Assembly: GCA_963749705.1 (NCBI GenBank) | Contig: CAVVNQ010000015.1 | Location: 192,001-256,000, forward strand | Origin: an uncultured Chloroflexia bacterium | GTDB taxonomy: Bacteria > Chloroflexota > Limnocylindria > Limnocylindrales > CSP1-4 | DNA: 64,000 nt | Direction: 5' to 3' | Part shown: piece by piece, positions 1 to 64,000 of the stretch | Layout: every line of letters begins with the position of its first letter | Position numbering within the stretch: position 1 is the stretch's first letter | Made by a program: the position numbers and the translations under genes | Notes under the pieces: model-generated | Told to the model about the DNA's origin: nothing | Database searches by the model: none | What the model saw: only the letters and a program-made list of their open reading frames with translations

Positions 1-2
1 GG

Positions 3-152
3 CTGATCGCCGAGCGGGCCGGGCTCGCTCCGGATACCACCGGCGACGAGGCCGATCCCGCGGCATCGGCGGGTCCGCCCGAGGGCGTTCGACCCGCGCG
101 AGCGGCCGCCGGCGTTGCACCCGTCCCCGCCGACCTCGAGACGCCATGGTGA
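3..152 (+). CDS. 3' end of an upstream gene (truncated by the window edge), product not identifiable
   Basis: The frame is open from position 3 (LIAERAGLAPDTTGDEAD...LETPW) to TGA at 150-152, which overlaps the nadE start (GTGA coupling). A nitrilase/glutaminase-domain gene often precedes short NadE, but that cannot be verified here. Confidence 0.45.
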   Translation: MIAERAGLAPDTTGDEADPAASAGPPEGVRPARAAAGVAPVPADLETPW

Positions 153-1045
153 GCGAGGCTCCGGGGCCGATGTTCGTGCTCCCGGACGAGCTGGCGATCG
201 ACACCGGGGTCGCACGGACCGTCATCGCGGCGTTCATCCGCGGCCAGCTCCGGCAGGCGGGGTTCGAACGGGCCGTCCTGGGGCTGTCGGGCGGGATCGA
301 CTCCGGGCTCGTCGCGTACCTGGTCGCCGACGCGATCGGCGCGGAGCGCCTCCTGTGCGTGCTGATGCCGTATCGCACGTCGTCACCGGCATCGCGGTCG
401 GACGCGGAGGAGATCGTCCGTCGCCTCGGCTGCGCCTCCGAGCTGGTCGACATCAGCCCGATGGTGGACGGCTACTTCGGCGCCGACGGCGAGGCGGGAG
501 CGGCGGGTCCCGAGGGCCTCGAGGCCGCCCCGCTGCGTCGCGGCAACCTGATGGCCCGAATGCGCATGTCGGTGCTCTATGACCGATCCGTCACCTGGGG
601 CGGGCTGGTCGTCGGCACGGGCAACAAGACCGAGTCGCTGATCGGATACACGACGCTGTTCGGGGATTCCGCGTGCGCGTTCAACCCCATCGGTGACCTG
701 TACAAGAGCCAGGTCCGCCAGCTGGCGGTCGCGATGGGGCTGCCGGAGGCGATCATCCGGAAGGCGCCATCCGCTGACCTGTGGCCGGGCCAGACGGACG
801 AGATCGAAGCGGGCTTCTCGTACCCGGAGCTCGACCGGCTGCTGTTCTGGCGGATCGACAAGCGTCGGAGCGTGGACGAGGTCGTGGCGCTCGGGTTCGA
901 TCCCGCGCTCGTCGAGCGGGTGGATCACATGGTCGCCGGCTCCGAGTTCAAGCGCCAGGTGCCGCCGATCGCGAAGCTCGGCCCGCGGACGGCCGGGGTG
1001 GACTATCTGTACCCGCGCCGCCGGCCCGGGTCGGCACGCAGCTGA
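146..1045 (+). CDS. nadE: NAD+ synthetase (synthetase domain only)
   Basis: PP-loop LGLSGGIDS, GNLMARMRM, GTGNKTE, GYTTLFGD, PIGDLYK, KAPSADLWPGQTDE and SEFKR motifs. The start may be GTG 149. Confidence 0.95.
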   Translation: MVSEAPGPMFVLPDELAIDTGVARTVIAAFIRGQLRQAGFERAVLGLSGGIDSGLVAYLVADAIGAERLLCVLMPYRTSSPASRSDAEEIVRRLGCASELVDISPMVDGYFGADGEAGAAGPEGLEAAPLRRGNLMARMRMSVLYDRSVTWGGLVVGTGNKTESLIGYTTLFGDSACAFNPIGDLYKSQVRQLAVAMGLPEAIIRKAPSADLWPGQTDEIEAGFSYPELDRLLFWRIDKRRSVDEVVALGFDPALVERVDHMVAGSEFKRQVPPIAKLGPRTAGVDYLYPRRRPGSARS

Positions 1046-1047
1046 CG

Positions 1048-1941
1048 GTGGCTGCCGGCGGGACGCTGTACCTGGTCGCGACGCCGATCGGCAACCTCGG
1101 CGACGTCACGCTGCGCGCGCTCGAGATCCTGCGCAGCGTGCCGCTGATCGCGGCCGAGGACACCCGGATCACGCGCCGGCTGCTCGATCGCTACGAGATC
1201 GGGACGCGGACCACCAGCTACCACGCCAAGAGCGGTCCGGCGCGGGAGCGGGAGCTGCTGGCGCACCTTGCCGGCGGCGCCGACCTCGCCCTCGTCACGG
1301 ACGCCGGCACGCCGGTCGTGTCCGATCCCGGCGAGAGCCTGGTTGCGGCATGGGCGGGGCGCGGCGGCACGGTGGTCGCGGTTCCGGGTGCGTCCTCGGT
1401 GCTCGCGGCCGTTGCATCGAGTGGGGTGGCCGGGCCGCGCTGGACCTTCGAGGGGTTCCTGCCGCGAAGCGGCCGTGAGCGGCGCGACCGGCTGGAGCAG
1501 ATCGCGGGCGATGAGCGGGGTGCCGTGATCCTCGAGGCGCCGGGCCGCACAGCCGCGACGCTCGCCGACCTGGCCGCGGTCTGCGGCGATCAGCGCTCGG
1601 GCGCCGTCTGCCGCGAGCTGACCAAGCTCCACGAGGCCGTCGTGCGGGGATCGCTCGGGGAGCTGGTCGACGCGGCGCGCGACGGGACGATCCCCGCGCG
1701 GGGCGAGGTGGTGATCGTCGTGGGCTGGTCGAGCGGGGTGGTCGCAGGGGCGGTCGGTCCCGGCACGTCGGGGGCGACGCGTGACGCGGTGATCGCGACC
1801 GCCCGGGCCGAGGTCGAACGGCTCGTGGAGGGTGGTGCCGCGCGGGGCGACGCCGCGCGTCGCGTTGCGGCGGAGACCGGCCTCCCGCGGCGGGCGCTGT
1901 ACGCGACCCGGACGGATCCGCGGCCGGAACCACGGGGCTGA
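1048..1941 (+). CDS. rsmI: 16S rRNA (cytidine1402-2'-O)-methyltransferase
   Basis: LYLVATPIGNLGD, AAEDTR, DAGTPVVSDPG, FEGFLPR and CRELTKLHE motifs. GTG start 2 nt after the nadE stop. Confidence 0.93.
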   Translation: MAAGGTLYLVATPIGNLGDVTLRALEILRSVPLIAAEDTRITRRLLDRYEIGTRTTSYHAKSGPARERELLAHLAGGADLALVTDAGTPVVSDPGESLVAAWAGRGGTVVAVPGASSVLAAVASSGVAGPRWTFEGFLPRSGRERRDRLEQIAGDERGAVILEAPGRTAATLADLAAVCGDQRSGAVCRELTKLHEAVVRGSLGELVDAARDGTIPARGEVVIVVGWSSGVVAGAVGPGTSGATRDAVIATARAEVERLVEGGAARGDAARRVAAETGLPRRALYATRTDPRPEPRG

Positions 1942-2055
1942 GGGAGCCGGCTGCCGGGCGGACCGGGCTGCCACGCGGGCGGCCGGCTGGCGCGCGGGCG
2001 GCCGGTGCAGCGTCATCTCCGCCTTTCGACCGTCGTGGTGACGTACCCTTCGCCG

Positions 2056-3036
2056 ATGCCACCCGCCGGATCGCCGCCACCGCCGCCACCGGACGCCCGA
2101 GCGGTCTCGGACGCCTATGGTCTGGGACGACCGACCGGACCGCCGGTCTTCGCGGCGCGCGGAGAGCTCGGGCGGATCTGGCGGCTGGACACGAGCGCCG
2201 GCACGTGGGCGATCAAGGAGCTGTTCGAGCCGCCGTCGGAGGCTGAGGCGGCCGATGATGTCGCCTTCCAGCTGGCAGCCATCGGGGCGGGCATCCCGAT
2301 GCCGCGTCCGATCCCGACTCGCGATGGCATGGTCCTCGCGCGGGCGACGGCGGTCGACCGCGAGCTGGTGGTTCGGACGTACGCCTGGGTGGAGCTGGCA
2401 GGACGCGACGCGATTGCCGACGTGATGGCGGCCGGCCGCATCCTGGGGCAGCTCCATGCGCTCGCGTACCCGGACGGGCGATCGCCGGATCCGTGGTTCA
2501 CGGCACCCGTTGCCGACGATCGCTGGGCCTCCCTGGTGGCGGACGCCGAGGCGCTCGGCGTCGCCTGGGGGGCGGACCTCCGGGGTCTCGCAGCGGCCTT
2601 CGTGGAGGCCCGATCACTCATCCTCTCGGGCAACCACGCGCCGACGATCCGGTGCCATCTCGACTTCAATCCGGACAACGTGCTCGTGGACGTGCACGGC
2701 GGACTCGTGGTCGTCGACTGGGAGAACGGGGGAGCCGCCTCGGCCGAGCAGGAGCTCGCGATGGCCGTCGACGTGTTCATCGACGACCCGGCCACGGAGC
2801 CGAGGTTCCTGGCCGGCTACCGAGAGGGTGGCGGGACGGCCGAGCTGCGCGATCGCAGCTCGTTTGCGATGGCGTACGCGATGCTCGGGAACCTCGTGGC
2901 GCATTACGCGGAGCGAGCGCTCGACGGTGCCGTGGGCGATGAGGATCGTGCGCGGGCGGCGTACTGGATCCGTGACATCGCCGCTCACGGGGTCAGCCTC
3001 GAGCGAACGGACGCGCTGCTGCAGGCGGCGCGATAG
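2056..3036 (+). CDS. aminoglycoside phosphotransferase / kinase-like (APH) family protein
   Basis: AIK lysine, Brenner motif HLDFNPDNVL and VDWE. ATG 2056 is preceded by TACCT-type -10 (TACCCT, 2044-2049). Confidence 0.8.
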   Translation: MPPAGSPPPPPPDARAVSDAYGLGRPTGPPVFAARGELGRIWRLDTSAGTWAIKELFEPPSEAEAADDVAFQLAAIGAGIPMPRPIPTRDGMVLARATAVDRELVVRTYAWVELAGRDAIADVMAAGRILGQLHALAYPDGRSPDPWFTAPVADDRWASLVADAEALGVAWGADLRGLAAAFVEARSLILSGNHAPTIRCHLDFNPDNVLVDVHGGLVVVDWENGGAASAEQELAMAVDVFIDDPATEPRFLAGYREGGGTAELRDRSSFAMAYAMLGNLVAHYAERALDGAVGDEDRARAAYWIRDIAAHGVSLERTDALLQAAR

Positions 3037-3139
3037 CCGCCGAGGCGCCATGGACCCGGTGGCCGTGGCGAGGGAGCCGGCAGCGGCGCGGGAGGGGGTG
3101 CCGCGCCGCCACCGGCCAGGAAACGGGAAGGCTGCGGGA

Positions 3140-3628
3140 TCAGGCCGCGACGGCCTCCTCGAGGAGCTCGTCCTCCTCCTCGTCGTCCTCGTCGCCGCCC
3201 GGGGTGACGCTGAAGCCGGCGTCGTCCGCGATCGGCTCGGCGGCATCCGGCGCCACGCCCGCGGCGACCGCCTGCGCCTCGAGCGCCGTCGCTGCCGTCT
3301 CGGCCGCGTAGTCCTTCTTGCGACGGCCGGACAGCATCTCGACGCTGCTCGCGACGATCTCCGTCTTCCAGTGGCGCTGACCCTTGTCGTCGTCCCATGT
3401 GCGGGTCTGGATCCGGCCCTCGATGGCGACCTGCTGGCCCTTGCCCAGGTACCGGCCGCAGGTTTCTGCCAGCCGATCCCATGCGACCACGTTGTGGAAC
3501 TCGCTCTTCTCCTTGCCCGACACGTACTCGTGGCTCGCGACGGAGAACTGGGCGACGGCCTTGCCGCCGGCGGTCGTGCGAACCTCGGGGTCGCGGGTCA
3601 GGCGCCCGGTGAGAAGGACCCTGTTCAT
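3140..3628 (-). CDS. ssb: single-stranded DNA-binding protein
   Basis: MNRVLLTGRLTRDPEVR, FHNVVAW, YLGKGQQVAIEGRIQTRTW OB-fold, followed by an acidic tail. Confidence 0.92.
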   Translation of the reverse strand: MNRVLLTGRLTRDPEVRTTAGGKAVAQFSVASHEYVSGKEKSEFHNVVAWDRLAETCGRYLGKGQQVAIEGRIQTRTWDDDKGQRHWKTEIVASSVEMLSGRRKKDYAAETAATALEAQAVAAGVAPDAAEPIADDAGFSVTPGGDEDDEEEDELLEEAVAA

Positions 3629-3897
3629 CGGTTCGTTGTCTCCTTCCGATCCGGCCGAGCCGCGCTTCCTGGGCGCGACGAGATCCGGCCGATCCTGCGT
3701 GCGGCGGGCATCAACGGACGGCGGGCGGGTGGGGCGCCGGCCCCGGCGGTCGGGCCTCGACGGAGCGACGGGTCGGCGGGGCCGGCGTGGTTCGACGGGC
3801 AGGACGAACCCTAGCGGTCGTGACTTCACGCACGCTTACGCGGGCGATGGCCCCGGGCGACCTCGGGCCCGGCCGCCAGCGCCGGGCGGACCGACGC

Positions 3898-4485
3898 TCA
3901 GCGGCTCCCGGTCCCTCGCTCGACCCCCGGCTCGGCTAGATCCGCGTCCGTCCCGCCGTCGTCCCCCGTGTCCGAATCCGGCTCCGGCTCGCGCGCCACG
4001 ACCACCTCCACCCGGGTCGCCTGCCGGAGGTCGTCGACGATGTCGCCGGTTCCGCTGAGGATGTGCTCGACGACGCCAGCCTCGTCCAGCGACGCCGGGA
4101 CGACGATCGTCTGAGCTCCCTGTCCGGCGGCGTACCGGGCGAGCGGCTCCGGGCCGTGCTCGGAGGGAAGCCACCCGTAGGCGTCCACGCCGAGCCCGCG
4201 CGCAGCGCTGACCTGGCGCGCGAGCGGCGCCCGACCGGCCCTCTCCAGTTGGGGGACGTCCAGCCTGCTCCCGAACTGCTCCGTCTCGCCGTCGGCCGAC
4301 CACCACGTCGGCAGCGGCGAGTCGAGGACCGATGCCGCATCCCAGTGGTAGAGGATCAGCGCCGCACCCGAACCGCGCGCGAGCTCCACGGCGAGTCGCC
4401 GGGCGGCGGCGAATCGATCGTCGTCCGAGGTGACGGCGACGATCGGGCGGGAGGCAGCGGGTCGGGTGGGCGTGGATTGCGTCAT
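3898..4485 (-). CDS. universal stress protein (UspA-like)
   Basis: IVAVTS...AARRLAVELARGSGAALILYH N-terminus and a C-terminal 'IVV...ILSGT...LRQATRVEVVVAR' pattern resembling the Usp fold. Confidence 0.6.
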   Translation of the reverse strand: MTQSTPTRPAASRPIVAVTSDDDRFAAARRLAVELARGSGAALILYHWDAASVLDSPLPTWWSADGETEQFGSRLDVPQLERAGRAPLARQVSAARGLGVDAYGWLPSEHGPEPLARYAAGQGAQTIVVPASLDEAGVVEHILSGTGDIVDDLRQATRVEVVVAREPEPDSDTGDDGGTDADLAEPGVERGTGSR

Positions 4486-4589
4486 GCGGGGAACTCCCGG
4501 GTGGTGCCACGGCGGGCATGGTTGCGCACGTTCAGGTCACCCTACGATCGGTGACGTGTGGCAGCGCGACGCCGTCGGACCCGGTGATG

Positions 4590-4605
4590 TGTCAGGCGCA
4601 TCACA
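4590..4605. promoter_or_regulatory. CRP/FNR-family-like palindromic site in the uspA/purA divergent region
   Basis: TGTCA-ggcgca-TCACA, one mismatch from TGTGA-N6-TCACA, about 105 nt upstream of the usp start. Confidence 0.4.
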
Positions 4606-4717
4606 GCGTGCGCACCGGCGGTTGGACACCCGCCCTGCTGCGCGGAGACCCGCGGGTCGTCCGGTACGACGGCGCCGGGTCATCGTCGGACGTCGTCGCG
4701 GGGGGCCTTCGGTTCGC

Positions 4718-4926
4718 TATACTCGCCCGGTCCTCGAGGCTGCGCGGAGCTCCCCGACCGCGAAGGAGGAACTGACCATTGCTCGAGGGAGGCGCGGCGT
4801 CCGCCCCGTGAGACGGCACCGCACCCCTGACCGCTCGGTCCGCCGAAGCGCCGGTGGGCAGTCGCGGGAGACGTCTATCCAGGACCCCGGCCTCGTCCGG
4901 GGTCGTTTCATGCCCGGAGGCACCCG
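4718..4926 (+). promoter_or_regulatory. putative pur operon promoter and ~200-nt structured leader/attenuator
   Basis: TATACT -10 at 4718-4723. AAGGAGG (4763-4769) precedes a 10-codon TTG uORF (4779-4811). Hairpin GACCCCGG-N6-CCGGGGTC (4883-4904) is followed by GTTTC just before the purA RBS. Confidence 0.45.
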
Positions 4927-6234
4927 ATGCCCGCGACGGTGATCGTCGGCCTCCAGTGGGGCGACGAGGGCAAGGGCAAGACCACGGACTTCCTGGCCGA
5001 GCAGGTGGCGATGGTCGTGCGCTACCAGGGCGGCGACAACGCGGGCCACACGGTCGTCACCGGCGACGAGGTGTTCAAGCTCCAGCTGTGCCCGTCGGGC
5101 GTGCTGTATCCGCACATCACGTCGGTGATCGGGAACGGCGTCGTGGTCAACCCCGCCACGCTGATCGCGGAGCTGGAGATGCTGGCCGGACGCGGGGTCG
5201 ACGTGGCGAAGGTCCGGGTCAGCCGCAGCGCGCACGTGATCATGCCCTACCACGTGGCCCTGGACCGCGCGAACGAGAGCCGGCTCGGGGGCGCGAAGGT
5301 CGGAACCACCGGCCGGGGGATCGGGCCCACGTACGGCGACCGCGCGTGGCGGCTGGGGCTGCGCATGGAGGACCTGCTCGACCGCGAGGTGTTGCGCGAT
5401 CGGATCTCGCGCGCGCTGCCGGACAAGAACCTGCTGCTCGCCTCGATGGGTGCCGACACGTTCGAGGTCGAGCCGCTCGTCGATCAGGCCGCGGCCTGGG
5501 GTGAGCGCCTCCGCGACCACCTGGACGACAGCACATGGCTGGTCCAGGACGCGCTCCGCCGCGGTGACCACGTCCTGCTCGAGGGCGCGCAGGGCACGCT
5601 GCTCGATCTCGATCACGGCAGCTACCCGTTCGTGACGTCGTCCAACCCGGTGGCCGGCGGCGCCTGCACGGGCGGCGGCATCGGGCCGCTCCAGGTCGAC
5701 GAGGTGATCGGCGTCATGAAGGCGTACGCGACGCGGGTCGGCTCCGGGCCGTTCCCGACCGAGCTCCACGACGACATCGGCCGCGGGATCGCGGAGCGCG
5801 GTCGTGAGTTCGGCACCGTCACCGGTCGCCCGCGCCGGGTGGGCTGGCTGGACGCGGTCCCGATGCGCTACGCGGTCGCCGTCAACTCCAACTCGGCGAT
5901 CGTGCTCAACAAGCTCGACATCCTATCGGGGATCGAGACCATCCGGCTGTGCGTGGCCTATGACATCGACGGCCGGCGCGTCGAGACCTGGCCCTCCAGC
6001 GGCTCGGCGCTGTCGCGCGCGACGCCCATCTACGAGGACTTCCCCGGCTGGGAGGAGCCGATCCACGACGTGCGCTCGCTGGCCGGACTGCCCGAGAACG
6101 CGCGCCGGTACGTGACCGCGCTCGAGGAGCACGCCGGGGTGCCGATCGTGTTCGTGTCCGTGGGCCCGGAGCGCAACCAGACCATCGAGCGGGCGTGGCG
6201 GCCGATGCGCCATCGGCCGGGCATGCCGGCGTAG
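4927..6234 (+). CDS. purA: adenylosuccinate synthetase
   Basis: QWGDEGKGK, QGGDNAGHT, GTTGRGIGPTY, EGAQG, TRVGSGPFPTE and GTVTGRPRR motifs. Confidence 0.97.
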   Translation: MPATVIVGLQWGDEGKGKTTDFLAEQVAMVVRYQGGDNAGHTVVTGDEVFKLQLCPSGVLYPHITSVIGNGVVVNPATLIAELEMLAGRGVDVAKVRVSRSAHVIMPYHVALDRANESRLGGAKVGTTGRGIGPTYGDRAWRLGLRMEDLLDREVLRDRISRALPDKNLLLASMGADTFEVEPLVDQAAAWGERLRDHLDDSTWLVQDALRRGDHVLLEGAQGTLLDLDHGSYPFVTSSNPVAGGACTGGGIGPLQVDEVIGVMKAYATRVGSGPFPTELHDDIGRGIAERGREFGTVTGRPRRVGWLDAVPMRYAVAVNSNSAIVLNKLDILSGIETIRLCVAYDIDGRRVETWPSSGSALSRATPIYEDFPGWEEPIHDVRSLAGLPENARRYVTALEEHAGVPIVFVSVGPERNQTIERAWRPMRHRPGMPA

Positions 6235-6269
6235 GGCGGACGATCCCCGTGTCCCCCGCGACCCTCGCG

Positions 6270-7586
6270 ATGCCGTCCCGGATCCTCGTCCTGGGCGCGG
6301 GCGGTCGCGAGCACGCGCTGGCCTGGAAGCTCGCGCGGGAGCCCGGCGTCCGCGAGGTGCTCGTCGCGCCGGGCAGTGCGGGCATCGCCGCCGAGCCGCG
6401 CGTGCGCACGGTCCGGGTCGATCCGATGGACCCCGCGGCGGTCGTGGCGCTGGCGCATGACGAGGCGGTCGACCTGGTCGTGGTCGGGCCCGAGGCGCCG
6501 CTGTCCGTGGGCGTCGCGGATGCGCTCGGCGCCGCGGGCGTCGCCGTGTTCGGCCCGCCTCGTGCGGCCGCGCGCCTCGAGACCTCGAAGGCCTTCTGCC
6601 ACGACGCTGCAACGGCTGCCGGTGTCCGGATGGCCGCGGCCCGTGCCTTCGGCGGCGATGACGTCGACGGCGCCGTTGCCTGGGTGCGCGAGCTGGGCGC
6701 GAGGGGCGCCGGTGTCGTGCTCAAGGCCGACGGCCTCGCGGCCGGCAAGGGCGTGATCGTGACCGACTCGACCGACCAGGCGCTCGACCTCGTGCCGTCG
6801 TTCCTCGCCGGTCGTCCCGGCGGCGCGCCGGCGCTGGTCGTCGAGGAGCGCCTGTCGGGGCCCGAGGCCAGCGTCATCGCGATCTGCGACGGCGAGCGTG
6901 CCATCGCCCTGCCCGCGGCCCGCGACCACAAGCGCCTGTGCGACGGCGACCGCGGTCCCAACACCGGTGGCATGGGCGCCTACTCGCCGCTGCCCGATCT
7001 CGACCCGGCCGCGGTCGCGCAGGTCCTCGCGACCGTCCATCGCCCGATCCTGGCCGAGATGCGGCGGCGCGGGACGCCGTTCCGTGGCTTCCTGTACGCG
7101 GGCCTGATGCTGACGCCCGACGGTCCGGCCCTGCTCGAATGCAACGTCCGGCTCGGCGACCCCGAGGCGCAGGTGATCCTGCCGCGACTGTCCGGGTCGC
7201 TGGCGCCGCTCCTCGCGGCGGCGGCGCGTGGCCGGCTGCCGGAAGATGCGCCGTCCGTGCTCGACGCCCTGCCGGGGGCCGCGGTCGCCATCGTGCTCGC
7301 GGCGAAGGGGTACCCGGGCGATCCGAGGCGCGGCGATCCGATCGCCGGGCTGGATCGCGCCCGCGACCTCGGCGCGCTCGTGTTCCACGCGGGCACCGTC
7401 GGCCGGCCGCAGGGGGGTTTCGGGACCAACGGGGGACGCGTGCTGACCGTGGTCGGGCGGGGAGCGGACCTCGCGGCCGCGCGGGACGTCGCGGAGCGCG
7501 CCGCCGACCTGATCGCGTGGGACGGGATGCAGCGCCGTCACGACATCGCGACCGACCTGCCGCAGGCCGCGGCGGTGGTCGCATGA
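6270..7586 (+). CDS. purD: phosphoribosylamine--glycine ligase
   Basis: LGAGGREHALA, VGPEAPL, KADGLAAGKGV, GPNTGGMGAYSP, RLGDPEAQ and GGRVL motifs. The start may be GTG 6249. Confidence 0.95.
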   Translation: MPSRILVLGAGGREHALAWKLAREPGVREVLVAPGSAGIAAEPRVRTVRVDPMDPAAVVALAHDEAVDLVVVGPEAPLSVGVADALGAAGVAVFGPPRAAARLETSKAFCHDAATAAGVRMAAARAFGGDDVDGAVAWVRELGARGAGVVLKADGLAAGKGVIVTDSTDQALDLVPSFLAGRPGGAPALVVEERLSGPEASVIAICDGERAIALPAARDHKRLCDGDRGPNTGGMGAYSPLPDLDPAAVAQVLATVHRPILAEMRRRGTPFRGFLYAGLMLTPDGPALLECNVRLGDPEAQVILPRLSGSLAPLLAAAARGRLPEDAPSVLDALPGAAVAIVLAAKGYPGDPRRGDPIAGLDRARDLGALVFHAGTVGRPQGGFGTNGGRVLTVVGRGADLAAARDVAERAADLIAWDGMQRRHDIATDLPQAAAVVA

Positions 7587-8944
7587 TCCCGCGCTACACG
7601 CTGCCCGAGATGGGCGCGCTGTGGTCCGACCGCGCCCGCTTCGAGCACATGCTCGAGGTCGAGCTCGCGGTCTGCCGCGCCGAGTCCCGCCGGGGCATAG
7701 TCCCGCCCGACGCCCTGGCCGCGATCGAGGCGCGCGCCGTTGTCGACGTCGACAGGATTTCCGAGATCGAGCAGACCACCGACCACGACGTCATCGCGTT
7801 CGTGTCGCAGGTCGCCGAGGCCGTGGGGCCCGAGGGCCGGTACCTCCACCTCGGACTGACCAGCAGCGATGTCGTGGACACGGCGCTCGCGCTCCAGCTC
7901 CGGGCGGCCGGGGAGCATCTCCTGGCGGACGCGGATCGCCTCGTGGCCGCGCTGATCGCGCGGGCGAGGGCCGAGGCCGGGACCGTGATGATGGGCCGCA
8001 CCCACTCGGTCCACGCGGAGCCGACCACGTTCGGGCTCAAGTGCGCCGGATGGGCGTTCGAGGTCGCCCGCGGCCGTGCGCGCCTGGCGGACGCCACCGC
8101 GGAGATCGGCACCGGCAAGATCAGCGGCCCGGTCGGGACGTACAGCCATCTCGACCCCGACCTGGAGGCAGAGGTCCTGGCGGAGCTCGGCCTGCGCGTG
8201 GATCCGGTCAGCACCCAGGTCGTCCAGCGTGACCGGCACGCGGCGTTCGTGGGCGCGATCGCCGTCCTCGGCGGCTCGCTGGAGCGGCTCGCGACGGAGG
8301 TCCGAAACCTCCAGCACACCGAGATCGCCGAGGTCATGGAGCCGTTCAAGCGCGGCCAGAAGGGCAGCTCGGCGATGCCCCACAAGCGCAACCCGATCCT
8401 GTCGGAGCGGATCGCGGGCCTGGCGCGCCTCCTCCGCGGCTACGCCGGCGCGGCGCTCGAGAACCAGCCCCTGTGGCACGAGCGCGACATCAGCCACTCG
8501 TCCGCCGAGCGGGTGATCCTGCCCGACGCCACGATCCTGCTCGACTACATGCTCCAGCGCACGACCGGGCTGGTCGAGGGCCTCGTCGTCCGCCCCGAGC
8601 GGATGCGCGAGAACATCGAGCGCGGGCTGGGGCTCCACGCATCGTCGCGCGTGCTGCTGGCGCTGGTCGAGGACGGCGGGCTGTCACGCGAGGATGCGTA
8701 TGCGATCGTCCAGCGCAACGCGCTGCGCGCGGCCGACGAGCGGGTGCCGCTCGATGGCCTCCTGGCGACGGATCCGGCCGTTGCGGGACGGCTGCCGCTG
8801 GCCTCGCTCGACGCCTGCTTCGACGATGCCGCGGGGCTCCGGCACGTGCCGGCGGTGATCGCGCGGCTGGATGCGCTCGAGACCGAGGTGCGAGCGCGAC
8901 TCGGAGATGAGAACCGAAGGGAGGGCGCCGGTGTCGCTCGCTGA
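7583..8944 (+). CDS. purB: adenylosuccinate lyase
   Basis: MIPRY start overlapping the purD stop (ATGA), HLGLTSSD, GRTHSVHAEPTT and the GSSAMPHKRNP signature. Confidence 0.96.
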   Translation: MIPRYTLPEMGALWSDRARFEHMLEVELAVCRAESRRGIVPPDALAAIEARAVVDVDRISEIEQTTDHDVIAFVSQVAEAVGPEGRYLHLGLTSSDVVDTALALQLRAAGEHLLADADRLVAALIARARAEAGTVMMGRTHSVHAEPTTFGLKCAGWAFEVARGRARLADATAEIGTGKISGPVGTYSHLDPDLEAEVLAELGLRVDPVSTQVVQRDRHAAFVGAIAVLGGSLERLATEVRNLQHTEIAEVMEPFKRGQKGSSAMPHKRNPILSERIAGLARLLRGYAGAALENQPLWHERDISHSSAERVILPDATILLDYMLQRTTGLVEGLVVRPERMRENIERGLGLHASSRVLLALVEDGGLSREDAYAIVQRNALRAADERVPLDGLLATDPAVAGRLPLASLDACFDDAAGLRHVPAVIARLDALETEVRARLGDENRREGAGVAR

Positions 8945-9848
8945 GGTGTTCGACCGGTCGGGCAAGGTCCGTGACCTGTATCGCGTGGGCGACGATCGCC
9001 TGCTGCTCGTGGCGTCGGATCGCCTGAGCGCGTTCGACGTCATCCTGCCCACGACGATCCCGGACAAGGGCCGCATCCTGACGGGGTTCTCGCGGTTCTG
9101 GTTCGCGAAGACGGCGGACCTGGTGGGCAACCACCTGCTGTCGGCGGATCCCGCCGACCTGCCCGAGAGCCTCACCCATCGCGATCCGGCGCTGATGGCG
9201 GACCTCCGCGGACGGATGATGCTGGGACGGTTGACCGAGGTCCTGCCGGTCGAGTGCGTCGTCCGCGGATACCTGTCCGGGTCGGGCTGGAAGGAGTACC
9301 AGGCCGACGGCAGCGTGTGCGGGATCCGGTTCCCGGCCGGCATGCGCGAGAGCGACCGGCTGCCGGCGCCGATCTTCACCCCGGCATACAAGGCGCCGGC
9401 CGGTCATCACGACGAGAACATCACGTTCCGCCAGGTCGAGGAGCTGGTCGGCGACACCCTGGCCGAGCAGATCCGGGCCGTGTCGCTGGCCCTGTACCGA
9501 CGCGGGGCCGCGGTGTGCGAGGCTGCCGGGATCATCCTCGCCGACACCAAGTTCGAGTTCGGGCTGCTGCCGACCGGCCGGCTGCTCCTGATCGACGAGA
9601 TCCTGACGCCCAATTCGTCGCGCTTCTGGGATGCGGCGACATGGGAGCCTGGTCGCCCGCAGGCGAGCTACGACAAGCAGTACGTGCGCGACTGGCTCGA
9701 GGCGCAGCCGTGGGACAAGACGGCACCCGGGCCGGAGCTGCCGGACGAGGTCGTGGCCGGGACGCGGGCACGGTACGTGGAGGCCTACGAGCGGATCACC
9801 GGAGCGAGCTTCGCCCGCTACCTGCAGGAGGATGTCATCGCCCCATGA
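8931..9848 (+). CDS. purC: SAICAR synthetase
   Basis: SGKVRDLY, ASDRLSAFD, ECVVRGYLSGSGW, ADTKFEFG and YDKQYVRDWL motifs. The conserved TPDSSR reads TPNSSR. Confidence 0.95.
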   Translation: MSLAEVFDRSGKVRDLYRVGDDRLLLVASDRLSAFDVILPTTIPDKGRILTGFSRFWFAKTADLVGNHLLSADPADLPESLTHRDPALMADLRGRMMLGRLTEVLPVECVVRGYLSGSGWKEYQADGSVCGIRFPAGMRESDRLPAPIFTPAYKAPAGHHDENITFRQVEELVGDTLAEQIRAVSLALYRRGAAVCEAAGIILADTKFEFGLLPTGRLLLIDEILTPNSSRFWDAATWEPGRPQASYDKQYVRDWLEAQPWDKTAPGPELPDEVVAGTRARYVEAYERITGASFARYLQEDVIAP

Positions 9849-10213
9849 GCGAGCCGACGCGCGCGTTCCGTTTCGCCGTCAACGTCACGCCCAAGCCCGG
9901 GATCCTGGACCCCCAGGGCCGGGCCGTCGAGCGCAGCCTGCCGCACCTCGGGATCGCAGGGGTCGGCGACGTCCGGGTCGGGCGGAGGGTCGAGCTGAGG
10001 GTGGAGGCGGCCGACCAGGCTGCCGCGCGAACCGTGGTCGAGCGGCTCGCCCGGGAGCTGCTGTCGAACCCGCTGATCGAGGCGTACGAGATCGAGGCTC
10101 GCGAGATCGATCCGGACGGGACGGGCGGTGGCGTGACCGGCGGGGGCGTGACCGGCTCGCCGGCGGCGGCGGACGCGGCCGGGCCGGGCTCGCGAGCGGG
10201 AGCGGCCGGGTGA
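9845..10213 (+). CDS. purS: FGAM synthase subunit PurS (with a Gly/Ala-rich C-terminal tail)
   Basis: KPGILDPQGRAV and LLSNPLIEAY motifs. ATGA overlap with purC. Confidence 0.92.
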   Translation: MSEPTRAFRFAVNVTPKPGILDPQGRAVERSLPHLGIAGVGDVRVGRRVELRVEAADQAAARTVVERLARELLSNPLIEAYEIEAREIDPDGTGGGVTGGGVTGSPAAADAAGPGSRAGAAG

Positions 10214-10968
10214 GCGTCCGGATCGGGGTCGTCCTGTTCCCCGGGTCCAACCGCGACATCGACGCGGTCAACGCGCTGCGCCTGGCGGGTGCGGAGCCCG
10301 AGATCCTGTGGCACGAATCGACGGACCTGGCCGGGATCGCCGGGATCCTGATCCCGGGTGGCTTCGCGTACGGGGACTACCTGCGCGCCGGGGTGATCGC
10401 GCGCTTCAGCCCCGTGATGCGTGCGGTCGCGGCGTTCGCCGATCAGGGTGGGCCGGTGCTCGGCATCTGCAACGGGTTCCAGGTCCTCGCCGAGGCGGGC
10501 CTGGTCCCGGGCGCCCTGCTCCGGAACCGCGGCCTGCGGTTCGTGTGCCGTGAGGTGGCGCTGATGCCCGAGCGCCTCGACACGCCGTTCACGCGCGAGA
10601 TCGGCGAGCGACGCCCGCTGCGGATGCCGGTCGCCCACGGGGAAGGCTGCTACTACGCGGACGACGCGACGCTGGACGAGCTCGAGCGCGACGGCCGGGT
10701 GCTGTGGCGGTACGTGGACGGTGACGGTGCGATCGCCGGTCCCGACGACGCGGCCAACCCCAACGGGTCGCTCCGCGGCATCGCCGGCGTGCAGAACGCG
10801 GCCGGCAACGTCGCAGGCCTCATGCCGCATCCGGAGACGGCGGTCGAGGCCATCCTGGGCTCGGATGACGGGCTGGGGATCATCCGCTCGCTGGTCGTGA
10901 GCGCCGGGGAATGGGCGAGCACGGGGGCCATCACCGGCACCCGCGCCGCGACCGGAGCTGCCAGGTGA
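10210..10968 (+). CDS. purQ: FGAM synthase glutaminase subunit
   Basis: FPGSNRD, PGGFAYGDYLRAG, LGICNGFQ (catalytic Cys), NPNGS and MPHPE motifs. Confidence 0.95.
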   Translation: MSVRIGVVLFPGSNRDIDAVNALRLAGAEPEILWHESTDLAGIAGILIPGGFAYGDYLRAGVIARFSPVMRAVAAFADQGGPVLGICNGFQVLAEAGLVPGALLRNRGLRFVCREVALMPERLDTPFTREIGERRPLRMPVAHGEGCYYADDATLDELERDGRVLWRYVDGDGAIAGPDDAANPNGSLRGIAGVQNAAGNVAGLMPHPETAVEAILGSDDGLGIIRSLVVSAGEWASTGAITGTRAATGAAR

Positions 10969-13310
10969 CCGCATCCACGACCCCCGCCGCCGTGCCGCTT
11001 CACCGGACGCTGGGCCTCGAGGACGTCGAGCTCGACGCGATCCGGGCCAAGCTGGGCCGTGACCCCAACGACCTCGAGCTCGCCATGTTCAGCGTCATGT
11101 GGAGCGAGCACTGCTCGTACAAGAGCAGCCGTCCGCTGCTGCGCACGCTGCCGACGAAGGGCGAGGACGTCGTCGCCGGGGTGGGGGAGCAGGCGGGCGT
11201 GATCTCGATCGGCGACGGGCTCGCGGTGGCGTTCAAGATCGAGAGCCACAACCACCCCAGCGCCGTCGAGCCGTACCAGGGCGCGGCCACGGGCGTGGGC
11301 GGGATCCTGCGCGACGTGTTCGCGATGGGCGCCCGCCCGATCGCGGTGCTCGACGCGCTCCGGTTCGGCGACCCGTCCGATGCGCGGACCCGGCACCTGG
11401 TCGACGGCGTCGTGCGCGGTGTCGGCGGGTACGGCAACTGCGTGGGCGTGCCGACCGTCGGGGGCGAGCTCGTGTTCGACTCGTCGTACCAGGGCAACCC
11501 GCTGGTCAACGTGATGGCGATCGGGCTGCTCGAGGAGGGGATGCTCACCCGGGCGGCCGCCGACGGGCCCGGCAACCTGGTGGTCCTGTACGGCTCGGCG
11601 ACCGGACGCGACGGGATCGGCGGGGCGTCGGTGCTCGCGAGCGCGACCTTCGGCGACCAGGAGGGCTCGAAGCGCCCGTCGGTCCAGGTCGGCGACCCGT
11701 TCGCCGAGAAGCTGCTGATCGAGGCGACGCTGGAGCTGATCGCGAAGGGCGTGGTCGTGTCGATCCAGGACCTGGGTGCGGCCGGGATCACCTGCGCAAC
11801 GTGCGAGACGGCCGACCGGGGCGCGACCGGGATGCTCGTCGACCTCGACGCGATCCCGCGGCGGGAGCCCGGCCTCGAGCCGTTCGAGGTGATGATCTCC
11901 GAGTCCCAGGAGCGGATGGTCGCCATCGTCGAGCCGGCGCGCTGGGACGCCGTGCGCGCGATCTGCGAGCGGTGGGACCTGCCGGTCGCGATCATCGGAC
12001 GCGTCACCGAGCAGCCCGACATCGTGGTCCTCACGGGTCCCGACGGTGCCGGGGCGCTGGATGCCCAGGGCCGCCCCGTCGCCGGTGCGCTCGAGCTCGC
12101 CCGCATCCCGGCACGCGCGCTCGCGTCGGAGGCGATCGAGTTCGAGCGAGCGTCGCGATCGCCCGCGCGCCGCCGCCAGGCACCGGCGCCGGGCATGCCC
12201 ACGGAGCCCACCGAGGCGCTGCCCGGCCGCGGCATGGACCCCGGCGCCGTGCTGCTGGCCCTGCTCGGCTCGGCCAACCTGTCGTCGCGGCGGATCGTGT
12301 ACGAGCAGTACGACCACAACGTACAGGCCAACACCGTCGCCGGCCCGGGTCGCGGCGCCGCGGTCATCCGGATCAAGGGAACCACGAAGGCCCTGGTCGC
12401 GACGACCGACGCGAACGCGTCGGTCGGGGTCCTCGACCCCTGGCTGGGCGCCGCGCTGTCGGTCGCGGAGGCCGCCCGCAACGTGTCGATCACCGGTGCC
12501 CGGCCGCTGGGCGTCACCAACTGCCTCAACTACGGGGATCCCACCCGACCCGAGGCGTTCTGGCAGCTGTCCGAGGCCGTCCGCGGCCTGTCCGACGCGT
12601 GCGTCGCGCTGGGGCTGCCGGTCACCGGCGGCAACGTGTCCCTGTACAACGAATCCCGCTCGGGCGCGATCGCGCCGACGCCCGAGATCGGGATCGTGGG
12701 CCTGCTCGCCGACGTGTCGACCCGGGTCGGTCCGGCGTTCGCCGCGGATGGGAACGTCGTGGTCGCGGTCGGATCGCCCGGCCCCGGGCTCGCCGGCAGC
12801 GAGTACGCCCGTCTGGCCGGTGCCGCCGCCGAGGACGGTCCGCCACCCCTCGACCTCGAGCGCGAGCGGGCGGTCCAGGCGTTCATCCGCGAGGCCATCG
12901 CCCGCGGCCTCGTCGAGAGCTGCCAGGACGTGTCCGGTGGCGGGCTCGCGGTGGCGCTGGCCGAGATGGCGATCTGGGGCGATCGCGGTGCTCGTCTCCG
13001 GGTGTCGGTGGGGGATTCGCCCGCCGTGGCGCTGTTCGGCGAGAGCCCGTCACGGCTGGTGGCCGAGGTCATGCCGCGCCACGTCCCGGCCTTCGTCCTG
13101 CTCGCCCGCCACCACGGCCTGCCGACCGATGAGCTGGGCGTCACCGGTGGCACGCAGCTGGTGATCGAGATGGCCGGCGAAGGCGCCACGGGCGCCGCCG
13201 AGGAACGCGGCAGCCGGATCGCGGACGCGCTCGAGGTCCCGGTGCCGGATCTCCGGCACGCGTGGGAGCATGGGCTGCCGCGGGCGCTGGGCCTCGAGGA
13301 CGACCGCTGA
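10965..13310 (+). CDS. purL: FGAM synthase subunit PurL (small type)
   Basis: MWSEHCSYKSS, KIESHNHPS, GAATGVGG, QVGDPF, SESQERM, TNCLNYG and GGNVSLYN motifs. Confidence 0.96.
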   Translation: MTASTTPAAVPLHRTLGLEDVELDAIRAKLGRDPNDLELAMFSVMWSEHCSYKSSRPLLRTLPTKGEDVVAGVGEQAGVISIGDGLAVAFKIESHNHPSAVEPYQGAATGVGGILRDVFAMGARPIAVLDALRFGDPSDARTRHLVDGVVRGVGGYGNCVGVPTVGGELVFDSSYQGNPLVNVMAIGLLEEGMLTRAAADGPGNLVVLYGSATGRDGIGGASVLASATFGDQEGSKRPSVQVGDPFAEKLLIEATLELIAKGVVVSIQDLGAAGITCATCETADRGATGMLVDLDAIPRREPGLEPFEVMISESQERMVAIVEPARWDAVRAICERWDLPVAIIGRVTEQPDIVVLTGPDGAGALDAQGRPVAGALELARIPARALASEAIEFERASRSPARRRQAPAPGMPTEPTEALPGRGMDPGAVLLALLGSANLSSRRIVYEQYDHNVQANTVAGPGRGAAVIRIKGTTKALVATTDANASVGVLDPWLGAALSVAEAARNVSITGARPLGVTNCLNYGDPTRPEAFWQLSEAVRGLSDACVALGLPVTGGNVSLYNESRSGAIAPTPEIGIVGLLADVSTRVGPAFAADGNVVVAVGSPGPGLAGSEYARLAGAAAEDGPPPLDLERERAVQAFIREAIARGLVESCQDVSGGGLAVALAEMAIWGDRGARLRVSVGDSPAVALFGESPSRLVAEVMPRHVPAFVLLARHHGLPTDELGVTGGTQLVIEMAGEGATGAAEERGSRIADALEVPVPDLRHAWEHGLPRALGLEDDR

Positions 13311-14794
13311 TGTGCGGCGTCGTCGGCGTCGTCCTGCCAGATCGTGGCCATGAGGCGGCCGCGGTGGCCGCCACGGCGCTGTTCGCGCTCCAGCACCGCG
13401 GCCAGGAGTCAGCCGGTGTCGGGGTGTCCGACGGCCGGAACCTGATGATCTACAAGGACCTGGGCATGGTCGGCACCGTGCTCGACGAGCGGCGCATCCC
13501 GTCGCTCGCGGGCGACCTCGCGGTCGCCCATTGCCGCTACTCGACCACGGGCTCCACGGTCTGGGAGAACGCCCAGCCGACACTCCGGCTCGGCCCGCGC
13601 CGGGCGCTCGCGATCGGCCACAACGGGAACCTCGTCAATACGCGCGAGCTGCTCACCCAGCTCCAGGGGGGCCGCGGACGCCTCCCCGCGTCGACCGACA
13701 CGGAGCTCCTCACCGCGCTGCTCGCCGACGAGCCGGCCGCCGACACGGTCGATGCGCTCCGCCGCGTGCTGCCCCGAGTGCGCGGCGCGTACAGCCTGGT
13801 CGTCCTCGACGAGCAGCGCGTCATCGGGGTCCGCGACCCGCACGGCTTCCGGCCGCTCGTCCTGGGCCGGCTTCCGGCGCCGGCGGGCCAGCCCGACGGG
13901 CCCGGCCTGTGGGGCGACGACACGGCTGGCTGGATGCTCGCCTCGGAGACCGCGGCGCTGGACATCGTGGGCGCGGAGTACGTGCGCGACGTGGAGCCGG
14001 GCGAGATCGTGGTGCTCGAGCCGGGCCGGGAGCCGGTGTCCGTGCGGTACGCCACCGCGACCCCAGCGCTGTGCGTGTTCGAGCTGATCTACTTCGCCCG
14101 GCCCGACTCGTACATGGAAGGTCGCAACCTGTACGAGGCGCGGCGCCAGATGGGGATCCAGCTCGCCGCGGAGCACGCCGTGGAGGCGGACATGGTGATG
14201 CCGGTCCCCGACACCGGCGCGCCCGCCGCGGCCGGGTTCGCCGAGGCCTCGGGCATCCCGTACCGCGAGGGCATGGTCCGCAACCGGTACAGCGGCCGGA
14301 CCTTCATCCAGCCCTCGCAGGCGATGCGCCAGCGGGGGGTCAACGTCAAGCTCAGCCCGCTGCGCGAGGTGGTCCGCGACCGCCGCCTGATCGTGGTCGA
14401 CGACTCGATCGTGCGCGGCAACACGACCAAGCAGATCGTGGGCCTGCTCCGTCGCGCGGGCGCCCGCGAGGTCCATGTCCGGATCAGCGCCCCGCCCATC
14501 TACCACCCGTGCTTCTACGGGATCGACACCGCGATCGAGACCGAGCTGATCGCGGGCACCCACTCGGTGGACGAGATCCGGGAGTTCATCGGCGCCGACA
14601 CGCTGGGCTACCTGTCGATCCGGGGGGTGCTGGCCGCGCTCGACCTCCCGTACGAGCAGTTCTGCTTCGCCTGCTTCGACGGCAACTACCCCGAGCCCGT
14701 GCCGTACGACGTCTCGGCCCGCAAGTTCATGCTTGAGACATCCCCCGAACCCGCGCGCGCCGAGGGCGTGGCGCCGGCCGACGCGGCCGGATGA
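13310..14794 (+). CDS. purF: amidophosphoribosyltransferase
   Basis: N-terminal MCG nucleophile, LQHRGQESAG, HNGNL and PRPP loop VDDSIVRGNT. Fe-S cysteines are present (CVFE, CFYG, CFACF). Confidence 0.96.
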   Translation: MCGVVGVVLPDRGHEAAAVAATALFALQHRGQESAGVGVSDGRNLMIYKDLGMVGTVLDERRIPSLAGDLAVAHCRYSTTGSTVWENAQPTLRLGPRRALAIGHNGNLVNTRELLTQLQGGRGRLPASTDTELLTALLADEPAADTVDALRRVLPRVRGAYSLVVLDEQRVIGVRDPHGFRPLVLGRLPAPAGQPDGPGLWGDDTAGWMLASETAALDIVGAEYVRDVEPGEIVVLEPGREPVSVRYATATPALCVFELIYFARPDSYMEGRNLYEARRQMGIQLAAEHAVEADMVMPVPDTGAPAAAGFAEASGIPYREGMVRNRYSGRTFIQPSQAMRQRGVNVKLSPLREVVRDRRLIVVDDSIVRGNTTKQIVGLLRRAGAREVHVRISAPPIYHPCFYGIDTAIETELIAGTHSVDEIREFIGADTLGYLSIRGVLAALDLPYEQFCFACFDGNYPEPVPYDVSARKFMLETSPEPARAEGVAPADAAG

Positions 14795-15945
14795 CGGACC
14801 CCCGACCGGCGTCCGCGCGAGCGGCGTACGCGCGATCCGGCGTCGACGTCGCGGCGGGCGAGCGCGCGGTCGAGCTGATGCGCGCGTCGGTCGCCTCCAC
14901 GCACCGGCCCGAGGTGCTGGGCGGTCTGGGCGGGTTCGGATCGGCCATCACGATCCCGGCCGGCATCCGCGAACCGGTCATGGTTGCCTCGACCGACGGC
15001 GTGGGCACCAAGACCGCGATTGCGGCTGCGCTGGGCCGGTTCGACACGATCGGCGTGGACCTGGTCGCGATGTGCGCCGACGATGTCGTGTGCAGCGGCG
15101 CGGAGCCGGTGGCATTCCTCGACTACGTGGCGGTGGGCCAGCTCGACCCGACCCAGGTCGCCGAGCTCGTCGGAGGCGTCGCCGACGGCTGTCGCCAGGC
15201 GGGCTGCGCGCTCGTGGGCGGCGAGACCGCCGAGCATCCCGGCCTGATGGACGCGCACGAGTTCGACCTCGCCGGGTTCTGCGTGGGCATCGCGGAGCGC
15301 TCGCGCCTGCTGGACGTCACCGCCGCGCGCGCGGGCGACGTGATCGTGGGGTTCGCGTCGAGCGGGCTCCACGCCAACGGATACTCGCTGGTGCGGGCGC
15401 TCGTCGCGGAGCACGAGCTGCCGCTCCAGGAGTCGTTCCAGGCGCTGCTTCGCCGGGTGCTGGGCGACGCGGAGGCCGCCGCGCACATCACGCGCGAGCC
15501 CGACCACGAGCTGGCCACGCTGGGCGAGGTCCTGCTGACCCCGACCCGGATCTACGCGCCGGCCGTGCTCGCGATCCGCGAGGCGCTGCTCGCCGACGGC
15601 ACCGACGTCCATGGCATCGCGCACATCACCGGCGGGGGACTGCCCGGCAACGTCCCTCGCGCCCTGCCCGCGAACCTCGCCGCCCGGCTCGACCCGTCCG
15701 CGTGGCCGATGCCCGCGGTGATGGCCCTGCTCGGGGCGCTGGGCGGGATCGAGGACGACGAGCTGCGGGCGACGTTCAACGGGGGTCTGGGCATGGTCGT
15801 GGTCGTGCCGGCATCGGCCGCGGAGCGAACGGTCGGGCTGGCCGGCCAACGGGGGCTGCCGGCGTGGGTGGTCGGCGAGGTGGTGCCGGCCGGCGAGACG
15901 GGTTCCGGTCGCTATGCCGAGGGTCGTCGTGGGCGGACCAGCTGA
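14791..15945 (+). CDS. purM: phosphoribosylformylglycinamidine cyclo-ligase (AIR synthetase)
   Basis: YARSGVD, STDGVGTK, GGETAEHPG, SSGLHANGYSL, AHITGGG and TFNGGLGM motifs. Confidence 0.96.
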   Translation: MTDPRPASARAAYARSGVDVAAGERAVELMRASVASTHRPEVLGGLGGFGSAITIPAGIREPVMVASTDGVGTKTAIAAALGRFDTIGVDLVAMCADDVVCSGAEPVAFLDYVAVGQLDPTQVAELVGGVADGCRQAGCALVGGETAEHPGLMDAHEFDLAGFCVGIAERSRLLDVTAARAGDVIVGFASSGLHANGYSLVRALVAEHELPLQESFQALLRRVLGDAEAAAHITREPDHELATLGEVLLTPTRIYAPAVLAIREALLADGTDVHGIAHITGGGLPGNVPRALPANLAARLDPSAWPMPAVMALLGALGGIEDDELRATFNGGLGMVVVVPASAAERTVGLAGQRGLPAWVVGEVVPAGETGSGRYAEGRRGRTS

Positions 15946-15960
15946 GCCGATGGAGGAGAC

Positions 15961-18234
15961 ATGAGTCATTCGGGTCGGATCGCGGTCGGCGTGTCGGGAT
16001 CGGGCTCCAACCTGCGGGCGCTCGCGGCGGCGGCCGCGCGCGGCGCGCTGGGTGGCGAGGTCGTGCTCGTGTTCGCGGATCGCCCGTGCGCCGCGCTCGA
16101 CTGGGCGGCGGAGCAGGGGATCGACACCGTGCTCGTGCCCGGCGGCGACGACGCGACCCTGGCCGAGACCCTGGCCGCCGTCGAGCCCGATGCGGTCGTC
16201 CTCGCGGGCTACCTGCGGCTGGTCGGACCCGCGGTGCTGGCGGCATTCGGCGGCCGGATCCTCAACGTCCACCCGTCGCTGCTGCCGGCGTTCCCGGGGC
16301 TCCATGCCGTGCGCGATGCGCTGGCGGCAGGCGTCGCGGTCACCGGCGTCACCGTCCACCTCGTGGACGCGACGCTCGACGGCGGCCCGATCGTCGCCCA
16401 GGAGGCGGTCCCCGTGCTGCCCGAGGACGACGAGGACTCGCTGCTCGGGCGCCTCCACCCGGTCGAGCACCGGCTGCTGCCGGCGGCCGTCGCCGCCCTG
16501 CTCGCCGGGGCGCTGACCCGGCCCGGGGGCGCGCGCCGCGCACGCCTGGACACCGCGATCGCCGACGCCGCCGTCCCGGTACCGCGCCGCGCCCTCCTGT
16601 CGGTGTCCGACAAGCGCGCGCTCGCCGAGCTCGGGCGGGGCCTGGTCACCCGCGGCTTCGAGCTGGTGAGCACCGGCGGCACCGCCCGGGCGCTGCGCGA
16701 GGTCGGCCTTCCGGTCACGGACGTCGCCGCGGTCACCGGGTTCCCGGAGATGCTCGACGGTCGGGTCAAGACGCTCCATCCCCGGGTACATGCCGGGCTG
16801 CTCGCCGATCGCCGCCGGGTGGATCACCGCGAGGCGCTGCTGGCCGCGGGCATCGCGCCGTTCGAGCTCGTGGTCGTCAACCTGTATCCGTTCGCCGAGG
16901 CGGCGCGCAGGCCCGGCCTCTCGTTCGATGACCTGGTCGAGGAGATCGACATCGGCGGCCCGTCGATGGTCCGGGCGGCGGCCAAGAACCACGCCTCGGT
17001 CGCGATCGTCACCTCGCCGGACCGGTATGACGCGATCCTCGCGGCGCTCGACGACCACGGCGAGATCCCGCTCGGGCTCCGCTCGGCGCTGGCCGTCGAG
17101 GCGTTCCGGCACACCGCCGCCTACGACGCGCGGATCGCCGCCGAGCTGCCCGGCCGAATGGTCGAGGCGGGCGTCCCACTCCCGCCCGAGCCGGGTCTGC
17201 CCACCTCGGACGACCCCTACCCGCCGACCCTGACGATCTCGATGACCAAGGTCGAGACGCTGCGCTACGGCGAGAACCCGCACCAGCCCGCCGCGCGCTA
17301 CCGTCGGACCGACCGCGAGCCGCGCCCCGGCGAGGGCCCGTTCGCATCCGGTGAGCCGCCGCTGCAGGGCAAGGCGCTGAGCTACAACAACGTGCTCGAC
17401 GCGTCCGCCGCCGCGGCCGTCGCCCGGCAGCTGCGCGGGCCGGCGATCGTGATCATGAAGCACACCAACCCATGCGGCGCCGCCGAGCGGTCGAACCTGC
17501 TCAATTCCTGGGATGCGGCGCTGGCCGGCGACCCGGTCTCGGCGTTCGGGGGCGTCGTGGCCGTGCGGGGTGCCGTCGATCGCGCGCTCGCGGAGCGACT
17601 CACGTCACTGTTCCTCGAGGTGGTCGTGGCCCCGGCCTACGACGAGGCGGCGCTCGCGGTCCTGGCGACCCGGCCGAACCTGCGCCTGGTCGTCGATCCG
17701 GCGCTCGATCCGGCGGGCGACGCAGGCGGTCAGGGGCGGTCCGCGACGCCGGATCCCGACCACCTGGGCTCGGTGCGCACCACCGGGGGCGCCGTGCTGG
17801 TCACCGCCCCGGACACCCGGCCCGACGACCCGGCGACCTGGAGGTGCACGACATCGCGCCGCCCGACCGACCGCGAGCTGGCCGACCTCGATCTCGCCTG
17901 GCGGCTCGTCCGGGGCGTCGTGTCGAATGCCATCCTGCTGGTCCGTGACGGGATGCTGGTGGGGCTGGGCAGCGGCCAGGTCAGCCGGGTCGACGCGTGC
18001 CGTCAGGCGGTCGACAAGGCCGTCCGGTTCCAGGGCGATGCCGGGGCGCGGGGCGCCGTCGCCGCATCGGACGCGTTCTTCCCGTTCGCCGACGGCCCCG
18101 AGGCGCTGCTCGAGGGCGGGGTGACGGCGATCGTGCAGCCCGGCGGCTCGATGCGCGACGCCGACGTCCTCGCCGCCGTCGAGGCGGCGGGCGCGGCAAT
18201 GCTGGTGACCGGAACCCGCCACTTCCGGCATTGA
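15961..18234 (+). CDS. purH: fused GAR transformylase (PurN) and AICAR transformylase/IMP cyclohydrolase (PurH)
   Basis: The N-terminal ~200 aa carry SGSGSNL, LAGYLR, ILNVHPSLLP and LDGGPI (PurN). These are followed in one frame by RRALLSVSDK, GRVKTLHP, IDIGGP, LRYGENPHQ, SYNN, SDAFFPF and RHFRH (PurH). Confidence 0.93.
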   Translation: MSHSGRIAVGVSGSGSNLRALAAAAARGALGGEVVLVFADRPCAALDWAAEQGIDTVLVPGGDDATLAETLAAVEPDAVVLAGYLRLVGPAVLAAFGGRILNVHPSLLPAFPGLHAVRDALAAGVAVTGVTVHLVDATLDGGPIVAQEAVPVLPEDDEDSLLGRLHPVEHRLLPAAVAALLAGALTRPGGARRARLDTAIADAAVPVPRRALLSVSDKRALAELGRGLVTRGFELVSTGGTARALREVGLPVTDVAAVTGFPEMLDGRVKTLHPRVHAGLLADRRRVDHREALLAAGIAPFELVVVNLYPFAEAARRPGLSFDDLVEEIDIGGPSMVRAAAKNHASVAIVTSPDRYDAILAALDDHGEIPLGLRSALAVEAFRHTAAYDARIAAELPGRMVEAGVPLPPEPGLPTSDDPYPPTLTISMTKVETLRYGENPHQPAARYRRTDREPRPGEGPFASGEPPLQGKALSYNNVLDASAAAAVARQLRGPAIVIMKHTNPCGAAERSNLLNSWDAALAGDPVSAFGGVVAVRGAVDRALAERLTSLFLEVVVAPAYDEAALAVLATRPNLRLVVDPALDPAGDAGGQGRSATPDPDHLGSVRTTGGAVLVTAPDTRPDDPATWRCTTSRRPTDRELADLDLAWRLVRGVVSNAILLVRDGMLVGLGSGQVSRVDACRQAVDKAVRFQGDAGARGAVAASDAFFPFADGPEALLEGGVTAIVQPGGSMRDADVLAAVEAAGAAMLVTGTRHFRH

Positions 18235-18299
18235 CCAGCCTCGACCATCGGCGCCCCGCACCCCGCCGTGCCTGCCGCCGCTGCTACCATCGGCCGGCC

Positions 18300-19946
18300 A
18301 TGTCCAAGCGTCGCCGCTTCTATCTCACGACCGCCATCGCGTACGCGAACAACGCGCCCGGCCTGCACACGGTGTACGAGGTCATCGGGGCGGATGTCAT
18401 CGCGCGCTGGCACCGGATGCTGGGCGACGAGACCCGGTTCCTGACCGGCACCGACGAGCACTCGGTCAACATCGCGCAGTCCGCCGAGGCGGCAGGCCAG
18501 ACGCCGCGCGAGTTCGTGGACGAGAAGGTGGCGCTGTTCCAGGCGGCCGAGGGCGCGCTGCTCATCAGCCCCGACCGCTTCATCCGGACCACCGATCCCG
18601 ACCACTACCGGTCGGCGCAGGAGATGGTCCGCCGAGCGTACGACAACGGCGACATCTACCTCGGGTCGTACGAGGGCTGGTACTGCCCCAACGAGGGGTT
18701 CAAGGCACCGTCGGACCTGCTCGAGACGGCCAACGGGATGCAGTGCCCGAACCATCCCGACGTGACGCTCCAGTGGTTGACTGAGCGCAACTGGTTCTTC
18801 CGGCTGTCCGCCTACCAGGAGCGGCTGCTCGCCTATTACGAGGCCAACCCGGACTTCGTCCAGCCCGACTACCGGCGCAACGAGATGCTGGGGTTCATCC
18901 GCCAGGGCCTCGAGGACTTCTCGATCAGCCGCGCCGGCGCGACCTGGGGCATCCCGTTCCCGATCGCCGAGAACGGCGAGACGGCACAGCGCGAGGACGG
19001 TACCTGGGATCCGGAGGCGGGGACGATCTACGTCTGGGTGGACGCGCTGATCAACTACGTCACGGGCGCCGGCTTCCCCGACGACCTCGACACGTTCCAC
19101 CACTGGTGGCCCGCCGACCTGCACGTGATCGGCAAGGACATCGCGCGCTTCCACACGATCTACTGGCCCGCGATGCTGTGGTCGGCCGGGATCGATGCGC
19201 CGCGCCACGTCTGGGTCCATGGGTTCATGCACGTCCAGGGCGAGCGGATGAGCAAGAGCCGGGGCAACTTCTTCGATCCCAACGCGATGGTGAATGCGTT
19301 CGGCGCCGACGGAACCCGGTTCGTGACCCTGCGCGAGATTCCGTTCGACCGTGACTCGGACGTCTCCTGGGATTCGTTCGTGCGGCGGTACAACGCGGAC
19401 CTCGCCAACGACTTCGGCAACCTCGTCAACCGGACGGTCTCGATGGTCAACCGCTACCTGGGCGGCGCGCGTCCGGCGCCGCGCACGGCCGGCAATTCGC
19501 CGCTGGCCGAGGGTTGGGCCGACACGCTCGTGCTGTACCGGGAACGGCTCGATGGATGCCGGCTCCACGATGCGCTCGCGGAGCTGTGGGAGCTGGTCGG
19601 AGGCGCGAACCGGACCGTCGACGCGGAGCAGCCGTGGACGCTCAACAAGGCCGCGAAGGCCGGCGACGCGGCCGCCGAGGCCAGGTTGCGGGACGTGCTC
19701 GGCGACCTGATCGAGACGTGCCGCCTGGTGGGCCTCGCGGTGGCGCCGTTCATGCCCTCGATCGCGCCCCGGGTGATGGACCAGCTCGGGTTCGAGTACC
19801 CGTACGGCCCCGACGGGAACGGCGGTCCGGCCATCCTGGACCAGCTGGCGTGGGGCGCGCTGCGGGACCAGGCAGGCCACGTGACCGCGACGCCCGAGCC
19901 CCTGTTCCCCCGCACCGAGACCGAGGCGGCGACGGACGACGCGTAG
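18300..19946 (+). CDS. metG: methionine--tRNA ligase (short form)
   Basis: FYLTTAIAY, FLTGTDEH, FIRTTD, IYVWVDALINY, IGKDIARFH, RMSKS and DLANDFGNL motifs. The HIGH motif is divergent (GLHT). Confidence 0.93.
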   Translation: MSKRRRFYLTTAIAYANNAPGLHTVYEVIGADVIARWHRMLGDETRFLTGTDEHSVNIAQSAEAAGQTPREFVDEKVALFQAAEGALLISPDRFIRTTDPDHYRSAQEMVRRAYDNGDIYLGSYEGWYCPNEGFKAPSDLLETANGMQCPNHPDVTLQWLTERNWFFRLSAYQERLLAYYEANPDFVQPDYRRNEMLGFIRQGLEDFSISRAGATWGIPFPIAENGETAQREDGTWDPEAGTIYVWVDALINYVTGAGFPDDLDTFHHWWPADLHVIGKDIARFHTIYWPAMLWSAGIDAPRHVWVHGFMHVQGERMSKSRGNFFDPNAMVNAFGADGTRFVTLREIPFDRDSDVSWDSFVRRYNADLANDFGNLVNRTVSMVNRYLGGARPAPRTAGNSPLAEGWADTLVLYRERLDGCRLHDALAELWELVGGANRTVDAEQPWTLNKAAKAGDAAAEARLRDVLGDLIETCRLVGLAVAPFMPSIAPRVMDQLGFEYPYGPDGNGGPAILDQLAWGALRDQAGHVTATPEPLFPRTETEAATDDA

Positions 19947-20054
19947 CCCGAGTCGATCCGCGGGCGCCGCCACCGCCCCGCCACCGCCCCGCCGCCGTTC
20001 CGGCACTGCGAGTCCGCCGCCCGGAGTCGCACCCGCCCGCCATACCATCGGGCC

Positions 20055-20897
20055 ATGCGGCTCATCGACGCCCACGGCCACCTCAACGCGGACCGGTTCA
20101 CCGACGATGTCGACCGGGTGCTCGACGACGCCCGGTCGGCCGGCCTGGAGCGGATCCTCGTCCCGGGCTGGAACGTCGCGTCGTCCGAGCGGGCCCTGGA
20201 GCTGGTGACTCGCCGGCCGTGGCTGGACGCGGCCGTCGGCATCCACCCGCACGACGCGGCGAAGGTCGATGCCGCCGGCTGGGCGGACGTCGAGGCCTGG
20301 GCACGGGACGAGCGCGTGGTGGCGATCGGGGAGACCGGGCTGGACTATGACCGGGTGTTCTCGCCGATCGATGTCCAGCTCGAGAACCTGCGTCGCAACC
20401 TGGCCCTCGCGCTCGCCACGGGCAAGCCGGCGATCCTCCATTGCCGGTCGCGGGCCGGCGAGCGCGACGCCCAGGACGCGCTCGTCGCCGAGCTGCGAGC
20501 GGCGGGCTTCGACGGCGAGCCGGCAGCGGCCGCGTTCGGCGCCCGCCCGCCCGCCATCGTCCACAGCTTCTCCGGTCCGGTGGACTATGCGCTGGAGATG
20601 ATCGCGATGGGCCTCGCGGTGAGCTTCTCGGGGCTGGTGTTCCGGCGCGGGGAGGAGCCATCGGCGGAGGTCGTACCGCTGGTACCTCGGGAACGCCTGC
20701 TGGTGGAGACCAATTCGCCGTTCCTGTCGCCGCCGGGCGCGCCGAGGTCGCGGAACGAGCCGCAGCACGTGGCGATCACGGCGCGCTGGGTCGCGAAGCT
20801 CCGTCCCACGACCGAGGACGAGCTGGGCGACGACCTCGTCCGCGCCTACGACCTCGCGTTCGGCGGTCGCCCTGGCCGATCGCGCCGAAGCGCGTAG
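20055..20897 (+). CDS. tatD: TatD family metal-dependent hydrolase/nuclease
   Basis: IDAHGH, GIHPH, AIGETGLD, LHCR, HSFSG and NEP motifs. The canonical ETD reads ETN. Confidence 0.92.
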   Translation: MRLIDAHGHLNADRFTDDVDRVLDDARSAGLERILVPGWNVASSERALELVTRRPWLDAAVGIHPHDAAKVDAAGWADVEAWARDERVVAIGETGLDYDRVFSPIDVQLENLRRNLALALATGKPAILHCRSRAGERDAQDALVAELRAAGFDGEPAAAAFGARPPAIVHSFSGPVDYALEMIAMGLAVSFSGLVFRRGEEPSAEVVPLVPRERLLVETNSPFLSPPGAPRSRNEPQHVAITARWVAKLRPTTEDELGDDLVRAYDLAFGGRPGRSRRSA

Positions 20898-20950
20898 GTC
20901 GCGGTCTCGCGGCCCGGCAGCTTCGAGCGACCTGCCGCTCCGGCGACGCG

Positions 20951-22024
20951 TCAGTCCGGCGCGGGCACCCGGAGCGGCTGGGTGCCCCGCCGCCGGTACA
21001 GGTCGGCGTCGGCGCGCGCCGTGAGCGTCTCGACGGTGTCAGCCGGCTCGAGACGGGCAAGGCCCAGGCTGACCCCGATCCCGGCGCGCTTCAGCAGCGC
21101 TGCACGGATCGCCTCGAAGCGGCGCTCGCCCTCGTCGAGGTCGACCCCGCCCATGGCCGCCACGAACTCGTCACCGCCGTAGCGCATCACCGGGTCGAAC
21201 GAGCGGAGCGTCGCCCGGATCTCGGCAACCACGCTGACCAGGGCGGCATCGCCCGCGGAATGCCCGTCGCGATCGTTGATCCCCTTGAGGTCGTCGACGT
21301 CCACGAAGGCGAGGACCAGGCGACCGTCGCCGCGACGGGCTCGTGCGATCTCGTGGACCAGCGCGAGCCGGCCCATCTCCCGGCGGTACGCCCCGGTCAG
21401 GCCGTCGACGTGGGCGGTGACGAGCGCGGTCGCAAGGGCGTCCCGGAGCCTCGCTGCTTCGGTGCGGTCCCGCGCGGCTCGCTCCCGATCCCTGGCAGCG
21501 GCCTCTCGATCCTGCGCGGCCGCGGTGCGCAGCGCCGCGAGCTCGCTGGCGATCGACGGCCTCAACGTCCCGATCTCGCGTTCGAGCGCGGCGGCCCGCG
21601 CATCGCGCTCGCGCGCGGTTGCGTCGCGCTGGGAGGCCACGAGGTCGCGCCGTGCCGCCGTCTCGTCGCGCTGTGCGGCGGTCCGCCTCCGATCCTCGGA
21701 CGTCAGGGCCCGTTCGCGCGACACCTCGGCGCGCTCGAGGCGCGTCGTCTCGCGCCCGTCACGGAGCGCGTCGGTCCCGGTCGCATCGAGGTCCGCGTTC
21801 ACCTGGTCCAGGTTCGAGAGCTCCTGGTCCCGGGCCGCGCTGGACGCGTCGCGAACGGCGGCGTCATCGTCCGAATCGGCGGCCGTCTGGTCCGAATCGG
21901 CGGCCGTCTGGTCCGAATCGGCCGCCGTCTGATCGGCGTCGGCCGCCGCACGGAGCGAATCGCCGACGGCCCGATCCGTCGGGGCCTCGCGAGCGGTCAC
22001 CGCGCGAGGCCGGGATCGGTCCAC
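20951..22024 (-). CDS. diguanylate cyclase (GGDEF) with a repeat/coiled-coil N-terminus
   Basis: DGLTGAY, DVDDLKGINDRDGHSAGD, RYGGDEF and ARADADLY motifs. The N-terminus has DQTAADS repeats and R/D/A heptads. The start is uncertain (GTG 22024 or 22000). Confidence 0.85.
   Translation of the reverse strand: MDRSRPRAVTAREAPTDRAVGDSLRAAADADQTAADSDQTAADSDQTAADSDDDAAVRDASSAARDQELSNLDQVNADLDATGTDALRDGRETTRLERAEVSRERALTSEDRRRTAAQRDETAARRDLVASQRDATARERDARAAALEREIGTLRPSIASELAALRTAAAQDREAAARDRERAARDRTEAARLRDALATALVTAHVDGLTGAYRREMGRLALVHEIARARRGDGRLVLAFVDVDDLKGINDRDGHSAGDAALVSVVAEIRATLRSFDPVMRYGGDEFVAAMGGVDLDEGERRFEAIRAALLKRAGIGVSLGLARLEPADTVETLTARADADLYRRRGTQPLRVPAPD
21869..21931. repeat. 3 x 21-bp coding tandem repeat (DQTAADS)
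   Basis: GTCCGAATCGGCGGCCGTCTG twice, plus one near copy. Confidence 0.9.
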
Positions 22025-22283
22025 AGCCAGCGTCGGACGACGCCCTCGGGCGGCCCGGCGTCTGGTGCTCCGATGCTCCGGCAGCACCCCGACCGACCCC
22101 CGCCCGGGTCGCCCGCGGATGGCATCCCCATCGGTCGTCCTCCTGGAGTCGATTGGGGGCACCCAACGCTCGACCGATCCGTTGCGCCTTCCCCCGCCAC
22201 GCGCGTGGCGTGTGTGATTCTCGTGCGGCGGAGGGGGTCGCGTCTGCCATCGACCTGCCATACGTCGCCCTCGATTGCATGAC

Positions 22284-22300
22284 ATGCGACCGAATCGCAT
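22284..22300. promoter_or_regulatory. inverted repeat overlapping the likely -10 of the Crp/Fnr gene
   Basis: ATGCGA-ccgaa-TCGCAT, overlapping CATACT (22298-22303), 15 nt before the ATG. Confidence 0.35.
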
Positions 22301-22315
22301 ACTGCGAGACGAGTC

Positions 22316-23026
22316 ATGAGGGAGCCCCGCAAACGGAACCACCTGCTGGCCGCACTGGGTCACGACGAGGCTCGTCGCGTTGCCAGCCAGCTCACGCCGA
22401 TCACGCTGCCACGGGGTATGGTCGTCGCCCGACCCGGGCAGCCCATCGACTTCGCCTACTTCCCGTTGAGCGGGATGATCTCGGTCGTCGCCCTGATGTC
22501 GGAAGGCCTCGGCGCGGAGGTCGCCACCGTGGGCAACGAGGGAATGATCGGGCTGCCGATCTTCCTGGGTGCCGACAGCTCGCCGTTCCACCTCATGTCC
22601 CAGCTGTCGGGCGAGGCGCTGCGGATCCCCGCCGAGCAGTTCGAGGCGTTGCTGGCGGAGCAGCCACGGCTCGGTGCGCTGGTGCGCACCTATTCACAGG
22701 CCTTCTTCGTCCAGACTGCCCAGAACGCGGCGTGCAACGGGCTTCACTCGGTGGCCCAACGCGGGGCGCGGTGGCTGCTCGCGACGCAGGACCGGGCGGA
22801 GAACGACGCGTTCTTCCTCACCCAGGAGTTCCTGGCGTTCATGCTGGGGGTCGCTCGGCAGAGCGTCGGCACCGCGGTCGCCGACCTCCAGGCGCGCGGG
22901 CTGATCGCGTATCGCCGCGGGAACATGCGCATCCTCGACCGGCCCGGTCTCGAGGGCGCCTCGTGCGAGTGCTACCGGATCGTGCGCACGGAGTTCTCGC
23001 GCCTGCTCGGGATTGCCCGCGCCTGA
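22316..23026 (+). CDS. Crp/Fnr family transcriptional regulator
   Basis: NHLLAAL, YFPLSGMIS, VGNEGMIG, AACNGLH, LTQEFLAFMLGVARQSV HTH and a CECY tail. Confidence 0.9.
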   Translation: MREPRKRNHLLAALGHDEARRVASQLTPITLPRGMVVARPGQPIDFAYFPLSGMISVVALMSEGLGAEVATVGNEGMIGLPIFLGADSSPFHLMSQLSGEALRIPAEQFEALLAEQPRLGALVRTYSQAFFVQTAQNAACNGLHSVAQRGARWLLATQDRAENDAFFLTQEFLAFMLGVARQSVGTAVADLQARGLIAYRRGNMRILDRPGLEGASCECYRIVRTEFSRLLGIARA

Positions 23027-23039
23027 CGGTGCCGGTCGG

Positions 23040-23111
23040 CGTGGCTCGCGGTCTCGTCGTGGCTCGCATCGTCGTCGTGGCTCGCATCGTCGGCGTGGCT
23101 CCCAGCGTCGG
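23040..23111. repeat. 4 x 18-bp imperfect tandem repeat
   Basis: CGTGGCTCGCATCGTCGN-like units start at 23040, 23058, 23076 and 23094. Confidence 0.85.
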
Positions 23112-23296
23112 CCCCCGCTCGGCCGGTTCGGTCAGGCACCGCGTGTGCCGGTGATAGGCGAGGTTCCGCCATCGTCGAGGCGGCTGTCCAGGTCCCGCGA
23201 CGCACGGAATGCGAGCGTGCCGCGCGCCGATCATGGCTGAGACCTGACTACCACCACCCCGCGCGGTGGATGACAGCGAATCGATGGCTGCGCCCG

Positions 23297-23398
23297 GATA
23301 GCACCGCCGGGCGCGGTGGATGGCCGAACCGATAGCACCGCCGGGCGCGGTGGATGGCCGAACCGATAGCACCGCCGGGCGCGGTGGAGGGCTGAACC
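23297..23398. repeat. 3 x 34-bp tandem palindromic repeat (REP-like)
   Basis: GATAGCACCGCCGGGCGCGGTGGATGGCCGAACC occurs as 2 exact copies and 1 copy with 2 mismatches. Each has a CACCGC-N5-GCGGTG stem. A degenerate copy lies at ~23251-23285. Confidence 0.9.
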
Positions 23399-23446
23399 GA
23401 TCCGGCACGGCATCGAGCGCCGGTGAGAGCGGTGCGCGGCGTGCGG

Positions 23447-23475
23447 TTGACAGCCGGAGCGCCCTCGGGTAGTTT
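23447..23475 (+). promoter_or_regulatory. sigma70/SigA promoter of groESL
   Basis: TTGACA (23447-23452), 17-nt spacer, TAGTTT (23470-23475), immediately followed by CIRCE. Confidence 0.8.
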
Positions 23476-23476
23476 G

Positions 23477-23503
23477 TTGGCACTCTCACAGCGAGAGTGC
23501 TAA
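23477..23503. promoter_or_regulatory. CIRCE element (HrcA operator)
   Basis: TTGGCACTC-N9-GAGTGCTAA, one mismatch from TTAGCACTC-N9-GAGTGCTAA. Confidence 0.95.
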
Positions 23504-23708
23504 ACCAGTCGGGACGCGGCCCGTGTGGCCCGGTCGGGACACCCATCACCGGATGTCCCCGGGGTTGCCACACGGTGCGGATCGCGCGGCTGGCCATGCG
23601 CTCGGACGGAGGATCAACGGGTCGTTCGTGGCTTTCCCGCCCGGTCGACCCGATCCACACCACAGGCGATCGACGGCCGGTCCGCGGCCGCCAGAGGAGG
23701 AAGACACC

Positions 23709-25726
<2,018 letters not shown>

Positions 25727-25747
25727 TCCAGTCCCGCAACCACGAAC

Positions 25748-25777
25748 ACGGGCCCGGGTCGCAAGACCCGGGCCCGT
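25748..25777 (+). terminator. groESL terminator hairpin
   Basis: 13-bp perfect stem ACGGGCCCGGGTC with a GCAA tetraloop, 21 nt after the groEL stop. The U tract is weak. Confidence 0.8.
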
Positions 25778-25919
25778 TCGATTCCCGTCGCCGCCCAGGC
25801 GCGGGAGGTCCGGAACCCGTGTCGCCCGGGTCGTTGGCGGGTAATATCGGCCAGCAACCAGACTCAGTGGCGTCCGCGGTTATAGGGGTCTCCTTGGCGT
25901 TCGGCGGGTATCGGCACTC

Positions 25920-27011
25920 GTGGTGAGCTTGCGCGCAGGACGTCGCCTGGACGTTGAGCTGCTGCGCGTCATTGGCTTGGTTGGAGTCATCACGATTCAT
26001 TCGACGGGTTCGTCGATCGGCGCCGGTCCCGCGACTGACTACGGGTTCTCATATTGGCTGGCGCTAAGCGTGAACGCGCTCGCGAGGGTGTCGGTCCCGC
26101 TCTTCCTAGCCGTTGCCGGCTGGGCCCAGCTGTCTCGATCGCCGCAAGCCTCGGAAGGGTATTGGCTTGTGCGACGGCTCCGCCGTCTGATAGTCCCACT
26201 CCTGTTTTGGAGTGCCATCTACCTGCTGGAGGAGATCGGGCTGAGCCTGCGACACGGAGCGCCTCCCTGGCCTGTTGGGGGCCTCGAGCACTGGATCTAC
26301 ATCAAGATGCGCCTGGTCCTGTTCGGCCCCGGCGTCAAGGGTCATCTCTGGTACATGTACTTCCTTGTCCCGATGACCGTGGTGATCTGGCTGGTCCAGG
26401 CAACCAGGAGCGCCGGGGAGCAGCCTCGCGGGCGCAACGCAGTGCATGGCCTTCGATCCCATGCGTCACTGCTGGTCGTCGCCGCCGCGTTTGTGGGCAC
26501 GTTTGGTCTAATCTCGGCCGCCCGCCTGCCGGTGTCGTGGACGGGCTTCGCCTGGACTCTTGGCTATGCGGGGATAGGTTTCGCCATCCTTAGCTCCGGT
26601 CGCCTCAGGGGTAGGGGAATTGCCGTTTGTGTCTTTCTGGCCGCAAGCTTCGCAGTAGCCGTGCTCGGTCGCACCCTCGGGTACAACACGTGGCCGTACT
26701 TCAACCAGAGTCCGATCATCATGATCGGACTGGTCGCGTTGCTTTGGGCGGTTGCCGGCGCGGACCTTCGTCCATGGGCGGAACGGTGGAGGCCTTTGAT
26801 CCTCGCCACAGGCGGGCTTACCTACGGGGCTTATATGGTCCATTTCCTGGTATTGAACGTCGCTCAGATCGTCCTTGCAGGTCTGGATGCAGCTGTCCCT
26901 ATCCCCGGCCCCGCCAAGGTGGTTGGCCTCATCACGGTAACCACGCTTGGTAGCATTGGCATCGCTGCGCTGTGGCATCGGTCGTCTCGACTTGCGGCTG
27001 CCCTCGGCTGA
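25920..27011 (+). CDS. acyltransferase 3 family multi-pass membrane protein
   Basis: R-x-x-A-like N-terminus (ELLRVIG...HST), VPLFLAVAG, RRLRRLIVPLLFW, HLWYM and TYGAYMVH motifs. Many hydrophobic segments and atypical codon usage. Confidence 0.85.
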   Translation: MVSLRAGRRLDVELLRVIGLVGVITIHSTGSSIGAGPATDYGFSYWLALSVNALARVSVPLFLAVAGWAQLSRSPQASEGYWLVRRLRRLIVPLLFWSAIYLLEEIGLSLRHGAPPWPVGGLEHWIYIKMRLVLFGPGVKGHLWYMYFLVPMTVVIWLVQATRSAGEQPRGRNAVHGLRSHASLLVVAAAFVGTFGLISAARLPVSWTGFAWTLGYAGIGFAILSSGRLRGRGIAVCVFLAASFAVAVLGRTLGYNTWPYFNQSPIIMIGLVALLWAVAGADLRPWAERWRPLILATGGLTYGAYMVHFLVLNVAQIVLAGLDAAVPIPGPAKVVGLITVTTLGSIGIAALWHRSSRLAAALG

Positions 27012-27065
27012 TTGGTCTCCGAACGACTCATCTCCGGGATGAGCGACCCAACCTAGAATGGACCG

Positions 27066-29846
27066 GTGAGTCCCACCCCTTCCGGCGAGCAGGCGAAGCG
27101 CCGGCGAACGCGCGCGGCCGAGCCCGACGTCCAGGGGACCTGGCTGGACCTGGGGCCGGAGGACGAGCGTCCCGCGGCGGGCATCACGGGCGGCTCCGGG
27201 CATGCCAGCGCGGCCGTCACCGAGGCTGCCGCGTCGCCGGCGCCGGATGAGCCGGACTGGATGCAGGATCTCCCCCCGGACCCCGAGATCGCGAACGCGG
27301 GCCCGGCGCTCGATCCCGAGGCGGTCGCGGCCGCCATCCAGGCCCGGCGCGCGGCCCGTGCCGAGGAGATCGTGTCCCGGCTCAACCCGGAGCAGGGACG
27401 GGCGGTGACGACGACCGGTGGCCCGATCCTCATCCTCGCGGGTGCCGGCAGCGGCAAGACCCGCGTGATCGCACATCGCATCGCGTACCTGATCGGGGTC
27501 GAGGCGGTCCGCCCGCACCGGATCCTCGCCGTCACGTTCACCAACCGCGCGGCGGGCGAGCTCCGGGAGCGGATCGCGGCGCTCGTGGGCGACGTCGGCA
27601 AGGACGTCGAGGCGGGGACGTTCCACGCCCTGTGCGCCCGCGTGCTGCGGCGGGACGGCGAGGCGATCGGGCTCGACCGGCGGTTCGTGATCTACGACAC
27701 CGACGACCAGCAGCAGCTGATGAAGCGGATCCTGGCCGAGGAGGACCTCCCGGCCACCGGCGAGTTCCGTCCAGCGGCGATCCTGGGCGCGATCAGCCGG
27801 GCCAAGAACGAGATGCTGGACGAGACGTTCCTGGCCCAGAACGCCGTCAACCATCGGGAGCGGGTCATCGCCCGCCTGGCGGCCCGCTACAGGGAGCGCC
27901 TCCGGGCCGCCAACGCGCTCGACTTCGACGACCTGCTGCTCCGGGCGGTCGAGCTGTTCGACCAGGCGCCCCAGGTCCTCGCCAGGTACCAGGCCCGCTG
28001 GAGCTACCTCCACGTCGACGAGTACCAGGACACGAACCGGCCGCAGTACCTGTGGGTTCGCGCCCTCGCCGCGGCGCATCGCAACCTGTGCGTGGTGGGC
28101 GACGACGACCAGTCGATCTACGGCTGGCGGGGGGCGAACGTCCAGAACATCCTCGACTTCGAGCGCGACTATCCGGACGCGACCGTCGTCAAGCTGGAGC
28201 AGAACTACCGCTCGACGCAGCTGATCCTCGATGCCGCCCACGCGGTCGTGTCGCGCAACGAGCGGCGGACGGACAAGAAGCTGTGGACGCAGAACCAGGG
28301 CGGCGTCCCGATCCAGCGCTTCGAGGCCTTCAACGAGGAGGAGGAGGCGGAGTGGATCGCCCGTCAGATCGAGGGGCTGGTCGGCGGCCGGGGATCGTTG
28401 CTGACGCGCCGGGCCGATGACGACGAGTCGGGGCGCACCCGGCCAAAGGACGTCGCCGTGATGTACCGGATGAACGCCCAGTCCCGAGCGATCGAGGAGG
28501 CGTTCCTCCGATACGGGCTGCGGTACCAGCTGGTGGGTGGCACGCGGTTCTACCAGCGGCGCGAGGTCAAGGACGCCCTCGCCTACCTGCGGGTGCTTCG
28601 CTCGGACACCGATGCGGTGTCGTTCGAGCGCATCATCAACGTCCCCGCCCGGGGGATCGGCGACCGATCGGTGGAGGCCCTGCGACGCTGGGCGGGCAAG
28701 CACGACGACGATGTCTGGGCGGCCGTCGAGGCGGCTGCGACGGGCCAGGTCGACGGGATCGGAGCGCGGATCCGGACGTCGATCGGCGAGTTCGCGGCGC
28801 TGGTCCGACGGCTCCGCAAGCGGATCGGGGTGCTGCCGCTGCCGGAGCTGCTCGACGAGGTGCTCGAGGCCTCGGGCTACCGGGCGATGCTCGCGGACGG
28901 CTCCGAGGAGGGCGAGGACCGCTGGGCGAACCTGCTCGAGCTGCGCCAGGTCTCCACCCGCTACGACGACCTGTCGCCCGACGACGCGCTCGACCGGCTG
29001 CTCGAGGAGACCGCGCTGGTCGCCGACCAGGACAGCTACGAGGGCGAGGCCGATGCGGTGACGCTCATCACCCTCCACGCCGCCAAGGGTCTCGAGTTCC
29101 CGGTCGTGTTCATCGCCGGCCTCGAAGAGGGCGTGTTCCCGCACAACCGCGCGCTCGATGACGAGAAGGAGCTCGAGGAGGAGCGCCGGCTCGCCTACGT
29201 CGGGATCACGCGCGCCAAGCGCCGCCTGTTCCTGTCGCACGCCTGGCGACGCGCGACCTGGGGCGGGGGCGGGATGAGCATCCCGTCGCGGTTCCTGCTC
29301 GAGATCCCGTCCGAGCTGATGGTCGGGCCGCAGCTCCACGGGACCGGCGACATGGGAGCGGACATCGATCCGGACCTCGTGTTCCGCGAGCGCGGGTCGC
29401 GGTTCGGGGCCGGGATCCGCGCCGGTGGGGGAGCGTACCGTCAGGGGAGCGGGCGGCCGGGCGCGCCGCGCGACGGTGAGACGTTCCGGCCCGGCCGCGA
29501 CCTGGGCGCCAAGCGGCAGGCGTTCGCCGCTGGGGCGCCGTCGGGCTCGCTGGGCCGGCTCGGCGGCGGCCTGGCCGACGACGCCACGGCCTGGCACGAC
29601 GAGCCGGCGATCCGTGGCGGTGGCGCGCCACGCGAGCGGGGCGTCATCCCGCCACGCCCGATCGTCCCCGGCGAGCGTCGCTATCGGGACGGCGACCGGA
29701 TCCGCCACGCGCGCTGGGGGGACGGCATCGTGGTGACCTCGAAGCTGACACGGGACGACGAGGAGGTCACGGTCGCGTTCCGGGACCCGCTCGTCGGCCG
29801 CAAGACGATGCTGGCGAGCCTCGCGAACCTCGAGCTGCTCGGGTAG
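27066..29846 (+). CDS. pcrA: ATP-dependent DNA helicase PcrA/UvrD
   Basis: LAGAGSGKT, TFTNRAA, VDEYQDTN, VGDDDQSIY, QNYRST, TLHAAKGLEF and YVGITRA motifs, plus a C-terminal Tudor-like GDRIRHARWGDG domain. Confidence 0.95.
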   Translation: MSPTPSGEQAKRRRTRAAEPDVQGTWLDLGPEDERPAAGITGGSGHASAAVTEAAASPAPDEPDWMQDLPPDPEIANAGPALDPEAVAAAIQARRAARAEEIVSRLNPEQGRAVTTTGGPILILAGAGSGKTRVIAHRIAYLIGVEAVRPHRILAVTFTNRAAGELRERIAALVGDVGKDVEAGTFHALCARVLRRDGEAIGLDRRFVIYDTDDQQQLMKRILAEEDLPATGEFRPAAILGAISRAKNEMLDETFLAQNAVNHRERVIARLAARYRERLRAANALDFDDLLLRAVELFDQAPQVLARYQARWSYLHVDEYQDTNRPQYLWVRALAAAHRNLCVVGDDDQSIYGWRGANVQNILDFERDYPDATVVKLEQNYRSTQLILDAAHAVVSRNERRTDKKLWTQNQGGVPIQRFEAFNEEEEAEWIARQIEGLVGGRGSLLTRRADDDESGRTRPKDVAVMYRMNAQSRAIEEAFLRYGLRYQLVGGTRFYQRREVKDALAYLRVLRSDTDAVSFERIINVPARGIGDRSVEALRRWAGKHDDDVWAAVEAAATGQVDGIGARIRTSIGEFAALVRRLRKRIGVLPLPELLDEVLEASGYRAMLADGSEEGEDRWANLLELRQVSTRYDDLSPDDALDRLLEETALVADQDSYEGEADAVTLITLHAAKGLEFPVVFIAGLEEGVFPHNRALDDEKELEEERRLAYVGITRAKRRLFLSHAWRRATWGGGGMSIPSRFLLEIPSELMVGPQLHGTGDMGADIDPDLVFRERGSRFGAGIRAGGGAYRQGSGRPGAPRDGETFRPGRDLGAKRQAFAAGAPSGSLGRLGGGLADDATAWHDEPAIRGGGAPRERGVIPPRPIVPGERRYRDGDRIRHARWGDGIVVTSKLTRDDEEVTVAFRDPLVGRKTMLASLANLELLG

Positions 29847-30283
29847 CTGAGCGGCCCGAGGGAGGCCGGCCGCACGCCGGTCGCTGCACCGGCGCCCGGC
29901 ACCTTGCCGGATCCGTTCGGCGCGATCAGATCCCCGGTCGCCTCCTCGATCGCCTCGCCACGCGCCTGCTCAGCTCATGTGCATCTGCGGCGCTTGACCG
30001 CGCCGAACTGCCGGGCGGCCGTCCGCGGCATGGCTTGCCGGGCTGGACGCACGCCACGTGATCAGCCTTGACCCCATGCTGGCTGCCGGGTGCTGCGCTG
30101 GGGCGCAGCCGCGGCCGTGTTGAGCTCGAAGTCCGCGGTTTGCACACCAGGCGATCACCGGCGCGATTGGCAAGGCGCGGCTGGCCCCGACGTCGACCCG
30201 GAGGGCTGCGACCGTCGCGACCCGGACCGGGCAAGGCGCGATGCGCCCGCCCTCGCCGAGCGCGCGGCGCGACACGCCGGATC

Positions 30284-30754
30284 TCAGTGCGGCGCGAGGT
30301 GCGGCAGGTGCTCCACGTAGTGCTCGGACGTATCGGAGGCCACGGTCCTGGCGAGCGCCTCGCCGCCGAGCCACGGAAACCGCCCGGGCTCGGCGAGGTC
30401 GGCCTCGGAGGCCTGCTCGACCGCGGCCACGACGCGCCGGTACGCCACCGCCTCGCCATCGCGGACGTCCTCGATCGAGCGTGCCCGGCTCTCGGCGAGC
30501 ACCTTTGCGTTGTGGACGTCGATGTCGAATGGGGCGTCGTCCGTCGGGTACGGCTCACGGCCCGCAAGCAGCGCCTCGACGATTCCCGCGGAGTGCCCCG
30601 TCCACCACTCGATGTGGGCGAGGACGTCCTTGCGCGTCCATCCTGGCATGTCCGGTGCCGCGGCCATCAGGGCGTCATCGTCGAGCGCTGCCACGGCCGC
30701 CTCGATCGCGGCATGGGTCCGGCGGATGTCGTCGAGCAGGGTCAGCTTGTCCAT
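30284..30754 (-). CDS. DinB/DfsB-like four-helix-bundle protein (possible independent leaderless start)
   Basis: ATG 30754 is preceded by TAGGCT plus 7 nt. It has WTRKDVLAH and HxxEH metal-type motifs. Confidence 0.65.
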   Translation of the reverse strand: MDKLTLLDDIRRTHAAIEAAVAALDDDALMAAAPDMPGWTRKDVLAHIEWWTGHSAGIVEALLAGREPYPTDDAPFDIDVHNAKVLAESRARSIEDVRDGEAVAYRRVVAAVEQASEADLAEPGRFPWLGGEALARTVASDTSEHYVEHLPHLAPH

Positions 30755-31351
30755 GGCGTGGAGCCTACGCCACGTGTGGCGCCGCCACGTGTGGCGCCGC
30801 CAAGTCTGGCGCTCCAGCCGGTACGTCACGTGCGGACGGAGCGGGTGCCCGTCAGGGAGCCGCGGGTGGTCAAAGTCAGCCGCCGGATCGTGCGTCATCC
30901 CGATCCGCTCCATGACCCGCCGGGAGCGCCGATTGGCGACGGTCGTGTACGACACGATCTCCGGCAGGTGGAGGACCGTGAACCCGAATCGCAGCGCCTC
31001 CCGGGCGGCCTCCGTCGCGTATCCATGCCCCCAGGCGAAGCGGGCGAGCCGCCAGCCGATCTCGGGCGCCGCCAGCGGCGCCCAATCCGGAACGCCGAGG
31101 CCCGTGAACCCGAGGAACGCGCCGTCGCCGAGCCGCTCGACGGCCCACAGCCCGAACCCATCGGCCGCCCAGCCGGCGACCATCCGATCAACGAACGCGT
31201 CACTCTCGGACCTCGTAAGCCGAGCCGGGAACAGGGCCATGACCTCCGGGTCCGCATTGAGCGCCGCGAACGGCCCGCGATCCATGTCACGCCACTCCCG
31301 CAACAGCAGGCGGTGCGTTTGCAGGCGGGGGACGGTGGACAGGTCGCTCAC
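30284..31351 (-). CDS. RimJ/RimL-type GNAT acetyltransferase read in frame into a DinB/DfsB-like four-helix-bundle domain
   Basis: GNAT motifs: RLLLREW, EIGWRL, WGHGYATEAA, NRRSRRVMERIGM. No stop occurs before MDKLTLL...GWTRKDVLAHI...EHYVEH (DinB-like). Confidence 0.75.
   Translation of the reverse strand: MSDLSTVPRLQTHRLLLREWRDMDRGPFAALNADPEVMALFPARLTRSESDAFVDRMVAGWAADGFGLWAVERLGDGAFLGFTGLGVPDWAPLAAPEIGWRLARFAWGHGYATEAAREALRFGFTVLHLPEIVSYTTVANRRSRRVMERIGMTHDPAADFDHPRLPDGHPLRPHVTYRLERQTWRRHTWRRHTWRRLHAMDKLTLLDDIRRTHAAIEAAVAALDDDALMAAAPDMPGWTRKDVLAHIEWWTGHSAGIVEALLAGREPYPTDDAPFDIDVHNAKVLAESRARSIEDVRDGEAVAYRRVVAAVEQASEADLAEPGRFPWLGGEALARTVASDTSEHYVEHLPHLAPH
30768..30812. repeat. 3 x 15-bp tandem repeat (TWRRH linker)
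   Basis: CGCCACGTGTGGCGC twice, plus CGCCAAGTCTGGCGC. Confidence 0.9.
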
Positions 31352-31390
31352 CCACGCATCGTCGCCCATTCGCGGCCTATCCTGCGCACC

Positions 31391-34988
<3,598 letters not shown>

Positions 34989-35101
34989 CCGGCGTGGGGC
35001 CATCCGGCCCTTGCACGCTCCCGGGCGTCGGCGGCGCATAATGCGGCCCATTCGCGGTGACGTCGGCATTCTCTCGACGACACCATGAGAAGGAGGAGCG
35101 A

Positions 35102-36031
35102 ATGTCCACGCGTGGACGACTTTCCCTGTTGGCATCGGTCGCGGTACTTGCCGCGGCCTGCTCGAGCGGCGGAGCCACGCCGTCGCCGTCGGCCGCCGAG
35201 CCGTCGATGGCCGAGAGCATGGCACCATCGGCGGCTCCGTCCGAGGCCATGGCCACACCGATCCCCGGCGGCCTGCTGGAGAAGGTGCTGAACGCGGGCA
35301 ACATCGTCATGTCGACCGACCCCCAGTATCCGCCCCAGTCGTCGATCACGGCTGACGGGACCTATGAGGGTTTCGACATCGACGTCGGCACGGAGATCGC
35401 GAAGCGCCTGGGCGTGACCATCTCGTTCCAAACGCCCGACTGGGACGCACTGACCGCCGGCTCATGGGGTGGCCGCTGGGACTTCAGCGTCGGCTCGATG
35501 ACCATCACCAGCAAGCGCCAGAAGGTGCTCGACTTCACGATCCCGTACTACTACACGCCCGCCCAGCTGGCGGCTCGCACCGACACCGGCATCACGACCC
35601 CCGACGGGCTGGCCGGCAAGGCCATCTGCGTCGGAGAGGCCACGACGTATCTCGACTGGATCAACGGTGAGCTTGACTTCGGGAGCGAGTCGCCCACGAC
35701 CCAGCCGCCCGCCGGTGCGACGGCAACCACCCTCAAGACCGACCGCCTGTGCGCCGAGAGCTGGAAGGCGGGCCGCAAGGACTTCGATGGCTGGCTCAGC
35801 TCATCGACGACCGTCCAGGCGGCCATCGATGACGGGCTTCCGGTCGTCAAGGTTGGCGATCCCGTGTTCTACGAGCCCCTTGCGGCCGCGTTCGACAAGA
35901 GTGGGCCCGATGCGACCGACATGGTCGCCAAGGTCAACCAGATCCTCACCGACATGCATTCGGACGGCACGCTGAGCGCGATGTCGATGAAGTGGTTCGG
36001 CGAAGACCTGACCGTGAAGCAAGGAAGCTGA
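35102..36031 (+). CDS. polar amino-acid ABC transporter substrate-binding lipoprotein
   Basis: AAGGAGG RBS, lipobox LAAAC, YPPQS, GFDIDV and SMTIT (SBP family 3). Confidence 0.9.
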   Translation: MSTRGRLSLLASVAVLAAACSSGGATPSPSAAEPSMAESMAPSAAPSEAMATPIPGGLLEKVLNAGNIVMSTDPQYPPQSSITADGTYEGFDIDVGTEIAKRLGVTISFQTPDWDALTAGSWGGRWDFSVGSMTITSKRQKVLDFTIPYYYTPAQLAARTDTGITTPDGLAGKAICVGEATTYLDWINGELDFGSESPTTQPPAGATATTLKTDRLCAESWKAGRKDFDGWLSSSTTVQAAIDDGLPVVKVGDPVFYEPLAAAFDKSGPDATDMVAKVNQILTDMHSDGTLSAMSMKWFGEDLTVKQGS

Positions 36032-36043
36032 CGCTGGGTAAGC

Positions 36044-36076
36044 CTGCGAGGCCGCGCGAGGAGCGCGGCCTCGCAG
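36044..36076 (+). other. intercistronic stem-loop after the substrate-binding protein gene
   Basis: 14-bp perfect stem CTGCGAGGCCGCGC-GAGGA-GCGCGGCCTCGCAG with no U tract. Confidence 0.7.
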
Positions 36077-36092
36077 CATCCGGGAGCGTGCT

Positions 36093-36950
36093 GTGAACTA
36101 TGGACAGAGTGGTCCCCACGTAGCCTCGGGCGCACTGATCGGAACAGGCGGCCCGGCCGAGATCGTGGCCGAGATCGCGAGGTCGCGAGCCAGGGCGCGT
36201 GGTCGGTTCCGGACCACCTTCGTCCTGACCTGGCTGGCGCTCGTCACCGTCATCGTCGGAGCCCTGCTTGTGGCGGGCAAGATCGACGCCGAATTCCTCG
36301 GCAAGTGGGCCTCATACATCCTGGGCGGCGTTCCGCTCACCATCATCATCTCGGTTGCGTCGATCGCCGTCGCGATCGTGCTGGCGACGCTCGGCGCGCT
36401 CGGCCGGCTCAGCGCCAATCCTGTGATCTACGCGCTCGCGAGCTTCTACGTGTCGCTCGTGCGCGGCACGCCCCTGATCGTCCAGCTGCTGTTCTTCTAC
36501 CTCGCGCTGCCCCAGATCTGGGAAGGCTTCGCCTCGATCGACCTCGTCGTCCTCGGGATTGCCGCGCTCGCCTTCAACTACGGCGCGTACATGACCGAGA
36601 TCTTCCGTGCCGGCATCCAGGCCATCCCGCGCGGGCAGCTGGAGGCGGCGGCGGCATTGGCCATGCCGCAGAGCACAACGATGCGACGGATCATCCTGCC
36701 GCAGGCGATCCGGATCGTCACTCCGGCGATCGGGAACGAGTTCATCGCCATGATCAAGGACTCAGCGCTGGTCTCCATCATCAGCGTCCAGGAGCTGCTG
36801 TGGCGCGCGCAGCGGATCGGCCAATCGAACTTCCGGAGCCTGGACACGCTGCTGCTGGCCGCCCTGGTGTACTGGGTCATGACCATCATCCTCAGCCTGT
36901 TCCAGGACCGGCTTGAGAAGCGGCTGGCTGAAAGCGACGTGCGACTGTGA
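36093..36950 (+). CDS. amino-acid ABC transporter permease
   Basis: RGTPLIVQL, AYMTEIFRAGI, EAA loop GQLEAA, ILPQA and IKDSAL motifs. Confidence 0.92.
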   Translation: MNYGQSGPHVASGALIGTGGPAEIVAEIARSRARARGRFRTTFVLTWLALVTVIVGALLVAGKIDAEFLGKWASYILGGVPLTIIISVASIAVAIVLATLGALGRLSANPVIYALASFYVSLVRGTPLIVQLLFFYLALPQIWEGFASIDLVVLGIAALAFNYGAYMTEIFRAGIQAIPRGQLEAAAALAMPQSTTMRRIILPQAIRIVTPAIGNEFIAMIKDSALVSIISVQELLWRAQRIGQSNFRSLDTLLLAALVYWVMTIILSLFQDRLEKRLAESDVRL

Positions 36951-37801
36951 CCACGATGGGCGAGCGAGATCCATATGCACAGCCGGGTGCGCTGACCCCG
37001 GCGGGAGCCGAGCCCATCGTGCGCGCCCTGGCCCTGGAGAAGTTCTACGGTGCAAACCACGTCCTGAAGGGCTGCACCCTGGAGGTCTACCCGCGCGAGA
37101 CGATCTGCCTGATCGGCAAGTCCGGGTCGGGCAAGAGCACGCTGCTGCGCTGCATCAACTTCCTCGAGGAGCCGACCGTGGGTGCAATCGAGGTCGACGG
37201 AATGCGCGTCGATGCCGATCCGCTCCACACCCGGAGCCGGCAGCACCGCGAGCAGATCCGCCAAATTCGGCTCCAGGCCCAGATGGTGTTCCAGGAGTTC
37301 AACCTGTTCCCGCACCTCAAGGTCATCGACAACCTGATCGAGGCGCCGATCCGCGTGAAGGGCGTGCGGCGTGACGACGCGATCGCGACGGCGGAGAAGT
37401 ACCTGGACAAGGTCGGGTTGGCCGAGAAGCGGAACGAGTATCCGGGTCGGCTGTCAGGCGGCCAGAAGCAGCGTGTCGCGATCGCCCGCGCGCTGACGAT
37501 GGAGCCCAAGGTGCTGATGTTCGACGAGCCGACATCGGCCCTCGATCCGACGCTGGTCGGCGAGGTCCTGAACGTCATGGAGGAGCTCGCCCACGAAGGC
37601 GCGACCATGATCGTCGTGACCCACGAGATGGCGTTCGCGCGCGAGGCTGCGGACCGTGTCTACTACATCGAGGACGGCGTGTTCGTGGAGGTCGGTCCGC
37701 CGGAGCAGGTGCTCGGCAATCCGTCCGACCCGCGGACGCGCGAGTTCCTCGCGAGGACGCTGGGTGAGAGCGCCTTGAGCGGCGCGCCGGTCGAGGGCTA
37801 G
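36947..37801 (+). CDS. amino-acid ABC transporter ATP-binding protein
   Basis: GKSGSGKST, LSGGQKQR, FDEPTSALD and VTHEM motifs. Confidence 0.94.
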   Translation: MTTMGERDPYAQPGALTPAGAEPIVRALALEKFYGANHVLKGCTLEVYPRETICLIGKSGSGKSTLLRCINFLEEPTVGAIEVDGMRVDADPLHTRSRQHREQIRQIRLQAQMVFQEFNLFPHLKVIDNLIEAPIRVKGVRRDDAIATAEKYLDKVGLAEKRNEYPGRLSGGQKQRVAIARALTMEPKVLMFDEPTSALDPTLVGEVLNVMEELAHEGATMIVVTHEMAFAREAADRVYYIEDGVFVEVGPPEQVLGNPSDPRTREFLARTLGESALSGAPVEG

Positions 37802-37874
37802 GCGCGGCGGGGTTCGGCAGGGTCGCGAATCCTTCCTCCCCGGGTCGGCGTCGCCGTCCGCGTATCATCGGGCC

Positions 37875-38171
37875 ATGGCCACGCTGACCCGCGCCGACGT
37901 CGAGCACGTCGCGTATCTCGCCCGCCTCGGGCTCACCGACGAGGAGCTCGCCCGGCTCGAGGGCCAGCTCAACCACATCCTCGACCAGTACACCAGGCTC
38001 GCGGAGCTGGACACCGACGCCATCCCGCCGACGGCGCAGACGATCGAGCTCGAGAACATCCTGCGCGAGGACGTTGCACAGCCGTCGATGCCGGTCGAGG
38101 CGGTGCTCGCGAACGCGCCCGAACGCGACCGCGAGTTCTTCGTCGTGCCGGCCATCCTGGGCGGCGAATGA
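37875..38171 (+). CDS. gatC: Asp/Glu-tRNA amidotransferase subunit C
   Basis: VEHVAYLARL, LREDV, LANAP and FVVPAI motifs. Confidence 0.93.
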   Translation: MATLTRADVEHVAYLARLGLTDEELARLEGQLNHILDQYTRLAELDTDAIPPTAQTIELENILREDVAQPSMPVEAVLANAPERDREFFVVPAILGGE

Positions 38172-38220
38172 GCAGGCCCCGGCGCCCGAGCGCGGCGTGG
38201 CGAACGGGCACGGCTGCGCG

Positions 38221-39813
38221 ATGACCGACCTCGATCCGACGCGCCTCACGGCGCACGAGATGGCCGCGCACCTCCGTGCCGGCGACGTCTCGTCCCGGGA
38301 CCTGGCGGCCGCGCACCTGGAGCGGATCCACGCCACGGATCGCGGCCTCCATGCGTGGCTGACCGTCGACGACGAGCGCGCGCTTGCCGAGGCCGATGCC
38401 GCCGACGCCCGCCTTGCCGCGGCCCGTGCGGATGGCGGCGGCGCCGTCGACGCGCTCCACCCGCTGCTCGGCATCCCGGTGGCGCTCAAGGACCTGGTGT
38501 CGGTCGCCGGCGGCCAGTGCACCGCCGGCTCGCGGATCCTCGACGGCTACCTCGCCCCGTTCGATTCCCACGTCACGGAGCGGTTGCGCGACGCCGGCGC
38601 GGTGATCCTGGGCAAGACCAACATGGACGAGTTCGCGATGGGCTCGTCGACCGAGCACTCGGCCTTCGGCCCGACGGCCAACCCATGGGACCTCGACCGG
38701 GTGCCGGGCGGCTCGAGTGGCGGCTCGGCGGCGGCGGTGGCCGCCAACCAGGTCCCGCTCGGGATCGGGACGGACACCGGCGGCTCGATCCGCCAGCCCG
38801 CCGCGCTGTGCGGGATCGTGGGCATGAAGCCGACCTACGGGCGGGTGAGCCGCTACGGGATCGTCGCGTTCGCGAGCAGCCTCGACCAGATCGGCCCGCT
38901 CGCGCGCGACACGCGCGACGCCGCCGCGCTGCTCCACGCGGTCTCGGGGCGCGACGCGCGCGACTCGACGTCCGCGCCGGTCCCCGTGCCGGACGACCTG
39001 CTCCACCTGCCCGACTCCGATGACGAGGCGGCCTCGTGGCTGCGGGGCAAGCGGTTCGGGCTGCCCCGCGAGTACTTCGTGAGCGGCATGGAGCCCGGCG
39101 TCGAGGCGCGGGTGCGCGAGGCGGTGGCGGCGCTCGAGGCGGCCGGCGCGATCGTCGAGGAGGTCAGCCTGCCGCACACCGACTACGGGCTCGCGACCTA
39201 CTACATCGTCGCGCCGGCCGAGGCATCGTCCAACCTCGCGCGCTACGACGGCGTCCGGTTCGGCTACAGCGTCCGTGGCGGCGACGACTACCTGGCCGAC
39301 TACCTCGCGACCCGCGGCCAGGGGTTCGGCGCCGAGGTCAAGCGCCGGATCATGCTCGGCACGTACGGGCTGTCGGCCGGCTACTACGACGCGTTCTACG
39401 TCAAGGCCCAGAAGGTGCGGACGCTGATCAAGCGCGACTTCGACCGCCTGTGGGAGGCGGGGTTCGACGCCCTGGTCGCGCCCACCTCGCCATCGGTCGC
39501 CTTCCCGTTCGGTGCCCGGATGGCCGATCCCGTGCAGATGTACCTGTCCGACGCGTGCACGCTGCCGGTGAACATGGCCGGGCTGCCCGGGATCTCCGTC
39601 CCGTGCGGGCTGTCGGAAGGGCTGCCGGTCGGCCTCCAGCTCATCGGCGCCGCGTGGTCCGAGGCCGCGCTGTTCCGCGCCGCCCGGGCCTACGAGGGCC
39701 TGACGGCAGACGCCGACTGGCGTCGGGTCGAGCCGCGGGACCTGCCACGCCTCGACGATCCATCCGCGCCGACGCCGGCCGAGCGGGTCGCCGCGTCCCG
39801 GGCGGCCGAGTAG
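38221..39813 (+). CDS. gatA: Asp/Glu-tRNA amidotransferase subunit A
   Basis: Amidase signature GKTNMDEFAMGSS, PGGSSGGS, GTDTGGSIRQPA, plus SSNLARYDG and EVKRRIMLG. Confidence 0.96.
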   Translation: MTDLDPTRLTAHEMAAHLRAGDVSSRDLAAAHLERIHATDRGLHAWLTVDDERALAEADAADARLAAARADGGGAVDALHPLLGIPVALKDLVSVAGGQCTAGSRILDGYLAPFDSHVTERLRDAGAVILGKTNMDEFAMGSSTEHSAFGPTANPWDLDRVPGGSSGGSAAAVAANQVPLGIGTDTGGSIRQPAALCGIVGMKPTYGRVSRYGIVAFASSLDQIGPLARDTRDAAALLHAVSGRDARDSTSAPVPVPDDLLHLPDSDDEAASWLRGKRFGLPREYFVSGMEPGVEARVREAVAALEAAGAIVEEVSLPHTDYGLATYYIVAPAEASSNLARYDGVRFGYSVRGGDDYLADYLATRGQGFGAEVKRRIMLGTYGLSAGYYDAFYVKAQKVRTLIKRDFDRLWEAGFDALVAPTSPSVAFPFGARMADPVQMYLSDACTLPVNMAGLPGISVPCGLSEGLPVGLQLIGAAWSEAALFRAARAYEGLTADADWRRVEPRDLPRLDDPSAPTPAERVAASRAAE

Positions 39814-39874
39814 GGTCGTCCGGCTCTCGTCCTCGACAGGCGCCCTCGCCACCATCTCGGGCGGAGGTGCAGGG

Positions 39875-40657
39875 ATGCGCAAACGGGTCATTGTCGGGTC
39901 GACGATCGCGGCCATCTGCTGGGCCGGCTACTACCGCACGCGACGCTGGTGGGCGACCTGGGGTGTCGACTCCGCCGAGCGAGACCGCGCGCTGCCGGGC
40001 GACGGCCTGGTGCCCGAGCCGACCATGAGCGACACGCGCGGGATCACGATCGCGGCGCCGCCGTCAGCCGTGTGGCCGTGGATCGTCCAGCTGGGCTATG
40101 GCCGCGGCGGCTGGTACAGCTACGACCGGGTGGACATGCGCGGCGGCAGCGCCGACGAGATCCGGCCGGAGTGGCAACAGCTGGCGGTCGGCGACGTGGT
40201 GCCGACCGACCCGGATGGCGGGTTCGAGGTCCGCGCCCTGGAACCCGGGCGCGCGCTGGTCCTGACGGTCGACAACGAGCTCGTGGCGCGGCAGCGGGGC
40301 ATGTCCACGGCAACGGATGGCGTCCCGGTCGGCCTGGCCACGTCGGGTCGGTTCATGCAGGCGTCGATGCCGTCCGAGTTCGCGGTGTCCTGGGCGTTCG
40401 TGCTCGAGCCGCTCGACGGGGACCGGACGCGCCTGATCGAGCGCGTGAGGGGCCGGTTCGGCCAGGGGACACCCGCGACGCGCGCGCTCGGGCCGCTGCT
40501 CGGCTTCGGCGTGTTCCTGATGACGCAGCGCCAGATGGTGGGGATCCGCGAGCGAGCAGAGGCCGCCCCGCACGTCGTGATCGGGCAGCCGATGGACCAG
40601 CCGGACGAGCCGCCGACGGCCGTGGAGCACGAGGAGCCCGTCCTGGCGCCCGCGTGA
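39875..40657 (+). CDS. SRPBCC/START-like protein with an N-terminal membrane anchor
   Basis: WGVD-x-E...LPGD, ITIAAPPSAVWPWIVQLGYGRGGWYSYD and SWAFVL...TRLIER patterns. Confidence 0.7.
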   Translation: MRKRVIVGSTIAAICWAGYYRTRRWWATWGVDSAERDRALPGDGLVPEPTMSDTRGITIAAPPSAVWPWIVQLGYGRGGWYSYDRVDMRGGSADEIRPEWQQLAVGDVVPTDPDGGFEVRALEPGRALVLTVDNELVARQRGMSTATDGVPVGLATSGRFMQASMPSEFAVSWAFVLEPLDGDRTRLIERVRGRFGQGTPATRALGPLLGFGVFLMTQRQMVGIRERAEAAPHVVIGQPMDQPDEPPTAVEHEEPVLAPA

Positions 40658-40724
40658 CGCAGCCTGTCCGGACCATCGCCGGGCCGCCGGATCGGCCCAC
40701 CGCGATGCCGTACCCTAGGCCGTC

Positions 40725-41951
40725 ATGAGCGCCGACGAGACCCTCACCGTCCATCCGGTCGTCACCGACCGCCCGCCGCTCGCCGGTCGCGCGCTCGCTC
40801 GGCGCGTGCTCGACGTCCCGCCGTCCGGCATCCGGCGGTTCTTCGACATCCTGGCCACGATGGACGACGTGATCAGCCTCGGGGTGGGGGAGCCCGACTT
40901 CGACACCCCGCGCGAGATCGTCGAGGCGGGCGTCGAGAGCCTCCGCGAGGGCCGGACGCACTACACCTCGAACTTCGGCACGATCGAGCTGCGGCGTGCG
41001 CTGTCCGAGCACCTCGAGCAGCGCTACGGCGTCCGCTACGACCCGGCCACGGAGATCCTGATCACCGTCGGCGCGTCGGAGGCCGTCGACCTCGCGCTGC
41101 GGGCGACCTGCGACCCGGGCGACGAGGTGATCCTCCACGAGCCGTCGTACGTGGCGTACGTGCCCGCGATCGTGTTCGCGGGCGGCGTGGTGCGCTCCGT
41201 TGCCACCCGCTTCGAGGACGACTTCGCGCTCGACCCGGCCGCCGTCGAGGCGGCGATCACGCCGCGGACCAAGGCGCTGTTCCTGGGCTACCCGGCGAAC
41301 CCGACCGGCGCGGTCCTCAACGACGACGTCCAGGACGAGCTGGCGCGGATCGCACGCGACCACGACCTGCTCGTGTACAGCGACGAGATCTACGACCGGC
41401 TGGCGTACGGCACCTACCGCCACCGCGCGTTCAGCTCGCTGCCCGGGATGCGCGAGCGCACGATCCTGATGGGCGGCTTCTCGAAGGCCTATGCGATGAC
41501 GGGCTGGCGCGTCGGCTGGATGTGCGCCCCGGCGCCGATCCTGGAGGGCATCGTCAAGGTCCACCAGTACGGGATCATGTCCGCGCCCACCGTCGCCCAG
41601 GACGCGGCCCTCGCGGCGCTCCAGGGCGGCGAGCCGCACGTCGCCGCGATGGTGGCCGAGTACGACCGCCGCCGCCGGCTGCTGGTCGACGGGCTCAACC
41701 GGATCGGGCTGCCGACGTTCGAGCCGCGCGGCGCGTTCTACGCCTTTCCGAAGATCACCTCGACCGGCCTCACGTCCGACGAGTTCACGGAGCGGCTGCT
41801 GCGCGAGGAGCAGGTGGCGGTCGTTCCCGGCAACGCGTTCGGCCCGTCGGGCGAGGGGCACGTGCGGATGTGCTACGCGACGGCGTACGAGCAGGTCGAG
41901 GAAGCCCTGGTCCGGATCGGCCGGTTCGTCGAGCGGGTGCGTCCCGCCTGA
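40725..41951 (+). CDS. class I/II PLP-dependent aminotransferase
   Basis: SLGVGEPDF, PANPTG, SDEIY and GFSKAYAMTGWRVG (PLP Lys). Confidence 0.93.
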   Translation: MSADETLTVHPVVTDRPPLAGRALARRVLDVPPSGIRRFFDILATMDDVISLGVGEPDFDTPREIVEAGVESLREGRTHYTSNFGTIELRRALSEHLEQRYGVRYDPATEILITVGASEAVDLALRATCDPGDEVILHEPSYVAYVPAIVFAGGVVRSVATRFEDDFALDPAAVEAAITPRTKALFLGYPANPTGAVLNDDVQDELARIARDHDLLVYSDEIYDRLAYGTYRHRAFSSLPGMRERTILMGGFSKAYAMTGWRVGWMCAPAPILEGIVKVHQYGIMSAPTVAQDAALAALQGGEPHVAAMVAEYDRRRRLLVDGLNRIGLPTFEPRGAFYAFPKITSTGLTSDEFTERLLREEQVAVVPGNAFGPSGEGHVRMCYATAYEQVEEALVRIGRFVERVRPA

Positions 41952-41982
41952 GGCGACCGGGGGCCGGATCGCAGGCCCGCCC

Positions 41983-41998
41983 GGTGACCTTCGTCACT
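41983..41998. promoter_or_regulatory. CRP/FNR-family-like palindrome
   Basis: GGTGA-ccttcg-TCACT, ~92 nt upstream of the ATG at 42091. Confidence 0.4.
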
Positions 41999-42090
41999 TC
42001 CTCGACCGGCGCCTGCGGCGCACGCTCGTGGTTCCGGGATCCCGACCGGCGCGGTCGGGGCTTCCCGCCCCGTTCAAGGTGGTGCGCCCC

Positions 42091-42669
42091 ATGACCCGAG
42101 CCCTCGTCGTTCATCACGATATCGACCTCGCCGACCAGGAGGTGGAATCGCTCCGCCGGCTCGGCTATGACGTCGAGCAATGCAGCGGTCCCACCGCGAA
42201 CACCTGCCCCATCCTCAACGGCGGAACCTGCCACCTCGCGGCCGAGGCGGACGTCCTCGTGTACGACGCGTGGGCGAGCGGCGACACCGATGGCTCCGGA
42301 GATCTCATCTCGGGGCTCCGCCAGCTGCATCCGTCGATCCCGCTCGTGCTCACGACGCCCGGCATCGGGTATGCGTGGGAGCCGTCGGGCGACCGCGGCG
42401 TCGTGGAGCTCCAGGGCCAGCCCACGGGTGCGCGCCTCCACGAGGCCATCCAGCAGGCGATCATGGGCCAGCAGGCGATGACCGAGCCTGCGGAGGGACA
42501 CGAAGCCGGCGTAGTCGCTCGATCACGCCGGTGGCGCCGTCTATGCCAAACTCTGGGGCATGCTCGGTGCGCTGCTCGTCCTGTCCGGCCTCGTCGCGCT
42601 CGTCTACGGATCCTGGCGGGGATACCACGCGGCGAGGTCCGCGCTCGCGCCGCTGATCCGGGACGGTGA
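42091..42669 (+). CDS. atypical receiver-like domain protein with a Cys cluster (3' end uncertain)
   Basis: RALVVHHD...LRRLGYDVEQC-SGP...CPILNGGTC...ADVLVYD...LRQLHPSIPLVL resembles the CheY fold. The tail overlaps the next gene by 110 nt. Confidence 0.55.
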   Translation: MTRALVVHHDIDLADQEVESLRRLGYDVEQCSGPTANTCPILNGGTCHLAAEADVLVYDAWASGDTDGSGDLISGLRQLHPSIPLVLTTPGIGYAWEPSGDRGVVELQGQPTGARLHEAIQQAIMGQQAMTEPAEGHEAGVVARSRRWRRLCQTLGHARCAARPVRPRRARLRILAGIPRGEVRARAADPGR

Positions 42670-42823
42670 GCCCACCCGCAGCCTGATCGAGGCCGGGCGC
42701 CCGATCCTCGGCCGCGCCCGGGTCCGCGTCGCGGTGCGCCACGTGCTCCAGTCCGTCGGCTGGCTGGCGATCGCGATGTACGGGCTGTACCTGGCAACGG
42801 TCGGCCTCACGGTGCGCTCGTGA
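42560..42823 (+). CDS. small two-TM membrane protein
   Basis: Two hydrophobic segments, GC-typical codons and a GTGA overlap with gatB. Confidence 0.6.
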
Positions 42824-44317
42824 CCGCAGCCGTGGAGCGCGCCGCGGACGTCCTCGAGCGCTACGAGCCCGTGATCGGGATCGAGGTCCACTGCCAGCTG
42901 CGGACCGAATCGAAGATGTTCTGCAGCTGCTCCACCGCCTACGACGGGGCGCCGCCCAACAGCCACGTGTGCCCGGTCTGCCTCGGGCTGCCGGGGACGC
43001 TGCCGGTGATCAACCGGCGCGCGGTCGAGATGGTCATCGCGACCGGGCTGGCGATCGAGGCCGCGATCCCCGAGCGCACCCAGTGGGAGCGCAAGAACTA
43101 CTTCTACCCGGACCTGCCCAAGGGATACCAGATCAGCCAGTACGCGATCCCGCTGGCGGCGCGGGGGCGGCTGGCGATCGAGACATCCGGCGGCCCGTTC
43201 ACGGTCGGGATCACCCGTGCCCACCTCGAGGAGGACACGGCGAAGCTCATCCACGCGGACGCCGCAGGGCGCGGCGGGCCGTCGCGCCTCGCTGGTGGAC
43301 TTCAACCGGTCCGGGGCGCCGCTGATGGAGATCGTCACCGAGCCCGACATCCGGTCCGCGGAGCAGGCGCGCCGCTACGCGGAGGAGCTCCAGCTGCTGC
43401 TCCGCGCGATCGGGGTCAGCGATGCGGACATGGAGCGCGGCCAGATGCGGGTCGAGGCCAACGTGTCGCTCCGGCCGCGCGGGACCGAGGCGTTCGGGAC
43501 CCGGGTCGAGGTCAAGAACATGAACTCGTTCCGGGCCGTGGAGCGTGCGATCGCGTTCGAGATCGAGCGGCAGGCGCACGCGCTCGACACGGGCGATCCG
43601 CTGTCGATGGAGACGCGCGGCTGGGACGACGGGCAGCAGGCGACGTACCGGATGCGCTCGAAGGAGACGTCCGAGGACTACCGCTACTTCCCCGAGCCGG
43701 ACCTGCCGCCGCTCCACGTCGAGCCGGCCTGGATCGACGGGGTGCGTGCCGGCCTGCCGGAGCTGCCCGCGGCCCGGCGATCCCGCTACGTCGCGCTCGG
43801 GATCACCGGCTACGACGCGGCGGTGATCGTCGCGGACCCGGCGATGACGACCGCGTTCGAGGCGATCTCCGGGGCCGGGTCGGCGCCCGCCAAGGAGGTC
43901 GCCAACTTCGTGAGCGGGCCGCACGCCCGGGCGGTCAAGGCCGGTGGCCTCAACGACCGGGGCACGGCCGGAGCCTCGGATCCGGCCGGCATCGCGCGCC
44001 TGATCGAGGCCATCGCGGAGGGTCGCGTGTCCCGGCCGACCGGGCGCGACCTGCTCGACCGCCATCTCGCGGATGGGCTTCCCGCCGACGAGCTGCTCGC
44101 GAGTGCGGGGCCCGGCCCGATCTCCGATGACGCCTCGCTGCTCGAGCTCGTCGACACGGTGATCGCCGCCAACCCCAGGGCCGTCACCGACTATCGGGCC
44201 GGAAAGCCGGTGACCGGGTTCTTCGTCGGCCAGGTGATGAAGGCGACCCGTGGCGCCGCCGATGCCGCGCGGGTCACGGCGCTGGTGCACCAGCGCCTCG
44301 ACGACACGGAGGGTTAG
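42820..44317 (+). CDS. gatB: Asp/Glu-tRNA amidotransferase subunit B, with one +1 frameshift near 43260-43285
   Basis: [33 protein letters not shown] and HLEEDTAK lie in one frame. [34 protein letters not shown] and GFFVGQVMK lie in the next. The span is 3n+1. Confidence 0.92.
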
Positions 44318-44320
44318 CCG

Positions 44321-44593
44321 TTGGGCGTGCTCAATCTCGTGCTCTGGGCCGCGGGCGTGGCGCTGATCGCCACCGGGTTCGTGCGCGCCAGGGGGCCGTA
44401 CCGGCGATACATGATGCTCCGGGAGCAGGATGCCAACGTCGCCCGCTACGAGGCGTGGCGCGGCGGCTCGCGACCGGATGCGCGGACCGGGGCGTCGGTC
44501 GCGATGCAGCTGCTCCGCCGCCAGTGGCAGATCGGGGTCGGGATCCTGGTGGTGGGGATCGTCCTGGTGCTGGCGGGGTTCGCCGTCCGCTGA
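44321..44593 (+). CDS. small two-TM membrane protein
   Basis: TTG start after GGAGG, with hydrophobic N- and C-terminal helices. Confidence 0.65.
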   Translation: MGVLNLVLWAAGVALIATGFVRARGPYRRYMMLREQDANVARYEAWRGGSRPDARTGASVAMQLLRRQWQIGVGILVVGIVLVLAGFAVR

Positions 44594-44645
44594 CCCGTGG
44601 CGAGCTCCCGGCGAGCTCGCGCCGATCACCCGGGCGGCGCGGCGA

Positions 44646-45155
44646 TCAGCCCAGGCGCAGGCGGCTGACCTCGATCGAGGTGCAGCGGTCCATCACGACG
44701 GGGATGCCGCCGTCGGCCGCGATCCTCGCCGCCTCCCAGCTCACGATGCCCAGCTGCAGCCACAGGCAGCCGGCGCCCGCGGCCACGGCCTCGCGGGCGT
44801 GCCCGGGGCAGGCGGCGGCGTTGCGGAACACGTCGACGATGTCGACGGGACCCTCGGCGGCAACGGCCGCGGCCAGGTCCGGGTAGCAGCGACGGCCGAG
44901 GACCTCGGTCTCGCGCGGGCTGACCGGGACCACCTCGTAGCCGGCGTCCATCAGGTGGGCCATCACGCCGTGCGAGGGACGGAACGGACGCGACGAAGCC
45001 CCGATCACCGCGATCCGCCTCGCAGACCGCAGGAGGTCGGCGATCGCGGCGTCGTCGAGCAGGGGCGCTTGCCACCGCCCCTCGTGCAGGTCGAGGATGT
45101 CCCGGAGCCGCTCGCGCTCGGTCGAGCCGCCGGGCCTGGGTTCGTGATCGTCCAT
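44646..45155 (-). CDS. CoA-binding protein (YccU-like)
   Basis: IAVIGAS, VPVSP, VDIVDVFR, WLQLGI and VMDRC motifs. Confidence 0.9.
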   Translation of the reverse strand: MDDHEPRPGGSTERERLRDILDLHEGRWQAPLLDDAAIADLLRSARRIAVIGASSRPFRPSHGVMAHLMDAGYEVVPVSPRETEVLGRRCYPDLAAAVAAEGPVDIVDVFRNAAACPGHAREAVAAGAGCLWLQLGIVSWEAARIAADGGIPVVMDRCTSIEVSRLRLG

Positions 45156-45214
45156 CCGTCCTTCGGGATCCTGTCGCGGGCCGTGTAGCAGGTAGATGCG
45201 CGACCCACGGATGA

Positions 45215-45244
45215 TTGCACGGGAAACGCCGGGACAGGCATACT
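45215..45244 (+). promoter_or_regulatory. putative promoter of the nucleoside ABC operon
   Basis: TTGCAC, 18-nt spacer, CATACT, ~150 nt upstream of the BMP gene. Confidence 0.4.
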
Positions 45245-45394
45245 CTCCCCAGCCGCACGGGTCCCGACCATGGAGGCCGCAGGGAGGCCGCGACCCGCGA
45301 CCGGCGAACCGGCGCAACCACGTCGCGCCGCGAACAACCTCGGCGACTGCGAGACCATTCTGGCTCGCGCGCCGACTATCGAGGAGGAGCAACC

Positions 45395-46588
45395 TTGCGG
45401 ACCAGCACCCGACTCGTCGCCCTGGTGGGCGCCGCGTCGTTCGTCTTTGCCGCTTGTGGCGGCAGCACCGCCACCACCGCGCCCCCCGCCAGCCAGGCAC
45501 CCGAGTCCATGGCACCCGAGTCCATGGCACCGGAGTCCATGGCACCGGAGTCCGTGGCCCCGACGTCGAACCTCAAGATCGGCGTTGTCACGGATATCGG
45601 GACGCTCAACGACAAGGGCTACAACGAGTACAGCTTCAAGGGCGCCGAGGACGGCGCCACCGAAATCGGCGCACCTGCGCCGCAGTCGACCGTGCCGAAG
45701 GACGCCTCCGAGTACGCGGCCGACATCCAGGCGTTCATCGACCAGAAGTACGACATCATCGTCACCGTCGGGTTCAACCTGACGAACGACACGGTCGCCG
45801 CGGCACACGCCAACCCCACGATCCACTTCGTGGGCGTGGACCAGTCCCCGGTGTGCGTCGATGAGACGGGCGCCCCGGATGCCACCTTCGCCTGCAAGGG
45901 CGACGCCAAGACCCTCGTCCCGAACTACACCTCGCTGTACTTCGCGGAGGACCAGGCGGGCTATCTCGCCGGGATCGTCGCGGCGTACGCGTCCAAGAAC
46001 GGCTCGGTCGGTGCCATCGGCGGCACCACGCTGTGCGCTCCGTGCGTGCGCTACATCCAGGGCTATGAGCTCGGCGCGAAGTCGGTCAAGTCCGACATCA
46101 AGGTGAGCACGGCCTACGTCACGAACGACTTCTCCGCGGCCGCCTTCAACGACCCGGCCGGCGGCAAGACGTTCGCCCAGACATTCATCAAGGCCAACGG
46201 CGTGGACGTCCTGTTCCAGGTCGCGGGCAAGACCGGCAACGGCGTCCTCGAAGCCGCCTGCCAGGCCGGCATCGACGGCATCGGCGTCGATGTCGACCAG
46301 TGGGTGTCCATCGGGGCGCCCAACAACTCGTGCATCATCACGAGCGCTGAGAAGCACGTCGAGTCGGCCGTGAAGCAGGCCATCGTCGGCATCGCCGCCG
46401 ACAACCTGGCCGCGGGCGACGTCCTGTTCAACGCCGCCAATGACGGCATCGGCGTGTCGCCGTTCCACGACGCCGCCTCGATGTTCGGTCCCGAGGTCCA
46501 GACGGCCCTCGATACCGCGCTCGCCGGCATGAAGGCGGGCACGCTCAAGACCTGCCCCGACACCGGCTGCGGCGTCTACACGCCCTAG
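45395..46588 (+). CDS. BMP (PnrA/NupN-like) nucleoside ABC transporter substrate-binding lipoprotein
   Basis: GAGGAGG RBS and TTG start, lipobox FAAC, DKGYN, GYLAGIVAA, GIGVDVDQ and TSAEK motifs. Confidence 0.9.
   Translation: MRTSTRLVALVGAASFVFAACGGSTATTAPPASQAPESMAPESMAPESMAPESVAPTSNLKIGVVTDIGTLNDKGYNEYSFKGAEDGATEIGAPAPQSTVPKDASEYAADIQAFIDQKYDIIVTVGFNLTNDTVAAAHANPTIHFVGVDQSPVCVDETGAPDATFACKGDAKTLVPNYTSLYFAEDQAGYLAGIVAAYASKNGSVGAIGGTTLCAPCVRYIQGYELGAKSVKSDIKVSTAYVTNDFSAAAFNDPAGGKTFAQTFIKANGVDVLFQVAGKTGNGVLEAACQAGIDGIGVDVDQWVSIGAPNNSCIITSAEKHVESAVKQAIVGIAADNLAAGDVLFNAANDGIGVSPFHDAASMFGPEVQTALDTALAGMKAGTLKTCPDTGCGVYTP
45497..45556 (+). repeat. 4 x 15-bp coding repeat (APESM) in the lipoprotein tether
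   Basis: GCACCSGAGTCCRTG four times. Confidence 0.9.
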
Positions 46589-46608
46589 CCTCCACCGGGT
46601 AAACGGTT

Positions 46609-46642
46609 CGGACGGGTCGGCTGCTTGCGGCCGACCCGTCCG
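46609..46642 (+). other. intercistronic stem-loop after the BMP gene
   Basis: CGGACGGGTCGGCTG-cttg-CGGCCGACCCGTCCG (one G-U pair). Confidence 0.7.
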
Positions 46643-46679
46643 CATAACCGCCCAGCGCGTACTGCCGGAGTCATCGCTC

Positions 46680-48257
46680 ATGGCCGACTCGACGGGAACG
46701 ATCGTCGCCCCGGCGCTCGAGATGCGAAGCATCACGAAGCGGTATCCGGGTGTGGTGGCCAACGACAGGATCAGCCTCGAGGTCCGCCCCGGGGAGATCC
46801 ATGCCCTGCTGGGCGAGAACGGCGCCGGCAAGACCACCCTCATGAACGTCCTGTACGGGCTGGCAACACCCGACGTGGGCGAGATCCTGCTCGATGGGTC
46901 GCCGGTGCAGATCGCCGGCCCCGCCGACGCGATCGCCCGTGGCATCAGCATGGTCCACCAGCACTTCATGCTGGTGCCGGTGCTCACGGTGGCCGAGAAC
47001 ATCCTCCTGGGGGAGGAGACGATGGCCAACCGGTTCTTCCTCGATCGCAGGGAGGCGCACAAGCGGATCATCGAGCTCGGCCGGCGGTTCGACTTCGAGA
47101 TCGACCCCGAGGTCAAGGTCGGCTCGCTGTCGGTGGGCTGGCAGCAGCGCGTGGAGATCCTCAAGGCGCTGTACCGGAACGCGCGGATCCTCGTCCTCGA
47201 CGAACCGACCGCGGTGCTCACGCCCCAGGAGACGGAGGAGATCTTCGCCGTCCTCCGGCGGCTGGCGGCCGAGGGCCACAGCATCGTATTCATCAGCCAC
47301 AAGCTGTACGAGGTCCTCGAGATCGCGGACCGGATCACCGTCATCCGGCGTGGCCGCGTGGTCGGCGAGCGCACGCCGGCCGAGACCGACGAGGACGACC
47401 TGGCCGAGCTGATGGTCGGTCGCGAGGTCCAGCTGACCGTCGACCGGGGCACGTCGCATCCGGGTGCCACGGTGCTCAACGTGACCGGGCTCGAGGCGAG
47501 CGACGACCGAGGTCACCCGATGGTCAGGGGCGTCGACCTCGAGGTTCGTGCCGGCGAGATCTTCGGCATCGCCGGCGTCGCCGGGAACGGCCAGGACGAG
47601 CTGGTCGAATCGATCATCGGCCTGCGCCATCCCACGACGGGCACGGTCACCCTCGACGGGCTGGACATCACCGCGTACACCCCCCGCCAGATGAACGAGG
47701 CACAGGTCGCGTACGTTCCCGCGGACCGCCACCGGTTCGGCCTGATCCTGTCGTTCCCGCTGGCCGACAACCTGGTCCTGACCAGCTACTACCGGCCGCC
47801 CTATGCCCGCGGGCTCATCCGCGACCGCGAGGCGATCGATCGGGACGCCGCCACGGCGGTCGAGAAGTTCGACATCCGGACGCCGTCCGCAACCGTCAAG
47901 GCGAGCACGCTGTCCGGTGGCAACCAGCAGAAGGCGGTCGTCGCCCGCGAGTTCGACCGGGACCTCAAGCTGCTGATCCTCGACCAGCCGACGCGCGGCC
48001 TCGACGTGGGCAGCATCGAGTTCATCCACCGCCAGGTGATCGCCAAGCGCGACGCGGGCACCGCGGTGCTGCTCGTCTCGGCGGAGCTCGACGAGGTCCT
48101 CGAGCTGTCCGACCGGATCGGCGTCATGTACGAGGGCCGGATCGTCGCCGTCCTCGACGGCCCCACCGCGGACAAGAACGCGGTCGGCCTGCTGATGGCG
48201 ACCGGTGGCGAGGAGCGCGACCCGGCTGCCCGCCCGGTGACGGGAGCCGTGGCATGA
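46680..48257 (+). CDS. nucleoside/sugar (CUT2) ABC transporter ATP-binding protein with two NBDs
   Basis: LGENGAGKTT, VHQHFML, LDEPTAVLTPQE, ISHKL, LSGGNQQK and QPTRGLDVG motifs. Confidence 0.93.
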   Translation: MADSTGTIVAPALEMRSITKRYPGVVANDRISLEVRPGEIHALLGENGAGKTTLMNVLYGLATPDVGEILLDGSPVQIAGPADAIARGISMVHQHFMLVPVLTVAENILLGEETMANRFFLDRREAHKRIIELGRRFDFEIDPEVKVGSLSVGWQQRVEILKALYRNARILVLDEPTAVLTPQETEEIFAVLRRLAAEGHSIVFISHKLYEVLEIADRITVIRRGRVVGERTPAETDEDDLAELMVGREVQLTVDRGTSHPGATVLNVTGLEASDDRGHPMVRGVDLEVRAGEIFGIAGVAGNGQDELVESIIGLRHPTTGTVTLDGLDITAYTPRQMNEAQVAYVPADRHRFGLILSFPLADNLVLTSYYRPPYARGLIRDREAIDRDAATAVEKFDIRTPSATVKASTLSGGNQQKAVVAREFDRDLKLLILDQPTRGLDVGSIEFIHRQVIAKRDAGTAVLLVSAELDEVLELSDRIGVMYEGRIVAVLDGPTADKNAVGLLMATGGEERDPAARPVTGAVA

Positions 48258-49408
48258 GCGAGGTTCGCCGGCCCGGCTGGCTGCGGCCGCGGAAGGTCTC
48301 GGCTGCGGGCATCTGGTCGATCGTCGCGGTCCCGGTCACGGTCATCGTCCTGTCGGTGCTGCTGGGCGCGGCGATCGTGCTCTTCTCGGAGCTGCTGGTC
48401 CCGGGCAAGGAGTTCGACTGGGGCCTGCCGCTGGTCGCCTATGGCGCGCTGATCGAGGGCGCGCTGGGCAACCCGGACGCGGTCGTCTCGACGCTCGTCA
48501 ACTCCACGCCGCTGCTGTTCGGCGGCCTCGCGGTCGGCTTCGGCTTCAAGGCGGGGCTGTTCAACATCGGCGCGCAGGGCCAGTTCCTGGTCGGCGCCCT
48601 GGGGGCCGTGATCGTGGGCGTCCAGCTGGCCGACGCGCCCGCGATCGTCGCGATCCCGGCCGCGGCCCTGGCGGGCTTCGTCGCGGGCGGCCTGTGGGGC
48701 TTCGTGCCGGGCTTCCTCAAGGCGGTCTCGGGCGCCCACGAGGTCGTCAGCACGATCATGATGAACTACATCGCGGTCCAGCTCCTGGCGGCGCTCGTGA
48801 GCGGTCCGCTCAAGGTGCCCAAGTCGCCGTCCCCGGTCACGTTCGACGTCGGCAACGCGGCGTTCCCGGTGATCCTGGGGCGCAACGGGCACCTCGGCAT
48901 CGTGCTCGCCCTGATCGCGGCGTTCTTCGTGTGGTGGCTGCTGTTCCGCACCACCTGGGGGTTCGAGGTCCGCGCCGTGGGCGCCAACCCTGACGCGTCG
49001 CGCTATGCCGGCATGCGACCCCGGCTGATCACAATCGCCACCATGACCTTCAGCGGGGCGCTGGCCGGGCTGGCCGGGACGAGCGTGCTGCTGGGCGTGA
49101 CCCACACCATGACGTCGAGCTTCGGCACGACGGTCGGCTTCGACTCGATCGCGGTCGCCCTGCTCGCGCGATCGCACCCGCTGGTCACCATCTTCGCGGC
49201 CCTCCTGTTCGGTGGCATGCGGGCGGGGGCCGGGCTGATGCAGATCCGGGCCCAGATCCCGGTCGAGCTGGTGGACGTGCTCCAGGCGGTGATCCTGCTG
49301 TTCCTGGTCGCGAGCCCCGTGCTCCGCTACGTGCTCCGGGCGCGGGGCCCGGGCCAGGGCGAGCCCATCGTCGCGACCGGTGGCCTGGCGCCCAAGGCGG
49401 CCGCCTGA
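48254..49408 (+). CDS. nucleoside ABC transporter permease
   Basis: GLFNIGAQGQ, HEVVSTIMMN, GFEVRAVGAN and GFDSIAVALL motifs. Confidence 0.92.
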   Translation: MSEVRRPGWLRPRKVSAAGIWSIVAVPVTVIVLSVLLGAAIVLFSELLVPGKEFDWGLPLVAYGALIEGALGNPDAVVSTLVNSTPLLFGGLAVGFGFKAGLFNIGAQGQFLVGALGAVIVGVQLADAPAIVAIPAAALAGFVAGGLWGFVPGFLKAVSGAHEVVSTIMMNYIAVQLLAALVSGPLKVPKSPSPVTFDVGNAAFPVILGRNGHLGIVLALIAAFFVWWLLFRTTWGFEVRAVGANPDASRYAGMRPRLITIATMTFSGALAGLAGTSVLLGVTHTMTSSFGTTVGFDSIAVALLARSHPLVTIFAALLFGGMRAGAGLMQIRAQIPVELVDVLQAVILLFLVASPVLRYVLRARGPGQGEPIVATGGLAPKAAA

Positions 49409-50493
49409 TGGACATCACGCAGCTGTTCGACGCGCTGTACGCCATCCCGTTGCTGGGGATCCTGTTCCAGGCGGTCGGCTTCCTGGTCGCGGTCATCCCA
49501 TCCAACGCGCCCAACATCATGAACCAGGCGACCCCGCTCGCCCTGGCCGCCCTGTGCGGCGTGCTGTGCGAGCGCTCGGGCGTGGTCAACATCGGCATCG
49601 AGGGCACGATGCTCGCGGCCGCGTTCACGGCATGGGTCGTCGGCGTTGCCGTCAACCCGATGTTCGGCAGCCCGGCGCCCGGCGAGGTGTTCGGCCTGAC
49701 CATCCCGCTCCTGATCTGCCTCCTCGCCGCGGTGCTGGTGGCGGTCGTGATCTCCGCGCTCCATGCGTGGCTCTCGATCTCGCTCCGCGCGGACCAGATC
49801 ATCAGCGGCACGATCATCAACATCGCGGCGTTCGGGGTGACCGGCTATCTCGACCAGCTGATCTCGCGATCCTCGCCGGCCGGTGCCGGCAGCTTCGCCG
49901 CGTTCAGGCCGCCGGCCGAGCTGATCCAGATCCCCGTGATCGGCTGGATCATCGACATGTTCCTCGCCCAGGGCCCGATCGCGATGTCCACGATCGTGAT
50001 CATGGTGGGCGCCCAGATCTGGCTGTTCCGGACGCGCTGGGGGCTCCGGACGCGCGCCGTCGGCGAGCACCCGCGCGCCGCGGAGACCGTCGGCATCGAC
50101 GTGATCCGGCTGCGCTACCGGAACGTGATGCTGGGCGGCGTGTTCGCCGGCCTCGGCGGCGCCTGGCTGAGCATCGAGGCCACCAACTCGTTCCAGATCG
50201 GGATGACCACCGGACGCGGCTTCATCGCGCTGGCCGCGATGATCATGGGTCGCTGGACGCCGATCGGGGCGTTCGGCTCGGCCCTCCTGTTCGCACTGTT
50301 CCTCCAGATCAGCCAGCTGATCAAGATCGCGCCCCCGACGGGCGACCTGGGGGTCGTGATGCGGTCGGTGCCCGCGCAGCTGTGGGATGCGCTCCCGTAC
50401 CTGCTCACGATCGTGATCCTGGCCGGCGTCGTCGGTCGGAGCGTCCCGCCGGCCGCCGACGGGCAGCCGTACGAGCGCGAAGCGGCGGCCTGA
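49408..50493 (+). CDS. nucleoside ABC transporter permease
   Basis: ERSGVVNIGIEG, GLRTRAVGEHP, GRGFIALAAMI, LPYLLT and PAADGQPY motifs. Confidence 0.92.
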   Translation: MDITQLFDALYAIPLLGILFQAVGFLVAVIPSNAPNIMNQATPLALAALCGVLCERSGVVNIGIEGTMLAAAFTAWVVGVAVNPMFGSPAPGEVFGLTIPLLICLLAAVLVAVVISALHAWLSISLRADQIISGTIINIAAFGVTGYLDQLISRSSPAGAGSFAAFRPPAELIQIPVIGWIIDMFLAQGPIAMSTIVIMVGAQIWLFRTRWGLRTRAVGEHPRAAETVGIDVIRLRYRNVMLGGVFAGLGGAWLSIEATNSFQIGMTTGRGFIALAAMIMGRWTPIGAFGSALLFALFLQISQLIKIAPPTGDLGVVMRSVPAQLWDALPYLLTIVILAGVVGRSVPPAADGQPYEREAAA

Positions 50494-50497
50494 GCCC

Positions 50498-51496
50498 GTG
50501 ACGCCGGGCGACGCCGAGCGGGCGGCCGCCCTCGCCGCGCTGCCGGGCCGGCCGCCGGGGGGCGAGCCGCGACCGGTGATCCTGGACTGCGACCCCGGAC
50601 ACGACGATGCGCTGGCGATCCTCCTGGCCTGCGCCTCGCCCGGGCTCGAGGTCCTGGGCGTCACGACCGTTGCCGGCAACTCGGGGCTCGCCAACACCAC
50701 GCGCAACGCGCTGCGGGTGCTGACGCTGCTCGACCGGACGGACATCCCGGTGGCCGCGGGTGCGGCCCGGCCGCTGGTCCAGGATCCGCTGATCCAGCCG
50801 GCGTTCCACGGTGATTCAGGGCTGGACGGCTCGGACCTGCCCGACGCCGCGATGGGCGCACGTCCCGAGGCCGCGGTCGAGCTGATGGCGTCGCTGGTCC
50901 GCGCGTCCCCGGCGCCGGTGACGCTCGTGCCCACCGGACCGCTGACCAACGTCGCGCTGTTCCTGCGCGCCTTCCCGTCGCTCCACGATCGGCTCGGCGC
51001 GATCTCGCTGATGGGCGGCTCGCTGGGCGCGGGCAACACCACGGCCTCGGCCGAGTTCAACATCTGGCAGGATCCGGAGGCCGCCGCGATCGTGTTCGGG
51101 GCGGGCGTCCCGATCCTGATGGCGGGCCTGGACGTGACCCACCAGGCGCTGGTGCTGCCGGAGGACGTTGCCCGGCTGGAGGCGCTGGGCACCCGGACCG
51201 GGCACGTGTTCGCGGACCTGATGCGGTTCTTCGCCATCCACCACCGCAACCGGTACGGCTGGCCCGGCCCGCCGATCCATGATGCGGTCGCGGTCGGGGT
51301 GCTGGTCGCCCCGTGGCTCGTCGAGCGCCGCCGGATGCGCGTCGACGTCGAGATCGGCGATGGGCTGACCCGGGGGCGAACGGTCGGGGACGAGGAGGGG
51401 ATCAGCGGCCGGCCGCCGAACGCGGAGGTTGGGATCCGGCTCGATCGGGAGGGGCTCATCGACCTCGTCGTCGACGCCGTCGCGCGCTTCCCCTAG
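50498..51496 (+). CDS. inosine/uridine-preferring nucleoside hydrolase
   Basis: DCDPGHDD Ca-binding motif, TTVAGN, HGDSGL, TGPLTN, AEFNIW and IHDAV motifs. Confidence 0.94.
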   Translation: MTPGDAERAAALAALPGRPPGGEPRPVILDCDPGHDDALAILLACASPGLEVLGVTTVAGNSGLANTTRNALRVLTLLDRTDIPVAAGAARPLVQDPLIQPAFHGDSGLDGSDLPDAAMGARPEAAVELMASLVRASPAPVTLVPTGPLTNVALFLRAFPSLHDRLGAISLMGGSLGAGNTTASAEFNIWQDPEAAAIVFGAGVPILMAGLDVTHQALVLPEDVARLEALGTRTGHVFADLMRFFAIHHRNRYGWPGPPIHDAVAVGVLVAPWLVERRRMRVDVEIGDGLTRGRTVGDEEGISGRPPNAEVGIRLDREGLIDLVVDAVARFP

Positions 51497-51506
51497 GATC
51501 GGGAGC

Positions 51507-52787
51507 ATGCCGACCACGCCGCCGCCCGCCGCGCGCGAAACCGCCGATCCGTACGCCGCCACGCCGCTCGAGCTCGGGTTCGACCCGGCCGACCCGTCGT
51601 TCATCGCCGACCCGTACCCGGTGTACGCGCGGCTGCGCACGGACCACCCGCTGCTGTGGAACCCCGACACCAGCCAGTGGATCGTGTCCCGGTTCGGGGA
51701 CGTCAACGCGCTGCTCCGGGACCGGCGCCTCGGCCGCACCTATCTCCACGTCGCGACCCACGAGGAGATGGGCCACGCGTCACCTCCCGAGTTCCAGGAC
51801 CCGTTCTGGACGCTGGTGCAGGACGGGATGCTGGACCGCGAGCCGCCGGACCACACGCGTCTCCGGCGGCTGGTGTCCAAGGCGTTCACCCCGGCCACCG
51901 TGGAGGGGCTCCGAGGTCGGATCGAGACGATCGTCGACGGGCTGCTGACGGCGGCGATCGCCAAGGGCGAGTTCGACCTGATCGCGGACGTGGCCGAGCC
52001 GCTGCCGGTCACCGTGATCGCGGAGCTGCTCGGGGTGCCCGAGGCGGACCGCCACCTGCTCCGGCCCTGGTCGTCCGACATCTGCCTGATGTACGAGCTC
52101 AACCCGCCCGAGGAGAGCCAGCACCGGTCGGTCGCGGCGAGCGTCGCGTTCGGCGACTACCTGCGGGAGCTGGCACGGGACCGGCGGCAGCATCCGGGCG
52201 ACGACCTGATCTCGGGCCTCGCGCAGGTCGCGGAGGCCGGGGACATCCTGACCGAGGGCGAGCTCGTGGGGACGTGCGCGCTGCTGCTCAACGCGGGGCA
52301 CGAGGCGTCCGTCAACGGCGCGGGCAACGCGTGGTGGACGCTGTTCCGGCACCCCGACGCGCTCGCGGGGCTGCGGGCCGACCCGTCGCTCGTTCCGACC
52401 GCGCTCGAGGAGCTGCTGCGGTTCGACACGCCGTTGCCGATGTTCGAGCGCTGGGTGCTCGAGGACATCGAGCTGTATGGGGTGCGGATCCCGCGCGGGG
52501 CCGAGCTCGCCCTCCAGTTCGCGTCGGCGAACCGGGACCCGGACGGCTTCGACCGGGTGGACGAGCTGGTGCTGGACCGCAGGCCCAACCCGTACCTATC
52601 GTTCGGTGCCGGGATCCACTACTGCCTGGGCGCGCCGCTGGCCAAGCTCGAGATGGGGATCCTGTTCCGCGAGATCCTCGCGCGGATGCCCGCCCTCGAG
52701 CTCCGCGAGCCGCCGGCCTGGAAGCCGACGTTCATCCTGCGGGGGCTGCAGTCGCTGCCGGTCTCAGCGGGACGTGACGCCACCTGA
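51507..52787 (+). CDS. cytochrome P450 (CYP107-like)
   Basis: PPDHTRLRRLVSKAFT, ExxR (EELLR), ANRDP and the heme motif FGAGIHYCLG. The I-helix reads AGHEAS. Confidence 0.95.
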   Translation: MPTTPPPAARETADPYAATPLELGFDPADPSFIADPYPVYARLRTDHPLLWNPDTSQWIVSRFGDVNALLRDRRLGRTYLHVATHEEMGHASPPEFQDPFWTLVQDGMLDREPPDHTRLRRLVSKAFTPATVEGLRGRIETIVDGLLTAAIAKGEFDLIADVAEPLPVTVIAELLGVPEADRHLLRPWSSDICLMYELNPPEESQHRSVAASVAFGDYLRELARDRRQHPGDDLISGLAQVAEAGDILTEGELVGTCALLLNAGHEASVNGAGNAWWTLFRHPDALAGLRADPSLVPTALEELLRFDTPLPMFERWVLEDIELYGVRIPRGAELALQFASANRDPDGFDRVDELVLDRRPNPYLSFGAGIHYCLGAPLAKLEMGILFREILARMPALELREPPAWKPTFILRGLQSLPVSAGRDAT

Positions 52788-52846
52788 CATGCTGAAGCAC
52801 CCGGCCTGAGAGATCCTGGCCGGGTGCGGGGTCGGACCCAGGTGGC

Positions 52847-53834
52847 TCAGCTGGCGGGCGTGAGCCAGACCGGGTAGTCGGTCACGTTCTCCGGCGAGCC
52901 GTCCTTGGCCGAGTAGTCGAGCACCCGCAGGGTGCCCCACTGCGCCTTCGAGACCGAATAGCTCAGCTGCGCCGAGAACGTGCCCCAGCAGCCCGTGCCG
53001 CAGGTGGCCATCACCTGCTGGTCGACGAGCCGGGTACCGGCGGCGTCCATCAGCTGGACCCGGAACGTCGCCTCGAACACGTTGGCCAGACCGGTGACCG
53101 TGCCCGGGTTGCCGAGCGCGGCGCCCCAGGCGGGGCGGTCGACGAAGATCGCCGGCAGCTGGTCGTGATAGTCGGCGCGGCCGACCGGGTGGTCGAGGAT
53201 CAAGGCCCTCACCGCCGAAGATCGTGACCGGCTGTCCGTCGAGCTTGAACAGGACCCCGTCGACGGTCGAGAACTGGGTCAGCGTGTAGACGACCTGCGA
53301 CAGCCGCCCGAACATCGAGGCGCTGCCGCCGCCGGTCTCGTATTCGCGGGACAGGTCGATGGTGGCGACGCCGCCGGTGATCGACAGGCCGAGCAGCTGC
53401 GTGCCGGCCGGGATCGTCGTGACCAGCGCGGGGCTGGCCGCCTGCTCCCTGGCGTTGGGGCCGGCGAGCAGCTCGCGGATGGCGGCGGTCGCGACGGCCT
53501 GAGTCCTGGGGATCTCTCGCAGGACGGGCACCAGGTGCTCGTTCGCCAGGAAGTAGGCGCGGACGATGACCGTGGCCGTGGGCGCCGGTGTGGCGGTGGG
53601 CGCCGTCGTCGGGCCCGTGGACGGGGTCGTGGAACCGGTGGGCTGCGCCGTCGGCGTCGGCGAGGCCGTGTCCGGCGTGACGTCGGCGGTCGGGACCTCG
53701 ACCGACGGGTTGCTGGTGGCGGGTGGCGTGGCGGGCGTGCCCAGGGCGCCCGTCGCGGGCGAGCACGCCGCGGCGAGCAGCACGACGGCTGCGAGGACGG
53801 TGATCGATGTCAGCGAGCGGGTGGTGGCGATCAT
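52847..53834 (-). CDS. GerMN-domain lipoprotein with a C-terminal Ig-like (Gmad2-like) domain, one +1 frameshift near 53203
   Basis: Lipobox LAAAC, Thr/Pro linker, VRAYFL, ELLAGP, ATIDLS and QVVYTLTQF (GerMN). ANVFEATF...CGTGCWGTF follows in the next frame. Confidence 0.8.
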
Positions 53835-55297
53835 GGCTGGGACCTCGATGTGGGCTCCGATGCCCCACGAGCATCGCCCGCGCGCGTCACGCGCCCAGCA
53901 CCGGCGGGTAACGATCCGGTGACAGGCAGCGTCAACGAGAACACCATGCCGCCGCCGGGGCGCCGGCGCGCGGTCAGCGTTCCGCCGACGAGCGCGGCAT
54001 GCTCCCGGGCGATCGCCAGCCCGAGCCCGGAGCTGCCGCCGCGCCGCGACGGGTCGGCCTTGTAGAAGCGATCGAACAGATGGGGCATGGCATCGGATGC
54101 CACCCCGGGTCCACGGTCGGCGACCACGATCACCGCGCCGTCGCGGGTACCCGTGAGCGACACCTCCACCGGCGCGCCCGGCGCATGGTCCCGGGCGTTG
54201 TCGAGAAGGTTGCCCAGGATGCGGTCGAGCCGGCGCGGCTCGGATTCCACGACCACCGGGTCCCGCGGCAGCGACACCTCGGCCTCGGGCAGCCGGGCGG
54301 CGACGACGCCGGTCACGATCCGGCCGAGATCCACGGGTTCCAGCGCGGCCTGCTCGGCCTGCGCGTCGAAGCGCGAGACCTCCATCAGGTCGTCGACGAG
54401 CACCCGCAGCCGCCGGACGTCGGCAACGAGGAGCTCGGCGGCCCGTCGCGCGTCGGGCGTGAGGCGGTCGAGTCCCGTCTCGATCAGCGACGCCTCGGCG
54501 ACCAGGGCGGTCAGCGGTGTTCGCAGCTCGTGCGAGACGTCCGCGACGAAGTCCCGGTTCTGGCGCTGCGCCGCTTCCAGCCGGACGACGGTCGTCTCCA
54601 GCGAGTCGGCCATGCGATTGAACTCGGCCGCCCAGCGTCCGAACTCGTCCCGACCCTCCTCGGGCACCCGTGCCGAGAGGTCGCCCCGCGCGATCCGGCG
54701 GGCCGCCTCGCCGGCGGCGGCGACCGGCTGCAGGATCCGTCGCGCGATGACGCGGGCGGTGAGCAGCGCCACCAGCACCGCGATCAGCGCCGCGGCCGCA
54801 AGCCCGAGCCGGAGCTGGGCCAGCGCATCCTCGACCGGGCGGGCGGAGAACACGAAGTAGAGATCCGGCGGGCCGCCCACCCGGCCGCCCACCACGAGGG
54901 CCGGCCCACCCGACAGGTCCAGCCACGCGTAGCCCAGCTGTCCGTCGGCCACGATCTGGCGGAGCGAGGCCGGGATCCGGTCCGGGACGCCCTGGAGGGC
55001 AAGGCTCGACAGGTACGGGTTGCCGTCGCCGAAGTCCGCGATGACCTCGGAGTCGCCGCGCAGCCGGAACGCCGCCGGCAGGCTGCTGGCGCGGAAGCTG
55101 TCCGCGTCGGTCGGGCGCGGCTGTGCGTCCGGGAGCAGGACCGAGAGGTTGAAGTCCACCTGCTGGCGAGCGTCGGCGATCAGCCGGTCGCGCAGCGACG
55201 CATCGACGAACGCGTACGTTCCGATGCCGATCGCGGCGACGGTCACGGCGACGAGCGCCACCAGGGTCAGCGCGAGCCGGGTCCGGATGCCGCCCAT
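53831..55297 (-). CDS. HAMP-domain sensor histidine kinase (MtrB/CseC-like)
   Basis: Two TM helices, HAMP, H-box DVSHELRTPL, NLLDNA, DRGPG, FDRFYK and GLGLAI motifs. Confidence 0.93.
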   Translation of the reverse strand: MGGIRTRLALTLVALVAVTVAAIGIGTYAFVDASLRDRLIADARQQVDFNLSVLLPDAQPRPTDADSFRASSLPAAFRLRGDSEVIADFGDGNPYLSSLALQGVPDRIPASLRQIVADGQLGYAWLDLSGGPALVVGGRVGGPPDLYFVFSARPVEDALAQLRLGLAAAALIAVLVALLTARVIARRILQPVAAAGEAARRIARGDLSARVPEEGRDEFGRWAAEFNRMADSLETTVVRLEAAQRQNRDFVADVSHELRTPLTALVAEASLIETGLDRLTPDARRAAELLVADVRRLRVLVDDLMEVSRFDAQAEQAALEPVDLGRIVTGVVAARLPEAEVSLPRDPVVVESEPRRLDRILGNLLDNARDHAPGAPVEVSLTGTRDGAVIVVADRGPGVASDAMPHLFDRFYKADPSRRGGSSGLGLAIAREHAALVGGTLTARRRPGGGMVFSLTLPVTGSLPAGAGRVTRAGDARGASEPTSRSQP

Positions 55298-55325
55298 CTG
55301 CTGCTCGTGCCCGCCGCTCAGCGTC

Positions 55326-56021
55326 TCAGCCGGCCGGCCGGGCGGCCTTGTACCCGGCGCCGCGGACGGTGAGGATCAGGGCCGGCTCGGCCGGGTCCGC
55401 TTCGACCTTGGCCCGCAGCCGGCCGATCGCGACGTCCACCAGCCGCGAATCGCCGAGGTAGTCGTAGCCCCAGACGTGGTCCAGCAGGACGTCCCGCGTG
55501 AACACCTGGCCCGGCCGGCTCGCCAGGTCGGCCAGGAGGTCGAACTCGGTCCGCGTGAGCGGCACCTCATGGCCGTCGCGCTCCACCGTGCGCCCGGCGA
55601 GGTCGATCCTCAGCGGGCCCAGCTGGATGAGGCGCTCGACGGACGGGTCCTCGTCCCGCCCTCGCCGCCGCAGGGCCGCGCGCAGCCTGGCGACCAGCTC
55701 GGGCATCTCGAACGGCTTGCGGACGTAATCGTCCGCGCCGGATTCCAGGCCGACCACGACATCGATCGTGTCGGCGCGTGCGGTGAGCATGACGATCGGC
55801 GTGGTGGCCTCGCGGCGGATGGCCCGACACACCTCGAGGCCATCCATCCGCGGCAGCATCACGTCGAGCAGGACCAGGTCAAACGGCTCCGCGCGCCAGC
55901 GTTCGAGGCCCTCGGCGCCGTCGCCGGCCGTCGTCACGGTGAAGCCCGCCGCACGCAGCCCGAGCGCGGTCACCTCGCGGATCGACGGGTCGTCCTCGAC
56001 GAGCAGGATGTGCGCGTCCAC
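55326..56021 (-). CDS. OmpR-family response regulator (MtrA/CseB-like)
   Basis: LLVEDD, LLDVMLP, MLTAR, GADDYVRKPF, WGYDYLGDSRLVDV and TVRGAGYK motifs. Confidence 0.94.
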   Translation of the reverse strand: MDAHILLVEDDPSIREVTALGLRAAGFTVTTAGDGAEGLERWRAEPFDLVLLDVMLPRMDGLEVCRAIRREATTPIVMLTARADTIDVVVGLESGADDYVRKPFEMPELVARLRAALRRRGRDEDPSVERLIQLGPLRIDLAGRTVERDGHEVPLTRTEFDLLADLASRPGQVFTRDVLLDHVWGYDYLGDSRLVDVAIGRLRAKVEADPAEPALILTVRGAGYKAARPAG

Positions 56022-56088
56022 GGCGCGAGTATGGCAGCGGCCGATGCGCGCGGTGAGTGCCGACGGTCAGGGCCCGCGAGCCCGAGCG

Positions 56089-56469
56089 TCAGCGATGCCC
56101 GTGTTCGCGGGCCAGCTCCTGCAGCCGCGCGTCGGAGATCCCGAAGTGGTGGGCAATCTCGTGATGGACGGTGTCGATCACCTTGGCGCGCATGGCCTCG
56201 GGGGTTCGGTGGTGCTGCGCGATCGTGCCCCGGAAGATCGTGATCCGCGACGGAACCGCGGCGGAGTCCGCGCCCCAGGCCGAGCGCGGCACGCCCTGGT
56301 AGATCCCATACAGTCCGGCGGCGCCAACGGAGGCGAGCTGCGCCGGCGTCGGCCAGTCCTCGACCACGATCGCGACGCTGCCCAGCCGGTCGCGGAATGC
56401 CGCGGGCAGGGCGTCGATCGCCTCGGCCACCCAGGTCTCGAACGTCTCGTCGTCGATCGGCTCGTGCAT
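56089..56469 (-). CDS. minimal zincin-like metallopeptidase
   Basis: LYGIYQGVP, PSRITIFR and HEIAHHFG (HExxH). Confidence 0.88.
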   Translation of the reverse strand: MHEPIDDETFETWVAEAIDALPAAFRDRLGSVAIVVEDWPTPAQLASVGAAGLYGIYQGVPRSAWGADSAAVPSRITIFRGTIAQHHRTPEAMRAKVIDTVHHEIAHHFGISDARLQELAREHGHR

Positions 56470-56524
56470 GTCGTGTGGGGAGGGTATCCCGACCGGTGGA
56501 GCCGCGACGCACGGGAGCCTGGCG

Positions 56525-57286
56525 TCAGCTGGTGGACACGGCCTTGAGCCCCGGCCTTGTCGTCGCGACGCGGGCGCTCCAGGGGACGCCCAGCCTGGGC
56601 AGCAGGTAGCGGTCCACCCCGTAGTAGCCGGCGACACGCCAGCCCAGGATCAGCCCGATGGCCAGGGCGAACATGACCGGGTTGACCGATGTCGAACCCG
56701 CCAGCAGGTAGGACATGTTCATGGTGGTGCCGAAGAAGGCCGCGATCCCGACCAGGGCGCCGGTCAGCAGGGCGATGCCGACGGCGAGCTCACCCAGGGC
56801 GATCAGCCAGCCGAACCAGCTCTGGGCCTGGATGTCGATCAGGAACTGGAGAAACGAGCGGTACCAGTCGAAGGTGATCGGGGCCGAGCCCTGTGCCGGC
56901 ACCTTGACCGCGTTCTGCCAGTAGCCGAGCAACGATGCGCCGCCGTCCGTCCAGCCGGTACCCGAGAGCTTGTGCCAGCCCGCGACGGCCCACTCGAAGC
57001 CCAGGAAGATCCGGATCGGCAGCCAGAACAGGCCCGCCCGAGTGTTGCTGAACAGGTAGCGGGTGAACGCCGGTCCCTCGACCTCGACAACCTCGGCGCC
57101 GGGCGACCTGCGGTCCTCGAACATCAGGACCACAACGACGACCGTGAGCACCCAGAACAGAATCGTCGCGACGGTCAGCGCCGTGGACCCCTGGGCGGGG
57201 TAGAACCACGGGTTCTCCATATAGACCAGGATCACCGCCGCGATCAGCGCGAGGGGCGTGACAAGGGACCGGTAACGAGCAAGCAC
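56525..57286 (-). CDS. DoxX/DoxD (TQO small subunit-like) membrane protein
   Basis: WLPIRIFLGFEW..AG..K, WYRSFL, GELAVGIAL, LLAGSTSVNP and AGYYGVDR motifs. Confidence 0.85.
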   Translation of the reverse strand: MLARYRSLVTPLALIAAVILVYMENPWFYPAQGSTALTVATILFWVLTVVVVVLMFEDRRSPGAEVVEVEGPAFTRYLFSNTRAGLFWLPIRIFLGFEWAVAGWHKLSGTGWTDGGASLLGYWQNAVKVPAQGSAPITFDWYRSFLQFLIDIQAQSWFGWLIALGELAVGIALLTGALVGIAAFFGTTMNMSYLLAGSTSVNPVMFALAIGLILGWRVAGYYGVDRYLLPRLGVPWSARVATTRPGLKAVSTS

Positions 57287-57510
57287 GGCAACCTCCCGGC
57301 GCCGCCCGGGTCCGTGGTCCGGTGATCACGGGCGGGCGACGATCGAGTGGCCATCCCGAGAGTAGGGGACGAGACCGCGGAACCCGCGTCGACGATGGTG
57401 GGGTCCCGCAATGCCCGCGGGGCGGTGCCCTTTGACGGGATGATGCGCAGCCGCACGTGAGAAGCCGCTGAGATGGCGCGGCAGCACGGACCGGGCACCG
57501 GGTGAGGTCG

Positions 57511-57532
57511 GCGTAGAGCCGGCATAGAGCGC
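57511..57532 (+). promoter_or_regulatory. putative SARP operator (direct repeats with 11-bp period), copy 1
   Basis: GCGTAGAGCCGGCATAGAGCGC, with TAGAGC at 57514 and 57525. It lies 83 nt upstream of the lipoprotein ATG and is 20/22 identical to copy 2. Confidence 0.7.
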
Positions 57533-57615
57533 GGATCGGGATCGTGCGCCGCGGGCTTCCACTACGGGCGCCGCGTCCAAGTGAGATAGGTCCGCGAAGC
57601 AGGAGCCGAGCTTCC

Positions 57616-58482
57616 ATGACGTTCCGATCCCGCATGCGTCGCACCTGGGCGATCGCCGTGACCATCCCGCTCGTCCTGTCTGCCGTTGCTGCCTGTTCCG
57701 GGTCGACGGCAGCCACGAGCGATGCAGCCAATCCGCCGAGTGCCACCCCGGCGGCAACGCCGGTCGCGACGGCGAGCCTGCCGGCGACGGCAAGCCCGCC
57801 GGCGTCGGCAGCGCCGTCCGAGGCGGCGTCCCCGCTGACCGTGACCTCCTCACTCGCGGACGGACCGCTCGCGCGCGCCGTCGAGTGGACTGCGCGCGTT
57901 TCCGGACCCACCGACGTGGCGATCGACCGTGTCGAATTCCTGCTCGACGGGAAGGTGGCCTGGACCGAGCACAACCCGCCGTACACGTTCAACGACGACG
58001 GCAACGTGCTCATGCCGTGGGCGCTCGAGCCTGGGACGCACCAGCTCGCGATCAACGTCGTCACGGCCTCGGGTGTCGCCACTTCGGCCCCGGTCACGGT
58101 GACCACGGACCGTCCGCCGGTGCCCGAGGCGCTTCTCGACCAGCGGTTCGTGCGGACCGTGCCGGCGAGCGCGACGGGACCCGTCGGCGACTGGCACCTG
58201 AAATTCGCGGCGGACGGCGTGATCACCTTGACCGACCCATGGGGCGGAGGTGTGACCGAGGGATTCCAGGCCGCTGCGGACGGGACAATGTCCCTGTACG
58301 GGCCGGCGAACTGGGTTGCGCCGGCCTCCCTCCGCGGCAGCATCTGCGACTACGCGGAGGGCGCGGTCGCAATGGGCTGGCAGGTCAAGGGCTCCGAGCT
58401 GACGCTGTCCTCCGGCGATCGCCCCGACCCGTGTCCGGATCGCGCATTCCTGTTCGTCGGCACCTGGACGGTCAGCCCCTGA
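57616..58482 (+). CDS. lipoprotein with an Ala/Pro/Ser/Thr linker, an Ig-like domain and a beta-rich C-terminal domain
   Basis: AGGAG RBS and lipobox VAAC. RVEFLLDG...PPYTF...LEPGTHQLAI resembles bacterial Ig-like domains. Confidence 0.75.
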   Translation: MTFRSRMRRTWAIAVTIPLVLSAVAACSGSTAATSDAANPPSATPAATPVATASLPATASPPASAAPSEAASPLTVTSSLADGPLARAVEWTARVSGPTDVAIDRVEFLLDGKVAWTEHNPPYTFNDDGNVLMPWALEPGTHQLAINVVTASGVATSAPVTVTTDRPPVPEALLDQRFVRTVPASATGPVGDWHLKFAADGVITLTDPWGGGVTEGFQAAADGTMSLYGPANWVAPASLRGSICDYAEGAVAMGWQVKGSELTLSSGDRPDPCPDRAFLFVGTWTVSP

Positions 58483-58489
58483 GAATCGC

Positions 58490-58518
58490 TTGACCGGGCG
58501 CCTCACGACGGCGACGAT
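58490..58518 (+). promoter_or_regulatory. putative promoter of the SARP-STAND-BMP gene
   Basis: TTGACC, 17-nt spacer, GACGAT, 39 nt before ATG 58558. Confidence 0.4.
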
Positions 58519-58557
58519 CCACCTTCGACCAACGGTCCTGACGCGCTGAGGGTTGCG

Positions 58558-61500
58558 ATGGACTTTCGCCTGCTCGGATCGCTCGAGGCCGTGGCCGGTG
58601 GGGTCACGGCCGACCTTGGGCCGCCCAAGCAGCGCGCCCTGCTCGCGGTCCTGTTGCTGCACGCCGGGGAGATCGTCTCCGTCGATCGGCTGATCGACGA
58701 CCTGTGGCCGGAGGCGCCGCCGCGCACGGCGGCGCACTCGATCCAGATCTACGTCTCGGAGCTGCGCAAGGCACTGTCGCGGCTCGCGCCCGGCGAGCTC
58801 ATCGTCACGCGCCAGCCGGGCTACCAGCTGCAGGCGCCCGACGATGCGATCGACACCCGCCGGTTCGAGCGGCTGGTCGAGGAGGGCCTGCAGCGCCTCC
58901 GGACGGGCGACCGGGTCGGGGGCATGGAGCGGCTTCGGGCGGCCCTGACCCTGTGGCGGGGGCCCGTCCTGTCCGACTTCGCCTACGAGGAGTTCGCCCA
59001 GCCGTACATCCGGCGGCTCACCGATCGGCATCTCGACGCGATCGAGGAGCTCGCCGCCGCGGAGCTCCTGGCCGGGCTCGTCGCCGACGCGCTTTCGCTC
59101 GTGGAGGCGGCCGTTCGCGAGGACCCGCTCCGCGAGCGGTCGCGCGAGATCCTGATGCTCGCGCTCTCCCGATCGGGTCGCCACGCCGAGGCCCTCCGGA
59201 CGTACCAGCGGCTCCGGGAGCTGCTCGACGACGAGCTCGGGCTGGATCCATCGCCGGCACTCCAGCAGCTCCAGCAGCGGATCCTGCTCCACGACCCGTC
59301 CCTCGCGCCGGCCTCGGAGGTTGCCGCGGGAACCGAGGAGCGGGCTCGAAATCCGTACAAGGGCCTGCGCGCGTTCACCGAGCAGGACGCCGCCGACTTC
59401 TTCGGCCGGGACGACCTGGCCGACCGCCTCGTCGACAGCCTGCGGGCCGGCCAACGCCTCGTCGCGCTCGTCGGCCCCTCGGGTTCGGGGAAGTCCAGCG
59501 TTCTCGCGGCCGGCCTGATCCCCAGGGTTCGCGCCGGCGCGATCGCGGGGTCTGTGCAGTGGGACGTCGTCCACGTCATCCCCGCGACCAACAACCTGGC
59601 TGAGATCGAAGCGACGGTGCGGACGCCGGCACCGCACCGACGGCTGCTCGTGCTCGACCAGTTCGAGGACCTGTTCGCCGTCGCCGACGAGCCGGCCAGA
59701 CGGCGCTTCCTCCAGACGATCTCGGCAGCGCTCCGTGACCCGGATGGAGCGGTCACGGTCGTGCTCGCCCTGCGGGCCGACTTCTACGACCGCCCGCTGC
59801 TCGATCCGGCGTTCGCCGAGATCTTCATCCCGGGCGTCATGAACGTCGTGCCCATGACGACCGACGAGCTCAAGGCGGCCGTCGCGGGCCCTGCGGAGCG
59901 TGCCGGGGTGAGCGTCGAGCCGGGGCTGCTCGCCGAGCTCGTCGCGGACACCGTGGCGCAGCCTGCGGCGCTGCCGCTGCTCCAGTTCGCCCTGACCGAG
60001 CTGTTCGACCGCGGCAACGGCGTGACGCTGACCCTGGCCGAGTACCGGGCGCTCGGCGCGCTCCACGGGATCCTGTCGCGCCGCGCCGAGGCCCTCTACG
60101 GTGGGCTCGACGCCGCCGGACGCCAGGTCGCCATGCAGGTGTTCCTGCGCCTCGTACGTCCCGGTCGGTCACCGATCGATTCGAGGCGGAGGCCATCGCT
60201 GTCGGAGCTCACAGACCTCGACGTCGACCCGGTCGCCCTGTCCGAGGTCCTCGACAGCTTCGGCCGCCACCGGCTCCTGGCCTTCGACCGCGACCCGGTC
60301 ACCGGCGACGCCACGGTCGAGGTGGCCCACGAGGCGCTGCTCCGCGAATGGGATCGCCTCGCCGGCTGGATCGATCGCCACCGCGCGGCTCTGCGGCGCC
60401 ACAGCTCGTTCGCCTCGGCCGCGGAGGAGTGGGAGGCCGCCGACCGCGACCCGGACTATCTCCTGACCGGGACACGCCTGGCGGAGTTCGAGACGACGAT
60501 CCGCGAGGGAGCGCTCCAGCTCACCGGGCGTGAGCGAGCGTTCCTCGAAGCGAGCCTGGAACGACGGCGCTCCGAGCAGGCGACTCAGACCGCGAGCGCC
60601 GCGGCCAGCCGCCGCCTGGAACGGCTTGCACGGATCCGCCTCGTGGGGCTCGGGATCGCGGTCGCGGCCGTGATCGTGCTCGGCGGGTACACCGCCCTGG
60701 GTCTCGCCACCCCGGTCCGGGCGCCCGTCTCGCTCATCTACAACGGGGACGGCGCGTGGTCGGTCGCGCTGATCGTCCAGGGCGGCTTCGATCGGGCGGT
60801 CACGGACTTCGGGCTGACCTCGCGCAAGATGTCCGTCATTTCCGGTCCGGCGGCGGACGACGCGATGCGGAGCGTGTCCCAGGGTGGCTCCGCGCTGGTG
60901 GTCGCGGCGGCCGTGGACGCCAACGTGGATTCCGTCGCGGCGGACTTCCCCGACACGCGCTACGCCGTGATCGACTTGCCCGCCGCGGAGCCCAACGTGA
61001 TCCACCTGGCGTTCGGTGACAACGAGAGCTCGTTCCTCGCCGGCGTGGTGGCGGCGAAGACGACGCGTACCGGCACGATCGGCTTCATCGGGGGCGCGGA
61101 CGGTCCCGTGATCTGGCCGTTCGCCGCGGGCTACGAGGCCGGGGCCCGGGCGGTGGACCCGTCGATCCGGATCCTGTCGGCGTACCTCGGCCGGGACGGC
61201 GACTACGAGGCCTACGTCGACCCGGCGGGCGCGTCCTCGGAGGCCATGTCGCAATTCCGCGGCGGCGCCGACGTCATCTTTGCGGCCGCGGGCGACTCGG
61301 GTGTCGGCGTGTTCAGTGCGGCGACCAGCGAATCGACAGCGCAGGGACGCCAGCTGTGGGCGATCGGCGTGGACTCGGACCAGTACGTAACCGTGGGCGA
61401 CAACCCGGTCAACGTCGGCTGGCGCGACTGGCAGCCGCACATCCTGACATCGGTCCTCAAGCGGATGGACACCGCGGTGTACGACCTGCTGGCGCAGTAC

Positions 61501-61719
61501 GCACGTGGCGATCTCGCGACCGGTACGCGGCGCCTCGGCCTCGCCGCCCATGGGGTCGACCTCTCGACCAGCGGCGGCTTCATCGATGGGCTTCGCGCCG
61601 AGATCGACACCTGGCGCGCGCGGATCGTCGCGGGGTCCGTCGCGGTGCCGTGCATCCCGGTCGGGCGCGAGGCCCAGGCTGGCGCGCTGGGCATCGACCC
61701 GACCGGGTGCGGCGGCTGA
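58558..61719 (+). CDS. SARP (wHTH+BTAD)-nSTAND NTPase-TM-BMP fusion, a putative transmembrane one-component regulator
   Basis: SARP/BTAD: MDFRLLGSLE, KQRALLA, YVSELRKAL, ALTLWRGPVL, DPLRER, ELGLDPS. nSTAND1-type: NPYKGL..F...DAADFFGR, GPSGSGKSS, VLDQFEDLF, LRADFY, LPLLQFAL, EVAHEALLREW. One TM helix at ~60634-60708. BMP: SFLAGVVAA, IGFIGG, GADVIFAAAG, AIGVDSDQ, ILTSVLK. Confidence 0.9.
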   Translation: MDFRLLGSLEAVAGGVTADLGPPKQRALLAVLLLHAGEIVSVDRLIDDLWPEAPPRTAAHSIQIYVSELRKALSRLAPGELIVTRQPGYQLQAPDDAIDTRRFERLVEEGLQRLRTGDRVGGMERLRAALTLWRGPVLSDFAYEEFAQPYIRRLTDRHLDAIEELAAAELLAGLVADALSLVEAAVREDPLRERSREILMLALSRSGRHAEALRTYQRLRELLDDELGLDPSPALQQLQQRILLHDPSLAPASEVAAGTEERARNPYKGLRAFTEQDAADFFGRDDLADRLVDSLRAGQRLVALVGPSGSGKSSVLAAGLIPRVRAGAIAGSVQWDVVHVIPATNNLAEIEATVRTPAPHRRLLVLDQFEDLFAVADEPARRRFLQTISAALRDPDGAVTVVLALRADFYDRPLLDPAFAEIFIPGVMNVVPMTTDELKAAVAGPAERAGVSVEPGLLAELVADTVAQPAALPLLQFALTELFDRGNGVTLTLAEYRALGALHGILSRRAEALYGGLDAAGRQVAMQVFLRLVRPGRSPIDSRRRPSLSELTDLDVDPVALSEVLDSFGRHRLLAFDRDPVTGDATVEVAHEALLREWDRLAGWIDRHRAALRRHSSFASAAEEWEAADRDPDYLLTGTRLAEFETTIREGALQLTGRERAFLEASLERRRSEQATQTASAAASRRLERLARIRLVGLGIAVAAVIVLGGYTALGLATPVRAPVSLIYNGDGAWSVALIVQGGFDRAVTDFGLTSRKMSVISGPAADDAMRSVSQGGSALVVAAAVDANVDSVAADFPDTRYAVIDLPAAEPNVIHLAFGDNESSFLAGVVAAKTTRTGTIGFIGGADGPVIWPFAAGYEAGARAVDPSIRILSAYLGRDGDYEAYVDPAGASSEAMSQFRGGADVIFAAAGDSGVGVFSAATSESTAQGRQLWAIGVDSDQYVTVGDNPVNVGWRDWQPHILTSVLKRMDTAVYDLLAQYARGDLATGTRRLGLAAHGVDLSTSGGFIDGLRAEIDTWRARIVAGSVAVPCIPVGREAQAGALGIDPTGCGG

Positions 61720-61748
61720 CCTCGGCCCCGCCGGCGGCAATGGCTGGG

Positions 61749-62195
61749 TCAGGGAATGACGGCGATCCCGACGTAGTGATCGTCGATCCCCTCCGCGTCG
61801 CACGAGTTGGTCGGGTAATACGTCCCGACGAGGGTCCCGGCACCGTGCATGCCCGCGAGGCTGCCGGTGCCGCCCGTGACCACCCAGCTGCCTTGGTCCT
61901 GCGGGTCGCAGGGGCGGACGCTCGCATGGATGTGGACATCGAAGGACCCGCCCGCGCAGGTGAACGTCTCGTGGACGTCGAACACGAGCGCCGCGCCGCG
62001 ACCAACGACCCGTGTGTCCTGCGCCAGGGTTCCGGCGTCGCAGTCCGGCAGCCCGGTGGCCGTGAACGTTGCCGGCCCTTCGAACCCGACGTGGGCGTCG
62101 ATCGTCACCGGCGTGGCAGCCGCGCCGCGGACCGGCGACACCGCCAGCGCGAGGAGCATCGAGGCCCCGATGAGAGAAGCAGATCGCCTGCGCAT
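61749..62195 (-). CDS. secreted small beta-rich protein with four Cys
   Basis: AGGAGG RBS, signal peptide MRRRSASLIGASMLLALAVSPVRGA and a GSWVVTGGTGSLAGMHGAG motif. Confidence 0.75.
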   Translation of the reverse strand: MRRRSASLIGASMLLALAVSPVRGAAATPVTIDAHVGFEGPATFTATGLPDCDAGTLAQDTRVVGRGAALVFDVHETFTCAGGSFDVHIHASVRPCDPQDQGSWVVTGGTGSLAGMHGAGTLVGTYYPTNSCDAEGIDDHYVGIAVIP

Positions 62196-62283
62196 CTGTG
62201 CGCCTCCTGATCGCGGGTCGTGTCGCTGGCGACACCACTCCGGGCGACCCGTTCCCGAGTGGCGCCCGCCCAGCGTCCACGCT

Positions 62284-62305
62284 GCGCTCTATCGCGGCTC
62301 TACGC
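62284..62305 (-). promoter_or_regulatory. putative SARP operator, copy 2
   Basis: The minus strand reads GCGTAGAGCCGCGATAGAGCGC, 88 nt upstream of ATG 62195, in the same orientation relative to its gene as copy 1. Confidence 0.7.
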
Positions 62306-62369
62306 GGCCGCTTCGCTTCCTCTGCGCAACGGTGGGACGTGGCGAGGGCCCGTGGCGAGGCCTGCCGGA

Positions 62370-63931
62370 TCAGCGGTTGGTGTGCTCCGTCGCGACCGTC
62401 CCGATGCGCTCGATCCCGGCGAACACGTCCGCGTAGTCGCGTACGGTTGTCGCGATCCCGGCCGGCTCGGGAGTGGGTGCAGCCCCGGCCACCGACGGGA
62501 CCGACGGCGCGGCCGCCGCCGCGACCTCGCTCGCCACCGTCGACACGACCCCGGCCGCGCGCCCGATCCAGCGCGGGAGGAATGCCGAGTTCGGGATCGT
62601 GCCGGCATCCATGCCGCTCGTCGTCCGGCGCAGCAGCGCCTCGATCTCGGGGCGGAGCCCGAGCGCCACGCCCCATACCAGGGCCTGGTCCGGGGTCTCG
62701 AGCCACTTGAGGCCAGTCGCCGTAACGGCGTCATCGAGCGTCGCCGACGTCGCGAACGTTGCCTTGAGCGTGCGGCGATACGCGGCCAGCTGGGCCTTCA
62801 TCACGGCGCCCTCGTGCGTGCGCGAGGCCATGAACCGGGCCAGGAGCCAGGTCGCGACGCCGCCGCCCGCGATGCCCAGGCCGACCCCGTAGACGAGCCC
62901 CTGGTCCGTGGCGCCCGCGGACGCCACCACCAGGCCGGCGACGACCTCGACCGCCGCCAGCCCCTCCCACTTCCAGCGGGCGATGAACGAGAGTCCCTTG
63001 ATCCAGCCCTTGCGGCGGGCGTAGTTCTCGACGAACGTCGCGAACCCGAGCGGCGGATGGAACCGCAGCGCGCGATCGCCGGGGATGTACGGCCCGGTCG
63101 CCCCGTCGGAGCCGGAACCGGTCGCAGACGCGGGGGCACCAGCAACGCGGTGCTTGCCCAGCCACGTGGTGAGCTCCGCCATCTCCTGGGCGGACGGGGC
63201 ATGCCCGGTGACGTCCTCGACGTGCCTGGCGAACGCCTCGGGATCCGCCGTCACCGCGTCGGGGTTGGCGAGCACCTCGCGCATGAGCGCCATCATCGGC
63301 GCCTGCCTCGCCTGGGAGGTGCGCAGCGATTCCGGGACCGGCTTGCCCGCCCGGGTGAGCGCCCCGATGAGCGACGCCTGGAGATCGGGTGTCGGTCCCG
63401 AGGTCATCCCCTCGACGAGGTCGCCGGGTGCGATGCCCTCAGGGCCCTTGGCCAGCGCGGCCGCGATGAACCCCGAGAACTCGGACATGGCAACCACGGC
63501 TTCCATGGCCCGGGCGTCGCCGGCGTCGTCGGCGACGTCGATCGCGGCATACGTCTTGAGGTTGGCGAGCAGCCAGGCCTCACCCTCGCCGACGGGCCGG
63601 CGACGGTTGAGCTGGATGCGGGGAGCATCCGTGTGCGTGCCGTGGATCTCGATCCCGACCCGGTGGGCGCCCCGCGCGTCGGGCGTCTCGTCGACGGAAC
63701 GCGATCTCGTCGCGGCTGGCGAGGTCGAACAGGGCGGCCATGAACGCGGTCGTCGCCGGTCCGCCGTCCACGATCGTCGCGGTTGCGGCCGTCATCCCCT
63801 CCGGCGGCGCGGGCAGGAGGATCGAGGCGATCATCGAGATACGAGGGGTCGCGGCCGGTCGCCCGCCAGCGCACCAGGACCCAACCCACCACGACCGCGA
63901 AGGCCACCAGCCCACCGACGATCGCCTGCAT
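62370..63931 (-). CDS. DUF2207-like membrane protein, broken by two +1 frameshifts (~63829 and ~63696)
   Basis: GGGAGG RBS then MQAIVGG, TM, WRATGRDP. Next frame: PPEGMTAA...ALFDLASR. Third frame: two TMs, RTHEGA...LAAYRRTL and ALVWGVALGL. Confidence 0.6.
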
Positions 63932-64000
63932 CGCCACCTCCCAGCGGGACGGCTCCGGGAAGGTCGTTCGAGCTCGAGCCGACGGCCTCCGGCGTCGCTT

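What the first reader, a model, noticed from the sequence alone, without database searches (positions are those of the whole stretch)
57511..62305. Shared SARP-type operator upstream of both genes flanking the SARP-STAND-BMP regulator: a candidate complete mini-regulon
Seen: GCGTAGAGCCGGCATAGAGCGC (57511-57532, +) lies 83 nt before the lipoprotein gene. GCGTAGAGCCGCGATAGAGCGC (62284-62305, -) lies 88 nt before the secreted-protein gene. The two are 20/22 identical and in the same orientation relative to their genes, and each has TAGAGC twice at an 11-bp period. I did not notice the element elsewhere in the window. Established: SARP activators (AfsR, ActII-ORF4, DnrI) bind direct repeats spaced one helical turn (11 bp) near the -35 region. 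Inference: the central regulator activates these two exported proteins in response to an external ligand, so sensor, operator and outputs all lie within 4.8 kb.
Basis: partly seen in the sequence, partly recalled or inferred. Interest (0 to 1): 0.85.

Follow-up and report, generated by a model that had tools for sequence, protein, structure and literature searches.

The report
Operator boxes of a membrane-bound SARP regulator
Two matching 22-base DNA boxes flank a sensor-regulator gene of an uncultured soil bacterium and look like that regulator's own docking sites, so sensor, switch and output genes form one small unit that seems to move between genomes together.

Summary
The two 22-mers sit at the stated coordinates and are 20/22 identical. 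They are the only exact TAGAGC-N5-TAGAGC sites in the 3.6-Mb genome.

Comparative data support the SARP-operator reading. A box with at most 1 mismatch lies in promoter position in 24 of 31 loci that encode orthologues of the regulator (wHTH-BTAD-nSTAND1-TM-Bmp). The 8-bp cores (CRTAGAGC) are fixed and the 3-bp spacers vary. No such box occurs in 30 loci of more distant SARP relatives.

A -10-like nAnnnT sits in one fixed register in 26 of 37 dereplicated sites. If the transcript starts 7 nt after it, the box spans -40 to -19. That is the geometry published for AfsR at afsS.

In most relatives the box lies directly upstream of the regulator gene, which suggests autoregulation. In this window a lipoprotein gene sits between the box and a sigma-70-like promoter in front of the regulator.

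Targets differ between genomes but are mostly small exported or membrane proteins. Homology to one relative runs only from box to box, so the unit may move as a cassette.

Binding, activation and the ligand are untested. I rate it a new variant of a known kind.

The parts
57512..57533 (+). Left 22-bp box: two 11-bp direct repeats, CGTAGAGCCGG and CATAGAGCGCG. Predicted promoter position is -40 to -19.
57540..57545 (+). -10-like hexamer GATCGT (A at position 2, T at position 6). It lies 6 bp after the box, or 8 bp after the heptamer TAGAGCG. The predicted transcription start is near 57552.
   Evidence: Register p27-32 of the site profile. A28 and T32 occur together in 26 of 37 dereplicated sites. 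The start site is inferred, not measured.
57616..58482 (+). Lipoprotein gene (P0003, 288 aa; lipobox VAAC; weak Big_7 match). This is output gene 1.
   Evidence: PF17957, E 4e-4, below the cut-off; hypothetical family. Orthologues in G083, G084 and G010 keep the same position. A 303-aa lipoprotein of very similar sequence sits there in L077 (judged by eye, not scored).
58490..58518 (+). Sigma-70-like promoter P2 in the lipoprotein-regulator gap: TTGACC, 17 nt, GACGAT.
   Evidence: TTGAC[CG]-17 or 18-nAnnnT lies 52-68 nt before the regulator start in 15 of 32 loci. TTGACC is the fifth most enriched hexamer, after TAGAGC and three words that overlap it.
58558..61719 (+). Regulator P0001 (1053 aa): Trans_reg_C wHTH 23-91, BTAD 98-243, nSTAND1 266-633, one hydrophobic helix at about 690-716, Bmp/PnrA-like domain about 789-1017.
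61749..62195 (-). Secreted 148-aa protein P0002. It has no Pfam family and is predicted to be an 8-stranded beta structure with weak likeness to dirigent/AOC-like barrels. This is output gene 2.
62272..62277 (-). -10-like hexamer GACGCT, one base closer to the box than the modal register.
   Evidence: (one of the 3 sites at shift -1).
62283..62304 (-). Right 22-bp box: CGTAGAGCCGC and GATAGAGCGCA on the minus strand.

Best explanation
The two elements are SARP boxes, the operators of the regulator encoded between them. Each box consists of two 11-bp direct repeats with consensus C-R-T-A-G-A-G-C-N-N-N.

By analogy with AfsR, two SARP domains (wHTH plus BTAD) would sit side by side on one face of the helix. 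Each would read the first 8 bp of one repeat, at about -40 to -19, in place of a -35 element. Together they would recruit RNA polymerase to a weak -10 (nAnnnT) 6 bp downstream of the box.

The regulator appears to be membrane-anchored. The DNA-binding and nSTAND1 NTPase parts would face the cytoplasm, followed by one transmembrane helix and a Bmp/PnrA-type ligand-binding domain outside. The proposed chain is: external ligand, then NTP-dependent switching or oligomerisation of the STAND module, then an active SARP dimer at the boxes.

In this window the outputs are a lipoprotein and a small secreted beta-barrel protein. The lipoprotein may be co-transcribed with the regulator, which would give positive feedback. 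A sigma-70-like promoter just upstream of the regulator would supply basal expression.

Shown here: the boxes, their uniqueness in the genome, their conservation and placement next to orthologues, the fixed -10-like element, and the domain make-up. Inferred: who binds the boxes, the sign of regulation, the transcription start, the membrane topology and the ligand.
For: (1) The boxes are unique in the genome. There are 2 exact sites in 3.6 Mb, both flanking this gene.

(2) They are conserved next to orthologues. TAGAGC-type boxes with at most 1 mismatch lie 57-134 nt upstream of the regulator or of an adjacent gene in 24 of 31 orthologue loci (window, L068-L070, L074-L100). One more locus has a 2-mismatch box (L082) and two have a TTGAGCG-N4-TTGAGCG variant (L069, L070). 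Spacers differ even between 92-95% identical orthologues, while the hexamers are kept.

(3) They are specific. There are 23 exact TAGAGC-N5-TAGAGC pairs in L074-L100 plus L104, and none in the other 30 loci of L101-L131, which encode more distant SARP relatives. The reversed control gives 1 hit in 404 kb.

(4) A blind test agrees. In 22 orthologue loci, with the window's clade left out, TAGAGC is the most enriched hexamer in the 150 nt before the regulator: 25 seen against 0.65 expected, in 16 of 22 loci.

(5) The box follows the regulator through rearrangements. It is found as box-lipoprotein-regulator with a convergent target (window, G010, G084), box-regulator plus box-target (G078, L078-L080, L086, L091, L098), and box-target-box-regulator on one strand (G085).

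(6) The geometry matches published SARP promoters. C at -1, R at 0, C at 10 and R at 11 are enriched in the flanks. A at +28 and T at +32 each occur in 27 of 37 sites, against backgrounds of 0.16 and 0.14. The joint nAnnnT is in one register in 26 of 37 sites and in almost no other register. Passages of PMC10936776 state that SARP repeats are spaced 11 bp, that the 3' repeat lies 8 bp from the -10, that the afs box spans -40 to -19, and that each protomer contacts the first 8 bp of its repeat and not the last 3.

(7) The protein is SARP-like. Residues 3-333 match AfsR at E 6e-42 and residues 1-259 match EmbR at 1.8e-40.

(8) The recognition helix co-varies with the box. All loci with a TAGAGC box have PPRTAxHS[IV]QIY. 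The two TTGAGC loci have PPRHAAHAIQVY. The loci without a box differ more.

(9) No canonical sigma-70 promoter was found by the consensus scan of 57300-62500. That would fit activator dependence, but the same scan also missed the P2 promoter that I propose at 58490-58518, so it says little.
Against: No binding, footprint, transcript start or expression data exist. The -10 element and the -40 to -19 placement are predictions.

The 40 sites were chosen by their match to the TAGAGC core, so core conservation in the profile is partly by construction. Only the flanks, the spacers and the -10 register are independent of that choice. Many loci are related, so the binomial P values overstate significance.

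Three divergent orthologue loci (L094, L095, L097; 41-42% identity) show no box. L084 has no upstream sequence. L088 has a box only downstream of the regulator.

In the window's right promoter the -10-like hexamer is 1 bp closer than the modal register.

The AfsR residues that read bases (T88, R92) align with I64 and E68 here, so the mode of base recognition cannot be copied from AfsR.

A DNA-binding domain about 690 residues from a membrane anchor is plausible but unproven. The transmembrane call rests on hydropathy alone.

The helix-box covariation rests on a single clade change.
Confidence: 0.8

Rival explanations
1. The boxes are the terminal inverted repeats of a mobile, non-autonomous gene cassette, not operators.
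For: The two copies are inverted and bracket the three genes. Against G010 (88% DNA identity inside), homology runs only from window 57512 to 62332, so it begins at the left box and ends 27 nt past the right box, and the flanks are unrelated. Against G084 the left edge is also 57512. The cassette is patchy in the genus: 10 of 70 genomes have a match at E <= 1e-90.
Against: None of the three genes has a transposase or integrase domain. On the right side homology continues 27 nt beyond the box. No flanking duplication is visible. No empty site was found. G083 and G085 share the window's left flank. In other loci the boxes occur singly, in direct orientation, or three per locus. They always lie 57-134 nt before a start codon and usually have a -10-like hexamer in fixed register. 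Spacers drift while the 8-bp cores are kept at an 11-bp period, which is what a protein that binds one face of the helix would select for.
Confidence: 0.04
2. The boxes are real promoter elements but are bound by a different factor, such as a paralogous SARP, another OmpR-type regulator or an alternative sigma factor.
For: The genome encodes several other SARP/nSTAND1 proteins. No binding data exist.
Against: Across rearranged loci the one gene family always present beside the box is the P0001-type regulator, though the list of loci was itself built from that regulator. No TAGAGC box occurs in 30 loci of more distant SARP relatives. The box variant tracks the recognition helix of the adjacent regulator. 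The hexamer-to-(-10) spacings of 9 and 20 nt do not fit a sigma -35/-10 pair. In G060, where no orthologue was found at E <= 1e-90, the gene downstream of the box has decayed.
Confidence: 0.08
3. The adjacent SARP binds the boxes but represses the flanking genes, or acts only as an autoregulatory brake, instead of activating them.
For: A box spanning -40 to -19 would also block RNA polymerase if the protein made no productive contact with sigma. Some wHTH regulators work in both directions.
Against: A BTAD domain is present. The promoters have no recognisable -35 and only a weak -10. The geometry equals that of the activating AfsR-afsS complex. Regulator genes with a box also carry a separate sigma-70-like promoter downstream, which is what an activator needs for basal expression.
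Confidence: 0.06
4. The two elements resemble each other by chance.
For: The short 12-base pattern with mismatches is not rare in the window.
Confidence: 0.01

Closest known systems
AfsR and its afs box at the afsS promoter (Streptomyces coelicolor; large SARP)
   Same: The protein starts with a wHTH and a BTAD, followed by a STAND NTPase (AfsR match E 6e-42). The operator is 22 bp, made of two 11-bp direct repeats with 8 conserved and 3 free positions. Its predicted span is -40 to -19, it has no -35 element, and a weak -10 follows 6 bp after the box (compared with passages of PMC10936776). The first repeat positions C, G/R, T are shared with the AfsR repeat CGTT(T/C)ATCGNN quoted in PMC10972967.
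   Different: The repeat core is TAGAGC, not TT(T/C)ATCG. The NTPase is nSTAND1 (PF20703), not NB-ARC. The C-terminus is a transmembrane helix plus a Bmp domain instead of TPR. The AfsR base-reading residues T88 and R92 align with I64 and E68. The host is a Chloroflexota MAG by relatives' record titles. The targets are exported proteins, not a regulator of antibiotic synthesis.
Pathway-specific small SARPs (ActII-ORF4, DnrI, RedD) with heptameric TCGAGXX-type repeats
   Same: Direct repeats at an 11-bp period overlap the -35 region. The hexamer TAGAGC is one base away from TCGAGC. That consensus is recalled from memory. The review passages confirm heptameric repeats that overlap the -35 region.
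   Different: Those proteins have only the SARP domain and sit in biosynthetic gene clusters. Many of their sites have three repeats. This regulator is a 1053-aa multidomain, membrane-anchored protein with two repeats per site.
Membrane-bound one-component regulators of the ToxR/CadC type
   Same: The layout works the same way: an N-terminal cytoplasmic OmpR-type wHTH, a single membrane span and an external sensor domain in one polypeptide, so the signal crosses the membrane without a phosphorelay. The ToxR/CadC layout is recalled from memory.
   Different: ToxR and CadC have no BTAD or STAND module and a much shorter cytoplasmic part. No sequence relationship beyond the wHTH was tested. This is not a member of that family.
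Bmp/PnrA (TmpC) nucleoside-binding lipoproteins of ABC importers
   Same: The C-terminal domain matches Pfam Bmp at E 6e-36 and solved Bmp-family lipoproteins at E 5e-36 to 3e-23.
   Different: Here the domain is fused behind a transmembrane helix to a transcription factor instead of serving a transporter. The ligand is unknown. The NCBIfam B6-binding model scores far below its cut-off (86.6 against 400 bits).

Membership tests
SARP regulators (protein) | N-terminal OmpR-type winged-helix DNA-binding domain | tested here: met
   PF00486 Trans_reg_C, residues 23-91, E 4.6e-11, 43.1 bits against a cut-off of 26.2.
SARP regulators (protein) | BTAD domain directly after the wHTH | tested here: met
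   PF03704 BTAD, residues 98-243, E 1.4e-39. Matches AfsR at 6e-42 and EmbR at 1.8e-40.
Large SARPs of the AfsR type | NB-ARC NTPase plus C-terminal TPR domain | tested here: not met
   The NTPase matches nSTAND1 (PF20703, E 2.9e-100) and no NB-ARC hit was listed. The C-terminus is Bmp, not TPR. The NCBIfam AfsR equivalog scores 174.6 bits against a cut-off of 1430.
SARP box (operator) | Direct repeats spaced 11 bp (one helical turn) | tested here: met
   TAGAGC starts at 57514 and 57525, and at 62302 and 62291 on the minus strand. The same period holds in all 40 compiled sites, but by selection. The flanking C-R at both repeats is not a product of selection.
SARP box (operator) | [quoted passage not shown] | tested here: met
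   With a predicted -10 only. The nAnnnT sits at p27-32, 8 bp after the heptamer that ends at p18, in 26 of 37 dereplicated sites. The window's left site is in register and its right site is 1 bp closer. The consensus scan found no sigma-70 promoter, though it also missed the proposed P2 promoter. No transcript start has been measured.
SARP box (operator) | Bound by the SARP domain and required for activation | not testable with these tools
   Needs EMSA or footprinting and reporter assays. No RNA run holds the locus.
STAND NTPases | P-loop NTPase module of a STAND clade | tested here: met
   PF20703 nSTAND1 over the full model length (1-379 of 379), residues 266-633. The Walker A-like GPSGSGKS is visible.
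Membrane-bound one-component regulator (works like, not a member) | A single transmembrane helix between the cytoplasmic DNA-binding part and the external sensor | tested here: inconclusive
   One hydrophobic stretch at about 690-716 (Kyte-Doolittle 19-residue mean 2.26, the protein's maximum), preceded by an R-rich segment. No dedicated topology predictor was available.
Bmp/PnrA substrate-binding proteins | Bmp fold domain | tested here: met
   PF02608, E 6.2e-36, residues 789-1017. PDB relatives 6yab and 2fqw. Ligand residues were not examined.
Transposon or MITE-like element with terminal inverted repeats | Transposase gene, target-site duplication, homology ending exactly at both repeats | tested here: not met
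   No transposase domain in the three genes. No duplication seen next to the boxes. The left edge coincides with the box but the right edge lies 27 nt beyond it.

The most novel reading that the evidence does not exclude
This may be a self-contained, horizontally transferable module of sensor, operator and output. A single membrane-spanning SARP-STAND protein would read an extracellular small molecule through its Bmp domain and fire promoters that travel with it. The cargo slot would be filled by interchangeable exported proteins: the P0002 barrel family, GYP/HGGLAGPS-repeat membrane proteins, AWTDRL-repeat proteins and Big-domain lipoproteins. The module appears in MAGs labelled Chloroflexota and in MAGs labelled Actinomycetota. 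That would be a class of SARP signalling not covered by the small, medium, large and SARP-LAL scheme. It would work at the membrane and outside antibiotic gene clusters.
Probability: 0.35. Interest if true: 0.75.

Novelty: new variant of a known kind. Interest (0 to 1): 0.6.

Why it matters
SARPs have been studied almost entirely as activators of antibiotic clusters in actinomycetes. Their large forms are poorly understood, and the review read here (passages) lists no membrane-anchored class.

This locus yields a full, testable prediction from sequence alone, in an uncultured soil lineage. It names the regulator, gives the operator consensus (CRTAGAGCNNN twice), gives the promoter geometry to the base pair, and lists the output genes.

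It offers a simple system for asking how a STAND NTPase couples a ligand-binding domain to a SARP dimer. It would also give a compact, orthogonal sensor-promoter pair for synthetic biology, if it is confirmed and the ligand is found.

It is not a new principle of gene regulation.

Tried and rejected
Chance was rejected.

Terminal inverted repeats were considered seriously, because homology to G010 stops at the boxes. I rejected them as the main reading for the reasons given under rival explanations. A search for an empty site using G010's flanks found nothing useful.

An RNA element was checked. The Rfam scan of 57200-62600 at E <= 1 gave only a sub-threshold Guanidine-II hit inside the regulator's coding sequence (21.6 bits against a gathering score of 32), taken as chance.

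For expression or transcript-start evidence, no RNA holder is listed for the locus. Only 4 soil DNA runs from one study hold small shares of it.

On the function of P0002, 0 of 10 sampled family members have a Pfam hit that explains the family. The Foldseek matches are weak (best E 2e-3, TM 0.49) and the Atlas leads score below 0.9. The barrel assignment is therefore a lead only. P0003 has only a sub-threshold Big_7 hit and belongs to a hypothetical family.

Other exact boxes in the genus lie away from the regulator. G054 and G076 share TAGAGCGCTCGTAGAGC, which resembles a word recurring in many genomes. The one-mismatch relative I checked lies inside a long open frame (L057); the G054 site itself lies at the very end of one (L050). 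The box at G085:C11 overlaps the end of a response-regulator reading frame. I did not count these as regulon members.

Complex prediction, a second structure job and fold search in other libraries were not used. I claim no protein-protein binding.

Literature: five searches found no paper on SARP regulators in Chloroflexota or on a SARP-nSTAND1-Bmp architecture. This covers only the held library. Supplementary files were not opened.


Full report
**1. The observation**

Each points towards a gene with a good ribosome-binding site. The left box lies 83 nt before ATG 57616 of a 288-aa lipoprotein. The right box lies 88 nt before ATG 62195 of a 148-aa protein with a signal peptide.

Between them lies a 1053-aa protein. 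Its domains are Trans_reg_C, BTAD, nSTAND1 and Bmp, with one strongly hydrophobic helix at about 690-716 between nSTAND1 and Bmp.

Similarity between the two upstream regions is essentially limited to the 22-mer.

In the whole 3.6-Mb assembly, which is 71.5% G+C, TAGAGC-N5-TAGAGC occurs exactly twice, at these two places. There is 1 one-mismatch site and there are 46 two-mismatch sites, several of them tRNA genes. The reversed control pattern gives 0/27/399.

**2. Relatives**

A search of 70 genomes of the same genus found close orthologues in G083 (95%), G084 (93%) and G010 (92%). More distant ones were in G078 and G085 (about 73-75%), G017 (55%) and G052 (49%).

Exact boxes are rare in the genus: 12 in 70 genomes by my count. 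Eight of them lie within 1.3 kb of such an orthologue.

G010 and G084 keep the arrangement box, lipoprotein, regulator, convergent P0002 gene and box. Their spacers differ, for example TAGAGCGTTCATAGAGC and TAGAGCCGACGTAGAGC in G010. In G083 the contig ends before the right box.

G078 has no lipoprotein gene. One box lies 87 nt before the regulator's own start, one lies before the P0002 homologue, and a third, divergent box lies before a 269-aa exported protein. In G085 the order is box, P0002-like gene, box, regulator, all on one strand.

G052 and G017 carry a variant, TTGAGCG-N4-TTGAGCG, 63 nt before a 167-aa secreted-protein gene just downstream of the regulator. Again the spacer differs between the two genomes.

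**3. A wider sample**

The search for related loci returned 62 loci. The record titles name MAGs of "uncultured Chloroflexia" or "Candidatus Limnocylindria/Limnocylindrales", and some "Actinomycetota" or "Acidimicrobiia". These labels are the submitters' own.

I scanned the first 58 loci (L074-L131, 404 kb). The last four (L132-L135) are Nannocystis and Bradyrhizobium records with weak partial matches and were left out. Exact TNGAGC-N5-TNGAGC occurs 28 times there, against once for the reversed control. Of these, 23 are exact TAGAGC pairs, all in L074-L100 or L104. The other 30 loci of L101-L131 have none.

I then allowed one mismatch and counted 31 orthologue loci: the window, L068, L069, L070 and L074-L100. 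Four of these are the same places as G010, G078, G083 and G084.
- 24 loci have a TAGAGC-type box 57-134 nt upstream of the regulator or of a neighbouring gene.
- L082 has a 2-mismatch box in front of a P0002 homologue that precedes the regulator.
- L069 and L070 have the TTGAGC variant.
- L084 has no upstream sequence.
- L094, L095 and L097, the most divergent at 41-42% identity, have none.

A blind hexamer count used the 150 nt upstream of the regulator in 22 loci, with the window's clade left out. TAGAGC came first, with 25 seen against 0.65 expected, in 16 of 22 loci.

**4. Anatomy of the site**

I compiled 40 sites by hand. I kept those in promoter position next to the regulator and dropped TCGAGC/TGGAGC-type and intragenic hits. 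The compilation for one search then dropped the overlapping second box of L089 and added the 2-mismatch box of L082, so it again held 40 sites.

The core is conserved by construction, but the flanks are not. They give C-R-TAGAGC-N3-C-R-TAGAGC, that is, two 11-bp repeats with 8 informative and 3 free positions.

Dereplication at 60% flank identity left 37 sites. Downstream of the box, A at +28 occurs in 27 of 37 (background 0.16), T at +32 in 27 of 37 (background 0.14) and G at +25 in 25 of 37. The pair A28/T32 occurs in register in 26 sites, at shift -1 in 3 sites, at shift +2 in 2 sites, and almost never at other shifts. These sites are related, so the P values are optimistic.

I read this as a -10 hexamer, nAnnnT, at +27 to +32, with a G at the extended -10 position. 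If the transcript starts 7 nt after it, the 22-bp box spans -40 to -19.

Passages of PMC10936776 state four things that match:
- SARP repeats are 11 or 22 bp apart.
- The 3' repeat is 8 bp from the -10.
- The afs box is two 11-bp repeats centred at -29.5, with the upstream repeat at -40 to -30.
- Each SARP protomer contacts the first 8 bp of its repeat and not the last 3.

The same paper reports that T-38 is essential in AfsR's box. The invariant T of TAGAGC falls at -38 in my numbering.

In the window the left promoter is in the modal register (GATCGT, 57540-57545). The right promoter has GACGCT one base closer (62272-62277).

**5. The regulator**

Residues 3-333 align with AfsR without gaps through the recognition helix, at an offset of +24. 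W50, P55, R70 and K71 correspond to AfsR W74, P79, R94 and K95. The AfsR base-reading residues T88 and R92 correspond to I64 and E68, so a different repeat sequence is expected.

All loci with a TAGAGC box share PPRTAxHS[IV]QIY[VI]S. The TTGAGC loci have PPRHAAHAIQVYVS. The box-less loci differ more. This covariation is suggestive only, because it rests on one clade.

The NTPase is nSTAND1, not NB-ARC, and the C-terminus is Bmp rather than TPR. The protein is therefore a SARP but not an AfsR-type large SARP. The review PMC10972967 (passages) lists small, medium, large and SARP-LAL classes, and the word "transmembrane" does not occur in it.

**6. Autoregulation and a second promoter**

In the window's clade the gap between lipoprotein and regulator holds a conserved TTGACC-17-GACGAT (58490-58518).

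TTGAC[CG]-17/18-nAnnnT lies 52-68 nt before the regulator start in 15 of 32 loci. In six of the eight such loci where a box is directly upstream, the box sits 42-45 nt before this TTGACC. In the other two (L068, L083) it sits 71-72 nt before it.

I infer tandem promoters: a box-dependent P1 and a basal P2. In the window's clade the lipoprotein gene lies between them. No terminator-like site was found between the lipoprotein and the regulator, so read-through from P1 into the regulator is possible but not shown.

**7. Outputs**

The genes downstream of boxes are diverse:
- the P0002 family
- membrane-anchored proteins with GYP/HGGLAGPS-like repeats (L078, L086, L098)
- proteins with AWTDRL-like repeats (L081, L091), plus a small protein in the same position in L089 whose likeness to them I did not test
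- the Big_7-like lipoprotein
- a 269-aa exported protein
- a 167-aa secreted protein

In two further loci the best frame after the box is not a convincing exported protein: L088 (a 177-aa low-complexity frame) and L079 (two different short frames).

A profile of 9 P0002-family sequences finds 1054 representative clusters at E <= 1e-3, and 0 of 10 sampled members have a Pfam hit that explains the family. The model (pLDDT 87.8) is an 8-stranded beta structure. It has weak matches to dirigent proteins, AbmU-type Diels-Alderases and pyocyanin demethylase (best E 2e-3, TM 0.49). Independent but sub-threshold Atlas leads point to AOC_like and DUF3224.

A secreted barrel that binds a small molecule is therefore a lead, not a finding.

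**8. The cassette**

Against G010 the homology block is window 57512-62332 only. Against G084 it starts at 57512 and continues rightwards. G083 and G085 share the left flank. No empty site was found.

Three further observations fit a unit that is gained, lost and perhaps transferred as a whole. The unit is patchily distributed. It occurs in MAGs carrying different phylum labels. In G060 an exact box sits in front of a frameshifted, truncated P0002-like gene, and no orthologue of the regulator was found there at E <= 1e-90.

I regard the boxes as the natural outer ends of a functional unit, not as transposon ends.

**9. Verdict**

The added points are autoregulation, promoter geometry, variable cargo and modular inheritance.

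What is new is the variant, not the principle: a membrane-anchored SARP-nSTAND1-Bmp regulator with a TAGAGC box, in Limnocylindria. No experiment or transcript data exist, and no RNA run holds the locus.

Noticed in passing
window 58490-58518: A conserved sigma-70-like promoter (TTGACC, 17 nt, GACGAT) lies in the 75-nt gap between the lipoprotein and regulator genes. The same element lies 52-68 nt before the regulator start in 15 of 32 loci. Where a box is directly upstream, it is usually 42-45 nt before this element.
   Followed up: yes
window 57512-62332 compared with L066 (G010), L065 (G084), L064 (G083), L068 (G085): DNA homology to G010 covers only the stretch from the left box to 27 nt past the right box, and the flanks are unrelated. 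Other relatives share one flank. The three-gene unit behaves as a cassette.
   Followed up: partly
L071 (G060:C8) 3802-4171: An exact box (TAGAGCCGCACTAGAGC) sits before a P0002-like gene that is broken across three reading frames and lacks its C-terminal half. No orthologue of the regulator was found in that genome at E <= 1e-90.
   Followed up: partly
L067/L087 (G078) and L068 (G085:C19): In these two relatives the regulator reads as split frames: 824 + 153 + 116 aa, and 743 + 345 aa. The breaks are around the transmembrane/Bmp part. This could be real decay or indel errors in the MAG assembly.
   Followed up: no
G000:C15:107984 and G000:C3:352365 (outside the window): Two other SARP-type genes of the same genome have their own, different 11-bp direct repeats upstream: GCCTAAAGGCG/GCCTTAAGTCG at about -70, and GCAGCATCTGT/GCAGCATCGTC at about -205. 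Each paralogue may have a private box.
   Followed up: no
L078 6368-6739, L086 6384-6863, L098 6331-6690; L081 2448-2810, L091 6380-6754: Box-controlled genes in other genomes encode small membrane-anchored proteins with tandem GYP/HGGLAGPS-like repeats, or small proteins with AWTDRL-like repeats. Both are uncharacterised.
   Followed up: no
window 61749-62195 (P0002): P0002 belongs to a large family without a Pfam model (1054 representative clusters at E <= 1e-3). It has conserved Cys and GGTG motifs and a predicted 8-stranded beta fold weakly like dirigent/AOC barrels.
   Followed up: partly
window 62227-62243 (-), L087 about 6975, L071 about 3850: A short word, AACGG(G)TCGCC, recurs 25-45 nt downstream of the box in three promoters. 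Two of them precede P0002-family genes and the third precedes the 269-aa exported protein of G078. It would fall in the predicted 5' leader. Its meaning is unknown.
   Followed up: no
window 59403-59442: A sub-threshold Rfam Guanidine-II hit (21.6 bits against a gathering score of 32, E 0.38) lies inside the regulator's coding sequence. It is taken as chance.
   Followed up: no

What the first reader, a model, noticed from the sequence alone, without database searches (positions are those of the whole stretch)
58558..61719. Membrane-spanning SARP-STAND regulator with an external BMP ligand-binding domain
Seen: one uninterrupted 1053-aa ORF contains wHTH+BTAD, a STAND NTPase (Walker A GPSGSGKSS at 59473-59499, Walker B VLDQFE, EVAHEALL), a coiled coil, one TM helix and a complete BMP-like domain. 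Established: AfsR/SARP-type STAND regulators usually sense through cytoplasmic TPR repeats, nSTAND1 proteins usually end in WD40 repeats, and BMP domains are nucleoside/riboflavin-binding ABC lipoproteins. Inference: here a transporter solute-binding fold acts as an extracellular receptor that switches a STAND ATPase and a DNA-binding activator across the membrane, i.e. a kinase-free one-component transmembrane pathway. The N-terminal DKxxN ligand motif of the true BMP at 45395 is missing here (YNGDGAWSV), so the ligand may differ.
Basis: partly seen in the sequence, partly recalled or inferred. Interest (0 to 1): 0.85.

Follow-up and report, generated by a model that had tools for sequence, protein, structure and literature searches.

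The report
Membrane-spanning SARP–STAND regulator with its DNA box
This is an intact gene for a single protein that appears to sense a small molecule outside the cell with a transporter-type binding domain and to switch on its own and neighbouring genes directly, through a newly found DNA repeat that sits beside the gene in many uncultured soil bacteria.

Summary
Window 58558-61719 (+) is one intact 1053-aa gene with five parts:
- an OmpR-type wHTH plus BTAD (the SARP head);
- a full-length nSTAND1 NTPase;
- a helical linker;
- one hydrophobic helix (L695-A717);
- a complete BMP/PnrA-type binding domain.

The fusion is real: 118 of the 120 best database relatives share it. It occurs in uncultured Chloroflexota and Actinomycetota. 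I found no description of it in print.

New here is a direct repeat, TAGAGCG-N4-TAGAGC, followed after 8 nt by a -10-like nAnnnT. This is the classical SARP promoter geometry. It occurs exactly twice in the 3.6-Mb genome, and both copies flank this gene. One lies ahead of the lipoprotein gene that precedes the regulator. The other lies ahead of a small secreted protein gene. The same box flanks the orthologue in most related loci. In 4 of 5 other genomes searched whole, it flanks the orthologue and occurs nowhere else.

The likely targets all encode exported proteins. Relatives without the helix mostly also lack a C-terminal cysteine pair, which fits an outside location for the domain here.

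Best reading (0.62): an autoregulated, kinase-free, membrane-spanning, ligand-gated activator. Ligand, topology and gating remain inferred.

The parts
57514..57531 (+). SARP-type box 1: two heptamers 11 nt apart (TAGAGCC ggca TAGAGCG)
   Evidence: Exact match to TAGAGN6TAGAG. It is one of only two exact matches in the whole 3.6-Mb genome.
57540..57545 (+). -10-like hexamer GATCGT, 8 nt after the second heptamer of box 1
   Evidence: Read from the sequence printed. Across 44 sites, A is found at +27 in 33 and T at +31 in 34. This geometry is described for SARP promoters in PMC10936776.
57616..58482 (+). Lipoprotein gene (P0198; start inferred at the ATG of MTFRSRMRRTW; lipobox LSAVAAC). It lies between box 1 and the regulator, on the same strand and in the same frame.
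   Evidence: Translation. GC3 0.83. Weak Big_7 match, E 4.7e-4. The longest ORF starts at 57544, inside the -10-like element, so a later start is inferred.
58490..58518 (+). Sigma-70-like promoter candidate TTGACC-17 nt-GACGAT, 40 nt before the regulator's ATG
   Evidence: Read by eye and by regex. The same TTGAC element lies 41-50 nt after the box in 11 of 17 loci where the box is proximal. The consensus scan tool found 0 promoters at its thresholds.
58558..61719 (+). Regulator gene, 1053 aa (P0001)
58624..59286 (+). SARP head: OmpR-type wHTH (residues 23-91) and BTAD (residues 98-243)
   Evidence: Pfam. The recognition-helix region P55-R70 is invariant in 38 relatives.
59353..60456 (+). nSTAND1 NTPase (residues 266-633). 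Walker A is at 59473-59499. Walker B is DQFE, residues 367-370.
   Evidence: Pfam, 337 bits, full profile. G306, S308, G309, G311, K312, S313, S314, D367, F369 and E370 are invariant.
60457..60639 (+). Helical linker after the HEALL motif, ending in an Arg-rich stretch (RRLERLARIR)
   Evidence: The spacing from HEALL to the helix is about 100-108 residues in relatives.
60640..60708 (+). Predicted transmembrane helix L695-A717
   Evidence: Hydropathy. A helix with KD 1.9 or more is present in 37 of 43 related ORFs in which the HEALL motif was found.
60709..61716 (+). BMP/PnrA-type (PBP type I) domain, predicted to lie outside the membrane. Pocket residues are F855, Y886, V938, D939 and K968. 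The Cys pair is C1032 and C1051.
   Evidence: Cys pair and helix compared.
61749..62195 (-). Small secreted 4-Cys protein gene (P0196, 148 aa), convergent with the regulator; likely target gene
   Evidence: Translation. Homologues lie next to the regulator in 6 other loci. The box lies upstream of it here and in L008, L013, L014 and L025.
62285..62302 (-). SARP-type box 2 (TAGAGCC gcga TAGAGCG on the minus strand), about 90-107 nt before the P0196 start
   Evidence: The -10-like GACGCT follows after 7 nt rather than 8 (read).

Best explanation
**What it is.** P0001 is a membrane-anchored, autoregulated transcription activator that works without a kinase.

**Layout.**
- The SARP head and the nSTAND1 NTPase are cytoplasmic.
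- One helix (L695-A717) crosses the membrane.
- The BMP-type Venus-flytrap domain (about 719-1053) faces outward and is probably stapled by a C1032-C1051 disulfide.

**Proposed mechanism.**
1. A small molecule is captured between the two lobes. It is likely nucleoside-like or ribose-bearing, because the ribose- and base-contacting residues of the C-lobe are kept while the N-lobe loop is replaced.
2. Capture changes how the ectodomains pack. That change passes through the single helix and the helical linker to the STAND module.
3. The STAND module, in its NTP-bound state, self-associates.
4. Self-association brings two SARP heads side by side on the tandem repeat TAGAGCG-N4-TAGAGCG, which takes the place of a -35 element 8 nt upstream of a -10-like hexamer. 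RNA polymerase is recruited.

**Regulon.** In this genome it is local:
- the lipoprotein gene plus the regulator itself (positive feedback, on top of a basal TTGACC promoter);
- the convergent small secreted protein gene.

**Shown in silico:** the architecture, the conservation, the box with its geometry and exclusive location, and the exported nature of the target products.

**Inferred:** topology, ligand, NTP dependence, oligomerisation, and that this protein is the one that binds the box.
For: **Architecture and family**
- Domains as listed, with the full nSTAND1 profile and invariant Walker A and B residues.
- 118 of the 120 best hits share BTAD + nSTAND1 + Bmp.

**BMP domain**
- The ectodomain profile matches TmpC at E 8.5e-58 and BmpA at E 7.2e-47, nearly end to end.
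- Pocket positions in 38 relatives: F855 is F in 33; residue 886 is F in 30 and Y in 6; V938 in 32; D939 in 36; K968 in 33.
- I mapped these onto BmpA Phe151, Phe176, Val224, Asp225 and Lys242 using the TmpC alignment and residue spacing.

**Topology**
- One hydropathy peak, with an Arg-rich flank on the N-terminal side.
- Among 132 SARP-headed Bmp proteins, 107 of 118 with a helix have 2 or more Cys in the tail, against 6 of 14 without a helix.
- All 4 SARP-kinase-Bmp proteins examined have neither a helix nor tail Cys.

**DNA box**
- Exact matches in the own genome: 2, and both flank the gene in the right orientation.
- In 48 Bmp-type loci, 29 have an exact box on the gene strand within 1300 nt upstream; 17 of these sit at -88 to -110.
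- 9 loci have a box within 700 nt after the stop (8 of them at 10-64 nt; L025 at 687 nt). The only 4 other matches also sit at the gene's flanks or ahead of P0196 homologues.
- In 5 other whole genomes, 9 of 10 exact matches flank the orthologue.
- The position matrix of 44 sites gives TAGAGCG-N4-TAGAGC, 8 nt, nAnnnT. This matches the SARP rule quoted in PMC10936776: repeats 11 or 22 bp apart, with the 3' repeat 8 bp from the -10.

**Targets and defence test**
- By my reading of the printed N-termini, the ORFs behind the box encode products with a signal peptide, lipobox or membrane anchor in about 19 of the 23 sites examined. L018, L030u, L031u and L051u are unclear, mis-called or not convincing genes.
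- No defence-system model matches beyond a 20-residue P-loop stretch.
Against: **The helix call is soft.** It rests on hydropathy with a threshold of my own choosing.

**The Cys-helix link is imperfect and the sequences are related.**
- 11 proteins with a helix lack the pair and 6 without a helix keep it.
- 19 proteins were dropped because my motif anchor failed on them.

**Helix-less relatives exist.** The Bmp domain can evidently work in the cytoplasm. So outside sensing is not a fixed property of the family.

**The N-lobe base-recognition loop is missing and varies between subclades**. The ligand is therefore unknown and could be absent.

**The box-regulator link rests on co-location only.**
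- 19 of 48 loci have no exact upstream box. Some are cut by contig ends; most are distant Acidimicrobiia.
- The number of boxes per genome is not above the reversed-pattern control: 2 against 4 in the own genome and 2 against 2-7 in the others. Only the location is non-random.
- Box 2's -10-like element is 7 nt away, not 8.

**AfsR precedent.** ATP did not change AfsR's oligomeric state in vitro (passage seen). STAND-driven oligomerisation is therefore not a given.
Confidence: 0.62

Rival explanations
1. **Tether-and-release.** The helix holds the SARP-STAND part at the membrane as an off state. A signal at the ectodomain triggers cleavage near or within the membrane. The soluble SARP-STAND fragment then activates the box promoters. 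The STAND would act after release, as in the soluble regulator AfsR.
For: - Soluble helix-less relatives with the same head and the same Bmp domain exist. So the head can act when soluble.
- The linker between the HEALL motif and the helix is long, about 100 residues.
Against: - No protease gene is conserved next to the regulator. Neighbour clustering of 79 loci found no conserved enzyme.
- SARP-helix-Bmp proteins without any STAND (P0156, P0164) look like ToxR-type regulators, which are known to act while anchored.
- No cleavage motif was identified.
Confidence: 0.15
2. **Conflict or immunity sensor.** The nSTAND1 family was defined in predicted counter-invader systems. On this reading the protein senses an invader-derived molecule and the SARP head is its effector.
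For: - nSTAND1 was named in conflict-system surveys (passage in PMC8195603; DGR targets).
- PMC7159879 mentions TM helices followed by an extracellular PBP domain in a variable position of one conflict system.
- The gene is patchy even within its family. In a sample of 200 other genomes of the phylum, no other contiguous full-length match was listed (only 3 candidates per genome were scored).
Against: - No TIR, caspase, nuclease or adaptor domain is present.
- No PADLOC model matches beyond the P-loop.
- Neighbours are not defence genes.
- The output is a dedicated promoter box driving exported proteins and the regulator itself.
Confidence: 0.06
3. **Transporter-coupled co-sensor.** The tethered BMP domain docks on a BMP-type ABC importer, for example the one at 45215-50493. 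It would report transport flux rather than act as a free-standing receptor.
For: - A BMP ABC transporter with a nucleoside hydrolase lies 8-13 kb upstream in the window.
- BMP domains normally dock on such permeases (established knowledge of the family).
Against: - Among 79 related loci, only L062 has a strong match to the transporter ATPase (53% identity) plus a nucleoside hydrolase beside it. L062's regulator is a WD40 type.
- The permease query found nothing in any locus.
- No box lies near the transporter genes, even allowing 1 mismatch.
Confidence: 0.05
4. **Not membrane-spanning.** The hydrophobic segment is a buried or peripheral helix. The whole protein is cytoplasmic and senses an internal metabolite, as the helix-less relatives presumably do.
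For: - Helix-less relatives exist.
- WD40-ended relatives carry the same helix but have positive charge on both sides of it, for example L059 at +4/+4 and L062 at +5/+4. WD40 domains are classically intracellular.
Against: - Hydropathy is 2.26 over 19 residues, in a 23-residue apolar stretch, with +4 before it and 0 after (and my count).
- The Cys pair tracks the helix.
- Paralogues put SBP_bac_1 domains, which are extracytoplasmic in their known role, after the same helix.
Confidence: 0.05

Closest known systems
AfsR and other 'large' SARPs (Streptomyces)
   Same: - N-terminal OmpR-type wHTH plus BTAD, followed by a STAND-class NTPase.
- Target promoters have direct repeats 11 bp apart, with the 3' repeat 8 bp from the -10 (PMC10936776 passages). 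This matches the box found here.
   Different: - AfsR is soluble, has an NB-ARC-like NOD and a TPR sensor, and is modulated by Ser/Thr kinases.
- This protein has an nSTAND1 module, a transmembrane helix and a BMP domain.
- The NCBIfam AfsR model scores 174.6 against a cut-off of 1430 and covers residues 2-313 only.
ToxR/CadC-type transmembrane transcription regulators
   Same: - Cytoplasmic N-terminal wHTH, a single helix and an outside C-terminal sensor.
- They act without a kinase (my knowledge of the family; survey PMC10269533 seen as listing and by term search).
   Different: - A 370-residue NTPase switch and a BTAD lie between the wHTH and the helix.
- The sensor is a transporter-type binding fold.
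- That survey's main text has 0 occurrences of BTAD, SARP or substrate-binding.
PnrA/TmpC, BmpA, BmpD nucleoside-binding lipoproteins (BMP family)
   Same: - Same fold by sequence profile, nearly end to end.
- The C-lobe aromatic residues, the GVD Asp and the Lys of the pocket are kept.
   Different: - No lipobox. The domain is anchored by the regulator's own helix.
- No adjacent ABC genes in relatives.
- The N-lobe D...DDKSFN-type loop is replaced.
Med (BMP-family lipoprotein that activates comK in Bacillus)
   Same: - A BMP-fold protein used for gene regulation rather than uptake.
- PDB 2hqb, titled 'Transcriptional activator of comK gene', matches the ectodomain profile at E 4.8e-16.
- JGI names the relatives 'lipoprotein Med / SARP'.
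   Different: Med is a free lipoprotein with no DNA-binding part, and its route to comK is indirect (recalled, not checked here).
nSTAND1 proteins of predicted conflict systems
   Same: Same NTPase family. The C-terminal sensor is variable (WD40 and others).
   Different: Those carry death or effector domains and adaptors. Here the head is a transcription activator with a dedicated promoter box.
Receptor Ser/Thr kinases and BvgS-type kinases with binding-protein-like ectodomains
   Same: An outside solute-binding-type fold drives a cytoplasmic output through one helix (my knowledge of these families).
   Different: - There is no kinase in this protein.
- The SARP-Pkinase-Bmp relatives examined (4: P0175, P0177, P0182, P0186) lack the helix. 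The own-genome paralogue L002 has Pkinase-nSTAND1-SBP_bac_1.

Membership tests
SARP (wHTH + BTAD activators) | OmpR-type winged helix followed by a BTAD domain | tested here: met
   Trans_reg_C scores 43.1 bits (cut-off 26.2) and BTAD scores 136.2 bits (cut-off 22.1).
SARP (wHTH + BTAD activators) | Target promoters with direct repeats 11 or 22 bp apart, the 3' repeat 8 bp from the -10 | tested here: met
   44 sites give TAGAGCG-N4-TAGAGC, 8 nt, nAnnnT. The rule is quoted from PMC10936776. That this protein binds the box is inferred from location only.
AfsR (NCBIfam NF053617 equivalog) | Full-length match above the curated cut-off, including the NOD and TPR sensor | tested here: not met
   174.6 bits against a cut-off of 1430. 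Only residues 2-313 match. There are no real TPR repeats after the NTPase.
STAND NTPase, nSTAND1 (PF20703) | Full-length profile match with Walker A and Walker B | tested here: met
   337 bits, profile 1-379 of 379. GPSGSGKSS and DQFE are invariant in 38 relatives.
STAND NTPase, nSTAND1 (PF20703) | NTP-dependent oligomerisation switch | not testable with these tools
BMP / PnrA-like substrate-binding proteins (PF02608) | Complete two-lobe BMP domain | tested here: met
   Pfam 124.4 bits (cut-off 24.1). The profile covers TmpC 19-314 of 318 and BmpA 14-319 of 328. No 3-D model could be made.
BMP / PnrA-like substrate-binding proteins (PF02608) | Nucleoside pocket residues (BmpA Phe27, Phe151, Phe176, Val224, Asp225, Lys242) | tested here: inconclusive
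   Five of six are kept (F855, Y886, V938, D939, K968). The mapping goes through the TmpC alignment and residue spacing. The N-lobe Phe27 loop is replaced; W734 lies one position off.
BMP / PnrA-like substrate-binding proteins (PF02608) | Lipoprotein signal and a cognate ABC permease and ATPase beside the gene | tested here: not met
   No signal peptide or lipobox, since the domain is internal to a 1053-aa protein. Transporter genes are not conserved beside relatives.
Transmembrane one-component transcription regulators (ToxR/CadC type) | Cytoplasmic DNA-binding domain, one membrane helix, extracytoplasmic sensor, no kinase | tested here: inconclusive
   Predicted from hydropathy, charge and the Cys pair. 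Localisation was not tested.
Anti-phage / conflict STAND systems | Effector or adaptor domains, or a match to known defence models | tested here: not met
   PADLOC gives only a 20-residue P-loop match, E 3.7e-4. Pfam shows no effector domain.

The most novel reading that the evidence does not exclude
**A general class of membrane-spanning STAND receptors in soil Terrabacteria.** An interchangeable outside sensor (BMP, SBP_bac_1, WD40) would be coupled through one helix to an nSTAND1 NTP switch. The switch would carry interchangeable heads (SARP, Ser/Thr kinase, or both).

This would be a third route of transmembrane signalling beside two-component systems and receptor kinases. It would also be a bacterial counterpart of a surface-receptor/NLR hybrid.

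In the BMP branch, each receptor would drive a private, box-defined regulon of exported proteins and its own synthesis.
Probability: 0.35. Interest if true: 0.85.

Novelty: new variant of a known kind. Interest (0 to 1): 0.74.

Why it matters
**For signalling.** STAND and NLR-type switches are thought of as intracellular sensors, and SARPs as soluble antibiotic-cluster activators. Here both are wired to an outside transporter-type receptor in one polypeptide. The protein occurs in many uncultured soil Chloroflexota and Actinomycetota.

**It is now testable without culturing the organism.** The box gives a defined DNA target, a defined minimal regulon and natural comparison forms:
- helix-less forms;
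- STAND-less forms;
- kinase-bearing forms.

**Possible use.** It could also serve as a compact ligand-to-transcription biosensor chassis with swappable ectodomains.

Tried and rejected
**Link to the neighbouring BMP ABC transporter and nucleoside hydrolase (45215-51496): rejected.** tblastn of the window's neighbours against 79 related loci found a strong match to the ATPase plus a nucleoside hydrolase only in L062, whose regulator is a WD40 type. It found nothing for the permease. No box lies near the transporter.

**De novo neighbour clustering: no conserved operon partner.**
- The largest real neighbour clusters were a roughly 200-aa protein without a Pfam match in 8 loci, a sigma-70 region-4 protein in 7 loci, and the P0196 family.
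- The top 'clusters' were antisense shadow ORFs inside the regulator gene itself.

**P0196, P0197 and P0198: only weak family matches.** DUF3224 at E 0.12, DUF2207_C at E 0.0017 and Big_7 at E 4.7e-4. No PADLOC match.

**Phylum sample.** 200 other genomes were searched with the full-length protein. No other contiguous full-length match was listed. Only 3 candidates per genome were scored, so this says little.

**Promoter and terminator scan of 57300-62450:** 0 promoters and 0 terminators at the tool's thresholds.

**Own-genome paralogues:** no exact 6-mer repeat at 11 or 22 nt upstream of L001, L002 or L003.

**Sequencing runs:** no RNA holder listed. The four DNA holders have small shares and come from one soil-metagenome study. 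Parts of 60300-61300 had no cover.

**Literature searches for the architecture.** Searches were. Term searches inside PMC8195603, bioRxiv 10.1101/2023.09.22.558884, PMC10269533 and PMC7159879 were. No description of a SARP-nSTAND1-helix-Bmp protein was found. Supplements are closed and figures are not held, so a mention there cannot be excluded.

**What I saw of each paper:**
- PMC10936776 and PMC13325309: passages returned by term search only.
- All others: search listings or passages only.

**Recalled, not from any call:**
- the indirect role of Med in Bacillus;
- ToxR and CadC acting while anchored in the membrane;
- KAP NTPases having membrane helices.

- The search of earlier findings;
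- The protein-atlas search for P0196;
- Structure prediction;
- Complex prediction.

As a result, no fold model, no fold search and no dimer test could be made.

Full report
**1. The observation**

Window 58558-61719 (+) is an uninterrupted ATG-started ORF of 1053 aa. Its third-position GC is 0.91, typical of real genes in this 72% GC DNA.

Pfam finds four domains:
- Trans_reg_C at residues 23-91;
- BTAD at residues 98-243;
- a complete nSTAND1 NTPase at residues 266-633 (profile 1-379 of 379, 337 bits);
- Bmp at residues 789-1017.

A single hydropathy peak lies at about 690-720. I place the helix at L695-A717. It is preceded by RRLERLARIR.

NCBIfam's AfsR model matches only the SARP head, far below its cut-off. 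So the protein is SARP-like but not an AfsR orthologue.

**2. Is the C-terminal domain a whole BMP domain?**

Pfam leaves the first 73 profile positions unmatched. A profile built from 15 ectodomains closes that gap:
- T. pallidum TmpC/PnrA, chain residues 19-314 of 318, E 8.5e-58;
- pneumococcal PnrA, E about 5e-57;
- B. burgdorferi BmpA, residues 14-319 of 328, E 7.2e-47;
- BmpD, E 2.2e-43;
- the 'transcriptional activator of comK' (Med) structure 2hqb, E 4.8e-16.

The single sequence already matches PnrA at 5e-37.

The BmpA paper (PMC13325309, passages seen) lists Phe27, Phe151, Phe176, Val224, Asp225 and Lys242 as conserved pocket residues across solved BMP proteins. I mapped these using the TmpC alignment and the spacing of the residues. 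They correspond here to a missing N-lobe Phe and to F855, Y886, V938, D939 and K968.

In 38 relatives these positions read as follows:
- residue 855: F in 33;
- residue 886: F in 30 and Y in 6;
- residue 938: V in 32;
- residue 939: D in 36;
- residue 968: K in 33.

The N-lobe loop reads TDIGTLNDKGYN in the window's true BMP lipoprotein. Here it reads YNGDGAWSV, and it varies between subclades.

So the fold and most of the pocket are under selection. The part that reads the base differs.

**3. The fusion is real and widespread**

- Of the 120 best database hits (53-93% identity, about 1040-1110 aa), 118 carry BTAD + nSTAND1 + Bmp.
- A second search with the ectodomain alone added about 30 more.
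- In species-representative genomes, 587 stretches encode relatives. Of the 79 loci kept, 49 include the Bmp part. All are metagenome-assembled genomes. By my count of record titles, 16 are labelled Chloroflexota/Chloroflexia/Limnocylindria, 32 Actinomycetota (mostly Acidimicrobiia) and 1 Acidobacteria.
- Source pipelines name these proteins 'BTAD domain-containing putative transcriptional regulator', 'BMP family ABC transporter substrate-binding protein' or 'lipoprotein Med / SARP'.
- Short soil-metagenome contigs 95-99% alike cross the helix-to-Bmp junction with no indel. 14 of their 16 differences are at third codon positions.
- In a sample of 200 other genomes of the phylum, no other contiguous full-length match was listed. 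The search scored only three candidates per genome.

**4. A modular family**

The window's own genome holds paralogues:
- SARP-nSTAND1-SBP_bac_1 (L001);
- Pkinase-nSTAND1-SBP_bac_1, preceded by a separate SARP ORF (L002);
- classical soluble SARP-NB-ARC and SARP-TPR proteins (L003, L004).

Related loci encode SARP-Pkinase-nSTAND1-SBP_bac_1 and SARP(-Pkinase)-nSTAND1-WD40.

A hydrophobic helix sits about 100-108 residues after the HEALL motif in 37 of the 43 related ORFs in which that motif was found. This includes all 17 non-Bmp ones. I confirmed the C-terminal domains by Pfam for only five of those.

The same Bmp module also occurs in other settings:
- SARP-helix-Bmp without a STAND (P0156, P0164);
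- SARP-Pkinase-Bmp of about 862 aa without a helix;
- tandem Bmp-Bmp lipoproteins.

**5. Topology**

Several observations fit an N-in, C-out layout:
- The head needs the cytoplasm, and there is no signal peptide.
- The helix has an Arg-rich N-terminal flank. In Bmp-type relatives the net charge is +2 to +7 before the helix and -1 to +2 after it.
- The tail carries a conserved VPC...C pair, C1032 and C1051, present in 36 of 38 relatives.

Helix-less forms exist in several branches, and they mostly lack the pair. Examples:
- the P0104/P0107/P0111/P0113-P0115/L045 clade;
- L021, L035 and L037 in Acidimicrobiia;
- P0172;
- the SARP-kinase-Bmp group.

With my own threshold (Kyte-Doolittle 19-mer of 1.9 or more), 132 SARP-headed proteins gave:

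| | 2 or more Cys in tail | fewer |
|---|---|---|
| with helix | 107 | 11 |
| without helix | 6 | 8 |

Nineteen proteins were dropped because my motif anchor failed on them. The sequences are related, so the Fisher value is not a probability.

I read this as support for an oxidising, outside location of the domain in helix-bearing forms. It is not proof. It also shows that the module can work inside the cell.

**6.

A small secreted 4-Cys protein (P0196, 61749-62195, minus strand) has homologues next to the regulator in six other loci. Upstream of five of them I saw the same direct repeat.

*In the window and its genome.* TAGAGN6TAGAG occurs twice in the window, even allowing one mismatch. TAGAGN6TAGAR occurs exactly twice in the whole 3.6-Mb genome.
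- One copy is at 57514-57529 (+). It lies ahead of a lipoprotein gene (P0198) that ends 75 nt before the regulator, on the same strand.
- The other is at 62287-62302 (-), ahead of P0196.

*In related loci.* In 48 Bmp-type loci:
- 29 have an exact box on the gene strand within 1300 nt upstream, and 17 of these sit at -88 to -110.
- 9 have one within 700 nt after the stop (8 at 10-64 nt; L025 at 687 nt).
- The only 4 other matches are also at the gene's flanks or ahead of P0196 homologues.

*In other whole genomes.* Each of five other genomes has two exact matches. In four of them both flank the orthologue. In the fifth, one does.

*Control.* The reversed control pattern is as frequent or more so (4 in the own genome, 2-7 in the others). 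So the signal is the location, not the count.

*Consensus.* The 44 sites give C-R-TAGAGCG-N4-TAGAGC-G, then 8 nt, then nAnnnT. A is at +27 in 33 sites and T is at +31 in 34. This is the geometry stated for SARP promoters: repeats 11 or 22 bp apart, with the 3' repeat 8 bp from the -10 (PMC10936776, passage). The recognition-helix region of the wHTH is invariant across the family, in line with one conserved box.

*Other branches.* Loci of the SBP_bac_1 and WD40 branches almost never carry this box.

*Second promoter.* A TTGACC-17-nAnnAT element follows the box in 11 of 17 proximal loci. It also sits 40 nt before the ATG in the window. I read this as a basal promoter under the inducible one. The scan tool did not call it.

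**7. What the box drives**

The ORFs behind the box belong to different families. By my reading of the printed N-termini, about 19 of the 23 sites examined give a product with a signal peptide, lipobox or membrane anchor. L018, L030u, L031u and L051u are unclear, mis-called or not convincing genes. The products include:
- lipoproteins (window P0198, L005, L007, L010, L012, L015);
- the P0196 family;
- small anchored proteins with short aromatic repeats: AWSxRL, GYPLHGGLAGPS, AHWxxVVxYY.

The regulon therefore looks local and envelope-directed, with positive autoregulation.

**8. Mechanism**

The best-supported reading is a kinase-free, membrane-spanning, ligand-gated activator, as set out under Best explanation.

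The requirement for two SARP heads on two heptamers is established for AfsR. It gives a natural role to a module whose family acts by NTP-dependent self-association.

Against too literal a transfer, ATP did not change AfsR's oligomeric state in vitro.

Rivals I keep open:
- tether-and-release by proteolysis;
- a conflict-system role;
- transporter-coupled sensing;
- a non-spanning helix.

Evidence for and against each is given under Rival explanations.

**9. Novelty**

Each part is known, and so is the logic of anchored one-component regulators. The combination is new to me and to the papers I could search (supplements and figures not seen). By the combination I mean:
- a STAND switch with an outside binding-protein sensor;
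- a SARP head;
- a private box.

I file it as a new variant of a known kind. Its interest is raised because the box makes it directly testable.

Noticed in passing
L002 (own genome C15:106500-114500) 1464-2438 and 2326-6207: A stand-alone SARP ORF of 324 aa overlaps the start of a Pkinase-nSTAND1-SBP_bac_1 ORF of 1293 aa. In L061 and L067 the same parts are fused in one protein (SARP-Pkinase-nSTAND1-SBP_bac_1). This could be a true split or an assembly frameshift.
   Followed up: partly
L002 about 60-100 nt before 1464: TAAAGGC-ggcc-TTAAGTC, then 8 nt, then CAGGCT. This looks like a SARP-type box with a different heptamer for this paralogue. Seen by eye only.
   Followed up: no
L001 (own genome C16:42500-49500) 1094-5014: A paralogue with SARP-nSTAND1 and a C-terminal SBP_bac_1 domain (1306 aa). 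It suggests a second outside-sensing STAND regulator in the same genome.
   Followed up: partly
L006 13405-13746, L048 13347-13757; L023 13321-13866, L045 13331-13693, L049 7600-7905, L053 13356-13667; L020 3535-3933, L021 9589-9981, L057 9736-9981: The genes behind the downstream or upstream box encode small membrane-anchored proteins. They are made of short aromatic repeats (AWSxRL; GYPLHGGLAGPS; AHWxxVVxYY) and belong to no family I could name.
   Followed up: no
window 45215-51496: A BMP-type ABC importer (lipoprotein, ATPase, permease) is followed by an inosine-uridine nucleoside hydrolase, forming a nucleoside salvage operon. It is not linked to the regulator by conservation or by the box.
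   Followed up: yes
window 62370-63506 (-): A 378-aa predicted membrane protein (weak DUF2207_C match, E 0.0017) lies directly upstream of P0196 on the same strand. Box 2 lies in the 174-nt gap between them.
   Followed up: no
proteins P0121-P0145: Tandem Bmp-Bmp lipoproteins of about 688 aa are the closest non-regulator relatives of the ectodomain (39-44% identity). They may point to the ancestral transporter partner and its ligand.
   Followed up: no
proteins P0038, P0053: In two cluster representatives the helix region is replaced by an Arg-rich stretch that looks like an out-of-frame reading, while the Cys pair is kept. This could be recent decay or a sequencing error.
   Followed up: no
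window 53831-56021 (-): An ordinary HAMP histidine kinase and OmpR-type response regulator pair lies 2.5 kb upstream of the regulator. It is not conserved beside relatives.
   Followed up: partly
L020 3410-3460, L021 9464-9515, L057 9459-9510, L031 392-470, L051 5080-5150: In Acidimicrobiia the box is followed about 20 nt later by further TAGAG(G/A) copies. That makes up to four repeats and suggests higher-order binding.
   Followed up: no
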